Assembly: GCA_044892525.1 (NCBI GenBank)
Contig: CM097885.1
Location: forward strand, 10,418,001 to 10,482,000
DNA: 64,000 nt
Direction: 5' to 3'
Source: Schmidtea polychroa
Lineage: Eukaryota
Part shown: positions 1-64,000 of the stretch, piece by piece
How positions within the stretch are numbered: the first letter of the stretch is position 1
Layout: each line of letters begins with the position of its first letter
Notes under the pieces: model-generated
The model's input: only the letters and a program-made list of their open reading frames with translations
Told to the model about the DNA's origin: nothing
Databases searched by the model: none
Made by a program: the position numbers and the translations under genes

Positions 1-340
1 TCACTATTTCAGATAATTTAACCTACACTCTAACCTGAAACAAGATGAGATATCAAGAAGCGAAAGAATGGAAGACGCGAGATTTAACTCGAGTAAAGTC
101 GCAGACACTATGAGAGCTATGGATAAGACAAAGAGGGGCACTCATGTTTTCGAGGTGTGGCAGAAGGTACACGTACGTAAAGAGTCGCAGAACAGGCACA
201 AGAATGGTATGCAATACGATGGCCCATATACAATCGTCAGATTTCTATCACCTCATCGAGTCGAACTACATTCACAGGAAGGAACGAAAGAAAGAAGAAT
301 CGAGTAGCTGAAGAAGTGGAAAAAGTCTTATGAAGGGGAG
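1..340 (+). mobile_element. 3' end of a Ty3/Gypsy LTR-retrotransposon pol (integrase C-terminal GPY/F region) with polypurine tract
   Basis: ORF 68-307 contains YDGPYTIVR (GPY/F motif of Gypsy integrases). It is followed by the purine run GAAGGGGAGAG (~332-342), where a PPT is expected. The probable degenerate 3' LTR runs from ~341 to 641 or 680; its end is uncertain. Confidence 0.65.
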
Positions 341-889
341 AGTTAGATATCTTTTTGTTTTAATAATTGGAGTTGGTGGTTTTGTGAAAAATTAAAAACT
401 TGTTATTTAAAAATCCTTTGATTTAATATATATTGTTGGTTTATAGATTTTTGCTGAGAAATTTAAAGATGGATTTAAAGTGGGATTTAACTTTATAAAT
501 GAAATTACTTCTAGGAGTTATTAAATCTTGCCAATAGGAGTTACAATAGTAAAGTTAGATTCAGTCACAAAATCATCATAGATCAGCAGCTATATAATTC
601 TTTAAATAAAAGTGAGATCTTTCGATAAAACAGATCTTACATCAATCATCTATTATATTCATTGTAAATAATATCTTATATAATAATTATAAAATATATT
701 TTTTTGAATTTTTTTGTATATAGCTGTGCTGTTATTTATTAGTAGATATTAAATATTGAAAAGCAATTTGTTTAAATATTCATTTGGAACATCATTTAAA
801 TATTATATTTTATTATTATTATTGCATCACTAGTATTTATTAATTTAATTTTTCTTTATTATTTCACTAGCAATATTTGATATTTTATT

Positions 890-3800
890 ATGGATCGAGT
901 TTTATTTTACAAAAATATGATGAAAGTAGCTCAACGCCTACCCGATCATTACAAAAAGCGTTATGATAATTTTGTTAATAACACCTTACGTTCACCTCAT
1001 ATGGCATACGAAGAGGGTAATTGGAAAAAAATAGAAGAAACTAATAAAATGTATTTTTAAACTTATTTCTTAAATGATTAACTATCGTCAAGATATCCTA
1101 TGTCATATTTTAATATTCCTCCTAAAGTTATTCATCCACCTGAAATGGACAAAGGATTGTTTTCTGGTGAAGGTATTGTTGTAGGTTTAAAAAAAAGAAC
1201 TGATCATCAGCCATACGAGTAAAATTTAACACTTAGATAAGCCCTGGAAAAGTTTATGTTTAGATCTCCACGAACTTGGAGACCAGCAGTTGTCGAAGAA
1301 CTGTTTTATAGTGAAGTATTAGATCGGTGGATGATAATACTTGTAACAATGAAAACATTAAAATTAATTGAACAATGTGGTGGATTCGATGATTATATCA
1401 TCAAGGTACAATTGGAAAGTTTTATTAAAATAGACTAACATTTTGTTAGTTGTCTGATGCTGAAATACACAGCCGATTAGGGCTTCACTTGAAACGAGAA
1501 ATGCTCATGAAACTAGCAAATATAGATAAACTTTATCCAAATGATGAAAAGAAAAGAAATGAACTGTTAGAGAAATTTAAAGATTTTCTCATTCCGGTAA
1601 TAATTTTATAATTTCCAGGAATTTTATTTTATTAAATCATTTTTTAGGTAATTTAATTTAATTTTAATAATTAATTAATGATGAATTTAATTGAAACATG
1701 AGGAGGGGTGTGGGGGGGGGGGGGGGGTACTGCTGGTTCTCTTTATTTTTGATATATTTTAATTTATTCATTTGATATTTTATTTTTAATTACACAATAT
1801 TATTATTTAATTTCTAATTTATTATTAAATTCAGTTAAAAAAGGCGCCAATTTTCATTTCATTATTATTATTAATTAAATCTATTTTTAGTAACATTATA
1901 ATTTTTGTATAAACTATATTAATATAAAATGAGAAATCAATTGGTGGTGATAAAACGCTGCTAAAATGTTGCTGCGGTTGTGGATGGATATAAGAAAATA
2001 CAGAAATTGTAAATAAAGCTAGAATATTCCAATAATTATTGATGCTTGCAATTGGAGGGGCCTCATCGATTAATAGGCAGTAAATGATGAAAATTATAAC
2101 AGTTTTTTGGTTTTCTAATCAACAAGAAATAAAATATTGCCAAAAAACTATTTTAATTATAAGAATAATGTATATACAGAGCCGAGTGCGTTGCGGGGGG
2201 GTGGGAGGGGCTGGGTACGCATTATATAACTCCATGGCAACAATAATGAGAATATCCATCTAGAAATACTCGGACAAACAATTGAATCAGTAAGAATTGT
2301 GATAAAAAGTATAAAGTAAGCATGAAGCGCATAAAATCCGTCCCTAATTTTGATTGGTCAATTTTTGTGTGAGTTTCAATATAATTTATTTCAATGAGAA
2401 AATGTTCCCAAAATTGATAAAACATTTTGGGAAATTGAAAATTCAAAGCTGCGATGAGTAATAGGCTCAAAATTGGAGTTTTATAGCTTTATAATCATTT
2501 AATATATTCACAGGTAACCTTTGGTTACGGCTTTGATCTTTTTTTTTAATTCGATAATTTCCATATTAATATTTGTAAAGGAAATCAATATGTGATAAAG
2601 GCTATGCTGAAATATTCATTACCCTATTGATTGCTTTGATTTATAGTTTTACAAACGCTCATTTAATATCATCCAATCAAATTCATTTCAAATATAATTA
2701 TGTTTTTTATCAAATCTATTGAAATAAAATTGATTTTCGTGTGATATTTATATTAATGGAAACTATTTCTGCAATAATATCGAATCGAATCATTGATGGG
2801 TTCAATGAAGTGTTCATGGTGTCCAATTGGAACCGTTGCTAGGGGTTAATTATCCCAATTTTTGTTTGATTAATTGTTTGTTCGAAACATTGAATAGCGA
2901 TCGATAACACGCAATCACATTGAAATAATAAGGGAGTTACGATTAGCGCTTGACTGTCAGTGGTTAATGGAACTTTTTCGTATCCTTGGATATGTGTAGC
3001 AGCGGGAATTGGCCTATTTGATTGGAATGTTGTAAATATTCCATCTTATCATGTCACAATTAACCGGGATTTCATAATAGGCCAATAAACTCATCTTTAT
3101 TTCTGATTGGTCAATTCTAATTAAATGGTGAAAGTCATTTATATCTATGGGGAAAATATTATTAATAATAAATATTCCAAAATTATTTGATTTTATTAAC
3201 TTTTATCTATCAAATTAATTTGAAGTTTAAAATTTATTCGAAATAACGCATTTTGAACTGTTGCTATGCAACCATTATTGCCATTTTCGTTGGTAAAAAT
3301 TAATTGGATATATCGTAATTCTGGACAATAATGACCTTTTCAGAAAATTTCAGCTGCTTCTCTTATTATCTATTTCAACTTCAAACAATTTTTCCATTTC
3401 TTACTGATATTTATTTTTTACCTTAATTCTGACAAAATGTCAAATTTTGACTTTATAATTACCTTTTTGAAATTTTTTCCCTTTAAAAACTCTTGGCGTG
3501 ACCTTCAATAATTTCCCTTTCTACTTTCTTTTTCTCTTTATTTTCTATTTCTGATTCATTTTTCAAATATCGATTCGAATAATTAATTATTTATCGATTT
3601 TCTGTAAATCCATATTTCGATAATTTTTAACGATAATTTTCCCGTCAGGTCATATTTTACCATCAATTTCATTCCTAACTAAATTTATTCAATAAAATCC
3701 GTGACTGTGACCTTCAGTTATTGAAAAACGATGAATCGATACTTTTTCTTTCTCTCCTGTAAGTATTTAGTCTTTTAATTTATCTTCATTTCTTTTTAAA

Positions 3801-4232
3801 ATATCCATCAATATTTTTTACACTTATTCTTTGTCTTTACCTTTGCAATTGTTCATTGACCGATTTTATTTCAAATGAGATGGGGAAACAAATGATAAGG
3901 GAAATTGAACAAAAGGCAAATGGTGAACAGAAGTAAAGATCGTACTATAAATACATTTAAGTGAACTTAGAAATCGCTTTGTCGTATAGGGAAAAATTTT
4001 ACCTTCAGTTGTTTCGAATTAATTTTGATTGGCAGGAATCGGAGGCCAGTTGGATTGGTTATACATTACCTGAAGCAATATTTAGACAAATAAAAATCGA
4101 AGAAGAATCGAAAGATAAAAAACCCTTAAAAATTCGATTACTCAAGGAATTTGCGGATTCAATAAAAAGTTTGATTTTTTTTATTATTATTAGTGAAATT
4201 TTGATATTTTAGGTTCGGAAAATGTTGTCTAA
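890..4232 (+). CDS. MRPL28: 39S mitochondrial ribosomal protein L28 (6 exons, ~242 aa)
   Basis: Exons 890-1050, 1093-1218, 1264-1405, 1450-1596, 4036-4168, 4213-4232 have GT-AG introns and join in frame (729 nt). Translation includes RLPDHYKK, PPEMDKGLFSGEG, WRP...FYSEVLD...VTMKTLKLIEQCGGFDDYIIK and ESEASWIGYTLPEA, matching metazoan MRPL28 motifs. Confidence 0.9.
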
Positions 4233-5339
4233 TAAATGTATTTTCAGACTTTGTTTTTATTTTTATTATAATGTATTTTAATCTGATTAATTTCCCATTA
4301 TGTTTGATTTCAATTTAATTTTTGCTTTTTCATGATTTATTTTAAAAAAATAATTAACCAATGAAATTAATTAAAAATATTAAAAAAAATTTATTCGTTG
4401 GCGATAATACAATATATTTCCTTATTATGTTTCATTCACTGTCTTTTAGCAATACTGACCAGATGACTATAGAAGCACGTTAATTCTTAATTAAGGAGCA
4501 TACATCCAGCCTTGTTCTCATTTATCTATTTTGTAATTGTGTCTTATATCTTCCAATTTCTCAATTCCTTCGTACATAGTTATAGATTTACTACTAATTG
4601 CCAATCGTAAATGGCGTTGGCATTTCATATTGATGAGCAAGTGCTAGCTATAAGTGATCCCAAATACACGAACGGTTGATATCTTAACGCTCCTCGAGTT
4701 TTTACGTGCATATTATATAAGGTATAGCGTCCAATATCTTTTTGTGGTCGCTACTTATAATAACATTATTACAAGTGTATCTTCCATTTACCTCGATACT
4801 CCTATCAATTCCAAATATTTGAATGAAGACATTACAAATATATAATAAAAATTAAACGATATTAAATGCACCAAGACAATGTTATCACGCTGTTTAACAT
4901 TTGAAAAGGAAAATGATATTACTTAATAAATTTTATAAAATATGTGAAGAATGGTACCGTCTAAAAATGACTAAAATGCACAAATGAAATTCTCAATAAG
5001 CTAATGACGTGAGTGATTTAAATCGCAAATTGGAAAATATAAAGTATCCCAACGCTTTCGTCATTTGAGAGGTATCGGTTAACTGCCCAATCGCTTTTAT
5101 CAGATGAGAACTGTCAGGTAGTACTTCTTCCAAACTTATAATAATCTAGTTCGTAACTCAAAACTGTAAATCTCTCATTTGCAAATTTGTCTTAACTACT
5201 TCATTAAACTAAGACCATCATCAAATGCTTTGACATTTCCAAATTAATTCATACCAAAACTTTGTGAGATATTTCCTGAATATGAAAATAGTGACATCAT
5301 GGAACCATCCAGGTCCTTGTCGAGGTGAGAAGTTAAAAA

Positions 5340-5870
5340 CCTAAATCATTCTATTAAATGCTTGAACACATTTCTTTAGGAGTCAGAATAACTATTTCAT
5401 CCTAACTACTAATTCCTGTAATATAGTTGAATTTTGTGAAAGACTTTGTACTTAAGATCATGAAGAGATTTGATAATGTTGTAGAAATTTTATGGAAATT
5501 GATTCAATCCTGTTTGTGGGTCTGGCAATGACTTTCCATGGCGTAGTGTCAATAGCTGCGTAGTAAACAATCCACCCGCGGCATCTCTTGCCAGATGAAC
5601 TCGTGTGTTTGTTGCCAGAGTTATCTTTTTCATATATCTCCATAGTCATGGTATTTTATGGCAAGCATTGAGTTCATCCGTCATTGTTGAATATGAATAA
5701 CATCCAATATTTGTCTGAAGTCTTCAGTCAAAACAGAAACTTTACCAAAAAGAGAATTGTTTGACCGAATGTCTTGAAGTGTGTGATTCACAGGTTCCAG
5801 TGTAATTTTATGTGGCATGTTATACTCATCTCAGATGATGATGCTCAATGCTTTAGCATCGTGGATATTT
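5340..5870 (-). mobile_element. Decayed Helitron PIF1-helicase fragment
   Basis: The minus-strand translation has stops and frameshifts: III*DEYNMPHKITLEPVNHTLQDIRSNNSLFGK...DFRQIL..., TDELNAC, TLATNTRVHL, TQLLTL. These correspond to the PIF1 motifs IIWDE..M, L.RTLQD.R, GDFRQ.LP and L..NMRV of Helitron helicases. Confidence 0.8.
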
Positions 5871-5878
5871 TTTGTCGG

Positions 5879-6080
5879 ATTCATTACAAGCAATGCCAGC
5901 AAATAAATTTCTAATTGCATTTTTATATATTCTTTTGCATTTATTTTGCATTTATCAAACTTCATTTTTACGGCAACACTTTTCTATTTTTAAAAATGAT
6001 TTCCATTCTATTAATATCTTCACTAATGATTAAATTGGCCTCTGCTAAATTATAATTACTGATCATTTCAAATTTAATTA
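5879..6080 (-). pseudogene. Truncated third copy (promoter, 5'UTR, signal peptide) of the palindrome gene
   Basis: About 200 bp is closely similar to 9990-10185. ATG at 5920 gives MQLEIYLLALLVMN versus MKLELYLLALLVMN, then the sequence switches into Helitron helicase. A second short match lies at ~5221-5252. Confidence 0.85.
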
Positions 6081-6156
6081 ATTTAATCGATATAGCATTC
6101 CAAATCAAAAAATGAAAACATTCTTTTTTTGATAAAGTGATTTATTTAGTGATTTA

Positions 6157-6245
6157 TTTAGGGTTAAGAGGTCATGTTAGGGTTAGTGTTAGGGTTAGGA
6201 TTAGGATTTAGGATTAGGGTTTTGGGGTTAGGACTATGGCAAGGG
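6157..6245 (+). repeat. Degenerate interstitial TTAGGG-like telomeric repeat
   Basis: Run of TTAGGG/TTAGGA/TTAGTG/TTGGGG variants. Confidence 0.7.
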
Positions 6246-6305
6246 TTCGATATATATAATGTTTTTAAAAATGAACCAAGAAGAATTTTGAGACAGGATA
6301 TAGTC

Positions 6306-8119
6306 CAAGGGTAGGCACGCATGGGTTCAATAAGAGCCATTTTCCGAAAATTTATTTTTTACAGAGCCACCATAGTAAAGTACATATTTTTTTTTATTTC
6401 ATTAATTTGATTAAAGAGACTTAAACGCTATTAAAAAAAAACAAAATAATTATTTCAAACATTAAGTAACAAACATAAAAATCCATTAATAAAAAGTAAT
6501 AAAATTTCTTGAATTAACGAAGACTTTTGGTCAAATCTTTGAAATTTGGTGTATACTTTGTTAAAGCTGTTCGCAGCAATTCTGTAAGATGCTGATTGGT
6601 CAACTGTGAACGATATTTCGACTTTACGAACTTCATTGTGGAGTACAAAGATTCACAACAATATGTTGTACCAAAAATTGAAATTAGACGGCAAGCAGCT
6701 TGTTTTAAGTGTGGATATTTTGCCTCTGGTACGAGTTTCCAAAATTCAACTATAGAAGTAGATTTATGGTGCATTTGCAAAGCCTGGTCCTCTTTCATAT
6801 CTAATAACTCCAATTCCCCAACCGCTTTTTTAACAAGTATTACTTCAGAAATTGGAAATCCATCTTCAATAATATCACAAATAAATGGGTTCACAAAAAA
6901 TGCAAATGTAGATTTATAACTTTTCAAATCTTCAAACCTACATTTGAAATCCGCTTGCAATTCTTCCAATTTTTCACTGTATTCGTTTACTTTTTCTTCT
7001 GTAATATCAATTATATTAGCTTTTATTCGTGGAAAATGATTAAATATTTTCGACCTAAGATCGTTCACAAAAAGCCGAAGTTTAGCTTCAAAACTAAATA
7101 ACGTTTGTGACAAATCAATAATTATCTTTTCTTTTCCTTGTAAAGCCAAATTTAATGTTTGCAAATGTTCCATAATGTCTGTAAGGAACATTAAGTCAGA
7201 AAGCCAAGTTTCATCAATTTATGTAGTTTTGAGTTGTCCGGATCCAAAACTTTAATCACTTCTTCCAAGTTTCTCTTAATAAATTCACCTTCTCCATATG
7301 GACGTTTAGCACGAGCTATATTCCAAGCTATCAAAAAACTAGCTTCGTTGGCACTGTCATCTTCACGACTAAAAGTAGATAATAGTCCTTGTTGGGCTTG
7401 AAGCCCTGATTGCAATGACTTAAGTTTTTCTGTCCGCAAGTTTGAATTGAGTGGATATTGAATTGATAAGTGTGGATGACTTACTTCATAGTGTCGACGT
7501 AAATTGGTTACTTTGTAGTTGGAAATTGTACCTTTACAAATAAGACACAACTATTTACCATTATTGTCAATAAAAATTGTTGTACATTCTTCTTGAAAAG
7601 TTCTATTTTCTTGGCTGTATTTTCGTTTTTTGATGTTTTCTGATGTCATTATAATAATAAATTTAAATAACTATATGGCTGAAATTTAAACAAAATAATA
7701 AAAAGACATTAATTTAATTTTAATTAGTTTAAAATTTTAAAATGCTTCATAAAAAAATCTTCTTACCAAATTTTTCAAAAAACACGAATAGAAAACTATA
7801 CTAAAATATACAAACGACCGCAATCTTGTACAAACAAAATAATAACCAATCAAAATTCACTAAATTTATTTTTGATGCTTCTCTCTCGTTGTTATAACAA
7901 AGCGCCGCCTACTACAAAATAATTTTAAAAAGCAGTAAAATGTGAAAAACAATGTTTCGTTAATTTTTGACATTTATGAAAATACAATTGCAACAAAAAA
8001 TTTTTTCTCAAAACATTTAGTGAAAAATTTCAAAATAAAAAATCGAATTCGATTATCAAGAATTCAATTATCAATGAGCCGCAGTTTACTCAACGAAGAG
8101 CCGCATTTGCCCACCGTTG
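6306..8119 (-). mobile_element. Internally deleted hAT DNA transposon (Charlie/SPIN/GTF2IRD2-like)
   Basis: TIRs are CAAGGGTAGGCA / TGCCCACCGTTG, with a perfect 8-bp TSD ATATAGTC (6298-6305, 8120-8127). The transposase remnant runs 7649->6514: KRK...CLIC...NLRRHY N-terminus (one stop), catalytic core deleted near 7210, and hATC C-terminus FWK...YPHLK...FGTTYCCESLYS. Confidence 0.93.
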
Positions 8120-8492
8120 ATATAGTCCATAACCTTCTGCTGGTTGAGTAAGGTATATATACCAATTATCGTACAGTATGGTCAAACGTTGCAGATTTCT
8201 AAAATGAACAACCAAACAGTTATTCTGGTTTACATATATTTGAGAAATAATAATTATTTATTTAAAAGGATATTGTAAAGCATTGCTTTATATGAAACAT
8301 TACAGAAAGATTTGAGTGGAGGTTGACAACTTAATATTGAAATAAACAGAAATTGAAAATAAAAACTTTTCGAAAAATTAAATCAAGAAATGGGAGATTA
8401 GAAACTATGAAGATATGTTTATGTTTCAGGTTAATTTTTAATTTATTTCATCTTATTAGATAATGTTGAGGAAATTAATAGTTTCGTTATCG

Positions 8493-8558
<66 letters not shown>

Positions 8559-9368
8559 AAAACTTCTCGTCTCAAAATAATTTCAATCAAAACATCCCCA
8601 CGTCTAAGCCGTGCCTAATTTAATTTTTAATCTTTTGTTGGCATGACAAGTTAACGTTTCACTTATCAATTTTGAAGTTTTCTGTTCATTTAAATTTTTT
8701 TATGCTGGTATGGGCAACCCAAACACCTCTGATAATATAAACATTCGAAAGACGTTATGATCCAATAAGTACACAAACATAATATGTCCCGGCAAATAAT
8801 CTTTAAAATTTTGTTATTAAGTAAATATTCCTAAGGAAATTTACTTTAGATTATTGTTTATTCCGCAATTAGCCCGCACCTTCATATACCTCAAGGGTTT
8901 TTAAATTTTGTGTAAAACTTAACGAATATGTGTAAAAAAGGTTTGATATAAAATGCGCCCCGAACCTCCCCCACTGCAGTTAATGTACAATTCGGTATTA
9001 CCAGATTCTTATATAAACTCAATTATAATTCCTTTTATTCCTTTATTTGCCTATCAAAAGATGTATTTTGTTTTCTAAATCTCGATTATTTATTGCGTAA
9101 ACAATTATTATATGATTTGACTCGTATCTATATTATCAATTCCCATCTATTTACCCCCCCCTCTATCTCACAATGTGTTAATTTTTACCTTCGCAATTTA
9201 ATTAATTCATTTCCACAGCTCCAACAAAATCAAAAGAAATTCTTAATCAAAAAATATTTTATATTTTCTCACAAAAGAATTAGAAATAAAAAATAAAAAT
9301 CTGGAGTAATTTGCATCTGATTATATTGATAGGAAATAAAAACAAAGATATTTATCCAATGATTGACT

Positions 9369-10031
9369 CTAGTGGGAAATATTCAGTTGAATAAATTTGG
9401 AGGTTAAATAATGCTGATGCATTAAATTGATCAAATCTCTAATAATTATATAATTGCGGATTTCCACAGCCGCCATTTCTCGGTATCGCAGTGACCAAAG
9501 CAAGTCGGCTATAATGTTGTCATTTGGTTTCATTTCCTGCTCCGAAGGATATACGACACCAACTTTGTGAAGTCCTTTCTGAATGTTGCATAGCAAACTG
9601 TCAACCCAAAATAATTTCAGTTCAGTTTCTAAAATCTTTTTCATTGATTTGTTAATCAGTCTAAGAAATATCTTCATTTTAAATGTGTCATCGTATACTG
9701 ATTTTAGATATGCCTTCAATGTTTCATCGGAATCAGATATTATCGTACGATTCCACCGAGGCTCCATGTTGATATTTATTACTTTCTTAGACGATAAATA
9801 CTTGGCTGGTGTAGACATTTTATTTTCATATTCCTTTTTCACACCCTCTAAATATGGAATGATTCTTTCTCTCTCCAATGAAAAGACCAATCTGAGAATC
9901 ATTTCCAAATGATCTGGAATGTAACTCAATTTGTAGCCACAAGGATGATTCCATGAATCTCTGAGCTTCTTCTCCTCACTTCCTATACTATTCATTACAA
10001 GCAATGCTAGCAAATAAAGTTCTAATTTCAT
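9369..10031 (-). CDS. Secreted ~220-aa helical protein, Unpaired/class-I helical cytokine-like (copy A)
   Basis: Intronless ORF. The likely start is ATG 10031 (the ORF track starts upstream at 10121), giving the signal peptide MKLELYLLALLVMNSIGS. Motifs: WNHPCG, LLCNIQ, RNYIIIRDL. The CDS is well supported; the family call is motif-based. Confidence 0.75.
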   Translation of the reverse strand: MKLELYLLALLVMNSIGSEEKKLRDSWNHPCGYKLSYIPDHLEMILRLVFSLERERIIPYLEGVKKEYENKMSTPAKYLSSKKVININMEPRWNRTIISDSDETLKAYLKSVYDDTFKMKIFLRLINKSMKKILETELKLFWVDSLLCNIQKGLHKVGVVYPSEQEMKPNDNIIADLLWSLRYREMAAVEIRNYIIIRDLINLMHQHYLTSKFIQLNISH

Positions 10032-10205
10032 TTTTATATATTCTTTTGCATTTATTTTGCATTTTATACTGCAACACTTTTCTATTTTTAAAAATGATTT
10101 CCATTCTATTAATATCTTCACAAATGATTAAATTGGTCTCTGCTAAATTATATTTACTGATCAAATGCTTTGACATTTCAAATTTAATTCATTATATTTA
10201 TATGA

Positions 10206-10353
<148 letters not shown>

Positions 10354-10936
10354 GTTAATGGAAACATCCAAAAAATATGTCAGATTCAAAGAAGCAATTC
10401 TCATCACAAACAGACGGCCAAAAATCAACACTAAAGAAATCAATGAAATCATCAATTTGAGATGTTGAAATTGAACTTGAGAATAACTGGTAACATATAA
10501 AAAAGATAATAAATTAAAAAGTAATAATTAAAATAATATAGAAAATATTAGGAAATATACTTTCAAAAGATAGGATTTATAAATAAAAATTGACACATTT
10601 ATTGAAATATTTAAACAGCCTATATAAATAGTTATTGGAGGCTTTATTTTAAAATATTTTGAAATATTTTATTAGGCCTCTAGAAGCTAATTATAGAAGC
10701 ATTAAAAATTTTAAAAATTTTAGTTTGTGTCATTTTAAATGATATTTATTTTATTTTAATTTTAAATAAAATTTTTAAAAATAATTCAGAGAAAGACAGT
10801 ATATCATTATATTATATTATATTTATAACCAATGAGAATTAAGGAAAAAGAAATAAAAGAAAGATAGAAATGTATTTTCGAGAAGAAGAATGCTAAATTC
10901 CAGGAGATTATAGTGGGAAATAAATAATAATAATAA

Positions 10937-11043
<107 letters not shown>

Positions 11044-11717
11044 GTATAAAGTGATGATTTCTTGGTAGCAGCATTTATTATTTAAAACAATAAAGTGATA
11101 GTTTAAGCCTTTTGCTGCGAATAATGTATTTAATAAAAAATTAATGAAAATTTCCCACTATAATCTCCTGGAATTTAGCATTCTTCTTCTCGAAAATACA
11201 TTTCTATCTTTCTTTTATTTCTTTTTCCTTAATTCTCATTGGTTATAAATATAATATAATATAATGATATACTGTCTTTCTCTGAATTATTTTTAAAAAT
11301 TTTATTTAAAATTAAAATAAAATAAATATCATTTAAAATGACACAAACTAAAATTTTTAAAATTTTTAATGCTTCTATAATTAGCTTCTAGAGGCCTAAT
11401 AAAATATTTCAAAATATTTTAAAATAAAGCCTCCAATAACTATTTATATAGGCTGTTTAAATATTTCAATAAATGTGTCAATTTTTATTTATAAATCCTA
11501 TCTTTTGAAAGTATATTTCCTAATATTTTCTATATTATTTTAATTATTACTTTTTAATTTATTATCTTTTTTATATGTTACCAGTTATTCTCAAGTTCAA
11601 TTTCAACATCTCAAATTGATGATTTCATTGATTTCTTTAGTGTTGATTTTTGGCCGTCTGTTTGTGATGAGAATTGCTTCTTTGAATCTGACATATTTTT
11701 TGGATGTTTCCATTAAC

Positions 11718-11871
<154 letters not shown>

Positions 11872-12045
11872 TCATATAAATATAATGAATTAAATTTGAA
11901 ATGTCAAAGCATTTGATCAGTAAATATAATTTAGCAGAGACCAATTTAATCATTTGTGAAGATATTAATAGAATGGAAATCATTTTTAAAAATAGAAAAG
12001 TGTTGCAGTATAAAATGCAAAATAAATGCAAAAGAATATATAAAA

Positions 12046-12708
12046 ATGAAATTAGAACTTTATTTGCTAGCATTGCTTGTAATGAATAGTATAGGAAGTG
12101 AGGAGAAGAAGCTCAGAGATTCATGGAATCATCCTTGTGGCTACAAATTGAGTTACATTCCAGATCATTTGGAAATGATTCTCAGATTGGTCTTTTCATT
12201 GGAGAGAGAAAGAATCATTCCATATTTAGAGGGTGTGAAAAAGGAATATGAAAATAAAATGTCTACACCAGCCAAGTATTTATCGTCTAAGAAAGTAATA
12301 AATATCAACATGGAGCCTCGGTGGAATCGTACGATAATATCTGATTCCGATGAAACATTGAAGGCATATCTAAAATCAGTATACGATGACACATTTAAAA
12401 TGAAGATATTTCTTAGACTGATTAACAAATCAATGAAAAAGATTTTAGAAACTGAACTGAAATTATTTTGGGTTGACAGTTTGCTATGCAACATTCAGAA
12501 AGGACTTCACAAAGTTGGTGTCGTATATCCTTCGGAGCAGGAAATGAAACCAAATGACAACATTATAGCCGACTTGCTTTGGTCACTGCGATACCGAGAA
12601 ATGGCGGCTGTGGAAATCCGCAATTATATAATTATTAGAGATTTGATCAATTTAATGCATCAGCATTATTTAACCTCCAAATTTATTCAACTGAATATTT
12701 CCCACTAG
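12046..12708 (+). CDS. Secreted ~220-aa helical protein, Unpaired/class-I helical cytokine-like (copy B, identical to A)
   Basis: Identical protein to copy A. ATG at 12046, with TATAAAA at ~12009-12015. Confidence 0.75.
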   Translation: MKLELYLLALLVMNSIGSEEKKLRDSWNHPCGYKLSYIPDHLEMILRLVFSLERERIIPYLEGVKKEYENKMSTPAKYLSSKKVININMEPRWNRTIISDSDETLKAYLKSVYDDTFKMKIFLRLINKSMKKILETELKLFWVDSLLCNIQKGLHKVGVVYPSEQEMKPNDNIIADLLWSLRYREMAAVEIRNYIIIRDLINLMHQHYLTSKFIQLNISH

Positions 12709-12908
12709 AGTCAATCATTGGATAAATATCTTTGTTTTTATTTCCTATCAATATAATCAGATGCAAATTACTCCAGATTTTTATTTTTTATTTCTAATTC
12801 TTTTGTGAGAAAATATAAAAAAAATTTTATTAAGAATTTTCTTTTTATTTCGTAGTCCGAAAATGACATGGGGCTTGGAAGATTAGATTTTCGAGGGTAG
12901 GAATAAGG

Positions 12909-13607
12909 CAGTGGTACGCAAACTTTTTACCTCCCGGCACAAAATAGAAAAAAAAGTCAAGGCACAAATAGAAAGAATGTATCTTTTATATAGAATTTTT
13001 TTAATAAAATGAAATTACATTTATATATTTTATTTAATGGGATGAGTGCGCTTGTCTTTTGTCGCAAATAAATTTTATACGTGGTTCGATTTTTGTTAAA
13101 CAAACTCGCAGCTCATCATCCAACATTAGCAATCGCTCTCTCTTTTTAGATTTAATCTCTGTGAGTGCAGAGAATCCGAATTCGCACAGATATGAGGATC
13201 CAAATGGCAGCAGAGATTTGATGGCTTTTAAACTTAAATCAGGATATTGACTTTTTACGAAAATCCAAAATTCTGCCAAGTCCTTCTCCCCACTATAAAT
13301 TTTGAAATTTTTTACGAATGGCTTTATTCCAATCATAGTATTAAAAATTTCAAAGAAAATTAGCAAGCCTACTATGGAAAATTTAAAACAAATTTGAATT
13401 TTCCATAAAAAATTCAATTAAATAACGGTCACTTTTATCAATTATTGTTACTTCTTGACAGTGTTTTGTTTTTATTAAATAACTACAAAAAAATATTTTA
13501 ACTTCTTTTTTTTATTATATAACTAAAAAAAATATTTTCGTACTAAATATTTTCGCATCAGCGGCACATTTTAAATTCTTTTACGGCACATAGTTTGCGT
13601 ACCACTG
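12909..13607 (-). mobile_element. Non-autonomous hAT (Buster/Charlie) element retaining the hATC dimerisation domain
   Basis: Perfect 16-bp TIR CAGTGGTACGCAAACT and perfect 8-bp TSD GAATAAGG. ORF 13034-13417 has EFW...YPDLS.KA...LLPFGSSYLCEFGFS...K.K.R.RL...QAHSSH. Confidence 0.95.
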
Positions 13608-14069
13608 GAATAAGGAATCTACCCTTAAACATACTCTTTAAATTTTAACTTTTAATATCAAAATCGAATAGATTGTTTGACTTACAAAGATGTGTCTTAT
13701 GTATAGATATTAAAATTAAAAGCTTTCTGATGGTGACTGAAAAATACCTTTGGAAGTTAAATGTCTGAAGATTGCGAATTTGAATAAATTGGATAGTATA
13801 AATCAAAATAATTTAACAAATCGTTTATATACATTTTTGTATTTTGGTCGCTGAAACCTATCGTTGAATAGTTCTAACGGGACCTGCAATAATCTGCACT
13901 CGAAAAGAACAAACTATTTCAATTGAAACTTCAAGTCATTTCGGGGAAATTGAAGTCACGGGGTTCTCACTCTCAAAATTGAATATAGAACAAAATTTAT
14001 TTTGCACTTATTAAAGGAAATGTTAAATTTAAATTGTTGTTTTGATTTTTTGAATTTATTAGGTTTGGT

Positions 14070-14814
14070 AAGAAAACCAAAAAAAATGTATATATAAAAG
14101 AAAGGCATAACAAATATTGGTTAAATCAATAAAAGTGTAAAATTTATTAAAACTTGCTAAAAATCAAAAATCAATATTGAACGGGTATGGTTGAACCCCA
14201 AATTGATAGTCGAGGTCAGAAACTATAATTAAAATTTATTATTGGGTTCTCATAGAAAGTTTGTTTGAAAAACAAATTAATTAAAATTAATTAATCTGTA
14301 ATGGAAAGCCCAAGCCCATGGGAAACCTGAGCGCTGAAGGAAACTCGATTCGCATCGAGACCCGGTCGATCAGATAAGAAAGAGAATATTCCGTGCGCAA
14401 ATCTAGAACAAATAAATTAAAATAATTTGGAAACCCTCAAATTTTTAGCCATGATTCCCTTGAGATAATGTCTTGCAATTCTGTAGATAATTGCTCTCTT
14501 ATAAACAGTATAAAAAGAGAGCTCAGAAACCGGCAGGCCACCGGTTGGTCGAAGAAACAAATAAAGGCTCGGAGAATCATGCGATCAGTGATCAGAAAAC
14601 GAAATGTAGTAATTGGAAAAAGTTCCAGAATAGGTGATTGCCCAACCCCAGGTTATCTACCTTAACGAATTATATTTATATTGAGCGAAAGTTGCAAATT
14701 AATTGACACGTAGTAATTTGATAAAAATTGAATAAAGTTATTCTGTGTTGAATTTCGACTTATTTGTTTGAATTTGGAGTCAGAGATAACTGACTTGAAA
14801 AATAAAACCCAACA
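14070..14814 (+). mobile_element. Probable solo LTR
   Basis: About 500 bp is homologous to 18990-19510. It contains AACAGTATAAAAAGAGAG (TATA) and AATAAA, and ends ...AAAACCCAACA, complementary to the TGTTGG start of the 18973 copy. The 5' boundary is unclear. Confidence 0.6.
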
Positions 14815-16090
14815 GACTTTCAATTTCAAAAAAGATCAAACGTAAAATATTTAACAGATTTTTGATTGCGATGTGTACTTAAGTGATGAAGAGGATAAAG
14901 TCTTTGATAAAAATGTGTTATGGGATTCAAATTCTGTCCCACTCTAGAGTAATGATAACTTTGCAGAAAATAACATTGATACAATTTTTACATTGGTTTG
15001 CAGCATATGTTACCTCAATATCATTCCTGTTTTAAATGTCAAGGTCTATGCTTCTATGTCAAGTGATGTGTGATTAGGATCAAATATGACCAATTTCTAT
15101 AGAAATAGTAACAACAAATAATAAAAATAACAACAAAAATGATAACGAAGAACTATTTTATATTGATCAATGAACAGCAATTTGTATAGAAATAGTAGAA
15201 ATCAATGACGTAATAGTTTTGAACGTTTGCTATTTCATAATAATTTCAAAGATGAATGTTATGGTTTATTATTCAATGGATTTATAGACAAGACCCCTTG
15301 TAAATTTGACAAAGAAGATATGGCAATCGAATTGCTGTATTTAAAGTTCAAAATCAAAGAAAGAGACGTAGTCACAATAAGCTCATTTTTGATGCACTCT
15401 CGTTTTCTATGCTATTTAATATTAATCTAGTGCATTTTTTTCAATTTATTCTGAGGTTGATTAGTTTACCGAAGTATAGATCAAATTTTATCTAAAAATG
15501 ACATACTTCTAACGGTAGCCTTTAAAACGAGTACTGGTCTTTTCTTACCATACGTCAATTGATACAGTACCAAAGTTATATACTGATGGGTGCATATTGG
15601 GAAATCAATGTCATGTGGTTCTGGAGGATCATTATGGAATCCAATTGTAGTCCAATGTAGAGCCATATATACACTTACATGAAGTAAGCGTCATTTAGGT
15701 GGTAGATGTTTAATAATTTGTGTGAAACTTGGGATTCGCTGGTAACAAATTGAAGAAGAAAGCGTTAATGTTTATTAAATAGAGTTTTCAATAAGTTAAA
15801 ATAACGTGAGGAAATAACATTTGAAGAAATGTTATTTAGTAGCGATTATTGGAATAGAAATTTATAATATTAAAAAATCAAGGATTCTAAAATTAGTTAT
15901 TTCCAAATTAAACTTTCTAAAATTTTGTTTATTATATAAATTAATTTTATTTAATTAAAATTTAATATTTAATATTTATTGTATTTTATAATTTGTAAAT
16001 ATTGAAATTTGTTTGTTTTTAATAAAATAAAAGACTCGTTTTAATTTTGTACTTTATTTAATTTTTTTAAAATTAGGTAGAAAAAATTTG

Positions 16091-17667
16091 ATGGATATTA
16101 ATGGTATGTTTCTAAAGAATATTTTTAAAATATCATTATTATCATTAATTTAATAGGAGTTAATAGAATGCCATCATGGTATTTTTCTCAAATGAAAGGC
16201 TCAATCGATGATGATTGCAATGAAGGTATTTTAGGTGAGGTATATGGATAATTTATTCAAATATTTTTAGTTGATCAGATATCTTCTATGTCTTTCGATC
16301 CAACTGGAAATTTTTTAGCTACAGGTGATCGCGGAGGTAGAGTTGTCATATTCAGACGTAATGAAACAGTAAAACACAATGTTGTTTACGATGTATATGG
16401 AACCTTTACAAGCCACGAAGCTGGATTTGATTACTTGAAATCTGTAGAAATTGAAGAAAAAATTAATAAAATCGAGTGGTTACCGAAAATAAATTCTTCT
16501 AGATGTTTATTGACAACAAATGATAAAGTTATCAAATTATGGCGGGTAAAGGAACGTCCTGCAAATTGTCAGACGTCAAATAACAGTTCCAAATCCTTAA
16601 AACACGCCGATACACCATTTGTTTTGGGAACAAGAGTCGAAAGTAGTTGCCGTAAAACATTTGCCAATGCTCATACATTTAACATAAATTCACTTTCAAT
16701 AAATAGCGATCAGGAAACTTTTCTTTCATCCGATGAATTGAGAATCAATATATGGAATTTACAATACACAGATCAATCTTTTAATATTGTGGATTTAAAA
16801 CCCCCAAATATGGAGAATCTCACGGAAGTTATTACAGCGGCTAAATTTCACCCGACAAATTGTTCGATGTTCGTTTATAGTCTTAGTAGAGGCGTTGTTC
16901 GTCTGTGTGACATGCGACAACGAGCTCTATGTGATCAGTATTCATTTCAGTTTGTCGATAATGATGAGTCAGTAAATAAGAGCTTTTTCTCAGAAATTAT
17001 CAGCAGTATATCGGATATCAGTTTCAGTCATTCCGGCCAGATGCTAATGGCCCGGGACTACCTCAATTTAAAAATCTGGGATTTACGACAAAATTCCCAA
17101 CCGTTGGAAACTTTTCCCGTTCATGATCATTTCCGAGCGAAATTATGTGGATTATATGAAAACGATTGCATATTCGATAAATTCGAGTGTTCTTGGTCAT
17201 CCGACGATCGATATATTCTAACTGGATCTTATAATAACTTCTTCAGGGTTTTCGATGTCTCCCAGAGAACAAGTGTAACTCTCCAAGTATCTAGAGATAT
17301 GATTGATGGAAGTGTTGCTCTGGCGAATAAATTCGTTTCTACTCGATCTTTGTCGTCGAATTCTCGCGGTCGTGAAAATGAAGTCGGTTTGGAAAGTTTA
17401 GATTTAAGCAAAAAACTTCTCCATTTAAATTGGCATCCAACGGAAAATGTTCTCGCAATTGCCGCTACTAATAATTTGTATATTCTACAAAATCACAATT
17501 ACGTCATCGATTCTGGTTCCGATGTCGCGATGAATCCGTTGGAATCAGATCCACCCGATTTGCATCTGAATAATGGATATTCGCACAATGATCAACAACA
17601 ACAACAGTTCAATGACAACAATAACAGCAACAACAGTCCGATTAGGATGGAAATCGATGATGTTTAA
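16091..17667 (+). CDS. PPP2R2: Protein phosphatase 2A 55-kDa regulatory subunit B (B55/twins), ~492 aa
   Basis: Exons 16091-16103, 16157-16225 and 16271-17667 join in frame (1479 nt). Motifs: WYFSQMKG, LATGDRGGRVVIF, FDYLKSVEIEEKINKI, NIVDLKP.NME.LTEVIT, SFFSEIISSISD, LYENDCIFDKF, WHPTEN. Confidence 0.96.
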
Positions 17668-18972
17668 AATGAGATTTTTTTTCTGTGTTCCGTGAGAATA
17701 AACTGCTAATTTTTTTTTCTATCGGAAATTTACTGAATAAATTTCTGGATTTATATATTCTGTTGAGATAATAATAATAATAATAATAATTAATGATTTG
17801 TTTGTTAGTTGATTGGGCAACAAAGAAAATTAGCGGATATTATGTGTAAATTTCCATTTTGATTGTGTTCTGAAATCTGTGTCAGATTACTGAGCAGCGA
17901 AGATGTATATTTTTATAATCATTTTTCAAATAAATTTTACTTAGAAAATGTTTAATTTTTTGTTGTAAATTCATTCTAATATTACATTTAATTTAATCGA
18001 TAAATTTTTGATAATTGACCAATCAAATTGCAGCTGGAGTATTCAAGGAGATATATGCCAAAATAAATGCCATGGTAATGAATTGAATAGATTTACGCAT
18101 CATTCGATTTGTTGCTATAATTATAAAGGTGTAAATGACATTTTGATATTTATTGATTAAAATTTTGCAGAATTTCTTTTTTATGAAACTGCTAAGATAA
18201 TCGGAAAAATTAATTCAGTATCAAGTTGGGATGGGAGAGGGAGGTAACGAAATAAATATGAAAGGGAAGTAATTATTGATTAATACAAAAGAAGATAAGA
18301 GTGGTGAAGAAATAAAATAAAATTAGGACAGGAATTAAAAGATCGTTTAGTCATGTAATTCTGTTAAAATGTAGAATAATATATTTAATGCAAATGAAAA
18401 ATTTTTCGACTATAAGATAGCCCTTTTCAATTTCTATTTTCTAAAATCCTCTTTTATTTCCTTTTTTCTTACTTCCCATTGGTAAAAAGATTTTCAATTT
18501 TTTTTAATTAAATATCCTTTAAAATTAAAAACAACTCATTAAGAAAAAATTTTTAAATTTTTAAAAAATCTATAATTAGCTCATAGAAACGTACTTTAAT
18601 AAATAATGTCGTAAATAACAATTCTCAAACAGTATAAACCTTTGTTGATTATGACGATTGATTACACGAATTTTAACAACAAGATCGATTCAATACTCGA
18701 ATAGGAAATTACACAGAGCTTATTACGACACTATGTGAGGAGGAATAGCTCTACTGATATAATTTCAAATTACTGAGCAATCAAATTGAATTGAATTTCC
18801 TTTGCTTTGACTTGAATTTATTCGGTATACTTTAAACCTTTCTTGTTTATCGTAACATTTAGTTCCAATATTTTATCTTTCCAATTTCTAATTTCTCACT
18901 TTTAATTTCTCTAATTCTGAATTATTTCTCGACTATCTTTTTAATTTTTCCCTCGACTACTAATCTTTCTTC

Positions 18973-19970
18973 TGTTGGAGTTAGGGCAAAAACCAAAAAA
19001 TTCATATATAAAAGGAAACCATAACAAATAATGGTAAAATCAATAAAAGTGCAAAATTAATTAAAACTTGCTAAAAATCAAAAATCAATATTGAACGGCG
19101 GTATCGGGTATGGTTGAACGCCAAATTGATAGATGAGTTCAGAAATTATAATGAAAATTAATAAGGAGTTCACAGGGAAAGTTAATGCGAAAAGACAAAT
19201 TAATTAAAATTAATTAATCGGTAATGGAAAACCCGAGCGCTGTAGGAAACCCAATGTGGAGTGAGACCAGAGCAGTGAGATAAATTGAGGAATATTTTGA
19301 GCACTAATGAAGGGTAAACAAATTAGAATAAATAAAAAACCGCAAAATATTGATTTAGGATTCCCGGGGAAATAATTAAGCGCAATTTTCTAGATAATTG
19401 GCCTTTCATAAACAGTATAAAAAGAGAGGTCAGAAGTGAACAAGTCGTCATTTGGTCGAAGAAAAAAAGAAAGAAGAGAAGCAGAAATCCGGCGATCAGT
19501 GATCGAGTGGAAAATTATCTGGAGATAAAGGAGGCGAATAGTTACAAATTGTAATCCTGTTGGGTTTTATTAATTCAAGTTGGTAACCTCTAACTCCACG
19601 TGTCCTTTTAATCGTAAATAACAAAACAATAAACTACCCAACGTATATTTGAATCACAAATCTCTCAAAATGCAAAAATACAATCAACGGCAGAGTCTAC
19701 CAATTTAATCGGTTCTCCACTCGGTGCTAATGCTTTGTTAAAATCTTTATCAATATTCACTTTCTTTTTGATCTGGTCCGCTTCCAATTCAATTTTCTTC
19801 TCACGTCTGAAATATTCCTTAACTCTATCCGTTCGTTTCCCTACTTCTTGATTACCCTTAGCTCGGTTTATTCGTGTCCCTAGGTGAGGCAGAATGCCGG
19901 GTTGTTCTGATTTTCCCATTCCTTATAGACTCTTCCAAATCGGGACAAAAACACAATTGAACAATTAGTA
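18973..19970. mobile_element. Two related LTR-like pieces joined tail-to-tail (+ copy 18973-~19555; - copy ~19970-19558)
   Basis: Starts TGTTGG and matches the 14070 copy. From 19558 the sequence is the reverse complement of the 14776-14814 LTR end (GGAGT.AGAG.TA.C..ACTTGAA..AATAAAACCCAACA). Confidence 0.55.
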
Positions 19971-20879
19971 AATTAAGATCCATAAGGATCATAATAGAAA
20001 ATTAATCAATACCAAGTGATTTATCCCTTTTAGTAACAGAAAGAAATGAGGATAAAAATGAATAATACAGATCTCACTGTTAAAAATATTTCGTTATTAG
20101 TATTATTAGAAGCTGCTAACACATCTTCTAAATTATTTTTTATATCCGGTGCAAAAGTTAACGTCATAATTCTAAGTATTTATTTAATGAAATATTGTAT
20201 AATTTTCAAACAAATTTTCAGCGTTGAATAAAATATTTTCAAAACCATTTATTGAAATGTCGATATTTAAAATATATTTATTTAGAAATTATTCACTAAT
20301 AAAACTTCTTTCAAAAAGCTATTTTAATTTTTCAATTTTTCATTTCAAAAATTTCAACTTCAAAAATCCAATTTAAAAATTATTTTAAAAGTTATATTAA
20401 TAGTCAATTATATACAATTTAAAATTATCTTAATAAATCATTGAAATATTTAATTCTCAGCTGAAAACACCTCACAAGTATAAAATGTAATATTTTCTTG
20501 GTTTAGTAAATATAAAACAAGTTTTAATTATTATAAAAACATATTATTTGTGTACAATTTGAAAGATAAATCATGAATTGGATCAAACGGATTACCCTGA
20601 ATCGGCCGGTGAGGTATCGAAGATTCTGCATTAAACCTAAAATAATTTAGTTTGGGGCGAGCTGTGTGTGACCAAACCAGTCCAGATTTATAAAGAGAAA
20701 CAATATCAAAAATTGGCTTTTTGACTCAGGTAGGAATAAAGAAACTGAAAATAGGAAAGTGAAAAAGAACATGTCCCCAAATAAACAATCTAATTCTCAA
20801 TGTTTATTTAATTTAAAATAAACTAATTTTAAATTCTTCCCATGCCTTGAATTCCATCGATACAAAGAAAAAAATCTTT

Positions 20880-21190
20880 TTAATAACACATGTCCGGTGA
20901 TGAGCACGATGTATCCTCCGTAGTTGTCTCAGTCAGTCTTCCCCTTACTTACTTGATGTGTCTCAGATCTATATTCAGATTTATCGTTAACGATATCTTC
21001 TCACCTTACTGGTCGGATTTCCGCTATGTGTCATGATGTTTCATCCATCTCTTTATGTTTGTGGTTGAATTAATACCGGTCACAATTCCAATGGATCATC
21101 GAGTAATAAACTATGCTGCTTCTAGCTTTCCAACAATTCTCTAACCATTTTTATATTCACATGTTACTGAGCGTTCATCTTAAAGGAAGA
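20880..21190 (-). mobile_element. Possible decayed non-LTR (RTE-like) 3' fragment
   Basis: Higher-GC patch; the minus strand has remnants such as KLEAA, RW.KH and RGR with many stops. Confidence 0.3.
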
Positions 21191-21589
21191 TTGAAGATAT
21201 TTTGTGGATCATTGTAAAAGAAAGATTATTACCATAAACGAATATTTTGTTTATTATTTGAAATAATAATAATATAAGTTAAGAGTGTTGATTCTTATTT
21301 TTTGAACACAGGGAGTTAGATTATAATTAGCCGATGTTCGATTAACAATTAAAAAACCAACAAATTTAATTATAGAATATCCAGAAAGAATGTATCTGCT
21401 TATGAAAAACCCGATTTACTAAAAACGAAAAATAAAACTAAAAAGGTTAGAATTAATTTTGCCTTTCTAATTTTATCAGAACTCCTGTATTGTGAATAAC
21501 GCTTATCCTTTTGTGTCACTTTGAATATCGTCTGTTTATTTTCGAAATCATTATATTCAGTGACATAGGTAAGGGGGTTAAAAGTTTAT

Positions 21590-21870
21590 GCAATGTCTAA
21601 ACAGCTTGCTAGCTTGCCTAAATCATCATCAGCCATGTATAGCACGAGACATCAACTCGATAAGACGTGGAAGTATTTTCAATATCTCTTTCATAGTGTT
21701 GGCGTTTACACCGAAGAAAAATGACATTTCCAGTCACTAGGATGTGTGTGATGAGTTGTTAAAAGATTTCGTAAAACGCCGCTTGGCTATTTCAATCAGA
21801 CTAGGTACCCATGGTTACGGCCATGTTGGAGATGTACAAAGTCGTCAATATGACTTATACCTATTATTAA
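21590..21870 (+). mobile_element. Possible decayed CRE-like non-LTR retrotransposon 3' end
   Basis: FVKRRLAISIRLGT resembles the C-terminal QRLS.AIQRGN motif of CRE-clade elements; stops lie upstream. Confidence 0.35.
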
Positions 21871-22277
21871 ATGTAAAAAGAAAATTAAAAAAAACAAGAT
21901 TCTTCAAATTGTTGGATCATAGTATCATTCGTTAAATGTTTCCCTTCTGCGTCGGCCAACAACTGATCTAGGTTGAACAAGTTATGCGAGCCTAGTTTAC
22001 AAGAGAAATCCATACCGGGGCCTGCAAATCTAATTTGGGCGGATTAATGTAATTGCAAAGAAGGCTGAGAGCAATCGCCTTCTTTGGTTTCTTTCTGGCT
22101 TTCCTCTTTGAACGCGAGATCTGTTTCTTCTTTGGCCTCAGCGAAACTATTTTGGCCGGAGAACTGGTGGCAAAGAAATCCACCACGATCGATTTGGCGA
22201 GATAGAAGCCAATAAGGAACAACTTGCACAGGCTGAAGAACGAAGTGCCCTCAACAGTCAAACAACAACTATTACTG

Positions 22278-22328
<51 letters not shown>

Positions 22329-22559
22329 GTAATTATAATAATAATCATAATTATATTATTAACCATTCTAATACTACACAGAGTAACATTCTACCTATAG
22401 CCATAACGAATATAATTATAATGATTCCAGTATTAAAAATCCTAAAAAGGCAAGCCATAATTATTGATAATAATCATAATAGTAATAATGATAACTAAAA
22501 CGTTGATTATCCTGAATTTCCACATAATAATTATGGATAATAGTAATAATAAGAATCAT

Positions 22560-22700
<141 letters not shown>

Positions 22701-22821
22701 GATAATAGTAATAATAATACACCTAATTTCAAAATCTAATAACCTCTATAATACACGTTGGTATGCACGCCGGCTGCGATCCCCACCCGGAATAATACGG
22801 TATGTCCATCTGCTGGTGGTT

Positions 22822-23032
22822 CGAAACCATATCATGCCAGCAAGGTAGGAATACACGAATATTCCCTGACTTGATGACAGGAAAGGATTCCTGATTCACT
22901 GAATATATAACAACCACAAATAACAATCACTTAAACATAAATAAAAATAAAAACAAAATCCTGAAATAAAATTAGACATATTTAAAGAAGAACGAAAATG
23001 TTTAGTTATAAAATTTTTAATGCATCCAAATT
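22822..23032. repeat. Dispersed ~210-bp repeat, second copy at ~27935-28156
   Basis: Near-identical CGAAACCATATCATGCCAGCAAGGTAGG...AATGCATCCAAATTA in both places; the ORF track shows the same peptide twice. Confidence 0.92.
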
Positions 23033-23760
23033 ACATATTATATAAAATAGGTAATCTAATATATACAAGTTATATAATGTATACAATGTATAACAAATAA
23101 AATTACCGAAATCCTAATAGATCGAAGATTTCTGAAATCGTAAATACAAGAATTCCTTGAAAAAGTGGTTGAAATTCAAATTCGAAATTTTAGTTAAAGA
23201 TAATTAGAAGTAGTTGTGAAATTCAAAAATAGATTGAAAAATGTGGTAAATTGTGAACTGAAACTCTCCTTTATATAGTATTTTTTGAATGTGTTCGACC
23301 AATCAGAATCGGTCATGTATGTTTTTGATCGGTTTTATTGTTGTTATTTTTATTTTGAATTTCAATTCATCTGATTGGTTAATTTTATATTTTGTTTTAA
23401 TTCTATGTTGTTTTGTTTAATTTATCTTTTCTTTTCTCTCTGGCTGATCAAATGATCTCGATCTCATATGATTCTTATCCCATGTATATTTTTGTGTCTT
23501 TTTCGGCCATTTGTGTTATTTTCGTGAGTTTTAAAATGTGACTCTTGTGGAACTTCTTGCTATCCTTGATTTTATTAATTTTGATTTACTTGTTATTATC
23601 ATTAATTTTTAATATTCTTGATGCTGTTTAATTGTTGTGTAGGGGCATCTCAATTGACCATTTAACTTTAATTACTTATTTAAGGATAATTTAAGAAATA
23701 TTGAAAAAGGATTTGTAATTTTTCTGAGCTTAGCATATCAATAGCATCCAAAGTGTTATA

Positions 23761-24712
23761 CCACACTATTCCGTATAATGTAACATGGTATACTATCCGG
23801 ATTTTACACTATTAAGGCCTGAAAATAGAGAACTTAATTTACACAATGGTACGCTAACCGGACCGTTTATTGCTTATCGTTTACCAATGGCTTACATGTG
23901 TCATTTTTCTTAAAATATATTGTGACGCCGGAAAACATTTCGGATCAAATGATCTGAACACTCAAAATTCGTATAATCTTCAGGAAACATTTCTACAAAC
24001 CGTTTTGCTTTTTCCCTAATAGTCCTATAAGTAACAAGCTTTTTTGCTCATTGTTCACGAAACCACTTCACTATCGCAGCTTCGAACCCACTAAATGGGG
24101 GTTTTCGACCCCGGCCCTTAATACATTTTGCATTTTCTTTTACAGCCAATAATTTATTTTCCTGTTTAGCCCAGTGCTTTATTTATGACCTTTGATATCC
24201 CATACGGCTTTGCAATTTATTCAAAGATACACCTGCCAATGATTTTTAATTTTTCTTCTATAGAGATTTGACATTTTCTTGGCATCGTGGTTTAGGGTTT
24301 ATACTATTTTATAAAATAAAATTAATTATGATTTTAATAAATCAAAATAAAATAAGACAATCAATTGTTATGAATAGCTAGTCTAAATAAAAATATATTT
24401 AACTTATTGAATATAAAATATAATAAAAAACACTTGATGTTCATGTGCCTAACTGTAACAAAAAACTAGACTAAAACTTCTTTCGAAGAACTTTGAAAAC
24501 CAATGCGTATTTAATTTAATGTTACCAAATTTATTTCGTGCCCGAACACGAAGGAATTCGTAAACTTCGTTTTAAAAATTCCGTTGCAATTGCATAAAAA
24601 ACGGAAATAAAAGTATAAATGAAGAATTAATAGTATACCATGATACACTATTTGGGCAATTTTTTTCCTAGTAATGTACCAGTCGTATACTATTATGACT
24701 GAAATAGTACGG
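23761..24712 (-). mobile_element. Decayed pogo-family (Tc1/mariner superfamily) element
   Basis: TA-flanked imperfect TIRs CCACACTATTCC / GAAATAGTACGG. The minus strand reads MPRKCQISIEEKLKII...GRGRKPPF..FEAAIVKWFREQ (pipsqueak and CENP-B HTH remnants). Confidence 0.72.
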
Positions 24713-24845
24713 TACTAATTATAATATTCGTTCAATTGATACTTAATTCTCATTTCTCCGCTGGTTATTTAACGGACTGAGGATGTGGCATACAGGAAGT
24801 ATTTATGATCTAATTGCATACTCGAAATAAGTAACTACTGTAATT

Positions 24846-25215
24846 CAGTCTTTCTCAATTAATATAACAACGTGAAATACCATTCACATGATTTATTTTA
24901 CGCGGAACACTGACAAAAAAATACTTGCCCACAATGAGTGACTAATCACAAATTACTATAAATCTGTCGTAAACGTAAACAATGCCTTCTTATAAGCAAA
25001 GAAAATACCACGCGCAACAATAACAAGCAATAAAAACACTTTTATATTTGTATGTTTATATATCTGTGTAACTGCTTTCTTATTGAATCATCTTATAAAA
25101 AAATTAATTGAGGTTTTTGATGATATGCATCTTAAATGCAAATTTAAAGGTAAAATGTCATTTTTTTCGCGTGACACTGGAAGCGTAATCGCGGAACACG
25201 GGTTGAGAACTACTG
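24846..25215. mobile_element. hAT Charlie-type MITE
   Basis: Ends are CAGTCTTTCTCAA / TTGAGAACTACTG. The 8-bp flanks are CTGTAATT / ATGTAAAT (6/8 match). Confidence 0.65.
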
Positions 25216-25957
25216 ATGTAAATATTATTTACATAATGTAAGATATTGAATATCAGTAAATTTAAGTCAAATAATAAATTAATTTTGAATTATCGAGCTT
25301 TCTTTATCAATAATAAAATTAAGCCTTTTAAAAGATTCTGCTAAAATTATTGCTTCATTATTTCAACTTTTCTGAGTTCAAATGTAAATTATACTTCACA
25401 ATTAATTTTCTCGTCTTTACTTTAACAGTCTAATTTGTCTCCGATAATGTTATTTTCTTGTTTAAATTTTTGGGGTTTTTCATTTCATATTTAAAATTTT
25501 TCTAATTTTTTTACTTTCTTCAGTGACCAATAATAGTTTTCATACTTGTTTCTTATTCTCCAATTGTTTTTTTTTGAAATTATATTTTATTATTTTAGCA
25601 AACTTCATCAGAAATAACATGCCAATTTTAATTTATTTAAAAATCTATTGAAATAGATTTCGACCAATCAAGAAACCGGAAACATCATAATTGTCCAATC
25701 CAAACGCATTTCACCATAAAAATCGTTTATAAAAATGAATCATCGGCATTCATGTCAAATAGGAAAACGAAAAAAGATGAAAAAGACTAAATTAAAAAAG
25801 TTCTACTACAAAATTTCAATAGTAAACACAAAATATTAGAAATTGTAAAAATAAAAATAATAATTTGAGAGTAACCGACAAATACATATATTGAAAAACG
25901 TGAAAAAACCTCAAAATGGATTCATCAATACACATGAAAATATCAAGCAACACTGAA

Positions 25958-26578
25958 TTAAACCCGCAATATTTCTAAAGCACTCGTGTAACAAATTGAA
26001 ATCCAATCCGGCTGCAAGGAGCTCCACTGGATTTGATTAATTTCCCCAGCAGCAGTGTATGCTAATATTGGGTCCTCAATAGCTCGGGGCATGTTCGTTA
26101 TGTCCCATATAAGAGCTTGACAGTCCTCTGCCCCACTACACAAATGACAACTGGAATGAGGGGCCCAAGCAACTCCGTTCACACAACCTCGGTGATTGTT
26201 TAAGCGAGCAACGGGAGTGCATGGAACTCGCATATCTAGCACGATTATCTGAAAGAGTTTACCAGTTTTCAAACAACCGCCATATGTATGTAATAGATTA
26301 TTCATTTTAACATTGTAAAATTGTTTTCATTACCTTGATGAAGGTCAAATTGAAAGTCAGTATAGTTGTAAAAAGTTCAAAATTTTTTTAGGCAACAGTT
26401 TGTAATTTTTTGACTGTTATCGGAAATAAATAATCAATAAAATAATTGGACACATTTATTAACACGTTGAAGACCGCATTGCAAAATCGTATTTCTCACA
26501 TATGGACCGGTATTTTTTATTGTTAATTACGTATATTATATATTGAATATTTTTTTAGTGTACAATAATTTGAGTTAG

Positions 26579-26629
<51 letters not shown>

Positions 26630-29600
26630 GTATCCCTCCTACAATACGGTCGATAGGTTCCTATAATATGACGTGTTATGTGAAACCGTGCTATAGGAGA
26701 CTAGAAGCTGGTACAAAACAGGGGTTAAGTTCCAAAAAATATTTTAATGCCACAGAAGAAACTTTATTTCTATTAAAAATAACAAAATAAATAAAAATCT
26801 AAAGAAATAAACTTTCTCTTCCGAATTGTTTTTATATTTTCACCAGACATAGTTTAGGACTGAAATTTATTTTTCAAAAAATAGTCTTAAATTACTTAAT
26901 TACAAAGAATTAACTCCTTATTAAAAATTTTTGAAAAATTTAATAAAATCGATTCCTTTTAAATTAAAATTTATTTAAATATTTTTGTTTACTATTTCAA
27001 AATTCCATGCAATATTTTTTTTCTATTTTACAAAATATGGTCTGCGCTCTTGCGATGGGCTCCACAAAATGCTAAAATATGTTACAAAAAGAATTCATAA
27101 AAACACCTGCATAAAATTTTTAAATTTTGGAATCCAGCCAGGATACTGAAATTTTTTTGCAACAGCGAATTTATGTACATACACAAAAAATAAATTTGAA
27201 ATAATAAAATAAGGGTATTCCAAAATTGTATTTTATATCAATATTATAATTTTCTTAAAAAAAAGTGTTGTAGAAGTACTGTGTTATAAGAGGTTTTCGG
27301 AAATTTGTTTAATTGTGTTGTGTGATACCATGCTATAGGAGGGATATCTGTATTTCAATTAAAGTGCCTAAGGGTATTTTTAAATCATGCCCACCGGTGT
27401 ACAAGCCAGTCCCCAAGTAAAACATGTCGCATGCCCACCCGTGAGCACTCGGGCCGGTAATGTTGTTGCGGAGTGACCCACCGGTGGACTTTAACGTGTA
27501 AAACAGAAATCGATAGTGAAAGTTTTTGATAAATATTTGAAAGTTATGAAAATTAAATATAGATGTGACAAGAAGTGTATTGGTAAAATAAGAAGTAACG
27601 GAACGCATGTTGAGACCAAAAAAATAGTCTTTCGCTCATTTAAAATTTTTAATATCAAAAATTAATTTTCATTGTAGATTTTTCGAAATATTACTGCAGT
27701 AATTAAACTACCTTATATTTTACAATGGAAATAGAAACCACAAACTACCAAATTAAAGTTGGCGTTATACACAATAACACAATCTAAACAACAACGTTAC
27801 TGGCACAGACTAACTGGTTACTGACGCAATTCGCACTATTGTTGAAGTTTATAGTTAAGTAGTAAGGTATGTAGAATAGCCAACACAGAACACATGATGT
27901 TTATTCGATTTAAAAGGGAAAAAGGAACAAGACACGAAACCATATCATGCCAGCAAGGTAGGAATACACGAATATTCCCTGACTTGATGACAGGAAAGGA
28001 TTCCTGATCCACTAAATATATAACAATCACAAATAACAATCACTTGCATCATTCTTAAACATAAATAAAAATAAAAACAAAATCCTGATATAAAATTAGA
28101 CATATTTAAAGAAGAACGAAAATGTTTAGTTATAAAATTTTTAATGCATCCAAATTAATTAATTTTCAAAAGTCGACCAAAAAAGAATTCCTTTTTTAAA
28201 TTGCCAAAAAGAAAACAAAAGATATTTTACAAAAAATATCTTATTTAATAATTTTATAAACTATTTACAAAACCATAAAAAATTTAATCGAAATAATTTA
28301 ATCTATTGCAAAATCCATAATAACTCCAAATAAAATGCATATTGTGATTACAAAATTGAAAAACAAAAGTTTTATATGCGTAATAACTTCAAATATATTT
28401 TTATAAATTAAAATTGGAAACTAAAACTTTCAATAAATTTAGAAACGTATAACCAAAAAAAAGTTTATTGCAAACTTAGTCTTAAAAAATCAAGTTTTGT
28501 GTGATACTCCTCAAAGCATGGAACAATGCACAAACCACCATCACAATGTTTACACTGGTATCTTGATTCTCTGTGTATTTTTTCTAAGGGCCTGCCGAAG
28601 TGACTTTTTTGCCGAAGTCCGAAGTTCAAATTTTTAAATTACTATTTGGCCGAAGCCGAAGTCGAATCAAATGTCTGGTGCGTGAAAATAATTTAGGGAC
28701 CTGTACCTACTGCAATGACCTACGGCGATTTATTAAAATGAATCATATCAATAAAACTGAAAAAATTATACAATGGGTGATAATACAAGATATTGAGAAG
28801 TGTTCATTTTGTTGTCTTTTGAAACATGGATGTAAATTATATAACATAGATCTGTTCGCAACAAGCAAAGTAACGTGAAACGAAAAAATAAAAAAATACA
28901 TGTGTTTATATAAATATATACATCTTCATTAGTTTATTAGTAGTCAAAACGGACCACATCGAGATTTTTCATTAAAAATAGAAGCATCTCAGTTTTGGCT
29001 GGTGTTAAGTTTGATCGACGGTCATCGCATATAAGACCAGCCAAACTGAAGGTTCTTTCACTATCCACGCTGGAAGGAGGAGAAGCACAGAATTGTTTGG
29101 CGACCAGTGCAAGTTGAGGATAGGTGTATTGCCTTGATTTCCAATATTCTATTGGATCTTTTGGAGGCGAGTGTCGTTGGTTGCACGCTTCCGTTAAATA
29201 TGCATTGAGCTGTTGTTGGAGATTATTATCGCTCAAGCAAAATTTCACTATTTGGATCGTACAGGGTCTATTGCCGAAGTCCGAAGTTTCCGAAGTGTTT
29301 GAACTTTGGTCCGAATCGAAGTTCAAATCAAAGTTCGGCAGGTCACTAATTTTTTCCTTCTTTCATATGACTTTCGAGAACAAACAGCGCAATATCGAGT
29401 AGGAAAGCACTTTGATCGCTCTAGAGGCATGGCAGAATATCTAAACAGCCAATCAGGATGGATGATCGAGATATTTCAATAAATATCTCACAGTACTCTA
29501 ATGTTCGAAGATATGCGATTTTGCTGTTTTGACGACAAGCTTCATAACATCATGTCAACACCATAGATATTTTTGCGCTTAAAATGTCGAATTTCGCACA

Positions 29601-32600
29601 TAAAAGAGTATGTGCGAAATTTTTAATTAATTAGTTTATTTAGAAGAAAAGAGCTGCTGAAAGTTATCGTTTACTTCGGGAAGTCGGCGGTGAATATGTT
29701 ATATCTCAAGATACTCGCAAACGCCTTAAAAGTGACGATTTCGACGTGAAAGACAAAAAACGTTTAAGTTAACCAAAAAAGTTTGAAAATAAACCTTACA
29801 AGCATCATTAGATGAAGATTACTTTCAAACTCAAAAACAATTTGCAGAAAGATTAAACGCTTCTCAGCAAACGATTTTTGATCGTTTAAAAGCTACGAAA
29901 GAGAATTTAAAGCAAGGCCAATTCAACAGAACCAATAACAAATGTTAGTGCTAAACTATGCCTTCTGGTTCGACAATTCAATATTAAAGCATATTTATTA
30001 TGATGCTCACTTAATACATATTTCTGAAGTATTCCAATCCATCTTTGAACAATTTTACAATTAGTCTGACTATTTAACTGATTGCCAACTTTTCTTTGAA
30101 ATTCGCAATTGGAATCATTACTTTAAAATCTTGGCATTATTCGGCTTGTTCGTAGCATTCAGTGGCAAAGTGTTACCCTTTGATAGCACATTGTGTGAAT
30201 AAGTTTAATGAGAATATTGTTCATTTGCGGTCAGTTCTGAGGACAAATCAGGATACATAACTTCAATATTTTATCGTTTTAAATTGCATTGTGGTTATGG
30301 TATCAATAAACTTCAATAAATTGTTGGGATCATTGTCATCACTCAATAACACTAGGATAATAATTCATAAGACCGGAATTCAGTCACTGACAAATCAACA
30401 TTGATCTATTATTGTAATGAAGATAAATGCTATTCGAAAGAATTGTTTTGGGTTAGGATTTTTAATATAACACTCTAACTCCGATATTCATTTAATCATT
30501 ATTAAAAGTCATAGTCAGTGACAAAAATAAAAAAATCACCAATTCTCATTGTGAGATGTTACATTTTATAATATTAAATCTCAAAAATGTTTAAAGATTA
30601 AAATTTGAAAAATAGAATATAAACTGAAAATATATAAATTTTAAATAATGAAACGAATTTAGAAATAAATACACCTATCCCCCGATTTACACGGTAGATA
30701 CGTTCATGAGAAAAACGTGTAAATCGAAAATTAAAAATTTTCAAGTCAAAACCGTGTAAATCGAAAAGCTTGCAGAAAATGCATAATTTTGCTATTTAAC
30801 AGTTGTGATTTTTTTCAATATTTTTAGGTGTACACAGAAATAAAAATAAAATGCATTGACAGGTTAAAATATGTAATATATTACGGAAACACTGTTTTTT
30901 TATTTAATTACAATACATTAAACAGAAGAACAAAAAATAAAACCAAAGGTGTTTTATTATCCTTCATCACTATCAGAAATTACTCTCATTCTTTTTTTCG
31001 GAATCGAAGGTTGGAATTCATTTTCATCACTCGGAGTTATTTGTGCCGATTCGATGTTTGAAGCAGAAATATTTACATTCTGAGAGGTGGTAATAAAATC
31101 GGTTATTAACAATTGCTTCGAATTTTTTGTAAGATCTTTGTAAACTTCTTCATATTGAGCCAAGCAGCGATTTATGTCATGTTGGAATCGTAAAGCCCTT
31201 TCTACGTTTGTGTCATTTTGTATAAAATGATTACCCAGCTTTCTTCCCAATGCGAGTCCTTCGCGGATGACTTTAGCAGTGAATGTTACTGGTACTAATT
31301 CCTCTTCATCAGATTTTTCAGACTCACTTTCGCAAACTAAGTTAACTAAATCATCCTCACTTAGTTCTTTATCAGCCATTAACTCTGCGATATCATCATC
31401 AGTAAAATCATCAAAACCTTCTCCGCCCAATGAATGCGCCATCTGTACTATCTGCGAATATTCATCATTTAACGTTGAAATGGAATGTTCATTTTTGACT
31501 ACATTTGGCCACAATTTTTTCCAACAGCTATTGAGCGTTGTTTGCTTAATCGCAGTGTATGATAAGGCGATATGCTTCACACAGTCTAATATTGTAAAAT
31601 TTTTCCAAGCACTAATAACTGTTAAAGATTCATTTTTCTCCATTTGTTCCAAAATATATGTAAAGGCTCTCTTTTATGTACAAAGCTTTAAAAGTAGAAA
31701 TTATGCCTTGGTCCAATGGTTGTAATAATGAAGTTGTATTTTTTGGTAAAAATTTTACTTCAACGTTCTCATATTCTAGATCTTGTGGGTGACCCGGCGC
31801 ATTGTCAATTAACAAAAGCACTTTAAAAGGCAATCCCTTTGAACCTAAATATTTTTTGGCATCTGGGATAAAACATTCATGAAACCATTCAGTAAACATT
31901 GCAGCAGTAACCCACGCTTTCTTATTAGCCCTCCAATAAACGGGAAGATTTTTGATGTTTACTCCTTTAAAGGCATGGGGCATTTTTGATTTGTTAATCA
32001 CAAATGGTTTCATAATATAATCTCCTGAAGCATTGCTACAGAAAAGAATTGTTTTGCGATCTTTTGCTGCTTTATGACCACTAGCCGATTTATAAAATTT
32101 TGAGACATTAACAAATATTTTTTAAACTTTAAAACTTTAATTTTAAGCGAAGTCAGCACATAAGCTCGAGATTCCCCGTGAGATGTGTACACAGCGCACG
32201 TGTTCAAACACAGTAGCATTTAGTAGAGTGCGATAAAAACAAAAAAAAACTTATTTGAAAAACCGTGTAAAAGCGAAAACGTGTAAAACAAGTACCGTGT
32301 AAATCGGGGGATAGGTGTATATATAACGCTTTCCTAAAAGATTAGTACGTTGTGTTAAGTGAAATCTCACTCCTTGAAGTTTGTTTGATCTAACTTATAA
32401 AAAAATAAATATTATTATCTAAATTTCTCAATTATGGATGTTTTAAATACGAGTTGTGAAAAACAATAACTGGTAAATTATGAGGTTAATTCGCGTCTGT
32501 GTGCGCATTGTATTATGAGATGTGGTTTGTGTTTGTATGCGCACACAGGCGCGATCAGTGTCATTTTTTGTGATGGTTGATTGTCAGTTTGTCTCGCGCC

Positions 32601-33578
32601 TGTGCGCGCTTTGTACTGGTTTTTGGAGTCTTTTGTGTGCGCACACAGACGCGGACAATTGTGAATATTATCATGGTCAGAGCTTTTTGGATCGATTTCG
32701 AATTGTTAGAGTTATGTTTTCTGGAATTGTGGTTTTAAGGAATTGATTTATAATTTTGATTTGAATTTTCGGCCTTAGTGAAATATGGAAGATAATGAAT
32801 GTTTGATATGTCGTATTTCAATGAGCAATATGGTGAATAGATGTTTTTTCAGCACTGAAACTTGTCCATGTGACCGTGGCTCAGCAAGATTGTTGCAAAT
32901 TATTAATGGGAGTTTTTCAAAACGATTGGAAATCAACGATTTAACTTCTGTAAATCATGAAATGACAGAAGAGGAACTCCAAGATATGTCTATGAAATTT
33001 CCCAAAAGGTTTAAAAATATTCCGAAATTATCTGAAACCATTTATGACATGAGCGATAAAAAGATAAACTTGCTAACTTATGAATATGATATTCTATTCA
33101 ATCGAGCTCTTAACAAGATCAACACAATAAATGGTTTAACAAATAATGGTTTTGTACAAATAAAGCGTGTGATGCGATTAATTACAAAGAAATTCTTCTG
33201 ATGTGTCTTAGACGTAAACAATAACTCTAATACATATCAAAGACAAATATTTGACAATCAACACTAAAGAAGAAGCCAGTGAAATCGCCAATCTGATTGT
33301 TAAGTAAAATCGCACTGAATGAAAATTTAAAATATTGAATTCTCATGTAATTTTTTTTGAAAAGCTTGAATTTCAACTATTATTTAATTAGATTCAATAA
33401 AAAGGCAGATAAAAAATTTGAAAGAAAAAGGCAAATATTGAACATTTGAGCTAAATTCTGAAGTTAATTGAAAAGAATTATTTCATAATCGATTTGCACA
33501 TAATAAAATTTGTAGCAAAGATTTATTTTGTCATTGATTAATTGTATAATATTTATCTTATTATATTACCAGGAAACA

Positions 33579-33612
<34 letters not shown>

Positions 33613-36600
33613 GTTCGTCAATTTTTGAAGGAAAACAATTTATTTTCTTATATATTTTGATGTTTTCATACAAGAAAATCTTAATAGTTATGTAAATATC
33701 CCAATTAATTTAGACATTTATTTGAGATAATCTTTCTTTAATCTATTTTATTTCAAGAATTTCATAAAAATGTTTGATTATGATAATTTAAAATATATTA
33801 TAAGTGCAGGTGTATATGGAGAAATTAAATTTTGATCTATTACAAAAATAAGAATATTTATTAATTCAGGCAATCGCAGTTGTGATAATATAATAAGTTA
33901 AATTAAAATTTCTATGAAGATTTGTTTGAATATTGCAAGTAAATTGTATTTTTTGAATTAAATACTAAAAGTATTACAACAATATTGAAAAACATTCTAT
34001 TGTAAATCACTCAACAAAATATTATGTTTATGTTAGTTTTCTTAGGAATATAAATGACATATAATTGAATAAACATAAAATAAAGAGAGTAATGTGTAGT
34101 GATAATTGAAATATTAAGTTTAGAACAGAATACAAAATGTCTAACTAAAAAACTTTTGATGTTATTGTTCACAAGTTTTTTAATTAGTGAACTTCGAATG
34201 TAAAATACCAGGAAATAAATTCAATTATTTTAAGACAAATCATAATAAAAGATGTTTCTTTAAATTTGAAGAAATCGGAACATATTTACTATATGGTATG
34301 GGTAAATAAATAAATTACGGGAAATGATGAATTGCTGTTAATTGCATTTATGATAACCACATTATTGGAAGTGAAATTCTAGGACACAAATTCAAATAAC
34401 AAAATCTGATCAATCCTGAAGTAAATTTCGAATGAAATGTTAATTTTAAAATTTCGCTTTTAATTTGAATGCTATGTCAAGAATTATTATAATTGTTATT
34501 TAAAGATAAATTGGCTTGTTTATATCTTTCAGATTAAACATTACTGAATTATTCAAACTAGCAATTATAGTAAGCTCGTTTATACGAATTTATATAATTA
34601 TATTTAGTAGAATTAAAATTCAGAAATTAGTTTCGTCTTTTACCAGTTTTAATCTATATATTTGATTCTATTAATAATGGATCTAATACTCCTCCAGAGA
34701 ACACTCAGACAATTCAACCGAAGAATATAAATACTAGAACAATGTCATAAATCTTCATGAAGCAGTACAAACTACATCAAGACGACGAGTAGTTAAATAT
34801 ATCTTGGTCCAACAAATATGCTGATGATCTGTAACTGCAATACTCTGCAATAGCCTTCGCAAAGTTGGATCTCAAGTACATCAAACATCAGCAATCGTAT
34901 CCAGACTAATAATAAGATCGCCATAACAACTGCCCAAAGAACCCTTCGTAGACTTCATTACGGCCCTTACGTCGTTGGCCGATAAATAACGGCGCTTAGT
35001 CAACATCGAGAAATATTAATTAGCGATGCATTGGCAACTAATATATCCGACAATGCTATTAAACAAAGAATATTGGAAATGTCAAACGTAAACTACCCAT
35101 TCAAACTACAACAATCTAGGAAATTGCTACGCTAGACTTGAATAAATTGTCAAACTCAAATCAGCCCCAAAACATTTCTTCAATTAAAGAATCTGTCTCG
35201 GTGCAAATGGTGCGGAACACTCGACACCTTAGAGAAAGATGCCCAGCATGAGATTCAATCTACAAGAAATGTAATAAGTCTGGTCAATGGTTAATAGTCT
35301 GTAAATCTAGGAAATAAATCGCAAACTCTATGAATTCAAAAAACTTCCATTCGGCTGCAGGAATGTAGTACAAATTTATCAATTGATAGCCTAATATATG
35401 AAAAGAATTAAAAAAATACCCTAGCGTATATCGATGACTTCATCATATTCAGAACAACTTTGGAAGTCGACAACGATGACTGCAAAACTTGGAGTATTTC
35501 ATGACCAGCGCTAGCTTGGGGTGAAATCGTCAAGGACTACCCACCATAACACAATAAGCGATAACAATGGCATTGACAGACAACTACACATAAAATAGCA
35601 TTTCCACGAAGCAGACAGATAACAGTTGGTTGACTAGCTACGCATCGACCTCGTCGGTAGATTAAGTCTCACGTAGATACACCAACTCGATCAATAATTC
35701 CAAGAGTAAATCAAACATACTCATTGGAGGATAGGAAAATTGCACTAGGCTAGATTCATTTTATTAAGTGCCCCCAATATTTCATTAGGGTGCGGCCATC
35801 TAGATGTCACGTAACCTTATTGGGGTCACAGCGCAAAATACGCTTTGAGAAGTCATTTTCATTTATGGAAACCATTGCACGGTCAAAATAAAAAAAAATA
35901 AAAAACTCATTACCTAAATCAACGGTTCTTAAACGTGGGTCGCGACCCACTTTCGGGCCGTGGAGTATTTTGACAAATTTAATATTCTTTGAAAATTTTT
36001 TTACATTTCAAGCGAACTTTAGCTTAAAATTTACTTTAAAGGAAATTTTTCTGACTATTAACCAAAAATAGCTTTTTAATGATCATTCAGAAGAAAGTTT
36101 AAAAATTAAATTTGTTTATTCTTAAGACTATTGATTAAAATATTCAATTCAAAAAATTAATACAGAAATTTACATAATTTAAAAAGCTGTATTATAACTT
36201 TCTATTTAAAAAAAATTATTAAAATTGAAAAAAAGTGAAGATCTTTCTAATAGCATAAATATATAAAAATTATTAAATTGATATTGATATAATAAATGTC
36301 TATTTGAACGCAGTCACATTTTCTCAGGTATTTATATTTTGGGTTGGCAACAAAGTAATTTCGGTTGTATGACTTGTGTTAGTGGTGCACTTTGCCTTTT
36401 GACATTTGATATTAGTCATATTAAGGTTACTTTAGAAGCAAGTGGTGCGCGATCAATTTGAAAATGGAGCGCAGAAACGAATATTTTACTTATTTGTTTC
36501 CGTAAAGGAAAGAAAGTTGCTAAGGCTCACGAAGAGATATGTTGGTTCAAAAAATTCCGTTCTGGAAAATTTTCCCTCAAAGATGATCAACGTTGCGGTC

Positions 36601-39600
36601 GGTCTTTTGAACTTGATGAAAAAATCAAAGTCATAATTGAAGAAGTCATACAACACTTTGAAAAATGCTTTAAATGTCAATATTATAACTACTTAAATGT
36701 TCGTAAAAATCAAAGGTCACAGGCTGAAATGGTTGAGAAACATTGCTTTAGATGGTTTTCAATTCATTCATTTCATTTGGGCGTAGTGTTCAATTGTTGA
36801 ACGAGGATGAACTGTTGTCTCATCACAAACCAAATCGTAAAATCACATTTATATCTGCGTTCAAAATTAATAATAATCATTATTATAGTGGTAGTTGTAC
36901 CATATGGGGTCATTATTTAATTATATTGAACAAGTATTAGCATATTATATTTTCGTCACCATGGCTTTTACATTTGAAATGTCTTATCTGGTAATTTCAT
37001 TTTAATTTTAATGTGAAGAGTTCAAGAGTTCAACAGAGAAAAATTTTAAAGGAAAATAAAGGAAACATTTTAGTCTTAATCTGAATAATTTTCTCCAGTA
37101 AGTCAATTGGCTAAAACATAATTTCGATAAAGATAATGTCAACACGAACAGTGAAAGGATTTTTAATCATAGATAAATTTGTTTTCATAATTTCTGATAA
37201 TTTATTTCAACAAACAGAAAAGTTTTTGTTGACCCAAAAATGTGGATAGTTAAAAATTTTCAACAATTATATTAAAAAAGTAGGAGTCCGAGTAACTAGA
37301 CACCAGGATTATCAAAATTTAAACAAAAACATACTTCAGGTGAATTTAAGGTGAACGTCGCAAGGTAATTCGCGTCTTGTTTATTCCAAGCCAATCGTAA
37401 AAGTGCCGATTTATTTGGATCTTCATAAATAATTGTAGAATGCTCCAAATGACGCAAATCAAACATTCTTACGGATGCATCAGCCCCTGAACAAAATAAT
37501 GTGCATAAATTCTAGAATTTCAATTGATGAATAACCTAGAAAATTGTTTAATGTTTTATGCACATTTTTTGGTATTAAAGTGAATGTACAAATACAGAAT
37601 GACTTCCCGACTCCATCAACACAGCTTAAGAATGTATAAGTGATGTCATTTTAATATAATATTATTCGACAATTTATGAATGCTTTGTTTATTTGTATTT
37701 AGCAATTGTTACAAGTTTGAATTTATCTATTTAATATTAAGCAAATGTTCAGTGAAAATGAATTTTTATCTACTAAGGATACCTTATATTCGTTCTATTT
37801 AAAAAGAAAGCATTTCAATAACCAGCCCCCCCCACACACATATATATATATGAATAAATTTTTCTGGTGAATTATATTTCATCTCCAAATCAAGAAGAAA
37901 TTTATCTTTAAATTCAGAATCCTACATGAATTCTCAAATCATCACAAATAAAGAGATATTACCAAGATTCCCGATTGGTATCAAGGAAATGATAAAGAAT
38001 TCACAATTTCTGTCATCTTTACGGAAATACTTTAATTATTTAATTGACTGAATAATTTATATAAAATAAAGGTTTTTATTATTAAAAGAAATTAAAACGC
38101 AACAATTAAAATCATATATAATTAATTAAAAAATTTTAAATAACAGCTGTCGATTTGCGACTGTCGTTTTAGGGGGAAAATGTAATTTCAGAACCATTTT
38201 CAACGGAATTAAAAAAGGAAATCACTTTGCGATTAATTAGGGGAACACTCGCGTAACAATAAATTATTTTTTGTAAATTATAGATTAAAGATTAAATTCA
38301 AGTTCAAGATTTTGATTGACAATGAACCAGATCAAGTGCATACATTAACAGCGGTTGCAGAAAGTGAAATGCTGTTTAGAGATTGGGATTTCTCAACTTT
38401 TTTCATTTCTCGAGAATCCGAGAGTCTCGTTTTTTGCAATATTATGATTCTCGAGAAAGCGAGAGTCTCGTTCAAGAAATTTCAGGACCCGGGAAATTTC
38501 CCGAGAAATTAAAGAATCTGAAATAGTTTATAAAAAATGAGAAAACAAGAAAATTTCAAAGAAAAAAATTGTATTCAAATAAAACTAACACTATTCACTA
38601 CAAAACTAAAGAATATATAGCAAAAATAGAAAAGTTAATACATCATATGATATTATACCAAATATACCACAAAAACAAATATAATATTTTTTATTTATTG
38701 ATATTTGTGAAATAAAATTTTAAAAAACAAAGTACATCAATTGCTTTGTCAGTTAAACGTGTTCGTTTTTTAGTTACTATATTTACTGCTGTTGAAAAGT
38801 TTCTTTCATTTTGTGCTGATGTTGGTCTGATAGTCAGTAAAGTCTTTTATTTTGAATAAGTTTTGGGAAATTTGTCCATTTATTTCGTATAAATTCATTT
38901 CCTTTAATAATAAATTTACATTTGTTTTTATTTCAGCCGTTGCCAAACAATTGTTGATCGAATCTTCAAGTTTTTCTTTTAATGTTTTTTCAGCAGATTT
39001 ATCAATTTCAATTATTTCAATATTATTCTCCTCACAATTATTTGGATGATCACCAACACCAACAACAGCTCCTTCACCATCACCATCATTTTTATTAATT
39101 TTCAGCATATTAGATTTTGCTACATTTCATTTTTCGAAGCAGATTTGAAAAAATCTTTTGCATCAGCATTTAAGGAATTGGGATTATTTAAAAATTTAAT
39201 TAATGAGACTAAAGGTACATTTCTCCTTTTCGAAATTTGATCTGTTATTTCAGTAAGTAATACGGCTTTTAAATGTGTACTCTGCTCAGTCAACGATTCG
39301 AACAAAAATCTTAATATTCCTTCCGATGTTAATAAATTTGTGTCTTGTCTGGATAATGCTTCAACAGCAATTTCTACTGGTTTTAACGCTTCTAAAATAT
39401 TTTTTGCTTTAAGAGTAAAATTATTATCCCATAAATCATAAAAATTTAAATCTATTAGCGTTTTTTTTATTGGTTCAATCAACCTTAAAAATCGTTCTAT
39501 CATTGTGATAATACTATTCCATCTTGTTTTGCAGTCAAGTAATAAATGTAGATCTTTATTTTCTACTTCATTTACATATTTTTGAAGAACAGAATTTCGT

Positions 39601-42600
39601 ACAGGGGAATTTTTAAATTTTTTAACAATTATTCGAATTTTATGAATTGTTAGTTTTATATCATCTATATCATTCAATAAAAATGTTTCCCCTGTTAAAT
39701 TATTATCTTCATCTGAAAATAAATTGTCTTCAACATCATCTGATGAATCAGAATCTGAAGAATGTTCATGTTTATTATTTTTATTTGAATAAAATATTTT
39801 AAGGACTGCCAAATGTAAAGCATGATTGTAACATAGCTGCAACAAAGCTGGTGATAAAGTTCCAAATTTTACCATAACGCTTGCACCATCACTTGTAGTG
39901 GCAATAATATCTTTATCAAAACTAATATTAAATGAATTTAACTTTTCATTTACTAAATCGACCATTTTATCTGCCGGGCAGCTACCATGTATACGAACTA
40001 GTCCTAGATTTTCCGACATACCACTTGCATTATAATATATGTATATTTAAATATCGTCGGTTCCTAAAACTGGTCCACTCGTCAATACTTAAAGAAATTT
40101 TTTGATTTTTTGATTTTATTAGTTTTATTTTATTGACAATATCATCTTTTTTTTCATTGTAATATTTATAAATTATATTCATTATATCCGTTGGATATTT
40201 TGGTAAAACAAATCCTTGTAATTCTAAACTATTTCGAATAAATTCACATTTTGAAATCTTTTGAATGGGAATATTGTCGAACGCTGCTAGTTTTGAAACA
40301 ATTTCCCCAAGACTTTGTGATTGTGTACTTTTTGGTTTAAAATAATTATTTATGCTCGTAGTAGCACTGCTTCTCATACGTTTGCAACCTATATTTCCAG
40401 CCTGCAAAGTCTTGGTCATACCATGTTTTGCTGTTAAATGCCGGTGTAATCCAGTTGTTGTTGATCCTTTGCAATTAATTTCACTTTTGCAATATTTACA
40501 TATTGCCATATTTCGGTCTTCACTTCTTTCAAATTCTAGCCAACAATTCTGATACTCATTTGGTTTGGTATTTTCAGACATCTTTAGCCCTTTACTTTAA
40601 GTTCTAAATAAAGTAATTGTGATTGTAATTGTGAATGATTTAATTATCAATACTTACGAAATATTTAAATTTTTTCTTGTATGATTTGTATAAATATATA
40701 ATAATAATTTAATAATAGAATTAAAATTACAAAATTAGCTTTGTGCACTTTTAAAACAATTGCTATCACAGCAACTACAGAAAAATGTACTAAATTGTAT
40801 AATTTGAAAGTATTGGTTTTCGAAATTTAATAAAAGTATTATGGATCTAGTGATAAATATATACTATCTATTATATACCATCTATTAAATAAGTCAAAAA
40901 TTATAATTTGTTGGGGAATTTTCTATAAATAAGAATTTTCTATGGGGAAATATTTTAAGGTTTCCTTCTCGGGACTTGAAAATAAAATCTCGAGAAATCG
41001 AGAATCTCGTTTTTTAACCTTTTTCACTTCTCGAGAAACAAGACATAAAAAAAATATACAAGTCTCGAGAATTCCCGAGACGAGATTTCTCGATCCCAAT
41101 CTTTAATGCTGTTCAGCCTATCTCAAACGATCCCATACGCTGCAGACAAATTCAAAAGGAATTCATAATCCAAAAAACAGTTCTAAACTGCAAAACAGTT
41201 CTAAAAAAATACGTGTTAATGTGTAAATGAACATATTAATATTATTTATTTTAAAATTATTTTTGTAGGTTATTATTATTCCATGTTTTAGAATATTAGT
41301 TAAGATTCGATTAAAATTGAACGATTAACGATGACAAAATCACATGAGAATGAATATGCAAACAATGAAGAATGTCAAAATCTGATTATGAAATTTCCTA
41401 ATTTATGAATTAATTTTGTAAAATTTTCAATTAAATATTTTTAAGTTAAAATCGGCACCTCAATTGGCAGTCCGTTATTACTCATCCGTCTTAAAATTAA
41501 GTTTTGCTCCCTCCCCCAAATTAAAAGATTTTAGTTCAGTTCTCTTTAGTCTTAAGTTAACGCCTGAATCTCAAATTATTACAATTAGTTTGAAACAATT
41601 TTTAATTAATTTTTTTAATTTCGATTTTATTCACAATTTCTCACATTTTATCATTTAATTTTTATTAACTTCTAAATACAATTACTAAATTTTTCATAAT
41701 AAATTTTAATTTTTACATTCATCAAATATTTTGGGTTCATACATTTCAATAAGAATAAGTCTCCACCCGTTCCTTATCTAATGAAATTTGCGCCTTAGCT
41801 CACAGTGTGACTGGCCAATCCTCAGTTTAATTATGTATCGCGTCTGTGTGCGCATTGAGTATTGATTGTATATTTTCTGTTGGGTTGCGCAAACAGACGC
41901 GAGGCAAGGTATTTTTGACTTTAATATTTTTATTAATGGATTGTTTTGGACTTTTTACAAGTTTGTTTAAAAAGGTTTTTTGACGTGAATTTTTGAATAG
42001 AATAAAGATTTTTAAAAATTATTATTTTGTAGAACTACGCTCGAAACTGTTTTATTTGTCATATTTCAAGTGGTATTAATATTTAATCGTTCTGATTTCA
42101 ATATATTAATAATTAAAACCCAAAAATATTGAAACTTTATTTATAATACAGATTCAAAAAAATTCTATTTTATTTGATGTTACTGGTAATTTTATACAAC
42201 TCTCACATAGTTTCACATGCTTCAACTGTGAATATTTCAGAATATGATTAAAAAGAAATGGAAAATTCAGCTTAATTAAAGTCGAATCCACATTAACCAA
42301 GACAACATATTCACTTGTGATTGTCGTAAGTCATTTTTGGCACTATTCAGTTGAATCAAGTTTATGTCAATAACGTGGCCTATATGACATCAAAGTTCAT
42401 ATTCGAAATTTTTTTAGTAATGATCGTGATTATAACAATATAAAGAAATTATGCTAATAACAATTCTCATTTATTAATTTTTTGTTCAAATAAATTTGCA
42501 TCTTTAAATATATTTTAATGTTTTCTTTTTGAATACAAATTCTAATTAATTGTCAATAGAAAGTGTCTGATCAGCAATAAATTGATTTAAAAGTAATAAA

Positions 42601-44124
42601 TTATTATTAGCACTATTTACAATAATTTTATGTGCCGATTAGATTTTGGAATTCTCACCACCGATTATTTAGAGCAGTGATTTTCAAATTGTTGTCTGTA
42701 ACTTTAATAGAAACCACAGAAAACCTTTTAGAGACCTGGACAGATATTAAAATATTTTATTGCCTTTTGCAATTACATATCTTTATGAAGCCAGGTTATC
42801 CAATCTTGTAATAATTAAAAGCAAATCAAGAAAAAGGTACAATCCTAAACACGATTTACAATGTGCTGTAGCAATAAACGCGAATTGTATTTACTGATAA
42901 AGAAAAACACTTCCCGTTAATGTTTATTTGATTTTCACTTTTTATCGATGCTTTATTTTTTATTTCACGCTCACTTTTAAACGCGAAACTTAAATGTTAT
43001 CTACACTTATTTTTAATTTACAGACTTCTTTCATTGGTTGATTTTGAATATTTAAAAATAAAATTTTAATTTTAATGAATAACTTTGATGATTTAAATAA
43101 ACTAAAGATGAAACTTTATCAAATTTGAAATTTCGTATTCGTTGATAATGGAATTATAACCGAAACAATTGAATGGAAACTTCTTGCAAATTTATGACAT
43201 ATTTCCTATGTACAATATTGGATTTAGTTATTGTAATCTATTCTTAAAATATATCCAAAAATTTCATTGTTATTTTTGCAAAAATTCCCATTAAAATATA
43301 AATTGTATTAAAATGGATAATAATATGTATCGATTTTTATAAATTGCACTTCGACAATTTTTACTAGGTATTGGATTAATAATGATGAAAGGGGTATTTT
43401 GTAATGAAGATAATAATTTGCTTTCTATCAATGGAATTTATAATCATGTTATCATTGCTCTTTCAATTTTAAGTAACCATCAGAAACTATATAGAATATT
43501 CACAAAAAATCTGAAAGAAATTACTGAAAATTACTGAAATAGTTCATGTTTGATTTCTTTGGACGAGGAGCTACCAATGAATTGAAAGTAGAAAAACACA
43601 AAAATAAAAGCGTGAAAATTTGTATTGATTAGAAAAATTAATTTTATGTGATAATGAAAAATGAGAAGTGAAAATAAAATAAATATGTTACTAATACCAA
43701 CAGTTTGACAGCAATGTATATTCCACTGATTATCCATTATCAGGGCAGGCTCAGAGGTCGGGACTTCGGGGATTTTTCCCGAGGTCCCGCGCTTTCATAT
43801 TTCTAACAATTATTAGTTGCTAGGGCAGGTTTTTGACCCCAAAATGCTGTCAATAGTCAAGAGGTAACAAAACAGATAAATTTTGATGATATTATCAAAG
43901 AATTAGCATTAAAAAAAGTTTGTACGAAATAAGAATAAAAAATATTATGTTTTTGTATGTATATTATTGAATATATTGAAGGAATAAATATTTCATTAAA
44001 TAAATTTTTTGGGTTTTAGGTAAGTTAAGTCGGTACTTTAAATACTTTAAAAATTTGAAAATTTTATATTCAATAAATAGTGAACCACATTAAAATTTTA
44101 AATGTTAATTCTTTACATTGGAAG

Positions 44125-44168
<44 letters not shown>

Positions 44169-47100
44169 ATAAGTAGTAGTAATAGTAGGAGTAAAAATCA
44201 TTTTAAGTAATAAAGTTGATCACCAATTTATTCAATCATAAATAAATGTAATGAGAAATTCAACATTTTGCGAACATATAAGTATTTCTTGTTTTATTAA
44301 TTAGATTATCTGGGCAAATTTTAATTCTTGTTATTCCAGATTCAGTTTAAAATCAAAGATTTGGATAAATAAACAATTTGTGATTTAACCAACCAAATAC
44401 ATTTCCAAAAATAAAAACAACAAGACAAATGGGCAATTATTAATTAAATTAATTTTTCTAAATGCCTTATTAATTTTAAGTTAACTTTGAAAATGAATAA
44501 GCATATGGTTAAGAATAGCCCTAAATAAATTTTATATTTATTGTTTCATAAATTAATGTGTAATTAACAGTGTGAAGTATGTAGGAAGTCTTATTTGTAA
44601 TAACTAGTTGTGCTATAATTGCCTAAAATTTATTATATCTTTTGTTTACTTCAAATTATCGGCAGTACAATGAAAAATGTTTGTTTATTGATATAATTAA
44701 AATGTTTGAATCTTAATTTCAACGTCGAAAAGACTGGAATTAATTTTATACAACATGTTCCTATATTTCGTGCATTTTGTGAACTTAACATTAAGGGGGA
44801 TAATAATGAACAAATTATTAACAATCAATCATCATTTAAATATATTTTGATTATTTAGTGGGTTGCAAATCGCAACGACAAATTTGTAATTTATACCGAT
44901 TAGAATCAGTTTTACCACCAGATTCAATTCATTACCAGATACATGTATCAGTTTTAGAAGAAATACTTCTAACAAATTATTTTACGGGAATAACAGAATA
45001 CATTATTCATGTTTTAACAAGCGGCTGATAAAATCGGTAAAAATATAGTATTACTATATTACTGAAAACGGTGACAAACTATTGAATCGATTGACGGCAG
45101 AAGACAAAATATCATTAGAAAAGAGCACAATATTGTGTCTGATCACGATCATTATACAAGTGTATATCTAGGAGCCGACTATAATACATTTAAAAAACCC
45201 TCCAAATAAGAAAAATATAGCTGGGAATGTTTTATAATTTGTGAGTTTATGACATACAATCTTTGAATATGGATTATATCAGAGAGGTCTCAATAAAAAG
45301 TCAGTTGATTCAATCCTAGGAGAAATCGAGTTTTTTACAATGTGCTGATGAGTTCCAAATAAACTCAAAACTAATTTGCCATTAGAAATTGCATCCAAAA
45401 ATCTTTAGAATTTTATAGCACGTAATAATTATTCAAATAAAATATTTTTGCGAATAAATTACAAAGGCGTTTCGACATAATAAAATAATATGAACATTAT
45501 TCACAATTTAATATTTGTGTATCTATTTAACGAAATAAAATGTGTCAGTTAGGTATAGCAGATTTCACTGTTATTTTACAATTATCAAAACAGACAGACA
45601 TATAAGCTTCTAGGCTTAGGCAAAGTGGTTTGAATAAAAGTTTTACCTTATAACTTCTATTTGTTTACCAACATTTTTGATTTTATACCATCATGCTGTG
45701 TCACTAAGAGGCTAGGCAGAGAAGACTGAGTACCACAACTTTCGTTATTGATATAAGTTCTAATACATATCTTAGAAAATGTGACTGAATTTTGAAAGGA
45801 TGTACTTACATGATATTAAACATACATTTTTCTATTTTCATTAACTTCCTCATTTGTATAAAATAATATATTTATTATTCAAATATCAATAATTATATCA
45901 ATATCAATGTAATTTACAAATTTAAATTTTGATTATAATTTAGATATTGAATGCAATGAAATATTTCCTTTTATTTTGACTGTTCGGCACTTCCCCCTCC
46001 AATTATTAGTTTTCGTCATGACCTTTGTATGAAAAATACTACCGTCGACCATAATAATTTACACTCATTGAGCCATTTAAACTTTAAAGCTAAAACTAAA
46101 TAATAATTCATTAATTTTATTCCAATTGCAAACTGTGAAATTCTATTAGTGAATGCAGTATTATTTATAGTGTGAAATTTTGTTTGCAAGATCAAATAAT
46201 CTGTTCTTTTTATATCATCCCATTAGGCTTCATTGCCAGCTCTACCCATACTTTGGTTATGAGATCGTCGTTACTCACTTGGTAGCAAGTAATTGCAGAA
46301 ATAATATAAAATAATGAATACTAGTGAAGATTGGGATAAAAATAAAACATTTCAGCTTGGTTTTATGGTTAAATATTTTTTAGAAACGGATTGATTTTGA
46401 ATGATATAACGAAACCTCAACCCATGTTCTCCGTTGGTACTCTAATTTCGCATTTCCATATATTGCATATCTATTTCACGGATCGCCGTCAAATTAACGA
46501 GTTATTTAATTTACAATTAATTGCGGTAGAACAATAAAAATGTAATAAAGACAATGAATGTCTATTATGTAAATATCCTGTATTTTAAATTATTAACACG
46601 TTTAAACTTCTTGTTTAGAGCAAGTCTTATAATATTGCGAGTGATTCAACAGTGCATTTTGCAGTGAAAATAATTACGGTTTTTTATATATTGAAACTAT
46701 ATACTAAACTAAGATCAGAAATTTAAATTATACAGCTGAAGTCAACCTAGATATTGCTCGCAAGTACACAGTGCTAGGACAAAATTGTGTTCATACTCAG
46801 ACGAAACGACATCAGAGACAAGACCAATATGGAGTGGGGAGAATACTTTTAATGAAGCAGAAACACAGCAAGAATACTACAAGGAACTGAACAAAAATCG
46901 TATTAAAAACAACAAAAATTTAACAAATAAAAGTAAAGAACCGAAAAGAAATGGCAAAATATAACTAATGAATTAAAATATTAAATTAAAGAAAAAAGAA
47001 GTGTTAGGGATATACAAAAATGTATAATTAAAATGGGGCAGATGGAAATTTATACAAGTCAATTAAAATTAATTAAATATGCAAAAATGCAAAAACAATA

Positions 47101-47456
47101 TTTTTCGAGAATATTTGTGGTGACCGGAACCAAATACGTCTGAAGACTTATAAAATAATTTTAAATTAATAGAACTAAAAAAAATTAAATTATCTTATTA
47201 ACCACTTCTGTGGTCAACCTCTTGGAAAAATGTGGGTAAAAAAAAGCCATAATCAAATTACGACACGTGTCACCCAACGCGCGCGATGCATTCTCTAAAC
47301 TGGTGGGAAATGACCCAAGCTGCTCTCGAGCAAATCACTATAAAAAGTTTCGTGTACGATTTACCTGAATCCAGTTCGGGAAAATCACTCAAGGGGTTAA
47401 GAATGCAATGAAAACCCATAAATCATTGGAGAATCTCGAGAAATGACAGGCTAAAT

Positions 47457-47553
<97 letters not shown>

Positions 47554-50500
47554 GTTATGAAAAGATGATTAGTCAAAGCAGATTGTATTTTGTTCGGTGA
47601 TATCAATTGGATCTCTATTACGGAGATTTATTGAACGAATTGTATTCAGGTATGATTAAATAAAAGAGTTATTTTGTTAGGATTTTATTGATTTTAATTG
47701 AACACGAGGAGCCAAATCGAGACATAATTCCTATCGACATCTTATTAATATCGTAGGAAGAAAACAAAAATTATAACTATGTCTTCACAACGTATGTTTG
47801 GCAGTATTGCTTTAAATTTAGCTCATCAGCGAATTCAAAGTATAAAACAGCAAAATACCTAATGATTATTGACAATAAACATATACCGTAGGATACCTAT
47901 TATAATACCATAACAAATAAAGTACCACTGGTACTATATTTGACTTGTAGTGCCGAATAATATACCATGGTATTGTATTTGGAATTCATATTTTTCTATG
48001 TATATAACTCCTTTTTTGTCTTTTTTATAACAGTTATTATTTATTTTGCAGGTATACTAGGTGCGTTTTTTCTTAAATTTGTTAACGTTAAAAAATAAGT
48101 GAGATTATTGATTAATTAATTTTCTTGTTGTAAATAAATTGATTTATTGAACATACATGCTACTAAACTAGTTTGTTCTTTTCGTTTTAGAATATTGTTT
48201 CTAAATATTTTAACCCTCACAACTATGCCACCAAAGCGAAAGTCGATATCTGTTTCAGAAAAACTTAAAAACCCTAGTACAACGATAAAAACGATGAGAA
48301 TCGCTAAAATCTTTAGAAATTGGAAATTAGAAAATGGGTGAAATAAGAAAACAAACTCTTAGCAACTTACAAGGTAAAAAGCGTGTTGAAGACGGATGGC
48401 GCAAACAAATTTTTCCAGATATTGAAAAAAAGTTATTGAATGGGTCAAGAGACAATGAAAAAAAAATGAACAAAATGTTCTTTTGAATCTGATAACTCAA
48501 TGGAAATGGGAAATACTACCAACGAAACTGATGGTTCCTTTTTTATGACCCCAAGAGATCCTGATAACGTTAATGGTGTTGTTGGCCAACTAATATCAAA
48601 TTTATTTGGTGGATCAATTTAATAAAACTGATCTGATGTTCCTTAAGTTTAAACATGGTATATTTAGTATACCATAACAATATAATAGGTGCTCTACGGT
48701 ATACATTTTTCATACACATTGTGGTTTCGTTCCGAAAATTGTTCACTTAATGAAGTGTTTTCTTCAAAGATCAATGCGCACTTTTGGTTTAGAATTCGTT
48801 GGAACTTGCAATTGATTTCTTCTGACAGACACATAAACACACGTATTTTCTGTTTTATAATATAAGCGAAGATTTGGAGTTTAAAAACGGGTATTATTAT
48901 ATTGTCACTTAAATTACAAAAACGGTCACTTAATTTTTATTAAATTTGTCTCCTAAATTACATAATTGTGCTCTTAATTTAATTAAAAGGTCTATTAATT
49001 TGATCGGCCGAATTAAAATGTTAATAATTGTGATCACTAATTTTGAATTACCATTAATTATTAATTTAGTCAAATTAAACCCCAAAATACAAAAATGACC
49101 ATTCAGCCAGTGGCCGGTTATCAAAGTGATAAGACCTACATAGAAAAAGTATTTGAACAACAACAGCAGAAGCGGAAAAGAGAGGTCTATAATCGATTAT
49201 GTACATTCAATAACCACAAAACAGCCAAAGATCCAGAGACAAATGTTATGGAGCTTCCTCAAGAGAGAGAACAATGGAGATACTGATGTCTTCAGATGTA
49301 ACCATGTCAAATAAAGAGGACTATAATGTGCATCCGTTTTAAAACTCAACTACTCTGACACTGATAAGACTTTAAGAAATGCTATCTACTGATAAGCACT
49401 ATCACGAAACTATTACTGAAAGAGCAGTGGCAAAAGATAAAGCTAAAACCGGGATTCATCCTCGAGTTAAAGAGTTGATCGATGAGTACAAGTTAGAAGT
49501 GCAAATTTTGGCTAACTTGATTATTTTTTTTCAAAACTGAGCCGGATAATAACTATTTCATTGGCAACACAGCTCTGTGGTTATCTAAAGAATCCAGTTT
49601 TCATTTTTATTTAAGTGACCATCAAAGTAATATTTCGTATATTTCGGAGCATATTTCGTAAAAATAAGTGCTCAGTTTTATTTATTTAAAGTGATCAAAT
49701 CAGTAATTTAAGTGATTGCATATGATTTAATAAGGAGATCAAAAATTTTAAGTTATCATTTATGTAATTTAATCACAACCCGTTTATTAATAAGTTAAGG
49801 TTTATTGGTAAGCGGTAAATTTAAGTTAAAGTATCGATATTATCATTAATAATTATATTAAATATTATTTTTATTATAATTAATATTATCATAAAAATTA
49901 ATATTTATTTATTATTGTTGCTGTATTTTGTGCAAGTCCGTATCTCGACCTGACTGCTTGGTGTCTTTTGAAAGTAAGTTAAACAATCCAACACAAAAAT
50001 CTTTAATCGAGACTAATGCAATTAAACTATGATTACACTCTTTATTGACAAAACCACACTTTAAACAACTCTTGCTCTGCACTTTTTAATACCCATGTAA
50101 ATCTTGCGCAGTGATTAATCTTCCAACGGGAGATGTACATTTACACATATAATATTTTCAAGAATTAATGGGGTAATGTATCATAAAGGGGCTTGTACCA
50201 ATAGTACTTCCCAGGGGGATTGTTCTGGACATAGAAGAACATCGGTGAATATTTTCAAGTAAATATGCAATAAAATAAAATTATGAAGACGTACAAGAGC
50301 TCCATATGATCAATAGCAAATCGAAATCAAAAAAGAAATGGTATAGAAGGAAATGACGAAGCTTATTTATTGATTTTTTTCTTTTAGACTATGTAATATT
50401 TCGGAATCAGGTGTATACAAAAATTTTGTTTGCTTGAATTTGTCGGTTTGATTGTATTTTTATATATTGTTTACAAATATATTTTTTTCTTTTTCATTTT

Positions 50501-51736
50501 TTTTGGATTTAATTAAATAGTTCAACAATTAATAATCAAATTTTCAATGCTTTGTCAGTACCCTGTACGATTGTTGAAATAACCAATATTTGCACGTATT
50601 TGACAAAACTTATTGGAAGTTATGGTGTCCCCGAAGGGAAATTTTATGTTAGTTGAAATGCCATATTACCTCGTTCTTTGAATGGAGTTCATTACTCCTA
50701 CCTTCCAATTCATTATAATTCCATTTAGCAAAATCCATCTCATATAAGAATCATTATAAATTAAATTATCCATCAAACAAAATGGCGGCATTTAACCTTT
50801 CCACCATTTCAACATTTATTAGTATGCAAAAGTTAATAATATTTCTTCATTAATATCGGTTAAAATTGCATAATAAAAAGTCACGAAGACTAAAAGTAAA
50901 TTTAAAAGAATAATATTAAAACAAATAATCTAACATCAACAAATATTTTAAAGAAAATTCTAAATTAAAACTATAAATTATGATATTGATTTATTATTAT
51001 TATATTATTTAAATTATCGATCCATTAAATTAATTTAATATAAAAATGAAATATTACCAACACTTGCGAATATATCTCGCCCACCGCCAGCTTTAGTAAA
51101 TGCAATATCATAAACTTCTTTATCGTGAGCTATTAATTGTGTTTTTACATTGCCAGTCACTTGAATTGTTCTACCCGTTACTTGTCCTGTCTGGCTTATC
51201 AAATGCAATCAATAAAATATTGCATAATTTATTAAATCAACCTCTAAACTCCATATCGTACAAGTCGTATCAATACTGGAAGTTCCCAAAATGTTAGGGT
51301 CAATTTCATTCCAATCAAATGATGTTAAAGGTGCACAGAAATCTGAATTTTTATTACTGTTTAAAAGACATTCCAAGTGCGTTTCGTTATTTGGCGGTAC
51401 TCGCCAAATTCGCAAATAGTCACCGCTAGTGGCAAATAAATCCGGTAAATGACCTTTGGGATCTGGAATCCACATAATTTTTGTGGTCGGATATAAATGG
51501 TCGACGCAAGAAACCGCTACAAATTCACCCTTATCTTCATCCAAAGAAATTATTTGAACTTTATTATTATATTCTTCTATGAAACTTCCAATAGCTAATC
51601 TAAATTTTTTATCTGGTCTAATTGACCAATTAATGCTATATATATTCCATGGTGCTTCGTATTTATAAATTTCCTTTCGTTTTTGAGAACTGCTTGAACC
51701 TTTTTGAGGATTTGATTGATTATCATGCATAGCCAT
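25958..51736 (-). CDS. DCAF7: DDB1- and CUL4-associated factor 7 (WDR68/HAN11), 4 exons, ~356 aa
   Basis: Exons 51736-51242, 51190-51058, 37486-37335 and 26248-25958 have GT-AG introns and join in frame (1071 nt). Motifs: [95 protein letters not shown]. Confidence 0.96.
26463..27498. mobile_element. Non-autonomous piggyBac-like element
   Basis: TTAA|CACGTTGAAGACC ... GGACTTTAACGTG|TAAA termini; GC-rich subterminal CCCACCGGTG repeats at 27390-27487. Confidence 0.7.
26627..27350. mobile_element. Tigger/pogo-type MITE nested in the piggyBac element
   Basis: TIRs CAGGTATCCCTCCTACAATACGGT / ACCATGCTATAGGAGGGATATCTG, flanked by TA; inserted at a (TA)n run. Confidence 0.85.
28488..29425 (-). mobile_element. 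piggyBac transposase C-terminal cysteine-rich domain remnant, split by a hAT insertion
   Basis: Removing 28585-29348 plus one TSD restores [54 protein letters not shown]. Confidence 0.85.
28585..29348 (-). mobile_element. Non-autonomous hAT (Ac-like) element with hATC domain remnant
   Basis: TIRs TAAGGGCCTGCCGAAG / GTTCGGCAGGTCACTA, perfect 8-bp TSD ATTTTTTC, and CCGAAG subterminal repeats. ORF 28937-29326 has DPIEYWK...YPQLA...[14 protein letters not shown]. Confidence 0.92.
29584..29925 (+). mobile_element. Mariner (Mos1/mauritiana-like) transposase N-terminal fragment
   Basis: [61 protein letters not shown], with stops. Confidence 0.85.
30672..32317 (-). mobile_element. Tigger (pogo) DNA transposon, internally deleted and frameshifted
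   Basis: Perfect 25-bp TIR CACCTATCCCCCGATTTACACGGTA with TA TSD. ORFs 32013-31630 ([34 protein letters not shown]) and 31652-30957. Confidence 0.95.
32491..32654. promoter_or_regulatory. Array of four TCGCG(T/C)CTGTG(T/C)GCGC motifs in two inverted pairs upstream of an orphan ORF
   Basis: Motifs at 32491-32506 (+), 32539-32554 (-), 32594-32609 (+), 32639-32654 (-). The same inverted pair occurs at 41838-41853 / 41887-41902. A regulatory role is inferred. Confidence 0.5.
32785..33201 (+). CDS. Hypothetical 138-aa protein (CxxC...C...CxC N-terminus) nested antisense in DCAF7 intron 3
   Basis: ATG-started 417-nt ORF with protein-like composition in very AT-rich DNA; motif array upstream and AATAAA at ~33396. 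No family recognised. Confidence 0.5.
   Translation: MEDNECLICRISMSNMVNRCFFSTETCPCDRGSARLLQIINGSFSKRLEINDLTSVNHEMTEEELQDMSMKFPKRFKNIPKLSETIYDMSDKKINLLTYEYDILFNRALNKINTINGLTNNGFVQIKRVMRLITKKFF
34670..35620 (+). mobile_element. Decayed, internally deleted Gypsy (Mag-like) gag-pol remnant
   Basis: [21 protein letters not shown], knuckle remnants CKWCG...RCPA*DS...CNKSG.W..VCKS, and RT motif [10 protein letters not shown] (~35421-35450). Confidence 0.7.
36339..36700 (+). mobile_element. Mariner (mellifera-like) left end and transposase fragment
   Basis: TIR-like TTGGGTTGGCAACAAAGTAATTTCGG; remnants [35 protein letters not shown]. Confidence 0.8.
38377..41105 (-). mobile_element. Full-length hAT transposon (BED-finger, Ac/hobo-like) with frameshifted transposase
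   Basis: TIRs TAGAGATTGGGAT / ATCCCAATCTTTA, perfect 8-bp TSD ATGCTGTT, and TCTCGAGA subterminal repeats. ORF pieces 40581-40030 (BED CxxC...H...H, SIDEWTS), 40019-39120 ([20 protein letters not shown]), 39108-38806, and hATC tail [11 protein letters not shown]...RTRL to ~38700. Confidence 0.96.
43741..43940 (+). mobile_element. hAT (Tip100-like) terminus and C-terminal remnant
   Basis: GC-rich CAGGGCAGGCTC... end; [14 protein letters not shown] resembles the Tip100/ZMYM1-type C-terminus. Confidence 0.45.
47886..48699 (+). mobile_element. Non-autonomous pogo-family element
   Basis: TA-flanked TIRs CCGTAGGATACCTATTATA / TATAATAGGTGCTCTACGG; remnant [15 protein letters not shown]...[15 protein letters not shown]. 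Confidence 0.8.
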
Positions 51737-54700
51737 TAGAATAGAATATTAAAAATAATAAAAAATAATAAAAATTAATATTGAAAAAAATATTTAACTA
51801 TTGAGTTTATTTATTTTCATTAAATGGACATTTGTTTTATATGCATTTAATTTATTTATTAAAACACACAAAGAACAAGTTTTGAATCTTTTTATATATT
51901 TAATTATAAATACGTGTAATTATGAAATAAATTTCAATGAGTTTTAACGAAATTACTTTTATCTTCAATGTTTGACATATTTTTCATGATAAACATTTTA
52001 TCATATTATGAGATTTTTTATTCTGAATATTAGGAAAATAATTTATTTATTATCCCAGATGTTAATTTGTGTAACAATGTATAACAAATTTAAAATAATT
52101 ACAATTTTATAATTTTGATATTTTTCCTAAGTTTAGAATATCAATTTTTTGAAATTTTATTTTTAAAATATTTAAATATTTGGTTTGAGAATTTAAATAT
52201 AATGTTCGCGCTTATGGGGATAAGAGAAAAAAATTCGAGATGAACTAGGAGTGATCAAATATAGTCTAAATAGGGATTCTTCATACTCGCTAATGATTTA
52301 ATCACTTCCTCCCTACGGTCCCATGGCGTCCACCAAGTTGGAGATGTGCAGAGGCTGTGAAGGGCAAGGAGCAGGTGACCCCCATCACTAAGACTACTCT
52401 TCCCTGCTCCTTAGAACACGAATTTCAGTCTGCCGATAGAAAGTCTTATGTCAACAAGATATTGTAGCGGTCTCACATTTATAAACTTTAGTCTCTCACA
52501 GACAGATCTTCTCATGCAGTGTTCGGATAAAATCATTTTTAATGCCGCTGTTGGTTGAGACATCTTCTGTTGTAAGGAAATATAAAATTAAAAGTTTCCG
52601 ATTACTTGAATCCTTTGTTGGGCGTTTCTCAAAAAATCTACTGATTAAAACAACTGCTGACTAGCAGGTGTAAATGATGGTCATGTGTCTAAGTTGTTTA
52701 AGAGAAGTCAAAAGGAATTACACTGGATTCTCGAGAACTCGCCCCAAAATTGTTTCGAAATGACAAGACACCTATGATAGGAGTCATATTGGTAATGTGC
52801 AATGTCGGCGAAATCCATAGAGTAGTTGACCCCCTATGTTAGCACTACTTCTCTATAGCCTTTCTAGACGGTGTCTAGACTGCCGATAGAAGGACTTACG
52901 TCGGAAAAACAATCTCTATTCTCCTTGAGGTCCCAAAGGAGAAGGCAATATAGTGCAGAAAAAAGAAATTTGAGTAATGTTCAGGGGTTGATGAATCAAG
53001 AACTATGAAGCATGCTTAAGTTATCAAGAGTATCGAAATTAACATTTCACGAGTATAAGTCACAAATAACAAAAACCAAATTTATTTGTTAACAACTAAG
53101 CGGTTAGTATAATGAATTTTTCATCCATTCACATGAGATTTGCCCAGAAACTGGCAGCTTCGGCCTCTGCTAAAAGGTCATCCAGGTCGAAGTTGACAAC
53201 CATGGTCTCATCCCATAGTAAGGTGACTGGCGGGATCACTCAAATGATCTTAGATTGTTCCGATTTTTTGGCCGCGGCTTAGGCTTGCCTCATGCGCTTC
53301 CTATTGGTTCTCTCTGCCTTTTCTACCAAGCGACGACTAGTTGGGCAGTTGACGATGCCACCGACAGTTGCGAGATAATTGGATCAGAGCTAGTTCTTGG
53401 GCTGACGAAAGCTTGTGTCGTAGGAATCTTCGATGGCTCGTCGCAACCGGCGCATGCCAAACTGAGAGTGACAATTGGCCATTCCTATAGATGGTAAGCG
53501 GGAAATATATTGAGATAATCAATTCCGGGGAGTTTCCTTATTCGAGACTTTATCTCTTTGTCGATGTATATTTGATAGAGCATATGGGATTTCTCTTTGA
53601 TGAGGGTTCTTTGTGCGCGATTTTCCTCGAGCAGATTGTCTCGACAGTGCTCGATACGCAGACATTTTTTGTTGGCCTCCTTCATCTGGACAGGGGTAAA
53701 CCATGTCCCTTCTAGATGATCTATCTTTTGTCGTAGTAACTTGATTTCCGAACGTTCTAATCCGAACACGAAAAGAAAGGCTGGAGTTGTGTTTTTCTGG
53801 GTGGATTGGTTGTCATGTTCTAAAAGCCATAAGGAATTAACGAAATTGTTATTGTGAGAACTGGAGAAAATTCCGAAAGGATTTCGAACATAAGTGAAAA
53901 TGGGTTTGGAGATCGTGAAAGACAAAACTACCCAGATCCGGTGATGATAGTGACGGTGAAAAAATTAATAAATAGAGTAAACTGCTGGCAGCAAATTGGA
54001 AGCAATATTGGTGACTGGGATTTACGGGGTTACTTACAAAGATCATATTGTTCGTAGTCTAACAGCTATTAATATAATATCTAAGATGGGTCGATGAGTT
54101 TAGTATAATTTTCTACTACTAATTTTTTACAGACTATAATGTTTCGGAATCAGGTGAAGTGAACCTCGACTTTGCGAAGCACTTAAATTATAAAACTACA
54201 TCCGTTTGCAGTGAACAATCACATTATAATATGGGTTGGTGTGTACAACCAATTATAGATGCGACACTACATATTTCTGATGAAATGGTTAATTTATGAC
54301 TAACTATTTTAGCCATTTTATAAATGGCTTTCAAGTAATTTTTTTATTTAAAGTAAATTTTAAGACTTGATTTTTGATCCATATAGATATGATCTTAAAT
54401 ATTACTTTTTATCAACAATTTTTATTATAAATTATTTAAAATTAATTTTCAGGGTTTTTTTAGGAGTTTTATGAAATTTTATGAAGTTATTTGGAATTAT
54501 TTCGATATAATGTAAGTCAGATATATTTATTATCTTCAACATTTTCAAAGGCATTAATTAGTCGAATTTTCTCATGTTCTATTAAAAAACCTAATATTAA
54601 ATTTATTAAAAATATGAAGATAAATCATACGAAATACTGTCTTTATTAACTATACAACTCAAAGTTGAGTCTTCGGAATTTCCGTCAAAATTTTTTCGGT

Positions 54701-55639
54701 CATCTTTATCTAAAAATCTTTAAAAATATCTATAAATGATTTATTATAGTGCGCTTATTCATTACAACGATTCTACATATCGAAATTTTGCATGTATTTT
54801 TTACTATGTGTTGTATTTGTGTGTCAATTTATTTTTTCTACCATTTTCTCACTTTCTATGTTAAATGCGTTATTTATTGCAACGCTAAAAGTCAACACAC
54901 AGGTCAGTTTGTATATTTTTATAATATACACTTATTGATTTTATTTTTACATTATAGATGTGTTTGTTCACCCACTATTCTGCTTTTATCACAACAGATT
55001 CAGACAATACGCACCAAAATCCAATAATCCTGGTATGCATCCACTGTCCCCTTTTAAAGAACGAGATCAGAGTGTGCCTCGACGGATGAACATGGCACAC
55101 AAGTGGTCACCACCTGTCAAAAAACTGATCAGGTCATTGGATACCCTTGGACTTACCGCCAGTGAATCTTCCTTCTCATAGCAAACCACATCCAACGCTC
55201 ATAATATTAACCCAGCCATAAAAACATCATTTCCGGAACAACCTCTACTCTCTCCACATCAAAATCATCTCGCACAGCACCACTAACCGCACCATCCAAT
55301 ACACTAACCACAGCGCCACTTATCTCGTTCGATAACGACTTCTGTATAAGCGGCACACCGGTTCCACCACAAATACCGTGCACCACATTTCACACACTAC
55401 TTACCGCTACACCGATCGCCAGAATATAAGAAGAGATGAAAAAAAATTTACGTACAATTCAGAAGAAACTTTTCATTCAGCACGGTATTGCAGCCAAATC
55501 ATTATCACCTTCAGATGGGATTCAGATATCGACATCGCAATTCTATAATTAATAAATTTTCGGAGTTTTTAATTATAATGTTTTTCATAGTTACCATAGT
55601 AACATTAGAAATAATAAATGCTTACTAAGCTTAGAAGGA

Positions 55640-57640
55640 AATTTTGGAAATAAAAGAATTAATAAAAATGAATTGGAAAAATTGATTAAAATAATAGGTA
55701 TTTCGCCGTCACATGATTTAATAGAGATAATAAAGCGCTTTCCCAATTTATTTATGTTGAATAAATGGGACATGGGACTAACAGATATTTTAAAACATAA
55801 AATATAAGAAAAAACATAGAATAAATTTTAAAAAATAATAGAAAACTTGAAGAATAATGGAATTATAAGGAAATATGAATTTCCTTAGAATTCACCAATT
55901 GTCTATGTTGCGAAGAAAAATGCAAATGATATTTGAATGTGCTTTTTAGATTATTAAACAAAAACACTATTAGACCGGCATTTCCAATTCCTAATATTGA
56001 TGAAATTTTGGACTAATTATATGTGTCTATGTATTTTAGTTAAATCGATTTAGGAAACGCCTACTACACCAAACACCACTGAGAACCATTTCCTATAATA
56101 TAACAAAAAAATCAATAATCTTACATTATAGAAACATACATACTTACTTTGATTTCATGTTGATGTTCTCATTTAAAGTGCAGTCAGACACATCTTATAC
56201 TATAGAAATCTGAAAAGTGGAAGAAAAATTAAAAACTGCACACAAGCGCCACACATACTAAAAAACACATTCAAACTTCTGATTCATCGAAATGCACACC
56301 TGAGATACGTTTCTATAATAATTCTATTTTAGACAATTTTTAGATAAAAAAAGATCGCTGAAAAGTTTTAAAAATATATTTTTAATAAAATTTTCAAGAG
56401 CAGATGAATTTGGTTCAATGTCTTTTCAATCCAGATTTGCTTTCCTGAAAGAAGCTCCTCATATTGAGCTCAGAAAAAAAATTACAAAAATTATTTTATT
56501 TTTATTATTCGACGATTTTTCCCAAAATGTTTTAGAAAGATACATATTTTTGGTAATTCATTTATTTAATTATAATTAAAAACATATCTGACTCACATTT
56601 TTTCGAAAATATTCCAAAATACTTGTCATAAAATATCAAAAATCCCTGAAAATTAATTAAAAATAATTTATAATTATAATGTTGACTAAAAGTAAAATTT
56701 AAGAACTTGAATAATGATCTCATATCTATATGGATCAAAATTCAAGACTTAAAATTTACTTAAAATTAAATATCTTACATGAAAGCCATTTCTAAAATGG
56801 ATAAAATAAATTTCCAAAAAACATTCATTATTGTAAGCAATTCAGTAAATTGATGATGATTAATTGGTAAATACAGCCAATTGGTGAGTGAATTGCTTTA
56901 CACGCCAACCACAACTATAGAGAGTGTATCTCAGTGGTGTTTGGTATATCAAGTTAAACTTAAAGAACAATCAAAAGAAAAAACAGGCTTTTCAACAAAA
57001 TATTAATAAAATGTCATTTGGCATAGCAGTAGCTTCATCAACATTCCACAAACTAATGTCTATTATAGTTGGAGATATGACGTGAAAGGAAGCACTGGTA
57101 TATTTAGATGACATTCTAATTTTTTCCAAAACGATTGATGAACATAAAAAAACTATTGAAAACTATTTAAAAGAATTAGCGATTTAGGGTTGAAAATCAA
57201 TTTCGATAAATGCAAATTTTTAGTAACAGAATTAAAATTTCTAGGACAGTTGATAAATAGAAGGTTTTGAAACTGACTTAAATATCAGATAGTCAACGCA
57301 ACAATACTAGCACATCCGGTTTTTGGAAAAGAATTCATCCTTGATACAGATGCTAGTTACAAACAATAAGTGTCTATTATCACAAAGAAAAAGTTGCAAT
57401 ATTGAAAACGTTATAGCTTATGGTTATAAGAGTTTGAATACTCACGAGATGGGTTTTTACATAATATTTCAAACACTATCTTTATGGAAGACAATTCACA
57501 TTAAGCAATGATCACAAAGTTATAACATTTATGATGACAACAAAAAACCACTAACAGACCAATTTCAAAATAGAATCAACTTTTTGAGTAGTTTGAATAT
57601 GAAACTAGAATAGCGCAAAGGCGAATTACATTACATGTTT
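55640..57640 (+). mobile_element. Decayed Gypsy pol (RT-RNase H) remnants interrupted by other inserts
   Basis: SPIVYVAKK, RPAFPIPNIDEILD, IDLGNAY (55890-56070), MSFG...STF, LVYLDDILIFSKT..EH, KCKF...KFLG (57010-57260), and FILDTDAS, VIAYG (57335-57425). Confidence 0.85.
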
Positions 57641-58067
57641 GGTTTCCAATGAGACGTTTAAGGCACTATTTTTAGATCACTCTTTGATCAAGGTATAATT
57701 ATTAAAAGATCAAATTAACAAATGACCTTACATTTTCTAGACAGAGCTGTTTTAATAATTTTCTAATATAAATATGGCATGAAAAAATAATTAAAATTAA
57801 ACACAGCTATATTTTATAATTATCCAAAAACATTTACACTTAGTTTTGACATTTTTCAAAATTTTTATAAATCACTGGGCGCATCCAGCTTCATTTCCCC
57901 ATAACTTTTTAATCATTATTAGAATTATTCTATAAATTTAATAAAAGTTTTGAATATATTTGTCATTTTAATTTGAAACACTGAACAATAAATTAAAATC
58001 TTATTAAAACTGACAAGTTACTAATTACCTTTGGCACGTACTAGTGATATGAATAATAATAAAGATG

Positions 58068-58216
<149 letters not shown>

Positions 58217-58256
58217 ATAAACAGCACAGGCTTTGTGATACCCAGTGCAAATCTCA

Positions 58257-58297
58257 ATAGTAGACTAGTTTCGAGCTTTTTGCTCTCATCAGTACTT
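58257..58297 (-). ncRNA. Minimal type-I hammerhead ribozyme (minus copy)
   Basis: The minus strand reads AAGTA CTGATGA GAGC AAAAA GCTC GAAAC TA GTC TACTAT. Confidence 0.85.
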
Positions 58298-58352
58298 GAA
58301 GATTTCTCTTCGTGCAGGTAAGTATACAATATTGCTGATTCAGCTTTATTGC

Positions 58353-58394
58353 GTAGTGCTGATGAGAGCCAAAAGCTCGAAACTAGTCTACTAT
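58353..58394 (+). ncRNA. Minimal type-I hammerhead ribozyme (plus copy)
   Basis: GTAGTG CTGATGA GAGC CAAAA GCTC GAAAC TA GTC TACTAT: intact core, 4-bp stem II, palindromic ACTAGT stem III and 6-bp stem I. Predicted cleavage is after C58388. Confidence 0.9.
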
Positions 58395-60239
58395 TGGGAT
58401 TTGCACTGGGTATCACAAAGCTTGTAATGTTTATATTATTCAAGTGTAAGACATCTAACAATAAAAATTTTTAAAAAAGTCATTTTATATTTTTAAAATG
58501 GGCCTTCATCCAAAACGTTTGCCCAGGCCTGTTATAAATATTGTAAATGTATTATCCAAAAATGTTTATTAAAGATTTCAAAAAAACTTTCAAAATAAAC
58601 GCCTCATTTCAATAAAATTATCATTTAGAAAAAATAAAATACAATATTTTTTTATTCATTAATGTTTTTTGTAAAATTATTTGTTTTAATAAAACGTAAA
58701 TTACAAGTTATAATCAGAATTTTTTGTCAATATTTTTTTCTTTTGATGGAATAAAAAAAGATTGAACAAATCCAAATGTTTTCTATTTTTTGATAATATC
58801 ATTTTGAAAATTTTATTTATTGGTTTTTGTTAACTGTTTAAATATGAAATTGAATATTTTTAATTTCTCTATAAAAATATTTTTTTACAATTTCACTATA
58901 AATTAGAACCGAGATTACGTTTAGCAATATTTGGGAATTTTTAATTTAGTTATAATCCTCAATAAGGACAGAGATAATTTTCAAATAAGTATTTTCTATT
59001 TAGCCCTCTGACTGCAGATATTTCTGGGGAAATTTGACATATTTTCATATTTTTGCAAACTGCTTTAGCTCACATAAAAAAATTGCATCATAACCGTCTT
59101 TGAGCTAAACCCTTTATAAACTTTAGAAAATGACACTATATTAGTCTTTATCGTAGTGTAATGTGTACTCCTCAGATATAAACCCTTTGGTAATTTATAA
59201 TGGTTACGCAATGTATTTATTACACAATACTCTACGTTTATGCTGTATTTGTCACCAAAGGTCGAAGGTCAATCATTAAACAATAAACAAGTAATGTAAT
59301 TATTATATGACAGTATGGGATTGTATCTCCCTAGGAAGAAGCACTTGGTATTACGCAATGGCTATATAAGTGATTTATTACACGACAGTCGACCTTTATG
59401 CTATGTTTTACACCAAAAGCCTAAGGTCAATCATAGACACATTATGTCATTAATTTAAATAAATTCCATATCATATATTTTATATTACTTTGTTTTAACT
59501 ATGTATACCGGTCCAACTGTCGAAAGGCTAAATAAATACATGTTTTTCTTTTCCTAGAAATTTTTCATTGAAATTCTGAGGATTTATTAGGACATGTCGT
59601 GTTTCTCAATTTGTCAATATGAATATTAAATTTAATTTCTTTTTAAAAAAAGTAACATTTGTTCAACATACGGTTTTCAAATATCCGGATTTTCTCTAAC
59701 CACGGTTATTGGAAATTTTTTTATTAACACTAGATTTATGGACTGAGCCAATTTGATTGATTTAAAATTCTATTGCTATATATATATATATACAGGCCCC
59801 TCAAGAGGGGGGGGGTCAGGACGGTTTTTTGACATGGGCCTCTTAATTTAGCGGGCCCACAAACAGCACTATTTTGATACTACACCATACGATCAACGAG
59901 TTTATTTTGCACTTTTACGTATAGCAAAAAAAGCAAAAATCTAATTTAAATATAGAAGGCCTTTTTTTTTATGTAAATTTCACTTTTCCTCAAATTTTCA
60001 TTTTTTAAAACTATATATATATATATATATAATATTGATTTTTTATTTTTAGATTACATATGTTGCTTTTTAGATACGTCATGATATATAGGTAAATATT
60101 AATTACTCTCCTCTTCCAACTACCTCATTTCGCATATCGAATTAAGAATACCTATTTTACGGCTATTTTTACCCGTAAATCTAATGTTAATTATGCATGT
60201 ATACCGAATAACCGTATGAAAATAAAAGAATAATATTAA

Positions 60240-60625
60240 ATTTCATAATTGATTAATATTTTTATTTGTTCTTTTTCATTCAAATAGTAGTATTTCAGGA
60301 ACATTAATGCTTTAAGTGATGTACAAGAAAGGCGAGATCTAATTTTGGTGCGGAAATTTACCAAAACTGAAAAGGTTCTCTCTGCTTCTGTTAAAGTCTG
60401 GAGTTTTTAATACAAATTATATAGCAATTCAAGATTTTGTGTTAGTTTTCTAAAAGATGTTAAATTCTTGCTTTAAAGTACAACTATTATTTGATATTCC
60501 TACTTGTTTAATGTTGGATGCATTAGACATGTATAAATTTAGTCCTTCAATTGATTCCAATTCTGATTCAACTAGAGTTGAGGATTCTTCAAGCATAATT
60601 TCTTCCTCCTCTTCCGATTCTATAT
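60240..60625 (-). mobile_element. Decayed hAT transposase C-terminus (insertion target of the Polinton)
   Basis: The minus strand reads LKQEFNIF*...TEAERTFSV..NFRTKIRSRLS..SLKALMFLKYYY. The reading is cut at the AGTAAGTAG terminus. Confidence 0.75.
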
Positions 60626-60719
60626 AGTAAGTAGGTAGATAGTAGCCTACGGCAGCAATGACCCCCCCGGGGGGGGGGTTCTGCTGCCGTAATTTTTTTG
60701 CTGCAACTTTTGATTACGC

Positions 60720-61990
60720 AATTTTTCACACTATAGTGAGGGGGTCTCGATGGTCCTGGGATTTTCAATACAAAAAAATTTTTTCTATACAAAAACGATG
60801 GTCCTGGGATTTTCAATACAAAAAAAATTTTTCTATACAAAAATCCGACTACCACTAAAAAAGCATGGAATTTTCAGACTATAGTGAGGGGGTCTCGATG
60901 GTCCTGGGATTTTCAATACAAAAAAAAAATTTTTCTATACAAAAACAATGGTCCTGGGATTTTCAATACAAATAAAATTTTTTCAATACAAAAAGGCGGT
61001 CTCACTAAAAAAGCATGGAATTTTCAGAATATAGTGAGGGGGTCTCGATGGTCCTGGGATTTTCAATACAAAAATTTTTTTTCTATACAAAAATCCTACT
61101 ATCAATAAAAAAGCCAAGGATTTATCACGCTATAGTGAGGTGAGTCTCCTTGGTCCTGAGAAATAGGTGTTCTACACTAAAAAACGTGGTAATTTAAGGT
61201 CTCGGGATATTTTCAATACAAAAAGCTGGTCTACACTAAAAAGCATGGTAATTTAAGGTCTCAGGATATTTTCAATACAAAAAGCTGGTCTACACTAAAA
61301 AAGCCAAGGATTTTTCAGACTATAGTGAGGTGAGTCTCCTTGGTCCTGAGAAAAAGGTGGTCTACACTAAAAAACGTGGTAAATTATTCAATTAAAGTAA
61401 ATAATGGTCCAAATTTTTAAATTAAAGTAAATAATGGTCCTAAAAATTAAATTACAGTAAATTATGGCTCAAATTTTTCAATTAAAGTAAATTAAGGTCC
61501 TAAAAATTAAATTAAAGTAAATTAAGGTCCTAAAAATTAAATTACAGTAAATAATGGTTCTAAAAAATTAAATTAAAGTAAATTATGGTCCAAATTTTTC
61601 AATTAAAGTAAATAATGGTTCTAAAAATTAAAATTAAAGTAAATTATGGTCTAAATTTAAAATTAAGTAATCAATGGTAAAAAATTTTAAATAAGTAATA
61701 ATTTTTAAATAAGTAAATTAAAGTAATAATTTTTAAATAAGTAAATTAAAGTAATGTAATAAGTAAATTAAAGTAAGATTTTAAAATTTATTAACAAAAA
61801 GTTGAAGGTGTTTGAGAATTGAAATTTTTTAATGGAAATTTTTATGAAATATTTTTTTAAGTAATTTTTAATGGAAATTTTTATGAAATATTTTTTTAAG
61901 TAATTTTTAATGGAAATTTTTATGAAATATTTTTCAATGATAATTTTAGATGGAAATTTTTAAGATAACTTTTAATGAAAATTTTTATGA
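60720..61990. repeat. Subterminal tandem arrays of the Polinton
   Basis: ~150-bp unit TATAGTGAGGGGGTCTCGATGGTCCTGGGATTTTCAATAC (60732, 60880, 61030; variants at 61131 and 61321). ~30-bp AATTAAAGTAAAT.ATGGTCC.AAA unit (61390-61680). 38-bp TTTTTAATGGAAATTTTTATGAAATA unit (61826-61990). Confidence 0.92.
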
Positions 61991-62102
61991 AATAATAATA
62001 AAAATAATAATAATAATAATAAAAATAATATATCAACCAAATACATAAAAATGAACTAGACACATAAAACACAAACAATTAACAAATGTAAAGATATAAA
62101 AT

Positions 62103-62450
62103 TTATTCATCCAATATTTGCTTGTAATAAGCTCTTCTTAATTCTGCTAGTAAAATATGAACAACTTCTTTCATCTTATATTCTTGGCAGCATCTACATC
62201 TAAACGGACATGGTAATTTCATCGGATCCATACATACTTCACAATCGTCTATGCATTTAAATCTTGATTCTTGTACAGATTCGAAATGTCTTCGTATAAG
62301 TTCTTCTATATTGATCCCCGTTAATTGCTTGATTCTATAAGCTAATAATTCCGGAGCACAATATGAAAGTCTGTTCTTTATATTCGGGAACAATTCTTCC
62401 ATCTTCGTTAATATAGTCTGGAATATGTAAGCTTGCTTATCGTCATCCAT
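62103..62450 (-). CDS. Polinton accessory protein, 115 aa, Cys-rich (CxxxCxxC...CxxxCxCC)
   Basis: Intact ATG ORF with AAAATG context, 63 bp downstream of the TBP-like gene on the same strand. Confidence 0.7.
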   Translation of the reverse strand: MDDDKQAYIFQTILTKMEELFPNIKNRLSYCAPELLAYRIKQLTGINIEELIRRHFESVQESRFKCIDDCEVCMDPMKLPCPFRCRCCQEYKMKEVVHILLAELRRAYYKQILDE

Positions 62451-62513
62451 TTTTGAATTTTTGTTATTGTAGATATTCAGTTAATTTAAACACAATTAAT
62501 TAAATTAATTTAA

Positions 62514-62990
62514 TTAACTTAATAAATATTCCAATATTTCTTCATTTGTTGTGATATTTATAGTTAATGATTTAATGAATTTCTGAATTTCTTGAATTTG
62601 ATTAAAATAATCAAATGTTTTAATCCCTAATATAACAACTTTCCCACTTGAAAAAACATTTACACATAGGGGGTTATACTTGAGAATACGTAAAGCTGGA
62701 AATATTTCAGGCTCATAGTAACTATCGGTTTTCCTTGACAATGCATTTAAATCAATGCATGTACCCATATCTAACGTTAATGTAATTGATTGGATTTGTA
62801 AATCTTGAATCTGATATTTGAGATCGCCTTCCTGTAATGGTTTCTTACATCCCATTATCCTACATTTCCCGCTCTTGAAGAATAAAATTGGATATTTTCC
62901 ACTTCTGTCCACGACATGTTGAGGTTTTCCTGATGGGAACTTCATTCCATTTACTACACATCTTCCTCTATAATTAATGTTGCTGATCAT
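62514..62990 (-). CDS. TATA-binding-protein-like protein, 158 aa, element-encoded
   Basis: ATG 62990. Two TBP repeats: ISNI...ILFFKSGKCRIMG and DLQIQSI...IDLNALS...YYEPEIFPAL...VNVFSSGKVVILG. Compare canonical LQNIV...LIFSSGKMVCTG and FKIQNMV...YEPELFPGL...LIFVSGKVVLTG. Confidence 0.88.
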   Translation of the reverse strand: MISNINYRGRCVVNGMKFPSGKPQHVVDRSGKYPILFFKSGKCRIMGCKKPLQEGDLKYQIQDLQIQSITLTLDMGTCIDLNALSRKTDSYYEPEIFPALRILKYNPLCVNVFSSGKVVILGIKTFDYFNQIQEIQKFIKSLTINITTNEEILEYLLS

Positions 62991-63040
62991 TCTAATTATT
63001 GTAATTATAAACAAATTAAATAAAATAATTTAATTAAAAA

Positions 63041-63664
63041 ATGGAATTAAGAAATGACGCAGTATATCAAATAGTAGGACCTAGTGGAAGCGGGAAAACT
63101 TTATTTGTATGTAATTTATTACAATCAAACATGTTTAAATCTAAATTTAATAAAATATATTGGCATCGAGGTGCAGATGAAGAACATGGATTGACTCAAA
63201 ACAGTTTCTGTAAATTAAAAATGACAATAATTAAAGGATTTGATAAAAATTGGTCATCTAGATTACGTCAAGGTGATGTTATTATTATCGATGATCTGTA
63301 CCAGGAAGCAAATAAAGAAAAAGATTTTAATAATTTATTTACAAAAATCAGTAGACATTGCGGAGTTACAGTTATTTTCATTACACAAAATCTTTTTCAT
63401 CAAGGTGGAAGTCATAGAACACGTAATTTAAATGTCCAATATTTAATTATTTTCAAAAATCCTAGAGATCAAACAATAATAGATTTTCTTGCGAGACAAG
63501 CTTATCCAAATAATAGAAAATTTTTGATTGATTCATTCCAAGATGCAACAAAAATTCCTCATGGATATTTATTTTTTGATTTTACACAACAATGTCCAGA
63601 TGATATGCGTATTAGAACTGATATTTTTAATATAAACGGTGTTACGATTTATAAACAAAACTAA
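63041..63664 (+). CDS. Genome-packaging ATPase (A32/FtsK-HerA family) of Polinton/adintovirus type
   Basis: Walker A GPSGSGKT, Walker B IIIDD, SRH arginine finger, ITQNLF, FKNPRD, PHGYLFFD and RIRT; intact 207 aa. Confidence 0.93.
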   Translation: MELRNDAVYQIVGPSGSGKTLFVCNLLQSNMFKSKFNKIYWHRGADEEHGLTQNSFCKLKMTIIKGFDKNWSSRLRQGDVIIIDDLYQEANKEKDFNNLFTKISRHCGVTVIFITQNLFHQGGSHRTRNLNVQYLIIFKNPRDQTIIDFLARQAYPNNRKFLIDSFQDATKIPHGYLFFDFTQQCPDDMRIRTDIFNINGVTIYKQN

Positions 63665-63683
63665 AAACTAAATAAAATTAATC

Positions 63684-63836
63684 ATGTCATTTAAAAAAGT
63701 AGTTGTTAAAAATCTTCCAAGTGTTTCGAAGAAAATTACCAAGAAAACAAAACGTACAAAGAAAACAAAAAGTGGATCAAAAAGTACAAAAAGTACAAAA
63801 ACTAAGAAAAAAATCAAGAAGTGGATCAAATTATAA
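63684..63836 (+). CDS. Very basic 50-aa K/T/S-rich protein (candidate virion core / DNA-condensing protein)
   Basis: MSFKKVVVKNLPSVSKKITKKTKRTKKTKSGSKSTKSTKTKKKIKKWIKL*. It fills the gap between the ATPase and the next ORF and is below the ORF-track cutoff. Confidence 0.6.
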   Translation: MSFKKVVVKNLPSVSKKITKKTKRTKKTKSGSKSTKSTKTKKKIKKWIKL

Positions 63837-63858
63837 ACAATCCGTCGCGTAAATAATA

Positions 63859-64000
63859 ATGAAATTTGAACGGAGCTTACCATATTTTAATGCTTTAATA
63901 AAGGCACCAAATTCGAAACGAATATCAATTTTACAGTCTTTTCCATCATTTGTTATTGATGATTTACTTGAAGTTATTATAAATGTTGTCCGCGGTAATG
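63859..64000 (+). CDS. Small Polinton/adintovirus protein typically found after the ATPase (partial, runs off window)
   Basis: MKFERSLPYFNALIKAPNSKRISILQSFPSFVIDDLLEVIINVVRGN...; the E...N...GN pattern recalls the small conserved Polinton gene next to the ATPase. Confidence 0.65.
   Translation, partial: MKFERSLPYFNALIKAPNSKRISILQSFPSFVIDDLLEVIINVVRGN

Follow-up and report, generated by a model that had tools for sequence, protein, structure and literature searches.

A likely secreted helical protein encoded by an inverted gene pair in Schmidtea polychroa, with hints of an IL-6-type cytokine fold

The open reading frame at positions 12046–12708 (+) of the 64,000-nt stretch of Schmidtea polychroa DNA analyzed here (contig CM097885.1; the whole stretch is referred to as the window) is intronless and uninterrupted and encodes a 220-aa protein, P0001. 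P0001 is likely a secreted, lineage-restricted helical protein, and we put the probability that it is a secreted long-chain cytokine of the IL-6/LIF type, signalling extracellularly and upstream of STAT, at roughly one in two. The ORF is a gene, because an ATG-initiated frame of at least 220 aa arose in none of 500 base shuffles of positions 8001–14000 and because a full-length homologue exists (E 1.3e-32). The initial annotation of this DNA had described a signal peptide, and the N-terminus is indeed hydrophobic (KD 2.84 across residues 5–13), such that residues 1–17, judged by hydropathy only, are likely to form a signal peptide; the chain past residue 18 comprises about 202 aa (24 kDa). The two cysteines assigned to WNHPCG (residues 27–32) and LLCNIQ (146–151) were verified as Cys31 and Cys148 and are the only ones in the protein, and the three sequons (N94 in NRT, N127 in NKS, N217 in NIS) and the C-terminal RNYIIIRDL (192–200) are all present as annotated. 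The broader proposal of a likely secreted, all-helical mature chain of about 200 aa is supported. Upstream of the ORF, a TATA-like TATAAAA is located at 12009–12015 (+), about 30 bases ahead of the ATG, which is a weak signal in an AT-rich genome, and two STAT-type sites of the form TTCNNNGAA lie within 11278–11686 (starts at 11278 and 11678); their density of 2 per 1 kb upstream versus 0.42 per kb in the window is not significant. No RNA run was among the public runs listed as containing the gene, and the RNA runs X8, X9, and X10 are without coverage of the ORF and provide evidence neither for nor against expression.

An exhaustive HMMER search among 1.84 billion representatives retrieved a single homologue, P0122, a protein of 219 aa encoded on a 1009-base contig and 32% identical to P0001 over residues 6–219. 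The two proteins have in common the hydrophobic N-terminus, DSW..PCG, W.DS.LCNIQ, YP, RN..I..D, and a C-terminal N-x-S; both cysteines are kept in P0122, which has no others, at a spacing of 116 residues versus 117 in P0001, and the hydrophobic N-terminus of both, with about 202 aa to follow in P0001, agrees by hydropathy with the signal peptide and mature chain of about 170–200 aa that characterize secreted long-chain cytokines. The motifs that had been singled out initially from P0001 are exactly those conserved in its sole homologue. By itself, the W..PCG motif is not rare: the corresponding DNA pattern gave 335 matches in the genome versus 451 for a reversed control, and among the 30 of these 335 places that were read only the two known gene copies fitted. 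Further searches added nothing new, be it a word-based search with P0001 (0 of 143 candidates homologous), a two-sequence profile of P0001 and P0122 (only P0122 among 1631), or a scan of metagenomes, in which none of 591 pattern matches was a homologue. Genome searches with P0001 and P0122 as queries yielded no paralogue, and the frames L003 and L046 were rejected as such, being unrelated. No Pfam family matched P0001 or P0122 at E 10 with the HMMER filters on, Unpaired (PF15972) included; PF15972 searched over the genome likewise gave no match, with an uninformative control. An atlas search with P0122 returned no feature match at 0.9 and structural TM values of at most 0.38. We also looked for a confident match to an unrelated family or fold, which the initial annotation had held incompatible with a cytokine, and obtained none.

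The predicted fold is a hint at a cytokine, not a result. The AlphaFold model of the single sequence (pLDDT 42.7, pTM 0.26) has helices B and C fused, and no cytokine was among the structural matches listed for it. The model computed with the homologue for residues 22–213 (pLDDT 35.2, pTM 0.23) places helices, in precursor numbering, at 39–71, 75–81, 102–134, 140–156 (with Cys148), 172–180, and 186–211; the resulting long-short-long order of loops fits up-up-down-down cytokines, at a pLDDT of only 35. With this two-sequence model, Foldseek found nothing at E 0.001. Human IL-6 accounted for 5 of the 48 matches listed, with the top query TM-scores of 0.27–0.29 as compared with at most 0.22 for the others, although these E values of 3.7–6.9 are not significant and represent one protein only, with no other cytokine among the matches listed. 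In a second look with VIA at 129 chains, 5 of 35 rows were again IL-6, aligned end to end over 115–126 residues versus at most 83 for the remainder; here, residues 13–192 of the model were superimposed on IL-6 16–184 at an rmsd of 5.2–6.1 and 8–11% identity, with Z-scores of 2.5–3.7 that are far below the level of trust for helical bundles. A wide VIA search gave partial helical hairpins (best Z 5.2) and no cytokine among the 50 matches listed, and nothing reached E 0.001 in a viral structure library. The long-chain four-helix cytokine proposed at the outset is weakly supported, by helix and loop order and by the end-to-end alignment with IL-6, with scores below threshold and pLDDT values of 35–43. 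In the structure prediction that had been suggested as a check, the long-short-long order was seen in one of two low-confidence models, helices B and C being fused in the other.

Comparison with the IL-6/oncostatin M/LIF group reveals several likenesses, namely a predicted signal peptide followed by a mature chain of about 200 aa and, in the low-confidence model, four long helices connected by long-short-long loops, the C-D loop including a short helix, to which the weak end-to-end structural alignment with IL-6 may be added. In oncostatin M, the Cys6-Cys127 bond connects the N-terminal arm with helix C. The two cysteines of P0001 are 117 residues apart, which is close to the spacing of 121 in oncostatin M (Cys6-Cys127 according to the accessible part of PMC8355150), and a short helix within the C-D loop is described for IL-6 in the available portion of PMC7378365. 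P0001 differs from the IL-6/gp130 family in that there is no match at the sequence level, the FxxK motif of site III is missing where helix D begins, and the gene has no intron.

To our knowledge, JAK/STAT ligands are poorly identified outside arthropods and vertebrates. Arthropod Unpaired-like ligands carry W.NPCG, (V/L)LCE(I/L), and a C-terminal helix of the RD..I.RD type, and it was in this light that P0001 had initially been named a candidate Unpaired/IL-6-type cytokine. As with Unpaired and Upd-like proteins, P0001 is likely secreted, predicted to be glycosylated, and fast-evolving, and its W..PCG, LC.I, and R...I..D may correspond to the family motifs; W..PCG, LCNI, and RN..I.(R/K)D are shared by P0001 and P0122. 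Unlike Unpaired, however, P0001 does not match PF15972, the Asn in the NPCG of the family is replaced with His in P0001 and Tyr in P0122 (W.HPCG and W.YPCG), the host is not an arthropod, and neither Domeless nor JAK was found in partial searches of its genome. Membership in Unpaired is not supported, and P0001 cannot be placed in this family.

It is also quite possible that P0001 is a lineage-restricted secreted helical protein other than a cytokine, with a role in mucus, glands, egg capsules, or the binding of small ligands, and that its two cysteines stabilize another helical fold. The absence of significant family or fold matches, the single homologue among all representatives searched, and the failure of our partial searches to turn up a receptor or JAK are in line with such a protein, as is the only match in a PDB sequence search, an insect odorant-binding protein aligned over 49 columns at E 0.0068. 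Insect odorant-binding proteins have six conserved cysteines in a helical domain of 120–150 aa. We rejected membership in this family, as P0001 has two cysteines and about 200 aa and the match covers one amphipathic stretch. Length, order of helices and loops, cysteine placement, and the end-to-end alignment with IL-6 agree on a cytokine instead. In addition, cytokines diverge fast, as illustrated by the Upd-like protein of Aedes, which has low identity to the Drosophila Upds and yet signals through Dome (10.1101/2025.09.21.677592, in the part accessible to us).

If P0001 is a cytokine of the IL-6/LIF type, its precursor would be cleaved near residue 17 and the mature chain would fold into a bundle of helix A (39–71), a long loop, helix B (102–134), a short loop, helix C (140–156), a long loop with a short helix, and helix D (186–211). 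A bond between Cys31 and Cys148 would staple the N-terminal arm to helix C, and the A-B loop and the C-terminus would be expected to carry glycans. The ligand would then act on a divergent receptor and, through it, on STAT; by default, this receptor may be a very divergent Domeless/gp130-like protein with JAK, neither of which was found in our partial searches.

As to the host, the genome assembly totals 781 Mb and consists of 1012 contigs, of which four are very large, and the window has a GC content of about 28%. The initial annotation had described the genome as non-arthropod-looking, and a tree of the neighboring PP2A B55 protein, with 23 of the 120 relatives listed, indeed places this protein outside the arthropod clade (99/98) and beside two trematodes, with a long-branch warning attached to this tree; we take the host to be a free-living flatworm (planarian). 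The PP2A B55 regulatory subunit itself (16288–17667, +) is intronless and fast-evolving, with at most 56% identity to named relatives; two further relatives, both unnamed, are 97% and 78% identical. A host STAT is present, as indicated by a match of the linker above the Pfam cut-off plus paralogous pieces within about 120 kb; at least two very divergent STAT genes (L034/L042/L043) are located on opposite strands at C3:18.00–18.13 Mb, a span of ~120 kb. SOCS-type SH2 exons were recognized by eye.

JAK and class I receptors were addressed by nine partial genome searches, the negative outcomes of which do not show absence. They carry little weight because the STAT_bind family search missed the very STAT genes that exist in this genome. 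For JAK, the FERM_F2, FERM_F1, and SH2_1 family searches of the genome were empty, with their controls silent as well; the WYAPE pattern gave 6 matches, of which the 2 that were read were a SYK-like kinase and a non-coding place; and none of the 50 places read among 93 matches to the DPG pattern lay inside a kinase, a DPG-pattern look-alike being rejected as JAK. The search with the tyrosine-kinase family, in which 146 of 1152 candidates were scored, gave 154 matches, and nothing JAK-like was seen in the 40 places read (37 readable kinase pieces). A pseudokinase with DAG was discarded as a JAK candidate, as its SH3 and CRIB-like exons identify it as Ack/PR2-like; this gene (L150–L152, C1:246.34–246.39 Mb) has DAG for DFG and HGHL for HRDL and is likely a pseudokinase. 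The SYK-like kinase locus occurs in identical form on C2 and C4 (L012/L013 and L038/L039), which would reflect either recent duplication of the locus or duplication in the assembly. For the receptor, the IL6Ra-bind family search of the genome was empty, no Domeless-like gene was found in the partial searches, and the fn3 model gave 119 matches, with one WSEWS frame (L225) and no class I cytokine receptor in the 70 loci scanned. The WSEWS frame was rejected as a cytokine receptor, since it belongs to a gene whose Ig-FN3-transmembrane layout is DCC/Cdo-like (L225/L264–L266, C1:44.20–44.25 Mb) and that has the full WSEWS in its membrane-proximal FN3 domain. FN3 domains of cytokine receptors often escape the fn3 model.

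These outcomes leave some room for a protein of cytokine fold whose signalling bypasses JAK and Domeless, for example through a receptor tyrosine kinase, flatworms perhaps having kept STAT alone. Such a mode of action, which we consider improbable, would accommodate the fold hints together with the presence of STAT and nine partial searches devoid of JAK and cytokine receptor, as well as the silence of the literature, in which we found nothing on planarian JAK (the accessible parts of PMC7958881, PMC4795655, PMC4993586, and PMC6970515 offer no information about a JAK, receptor, or ligand in planarians). It would also agree with the discussion in the available portion of PMC13203501, according to which there is no JAK in Platyhelminthes and IL6R-like receptors date back only to molluscs; yet the results section of the same article, as far as accessible, contradicts its discussion on JAK, and the article misses the flatworm STAT. 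The negatives listed above are weak, given the miss of STAT, the fraction of kinase candidates scored, and the tendency of the fn3 model to overlook cytokine-receptor domains, and we retain a ligand acting through a very divergent receptor with JAK as the default.

The gene is part of an inverted repeat with arms of 1.7 kb. The left arm (9224–10921) contains a second copy of the ORF (9369–10031, −), upstream DNA, and an AAT microsatellite, and the right arm (11150–12853) holds the copy at 12046–12708; the two are separated by a spacer of 228 bp (10922–11149), half of which is an AAT run. The second ORF copy points away from the first and is identical to it at all 663 bases (0/663 differences). 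Between the arms, 14 columns differ, all of them either in the AAT microsatellite or among the 33 outermost bases, making the arms unequal in microsatellite length and at their outer ends. The inverted duplication is probably not an assembly artefact, because contigs from public DNA runs bridge both arm ends (the right one in X1 and X2, the left one in X3 and X6). In four of five runs, the depth over the gene was 2.1–2.5 times that of the flank (26.6/12.9, 88.2/36.4, 34.6/14.6, and 109.3/42.9), with the caveat that depth is not copy number; run X1 is the exception, with 310 for the gene versus 369 for the flank. Two samples of a second study share six identical changes over the gene, found in one single contig at about twice the flank depth. 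Overall, we take the duplication to be both real and shared. In these samples, divergence of the gene amounts to 6/777 bases versus 24/1018 in the flanks (p 0.009). Within the coding sequence, 4 non-synonymous and 2 silent changes were seen, without any stop or indel (pN 0.0076, pS 0.015, too few changes to be tested). The arms are likely homogenized by arm-to-arm gene conversion, as judged from collapsed contigs rather than phased reads; selection at the protein level may add to the low divergence of the gene, and the presence of two inverted copies likely means a doubled gene dose.

On mammalian sex chromosomes, gene-bearing palindromes are held identical by arm-to-arm gene conversion. The present locus resembles these in its two identical, divergent gene copies within inverted arms, but differs in that the arms measure just 1.7 kb and conversion is deduced from collapsed contigs. 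A silent or decaying duplicate, or a second copy created by assembly fold-back, is very improbable: a broken third copy 3 kb away and the gene depth in run X1 would be in line with it, but the ORF is intact in samples of two studies, contigs bridge the arm ends, the other four runs show increased depth, and the arms differ from each other in microsatellite length and outer ends. The remnant third copy (5879–6083, −) comprises upstream DNA and the first 14 codons at 84–89% identity, after which homology ends, with a stop at codon 30; it was ruled out as an old full paralogue, since its profile score past the signal peptide equals background. A further fragment of the upstream DNA, 33 bp at 94% identity, lies at 5220–5252 (−). 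Beside the remnant, a short interstitial TTAGGG-like run is found at 6157–6235, and the right arm end is adjoined by a high-copy repeat (12900–13600).

In the planarian Dugesia japonica, STAT5 is required for regeneration, and the accessible part of the text reporting this (PMC13662587) does not contain the words ligand, unpaired, or domeless; secreted factors in planarian JAK-STAT signalling are posed as a question in the available part of PMC8797187. According to the accessible part of PMC13203501, IL-6-type ligands were not found in invertebrates apart from Upd of insects and a lectin of crustaceans, and we found no flatworm helical cytokine in the literature that we searched, most subscription journals being outside its scope. 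If P0001 is what we tentatively take it for, it would be an IL-6/LIF-type cytokine in a phylum with none found on record, and the history of helical cytokines would gain a fast-evolving branch among spiralians. Going further, P0001 might be the first class I helical cytokine of flatworms and the missing extracellular signal for STAT5 in planarian regeneration and antiviral responses, encoded as a gene-converted palindromic pair, and, should triclads truly be without JAK and Domeless, STAT signalling would be by another receptor; we regard this extended proposal as rather unlikely in its entirety. As a named candidate accessible to RNAi, P0001 makes the question of the signal upstream of planarian STAT directly testable.

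Several other features of the window are worth recording. A cluster at 62103–63664 includes a Pox_A32-like packaging ATPase (63038–63664, +, above cut-off), a TBP-like ORF with a single repeat (62514–63029, −), and a small Cys-rich ORF, and resembles a portion of a Polinton/Maverick-type element. WD40 exons at 25958–26326 and 51209–51748 (−) read like a single gene that extends across 25 kb, the two exons being separated by transposon remnants; we take this gene to be of the DCAF7/WDR68 type. Remnants of hAT-type and DDE/Tigger-type transposases are scattered across the window at 6514–7218, 13034–13417, 28937–29362, 30957–32121, and 39120–40596.

Follow-up and report, generated by a model that had tools for sequence, protein, structure and literature searches.

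A shortened, rewired TBP and a candidate late-gene promoter box in a Polinton of Schmidtea polychroa

Within the window, the 64,000-nt stretch of Schmidtea polychroa DNA analysed here, a Polinton encodes a TBP of 158 aa. We propose that this short TBP, rewired on its DNA face, recognises a YATAAACA box and directs host TFIIB together with RNA polymerase II (Pol II) to late genes, a reading to which we give a probability of roughly 0.6. We infer binding, TFIIB contact and timing, and the link between protein and box is a co-occurrence in sequence with one independent contrast. An initial annotation had described an asymmetric TBP with a trimmed first repeat. The motif losses and the short lobe that it noted stand, whereas the extent of the lobe-1 loss and a "near canonical" second repeat do not. 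The finding exceeds lobe asymmetry, namely a rewired mini-TBP together with a candidate private promoter.

Table 1. Features discussed in the text (window numbering)
Feature	Position	Strand	Basis or remark
Left terminal inverted repeat	60630..61738	.	partner at 76077-77204, beyond the window
115-aa Cys-rich ORF downstream of TBP	62103..62450	-	same-position homologues in several subfamilies of the genome; not assigned to a family
Polinton-encoded short TBP, 158 aa	62514..62990	-	ORF and Pfam TBP
YEPEIFP stirrup of the C-lobe, including F97 as well as E93 and E95 (equivalent to the yeast TFIIB contacts E186 and E188)	62697..62717	-	sequence; accessible text of PMC7221094
Loop replacing basic helix H2, residues 49-61, 13 residues short	62808..62846	-	model, hhalign
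Loop replacing helix H1, strand S2 and N-stirrup, residues 11-24	62919..62960	-	model and alignment
TATAAACA, candidate late box in the TBP/ATPase gap, 35 nt before the ATPase ATG	63006..63013	+	scan
A32-like packaging ATPase	63041..63664	+	Pfam Pox_A32, E=8e-7
TATAAACG, second box, within the ATPase 3' end	63631..63638	+	scan
TATAAACA within the ATPase 3' end, 34 nt upstream of the ATG at 63684	63650..63657	+	scan
Small lysine-rich ORF, 50 aa	63684..63836	+	without Pfam match
TATAAACA, 27 nt upstream of the pX-like ATG at 63859	63832..63839	+	scan
108-aa adenovirus pX-like gene, start	63859..64000	+	Pfam Adeno_PX, E=2e-6; continues beyond the window end

The element and its short TBP

The element spans 16.6 kb and carries terminal inverted repeats of 1,128 nt at 96%. 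Pfam detected an rve integrase (E=1e-8), whose gene is interrupted in this copy, and the packaging ATPase. The major capsid protein was found indirectly, by an hhalign match (84.6%, E=7e-6, 304 columns) to a PF21738 protein. The long terminal repeats, the integrase, the A32 ATPase and, on this indirect evidence, a double-jelly-roll capsid identify the element as a Polinton. It also holds two putative minor capsid genes and a putative polymerase, a 1,374-aa ORF at the expected place in which endonuclease VII is the sole domain recognised; the 50-aa lysine-rich ORF is possibly a core protein. The TBP and ATPase genes lie head-to-head across a 50-nt gap. For the 115-aa ORF the searches returned only two near-identical homologues and no Atlas match. 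Neighbours of short-TBP genes, examined in 80 of the 83 metagenome loci found and on one viral contig (mostly short contigs), were genes of Polintons: the ATPase cluster was seen in 25 loci, pX-like genes in 20 and the integrase in 16, this element counted. The gene after TBP varied widely among the metagenome loci and was at times the ATPase.

Further observations concern the surroundings of these genes. In the subfamily of this element, two minor-capsid-like genes stand in tandem (L021:5409-7443); no protease gene was seen in this copy, and one is present in other subfamilies (L152, L155, L157). An ORF of 75-85 aa that begins with Met-Gly overlaps the integrase start in another frame (L153:5541-5765 and equivalents; 64185-64439 in window numbering); a box lies 8 nt before it in several copies, and it possibly encodes a myristoylated virion protein. 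At 58053-58210 of the window, a long (AAT)n microsatellite is flanked by an 86-nt inverted repeat (58211-58296, 58355-58440).

No TFIIB gene was recognised by Pfam among the element ORFs, a search that a very divergent TFIIB-like fold would escape. Pfam returned 21 TFIIB matches in the genome, and those inspected are host loci (Brf-like, an intron-containing TFIIB, intronless duplicates). Intronless TFIIB paralogues of ~300 aa were rejected as a Polinton-borne partner, the inspected copies being segmental or tandem host duplicates among Polinton fragments. At least 13 of them, 34% identical to the canonical-type protein, lie at G000:C3:38.2-39.1 Mb and C1:23.8-24.2 Mb (L113, L114, L120, L121). 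Divergent paralogues of TBP, several in number, occur in the host as well, and two (L129, L131) lack introns; such an expansion of basal transcription factors is unusual.

The product of the short TBP gene matches the Pfam TBP profile with E=3e-16, over residues 64-130 only, and all 35 PDB sequence matches of the ORF are TBPs. An AlphaFold2 model was built from a 101-row alignment comprising the query and 100 of 120 listed homologues, 20 fragments or over-long rows being left out, and reached a pLDDT of 95. The model retains four of the five strands of lobe 1 (residues 2-10, 25-28, 35-38 and 42-48) and a complete lobe 2, and has no helix across residues 1-61. On yeast TBP 66-240, 145 of residues 1-147 superposed with a Z of 12.7 and an rmsd of 2.4 A. 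Profile match and modelled two-lobe saddle place the protein in the TBP fold family PF00352. Helices H1 and H2 and the short strand S2 are predicted to be gone from lobe 1, and the concave sheet is predicted to be kept, so that the DNA-binding saddle would be nearly whole. In the model, the asymmetry that had been described holds for the two helices and not for the saddle. Likewise, repeat 1 had been said to keep only its first strand and FFKSGK..MG, which the four modelled strands and the extent of the superposition do not confirm.

Alignments agree with the model. The ORF has no segment resembling IAL..RNAEYNPKRF, as the initial annotation stated, and its claim that H2 is missing fits both the helix-free residues 1-61 and a 13-residue gap at H2 in the hhalign comparison with cellular TBP. 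The stretch equivalent to N69-to-F99 has 19 residues here and a family median of 21 (19-26, n=101) versus 30-33 in four cellular TBPs, which leaves the H1 segment 9-11 residues short; that equivalent to G125-to-N159 has 21 residues here, also the family median, versus 34-35 in the four cellular TBPs. The H1 segment is short (19-26 residues) in 101/101 family rows and the H2 segment (19-26) in 94/101, with 30-36 residues in the other seven. Both replacement loops were modelled as ordered (pLDDT 96-98), and a conserved Pro23 occupies the place of the intercalating Phe99. Loop residues are conserved among the 101 sequences at F18 (92), P23 (100), C48 (92), P51 (75), L57 (66) and I61 (81).

The short lobe 1 is a trait of the family, judged from the genome copies and from most of the 100 homologues. 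We looked for a full repeat 1 in other copies, and the 150 genome matches that were scored, out of 4,206 candidates, were all equally short, being 99-100% identical over residues 1-157/158; a single stop was found among them. Other genome subfamilies, 51-62% identical, share the short lobe. In distant pairs among seven subfamily copies, lobe 1 has a pN of 0.19-0.27 versus a pS of 0.52-0.82, and in three close subfamily copies its dN/dS is ~0.25, like that of lobe 2; these values indicate that lobe 1 is under purifying selection. Intact genome copies, family segment lengths and purifying selection rule out a copy-specific deletion or decay.

DNA-facing residues, the TFIIB stirrup and longer relatives

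In mapping the DNA face we included a few additional residues that we take to be contacts in yeast TBP. Contact residues (yeast numbering) were otherwise taken from Table 1 of PMC12529657 and from the accessible text of PMC1636458. In lobe 1 the replacements are V71N (98 of 101), F99P (100), V122R (99) and T124M (101); in lobe 2 they are N159S (97), V161T (93), I194R (100), V203C (101) and L205N (101). Kept are N69 (99), F116 (100), F190 (100), F207 (101) and, in 87 rows, P191. The L114 position is I or V in 79/101 and Leu in this copy. Three of the four intercalating Phe are therefore retained and the fourth, F99, is Pro in 100/101. Repeat 2 had been called near canonical. Its motifs YEPEIFP, F97, F113 and SGKVV are indeed all in the ORF, but its DNA face is not canonical, the five lobe-2 replacements each occurring in 93-101 of 101 rows. 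The short TBP lacks the full set of four intercalating Phe, the N69/N159 pair and the hydrophobic face of a canonical TBP, and is predicted to lack the lobe-1 helices. Bending and stand-alone affinity may be weak, given the loss of one intercalating Phe and of N159.

The positions I194, V203 and L205 are those of the altered-specificity mutant TBPm3, according to the accessible text of PMC1636458, and all three are changed in the short-TBP family. In that part of the paper they are changed to F, T and V in TBPm3, which accepts G at position 2; the short TBP carries R, C and N there and the box keeps A at position 2. The location of these changes counts against a simple TBPm3 parallel: they sit in lobe 2, facing box positions 1-2, and the odd base of the box is at position 7. 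Reverse binding on the pattern of TBPm3, in which lobe 2 would occupy the TG end of the opposite strand, was considered and is disfavoured, as transcription would point away from the late genes.

The C-lobe E-x-E is found in 95/101 sequences and an acidic pair in 100/101, from sequence alone, which makes recruitment of host TFIIB by the kept stirrup plausible. This bears on a quite improbable alternative, in which the viral TBP reads the box but needs an element-encoded partner, such as the neighbouring small ORF lying over the helix-less face, or a helper-virus polymerase. Most viral TBPs are accompanied by their own TFIIB (accessible part of PMC7221094), the herpesvirus vTBP requires five more factors (accessible part of PMC12529657), and the 115-aa ORF follows TBP in several genome subfamilies. 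A fixed partner fits poorly, however, with the variable gene after TBP and with the ordered replacement loops, and the host-type E-x-E is kept in 94% of the family, whereas the first stirrup Glu is present in ~40% of giant-virus TBPs in the available text of PMC7221094.

A profile search of 1.84 billion representatives yielded longer relatives, of which we chose 34 by eye from 150 listed (P0197, P0213, P0214 and 31 others, ~150-220 aa). Their H1 and H2 segments have medians of 30.5 and 29.5 residues, near normal, and a model of one has both helices (Z 17.8, 175 aligned, rmsd 2.4 versus yeast TBP). F99P, V122R, T124M and L205N are shared by 34/34, I194R by only 10/34 and V203C by only 11/34. 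The median net charge of the H2 segment is -1 in these 34 versus +3.5 in four cellular TBPs. A quick tree of 68 rows sets the 26 short forms apart by one branch (SH-aLRT 95) and the cellular TBPs by another (SH-aLRT 100); the long forms lie between, in an order that the tree does not settle. The genomic context of the long-helix relatives was searched for and not found, and hence we do not count them as Polinton genes. Rewiring of the DNA face and loss of charge probably preceded the trimming of the helices, and a single, later helix loss fits the tree if it is rooted on cellular TBPs.

Contacts between TBP and TAF1-TAND1, the Mot1 latch and NC2 also involve other TBP surfaces. Escape from regulators is plausible and would be partial, given those other contact surfaces. 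Such an escape from N-lobe regulators has been proposed for viral TBPs generally (accessible text of PMC7221094). That helix loss caused it, as had been suggested for this protein, is probably not the case: the longer relatives keep H2 with a non-basic segment, which makes the link from helix loss to regulator escape probably secondary.

Distribution of the YATAAACA box

We scanned the 100 nt before the first ATG of each gene, removed regions more than 80% alike and compared the counts with 200 dinucleotide shuffles; the TBP-positive loci are interrelated, and their upstream regions were de-duplicated at 80% identity only. ATAAAC occurs upstream of 86/96 packaging, capsid and integrase-type genes, which we treat as putatively late from their gene type. 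By class, it precedes 23/23 ATPase genes (shuffle mean 2.3, max 6), 16/19 pX, 13/16 integrase, 15/17 minor capsid, 7/8 pVII-like and 12/13 major capsid genes, and all six classes exceed the maximum of the shuffles. Before TBP genes it is at shuffle level (6/62, or 5/59 minus the three off-family rows L024, L103 and L104), as it is before the polymerase (1/16). On the reverse strand it was found in 3/96 regions. Upstream of the late-type genes there are 99 ATAAAC sites versus 20 ATAAAT, 19 ATAAAA and 8 ATAAAG; T or C precedes the motif in 82/88 sites and A follows in 77/88. Before the ATPase the box lies 32-38 nt from the ATG in 18/23 cases, the remaining five being at 17-18 and 48-50 nt. Some boxes stand 8-20 nt from the first ATG, those of pVII-like genes at ~100 nt. 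In the element part of the window there are four boxes, each 27-53 nt before an ATG, and the one between TBP and ATPase is present in 20/20 near-identical copies.

Could the box be a by-product of conserved amino acids? This is disfavoured, because the ATPase box is intergenic and because the codon spelling is fixed where the box lies in coding DNA. The C-terminal [YHND]K[QH] of the ATPase has the box spelling in 18/18 cases versus 0/3 elsewhere in the ATPase and 2/7 in the polymerase, and the Ile-Asn of pVII-like genes in 7/7 versus 4/42 in the polymerase.

A TBP-less Polinton lineage of the same genome, with similar GC, has the box in 3/42 regions, and its reference copy at 1/9 genes. The TBP HMM matched 0/10 loci of this lineage and 10/10 of the TBP lineage. 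This contrast is a single lineage, which differs in many other genes too; viral and prokaryote collections gave no further TBP-less control loci. Ordinary TATA motifs stand upstream of 32/62 TBP genes (shuffle mean 15, max 24), and none was found in the 100 nt upstream of the TBP gene of this copy. The altered DNA specificity proposed in the initial annotation is now better supported, by the near-invariant DNA-face replacements and a matching non-canonical box.

Three readings would detach the box from transcription by the viral TBP. An unlikely one holds that the box is a deliberately weak TATA for host TBP or a paralogue, the viral TBP being a TFIIB competitor or a repressor of early or host promoters. 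Host TBP does bind TATA DNA with C(-25) (PDB 1qn3), TATAAACG retains 27% of the activity of TATAAATA in a plant assay (PMC10005294), TBP loci of the cellular type number at least six in the host, and a TFIIB decoy would need the E-x-E, which is kept. Yet ATAAAC predominates over its three alternatives, and a weak TATA serving the host would not have to settle on a single spelling; a decoy leaves the nine near-invariant DNA-face changes unexplained, and the box is rare in the TBP-less lineage. C:G pairs in TBP-bound TATA turn Hoogsteen and so avoid a leucine (PMC4402545), and C at box position 7 would suit host TBP poorly.

Taking the viral TBP as a DNA-bending factor for replication, integration or packaging instead of transcription is very improbable in our view. 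Its gene adjoins the terminal repeat and the packaging ATPase here, and the canonical DNA face is partly lost, but the TFIIB stirrup is conserved, the gene position varies among relatives, and the box, which tracks gene starts, was not found in this copy's left terminal repeat. Forkhead proteins recognise the consensus RYAAAYA, which ATAAACA fits, and they also accept GTAAAC. That the box is a host forkhead (FOX) site and its link to the viral TBP coincidental is nevertheless scarcely credible, with GTAAAC in 4/96 regions versus ATAAAC in 86/96, the reverse-strand forms in 3/96 and 0/96, and a fixed spacing before the ATPase.

Three further gene types have the box in front of them, one of 160 aa without assigned family (9/12), one resembling phospholipase A2 (8/9) and one of leucine-rich secreted type (5/5); these (L066:83-646, L097:1084-1521, L054:1918-3327 and cluster mates) are candidate late genes. 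In the high-copy TBP-less lineage (L144-L147, L162-L177), many genes have an A/T run that ends in TAAAATG or TAAATG directly on the start codon; this resembles the late starts of poxviruses and may be mere translation context.

A proposed late-promoter switch and known systems

In our preferred reading, the viral TBP would be made early, in relatives by host TBP acting on the ordinary TATA of the TBP gene. It would then bind YATAAACA in normal orientation before packaging, capsid and integrase genes, in preference to TATAAAAG, and its kept E-x-E stirrup would bring host TFIIB and Pol II to these particle-building and integrase genes. The C at box position 7 would face lobe 1, which carries F99P, V122R and T124M and, in most family members, I or V at L114. 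The helices would have been shed after the basic regulator-binding surface was already lost. The spacing counts against the switch: were it TATA-like, a box 33-37 nt ahead of the ATG would allow a 5' leader of only a few bases. In coral polintoviruses, capsid genes are reported to cluster apart in expression.

The short TBP resembles cellular TBP (PF00352) in its two-lobe saddle, N69, F116, F190, P191, F207, the C-lobe E-x-E and the C-lobe helices, and differs in being ~28 residues shorter, without the basic H2 patch, with Pro for F99 and with nine DNA-face replacements. By analogy it would work like the herpesvirus vTBPs (KSHV ORF24, EBV BcRF1, HCMV UL87; TATTWAA box), outside that family. 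A nuclear DNA virus, a polar DNA face and a late-gene box are common to both, and in the accessible text of PMC12529657 the late box read by ORF24 is non-canonical, and the V122, T124, V161 and L205 positions are polar in that protein. The same text describes ORF24 as a 752-aa multidomain protein of a six-factor complex, with all four Phe, no TFIIB-binding Glu pair and a predicted TFIIB clash, whereas the short TBP consists of nothing but a core of 145-160 aa, in which the Glu pair is retained. Herpesvirus proteins gave only weak structural matches (E ~0.005-0.01), and Pfam recognised no further activators of the herpes type among the element ORFs, several of which are small and without family.

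Giant-virus and poxvirus TBPs (accessible parts of PMC7221094 and, for VITF-3, PMC12917281) share a viral TBP fold in which the N-lobe regulator signature is not conserved; in these systems, however, TFIIB and polymerase are virus-encoded and the TBP stirrup varies. The TBP models concerned have at least 186 residues (27 BFVD matches at E<=0.001). A 44-kb viral contig (L024) carries a canonical-type 182-aa TBP among large-DNA-virus genes and is outside the short-TBP family. MELD/adintovirus-like maps (Starrett et al., PMC8502044, bioRxiv 697771) label a TBP-like gene in a Polinton-related element; the accessible text gives no structure, residue or promoter analysis of this gene, which may or may not belong to the short-TBP family. 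For TBP in Polinton-like elements, the literature within our scope, which excluded paywalled text, Repbase notes, figures and bioRxiv supplements, gave this figure-legend label only. The Polinton papers searched for TBP or TATA mention neither, and ATAAAC is not mentioned in the papers checked for the motif.

A broader version of the proposal is tentative, and we hold it at somewhat less than even odds: widespread animal-type Polintons would carry a one-protein, sigma-factor-like Pol II switch, with the smallest working TBP, a private YATAAACA box, direct use of host TFIIB and a two-step origin. With the genes head-to-head as in this genome, that box might in addition turn TBP expression off. 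The proposal bears on how Polintons, which rank with the most widely distributed of integrated DNA viruses, time their capsid genes. If one small factor and a box of 8 bp suffice, late-gene control becomes testable, and the box could serve as a mark for late-gene annotation. The short-TBP family, with its longer relatives as intermediates, offers a natural deletion series of a TBP that apparently folds without lobe-1 helices. It would also be a natural altered-specificity TBP seemingly built for host TFIIB, unlike the herpesvirus and giant-virus versions. If the proposal is true, these elements gain a one-protein switch for their late genes.

Follow-up and report, generated by a model that had tools for sequence, protein, structure and literature searches.

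At the right-hand end of the 64-kb window analysed here, a continuous stretch of the Schmidtea polychroa genome ending at position 64000, lies the left part of a virus-like element, of which the genome holds very many copies; its context was taken from the next 30 kb beyond the window end, where positions are given on L021 and L022. The element is 16,575 bp long, with terminal inverted repeats (TIRs) of ~1.4 kb and a target-site duplication of 6 bp. The left copy of the duplication, ATAGTA, occupies 60624..60629, and the right copy, also ATAGTA, lies directly past the element end at L022 5205-5210 (13,205-13,210 bases beyond the window). The left TIR (60630..61994) starts with AGTAGG, is rich in tandem sub-repeats and includes a stretch common to other copies of the element, while the right TIR ends at L022 5204. 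The right arm aligned with positions 60624-61738 over 1135 bp (96.4% identity) and with positions 61386-61994 over 625 bp (93.3%). Long TIRs of 93-96% identity with ATAGTA on both flanks delimit the element. The small ORFs listed within the left TIR were dismissed as repeat artefacts.

The part of the element inside the window is organised around a divergent gene pair. The gene for a small TATA-binding protein (TBP), hereafter mini-TBP (62514..62990, minus strand, 158 aa; repeat 1 consisting of beta strands, repeat 2 complete), lies, as the earlier note had described, head to head with that for an A32/FtsK-HerA-type packaging ATPase (63041..63664, plus strand, 207 aa), with 50 bp between the divergent ATGs. 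The ATPase matched Pox_A32 (7.9e-7, 29.2 bits; cut-off 22.8), and was 83-84% identical in sister families, 60-75% identical in 16 of the 17 metagenome loci with an ATPase match and 37% identical in the locus L075. Downstream of the TBP gene and on the same strand is ORF115 (62103..62450, minus strand), a Cys-rich ORF of 115 aa for which no Pfam or PHROG family and no Atlas match was found; counterparts with 32-33% identity occupy the same position in L100, L102 and L103, which are copies from the sister families, and no match was found in copy L101. The ATPase gene is followed by a small basic, Lys-rich ORF of 50 aa (63684..63836, plus strand), which from its composition alone is a candidate DNA-condensing core protein, and by the gene for an adenovirus protein-X/mu-like core protein of 108 aa (63859..64000, plus strand, running on to L021 2185), which matched Adeno_PX at 28 bits (cut-off 25).

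The earlier note had taken the locus for part of a Polinton-like element with core genes further downstream, and an rve integrase, adenain, a capsid protein and the right TIR were indeed found there. The integrase gene (L021 2255-3403), interrupted by one short intron, matched rve (1.2e-8, 35.5 bits; cut-off 32.6), and its second exon gave weak rve_3 and Chromo matches. Also beyond the window are the paralogues p341 and p338, which by position alone are candidate minor (penton) capsid proteins, and p132. For the double-jelly-roll major capsid protein (L021 5831-7054), an AF2 model of p407 built from 8 sequences reached a pLDDT of 70, and its top Foldseek matches were the major capsid proteins of PBCV-1, mavirus and Sputnik (E 4e-13 to 1e-11). 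Adenain, with its ATG at L021 7089 and main exon at 7129-7467, matched Peptidase_C5 (25.3 bits, cut-off 21.3, E 1.4e-5). The candidate pPolB (L021 9344 to L022 3468) gave no Pfam polymerase match and no PDB sequence match, a sub-threshold Endonuclease_7 match being its only one in Pfam; its nearest Atlas clusters are annotated 'DNA-directed DNA polymerase' (PF03175 in 18-27% of members, score 0.98), and the long ORF of syntenic metagenome loci shares 46-52% identity with it. No RNA polymerase gene was found in the 16.6-kb element. The gene set and the termini supported its assignment as a Polinton/Maverick, with probable adintovirus-like traits such as the Adeno_PX match and the location in an animal-sized genome. 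The stretch is covered by contigs from four public runs, of type not given, which displayed neither transcription starts nor strand, and no splice junctions across the integrase intron. In run X2, A runs without a genomic template were seen on a few contig ends at L021 4677-4784, in part beside genomic A runs, and these ends are not usable as expression evidence.

The ORF listing under translation table 11 gave a TTG-start version of the mini-TBP ORF (62514..63014, minus strand, 166 aa), and the first ATG, at 62990, gives 158 aa; because the resulting N-terminus MISNINY lines up with the N-termini of 66 homologues, 158 aa was taken as the right length, which agrees with the intronless 158-aa ORF originally described. 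The protein matched the Pfam family TBP (PF00352) in two stretches (E 4.7e-16, 58.8 bits; cut-off 22.9), and all 35 of the 35 matches in a PDB sequence search were TBPs (best 2.1e-13), the identity to solved TBPs being ~20-26%. Its AF2 model (pLDDT 94.1) displayed the saddle fold on a curved antiparallel sheet; in a Foldseek search against PDB with this model, ranks 1-44 were TBP chains (TMq 0.59-0.68, E 8e-9 to 1e-5), and the next match had an E of 0.09. The TBP fold and the family assignment of the mini-TBP, as proposed in the earlier note, are secure on these grounds.

The description of the protein as a two-repeat TBP held for repeat 2, which is complete, and failed for repeat 1, which in the AF2 model has four strands (residues 2-10, 25-28, 35-38 and 42-48) and no helix, the helices of the protein (81-87 and 129-157) being confined to repeat 2. 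The alignment with host TBPs likewise had gaps at the positions of the repeat 1 helices H1 and H2. The canonical TBP/TRF architecture consists of two complete alpha/beta repeats, each with H1 and H2, and since repeat 1 lacks both, the mini-TBP is a divergent short form and not a canonical TBP/TRF orthologue. With cellular TBPs and TRFs (PF00352; host genes L080-L086) it shares the saddle fold, the complete repeat 2, the stirrup motif Y-E-P-E-x-F-P and the strand G-K-V-V, but it differs from them in its length of 158 aa, in having no N-terminal tail and in the loss of both repeat 1 helices. As modelled, it is a one-and-a-half-repeat TBP, the smallest TBP-fold form among those compared.

Alignment of the homologues revealed that F38, F97, F113 and E95 are invariant in the family, that F18 is the majority residue at its position and that E93 and P94 are kept in at least 90% of members. 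The phenylalanines align with those of host TBP, and the kept Phe and E-P-E residues presumably correspond to the DNA-bending and TFIIB-contacting positions of canonical TBP; the residues expected for DNA bending would on this alignment be conserved. Two further invariant residues, R44 and M46, are located on the last strand of repeat 1, at positions that are V and T in host TBP, the DNA-facing strand reading C-R-I-M in the mini-TBP versus M-V-C-T in the host protein. A complex prediction of the mini-TBP with a TFIIB core (residues 105-308 of P0121, a protein of a species closely related to the host), run without controls, gave a score of 0.02 and no verdict, which counts neither for nor against an interaction.

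The gene proved to be widespread. We found 123 metagenome proteins 35-68% identical to the mini-TBP and 57 clusters in its family at E<=1e-30, and Polinton genes adjoin the homologue in 23 of 56 metagenome loci, which are not independent, several being near-copies of one another. A layout with the TBP gene is common to at least three Polinton families in the S. polychroa genome; further copies linking TBP and ATPase, which the earlier note had proposed to look for, were found in sister families and in metagenome loci. The place of the TBP gene differs among the lineages, some having it ahead of the ATPase gene, others in divergent orientation to the ATPase gene or behind the protease gene. Pairwise identities of the TBP and of the ATPase rise together (Spearman 0.65; 91 pairs, not independent). 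In the Viral_contigs collection, relatives of neither the mini-TBP nor the ATPase of the element were found. A branch with 100/100 support split the mini-TBP family from four host TBP-family sequences, and this tree, together with the identity levels, ruled out a recent capture from the host; the 'captured TBP' of the earlier note is in that sense replaced by an old, clade-wide gene.

Selection on the gene was assessed from dN/dS over 64 pairs restricted to dS 0.05-1.5. The median was 0.24, and 63 of the 64 pairs were below 0.5, indicating purifying selection. The frame was free of stops in 149 of 150 scored genome copies, a biased sample whose rows were ranked by protein score, and the variant sites among 20 genome loci comprised 7 synonymous and 0 non-synonymous ones, a count that is not a fair selection test because these loci were likewise ranked by protein score. 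Judged from the sequences compared, the mini-TBP is a long-standing, clade-wide Polinton gene under purifying selection.

In 15 of 15 relatives, the ATPase gene is preceded, at a distance of ~35 nt, by a TATA-like box TATAAACA(A), always on the sense strand. The element itself carries the box TATAAACAA on the plus strand at 63006..63014 (within the 50-bp divergent intergenic region), 63650..63658 and 63832..63840, which is 35, 34 and 27 nt ahead of the ATPase ATG, the small basic ORF and the protein-X-like gene, respectively; before the capsid, protease and integrase genes, a box of this type lies 26-106 nt upstream. L021 contains 8 copies of TATAAACAA, all on the plus strand, versus 0.78 expected, and 0 of 200 shuffles reached 8. 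There was one match in the rest of the 64-kb window, the flanking host DNA not being enriched, and no TATAAAC box was found within the TIRs.

For the relatives, we counted sense ATAAAC at up to 120 nt upstream of a gene in 50 windows from the metagenome loci. It was present before the ATPase gene in 15/15 windows, at positions -31 to -47 (14 of the 15 at -31 to -36), as well as before the genes for the protein-X-like protein (9/9), the major capsid protein (7/7), p132 (6/6), p341 (5/6), the protease (3/6) and the integrase (1/1). Antisense ATAAAC occurred in 0 of the 50 morphogenesis-gene windows, and the background was 6.6% of random windows. The 7-mer ATAAACA was found in 31 of the 50 windows versus 1.0 expected. 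Over 53 distinct sites the box was flanked by T in 46 and by A in 47, yielding the consensus T-ATAAAC-A-(A/T) of 8-9 bp; the two bases preceding T-ATAAAC are not conserved, and C/G-ATAAACA variants occur. Where the box falls inside coding sequence, the codons for Ser-Ile-Asn are spelled TATAAAC every time (7 of 7); codon usage predicts 0.09 for the Ile-Asn pair ATA-AAC. The sites upstream of p341 fall in Lys-Gln codons of the integrase chromodomain, and coding constraint alone may keep some of the box sites. In a second Polinton family of the same genome, without a TBP among its ORFs of at least 100 aa, none of the 18 upstream windows contained the box, which constitutes a single-family negative control. 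A reading of the box as a poly(A) signal was rejected, given divergent layouts with no co-directional gene upstream of the ATPase box and several boxes that fall within a gene, ~100 nt short of its stop codon.

The TBP genes themselves lack this association, ATAAAC preceding them in 4/48 cases in sense and 4/48 in antisense orientation, i.e. at the background rate. A canonical TATAWAWR box was present before 19 of 47 TBP genes, several of which also have a CCAAT box. In the sister families, a (TA)n stretch lies around positions -35 to -45 relative to the TBP gene. In the family of the present element, no clear promoter of its own was found for the TBP gene in the 50-bp spacer, the sole TATA-like element there being the ATPase box in reverse, 20-27 nt from the TBP ATG.

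Polintons/Mavericks are regarded as wholly dependent on host transcription. The conserved TATAAACA box before the morphogenesis genes indirectly favours a redirection of that transcription to viral promoters, and we lean, if only slightly, towards the mini-TBP being a functional virus-encoded late-gene TBP that acts on this box, by analogy with the herpesvirus vTBP/TATT system. The mini-TBP gene would be transcribed by the host machinery from an ordinary promoter, and the saddle of its product would then bind the T-ATAAAC-A-(A/T) box, which in its shortest-spaced instances (ATPase and protein-X-like genes) lies ~35 nt upstream of the start codon. The retained C-terminal stirrup Y-E-P-E-I-F-P would recruit host TFIIB and Pol II, and through this recruitment the morphogenesis genes are proposed to come on as a block, later than the mini-TBP gene. 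In cellular TBP the repeat 1 helices bear regulator and partner surfaces; since both are lost, the mini-TBP probably escapes host TBP regulators and would not be built into TFIID. The fuller scheme, namely a two-tier programme in which a host-type promoter yields a mini-TBP retuned via R44/M46 to TATAAACA and thereby the whole morphogenesis block, as an independent reinvention of the herpesvirus late switch, we regard as having an even chance of being correct.

The same box might be explained without the mini-TBP. Because its ATAAACA core also fits the forkhead site consensus RYAAAYA, a host factor could read it and thereby drive the morphogenesis genes, either a FOX protein or, with the box as a weak TATA variant, the host's own TBP, the mini-TBP then acting otherwise; it is consistent with this that ATAAACA is the most conserved 7-mer and that the bases before T-ATAAAC vary, C/G variants included. 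The strict orientation and the tight spacing before the ATPase gene, however, are more what one would expect of a core-promoter element than of an enhancer-type site, and the box is neither present in the TBP-less family of the same host nor enriched in the flanking host DNA, so that a host reader appears unlikely, though worth keeping in mind. The mini-TBP could also be a decoy or dominant-negative protein that, instead of activating viral genes, damps host or antiviral transcription by occupying host TATA boxes or titrating TFIIB. A protein stripped of the repeat 1 helices and retaining the TFIIB-type stirrup motif would suit such a role, but the role leaves unexplained why an oriented box should be conserved ahead of genes of the element itself, and the invariant R44 and M46 on the DNA face of repeat 1 suggest an altered rather than a lost specificity; we hold it to be improbable.

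TBP-fold domains have other DNA-binding roles in other proteins, and the location of the mini-TBP gene beside those for the packaging ATPase and core proteins would accord with an architectural protein that bends DNA for replication, integration or packaging. Such a function seems more improbable still, as the TIRs are devoid of the TATAAAC box and the TBP gene changes its place between lineages, therefore not behaving as part of a packaging module. That the gene is a decaying passenger without function, for which the truncated first repeat is the sole point, is contradicted by the selection data, with the low dN/dS across lineages, the 57 clusters and the open frame of the scored copies, and has a minimal probability. 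The late-gene TBP remains the reading that we favour.

The closest functional parallel is offered by the herpesvirus TBP mimics EBV BcRF1, KSHV ORF24 and HCMV UL87, which are described as acting on TATT late promoters and bringing host Pol II (PMC4922670, PMC8360532, PMC7498053). The proposed logic is alike, a TBP-like protein of a nuclear DNA virus reading a TATA variant of late genes; the herpesvirus proteins are large and work within a six-protein complex, whereas here a single small protein would act on a different box, TATAAACA. Kinship was not apparent in BFVD, where BcRF1 ranked 49 (E 0.06, TMq 0.33), and the likeness is considered functional only. The nearest viral fold in BFVD was the putative TBP of Heterosigma akashiwo virus 01 (E 6.4e-8), followed by TBPs of Terrestrivirus, Aureococcus virus and mimivirids. 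These giant-virus TBPs have 186-500 aa and are 10-20% identical to the mini-TBP, and a TBP gene has been reported in 59% of mirusvirus genomes (PMC10132985). The TBPs of giant viruses and mirusviruses act alongside RNA polymerases that these viruses encode in their large genomes, whereas the mini-TBP is encoded by a 16.6-kb element. On the map of MELD viruses with an adintovirus-like PolB, the label 'TBP' appears in the legend to Fig. 5 of Starrett et al. 2021 (PMC8502044), and a further figure legend of the preprint also has it. A TBP-like gene has therefore been marked on a Polinton-related virus map before, which tempers the novelty suggested by the earlier note; the legends give the abbreviation with no text on function or promoters, and the labelled gene may belong to the mini-TBP family.

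If the late-gene reading is true, the mini-TBP and its private box would provide a concrete and easily testable switch for virion genes, composed of one protein and one 8-9-bp site, that could explain how the elements stay quiet yet make virions on demand. It would represent a natural TBP with altered box specificity and most regulator surfaces removed, bearing on TBP-DNA recognition and on orthogonal promoter design, and would extend the principle of a viral TBP reading a variant TATA box from herpesviruses to the Polinton/adenovirus-related world. A family of intronless TFIIB-like ORFs was also considered as a Polinton part and was rejected, the repeat unit shared by its copies being just ~1.47 kb.

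The TBP-family ORF at window 62514-62990 (- strand; mini-TBP) was uninterrupted and encoded 158 aa from its first ATG. An ORF call under translation table 11 gave 166 aa with a TTG start; the ATG was taken as the true start because the resulting MISNINY aligns with the N-termini of 66 homologues. The Pfam TBP profile (PF00352) matched the protein in two stretches (E 4.7e-16, 58.8 bits vs a cut-off of 22.9), and 35/35 PDB sequence matches were TBPs, the best archaeal one at 2.1e-13 and eukaryotic ones at about 1e-10. An AF2 model built from 67 sequences reached a mean pLDDT of 94.1, and in a Foldseek search of the PDB with this model the top 44 matches were all TBP chains (E 8e-9 to 1e-5, TMq 0.59-0.68), the first match after them having an E of 0.09. 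Since the neighboring ATPase ORF (window 63041-63664, + strand, 207 aa), which is divergent and 50 bp away, passed the cut-off of the Pox_A32 packaging-ATPase profile, the TBP-ATPase pair described in the earlier note from sequence alone was confirmed by profile and structure searches. Its description as a two-repeat protein held for repeat 2, which was a full TBP repeat in the AF2 model; repeat 1 consisted of strands with no helix, and in the alignment with the host-genome TBPs the gaps fell exactly at H1 and H2 of this repeat.

In the alignment of short TBPs, F38, F97, and F113 were invariant and F18 was the majority residue; we take these phenylalanines to occupy the intercalating positions of TBP. 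The stirrup E-P-E-x-F-P, the acidic counterpart of which contacts TFIIB in cellular TBP, was also retained. The strand of repeat 2 read the usual V-V-I-L, whereas the matching strand of repeat 1 read C-R-I-M vs the host M-V-C-T, with R44 and M46 of repeat 1 invariant among the short TBPs.

The window maps to C1:10418001-10482000 of the 781-Mb assembly, and examination of 30 kb past its end completed the element, which extends from window 60630 to 13,204 bases beyond the window end (16,575 bp in total). Its TIRs shared 96.4% identity over 1135 bp and 93.3% over 625 bp, its termini start with AGTAGG, and ATAGTA is duplicated at both flanks. The left part reads ORF115 (-), TBP (-), ATPase (+), a 50-aa Lys-rich ORF, and a protein-X-like gene (Adeno_PX, 28 bits vs a cut-off of 25); the integrase (rve, 35.5 vs 32.6 bits; one short intron and a weak chromodomain), two paralogous proteins of about 340 aa (p341 and p338), a 132-aa protein (p132), a 407-aa protein (p407), adenain (Peptidase_C5, 25.3 vs 21.3 bits), and lastly pPolB (>1,350 aa) follow. 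The model of the 407-aa protein was a double jelly roll (DJR) with the major capsid proteins of PBCV-1, mavirus, and Sputnik as best matches (E about 1e-12 to 1e-13). Pfam and PDB searches with pPolB returned nothing usable; its nearest Atlas clusters were DNA polymerases, with PF03175 in 18-27% of members. The element is a Polinton/Maverick with adintovirus-like traits, in good agreement with the context the earlier note had proposed, its integrase, adenain, DJR capsid, pPolB, and right TIR all being found past the window end.

ORF115 (window 62103-62450, - strand) is Cys-rich (C-x3-C-x2-C ... C-x3-C-x-C-C) and belongs to no known family; it adjoins the TBP gene in the sister-family copies L100, L102, and L103 (32-33% identity), with no match in the copy L101 and no tblastn match in 56 metagenome loci. 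An 86-aa open frame between the protease and pPolB (8775-9035, - strand, of L021, a stretch covering part of the element) had no TATAAAC box upstream. The left TIR carries tandem sub-repeats of several families (about 30, 60, and 75-150 bp; window 60720-61780) that give rise to spurious ORFs, a long (AAT)n microsatellite lies just outside the element (window 58021-58321), and a 459-aa WD40-repeat ORF, presumably a host gene, is located 43 kb from the insertion (window 16288-17667, + strand).

A search for further copies, as proposed in the earlier note, found very many of them in the host genome. The best-scoring 150 of 4213 candidates, a sample biased by that choice, all had 98-99% protein identity, and 149/150 were without a stop. 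The TBP gene was linked to the ATPase gene in 19/19 further loci examined, and at least two other Polinton families of this genome shared the ORF115-TBP<->ATPase layout (ORF115 undetected in L101), with the TBP 51-58% and the ATPase 83-84% identical to those of the element. Beyond this genome, the protein database held 123 relatives (35-68% identity, mostly 144-165 aa), and the number of clusters (50% identity) found by a profile search was 57 with E<=1e-30, rising to 783 with E<=1e-10. Polinton genes were also present on 23/56 metagenome loci encoding a relative; the other 33, most of them contigs of 1-3 kb, carried no further Polinton gene. On these 23 loci, the TBP gene preceded the ATPase gene on the same strand in 12, diverged from it in 2, and followed the protease in 8 and a p341-type gene in 1.

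The divergences of TBP and ATPase were correlated (Spearman 0.65; 91 non-independent pairs), the TBP being the less conserved in 90/91 pairs. The dN/dS analysis and the comparison with host TBPs, likewise proposed in the earlier note, gave the following results: the median dN/dS of short TBPs was 0.24 over the 64 pairs with usable dS (63/64 below 0.5; 876 more pairs being saturated or undefined), and a tree of 49 rows, identical ones removed, built only from short TBPs and host TBP-family sequences, separated 45 short TBPs from four host TBP-family rows by a 100/100 branch and grouped the three Polinton TBPs of the host genome together (98/98). The view of mini-TBP as a recently captured host gene did not survive the 123 relatives, the 23/56 Polinton-linked loci, and this split; these sequence comparisons indicate that it is instead a clade-wide Polinton gene under selection.

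In L021, TATAAACAA occurred 8 times, always on the + strand (0.78 expected; 8 reached in 0/200 shuffles), and the whole 64-kb window held only one more match, outside the element. In this copy, the box precedes the ATG of the ATPase by 35 nt, that of the basic ORF by 34 nt, and that of the protein-X-like gene by 27 nt; it precedes the capsid gene by 42 nt, the first protease exon by 34 nt, and p341, p338, and p132 by about 80-100 nt. Among divergent metagenome relatives (50 non-TBP windows from loci that are not independent), sense ATAAAC within 120 nt upstream was found for the ATPase in 15/15 (14 at -31 to -36), protein-X-like in 9/9, capsid in 7/7, p132 in 6/6, p341 in 5/6, protease in 3/6, and integrase in 1/1, against a background of 6.6% of random windows. 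The antisense motif occurred in 0/50 of these windows, and the TBP genes had 4/48 in each orientation. In an unbiased 7-mer count, ATAAACA ranked first (31/50 windows vs 1.0 expected), and 53 distinct sites gave the consensus T(46/53)-ATAAAC-A(47/53)-A/T, preceded by two unconserved bases. Where the box lies within the preceding gene, the Ser-Ile-Asn codons were TATAAAC in 7/7; the expectation from codon usage for the Ile-Asn pair ATA-AAC was 0.09. Sites upstream of p341 coincide with Lys-Gln codons of the integrase chromodomain, and coding alone may account for their conservation. In solved TBP-DNA complexes, it is the 3' half of the box that repeat 1 occupies, and this half is where TATAAACA diverges from TATAWAWR.

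A second, highly divergent Polinton family of the host genome (L104 9776 to L105 8550, G000:C2:101945776-101954550; L106/L107, C3:134882735-134895551) served as a negative control. Its pPolB is 28% identical to that of the element, and it encodes a 223-aa ATPase of its own and an rve integrase that includes a phospholipase-A2-like domain; its DJR-domain capsid gene is split in one copy. No TBP was detected among its ORFs of at least 100 aa (tblastn; Pfam on 13 ORFs, 9 from that family), and TATAAAC or ATAAACA occurred in 0/18 upstream windows of this one family (two copies, partly the same genes). Many genes of this family instead have CATTTTA in common, some 15-21 nt ahead of the ATG, and this motif may represent a distinct promoter or initiator element. 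An LTR-retrotransposon-type set (gag with a CCHC knuckle, aspartyl protease plus reverse transcriptase, and rve integrase) lies at L104 6227-9758, between a TBP-bearing and the TBP-less Polinton.

The TBP genes of relatives carried a canonical TATAWAWR box in 19/47 cases, several with a CCAAT box upstream, and TTGTTTWA in the last 60 nt in 9/47. The spacer of the host-genome sister families carries (TA)n toward the TBP gene (about -35 to -45) and GATATAAACAA toward the ATPase gene (about -37). The spacer in the element's own family is only 50 bp long; on the TBP strand it offers no TATA-like sequence other than the reversed ATPase box, whose distance to the ATG is too short for a usual start. 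TTGTTT(T/A)A is a recurrent upstream motif of TBP genes without a canonical TATA (e.g., metagenome loci L025, L027, L029, L030, L033, L034, L063, and L065-L072); on the other strand it reads T(A/T)AAACAA, near an inverted late box, and might be an autoregulation site.

Mini-TBP thus has a TBP fold, is under selection, and is linked to Polintons across the clade, and the box is oriented, fixed in position, and shared across lineages, with the TBP genes and the TBP-less Polinton going without it. We consider the finding, a clade-wide mini-TBP with a private box predicted to be its partner, to be real and of greater interest than the capture of one gene would be. In the proposed mechanism, mini-TBP would read the box and recruit TFIIB and Pol II, the loss of the repeat-1 helices would let it escape regulators, and the element genes would follow early/late timing. 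A host factor may read the box instead, as its ATAAACA core doubles as a forkhead-type site; the strict orientation and spacing of the box, however, make such a reader less likely. We ranked lower the ideas that mini-TBP acts as a decoy, that it serves as an architectural protein during replication or packaging, and that its gene is a functionless passenger.

The closest working analogy to the proposed mini-TBP/box switch would be the herpesvirus late switch, in which the viral TBP-like BcRF1, ORF24, or UL87 is reported to bind TATT boxes and recruit Pol II (PMC4922670, PMC8360532, PMC7498053). Mini-TBP and BcRF1 showed no detectable kinship (BcRF1 at rank 49, E 0.06), and the nearest viral folds were giant-virus TBPs of 186-500 aa with 10-20% identity. 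TBP is described as a common mirusvirus gene (PMC10132985). For Polintons, Mavericks, adintoviruses, and polinton-like viruses, the only relevant mention found in a non-exhaustive search of partly accessible texts was that of Starrett et al., in which 'TBP' appears as a gene label in the legend of Fig. 5 (PMC8502044) and, in the preprint, a second legend adds 'homologs of host proteins'; neither 'TATA' nor 'TBP' appeared in the main text of a 2026 preprint about the diversity of Polinton-like viruses. With the gene label already in print, the mini-TBP finding is not wholly new.

The host TBP family is itself unusually large (L080-L086), comprising a canonical TBP with two close paralogues plus three intronless TBP-like ORFs (two-repeat, 166-215 aa), with loci at C1:244962231, C1:41962680, C1:42000218, C2:182637078, C2:132285308, and C1:195751380. 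An intronless TFIIB-like ORF of 301-304 aa (L098 4571-5476, G000:C3:39085571-39086476, - strand; zinc ribbon PF08271, 1.5e-10; TFIIB cyclin repeat PF00382, 1.2e-10) was present in at least 13 copies, including those at C3 38.2-39.1 Mb and C1 23.8-24.2 Mb. The unit common to a pair of copies spans only about 1.47 kb (94%); the ORF was therefore rejected as a Polinton part and seems to be an amplified paralogue of the retrogene type. The intron-containing canonical TFIIB gene maps to C3:131.48 Mb.
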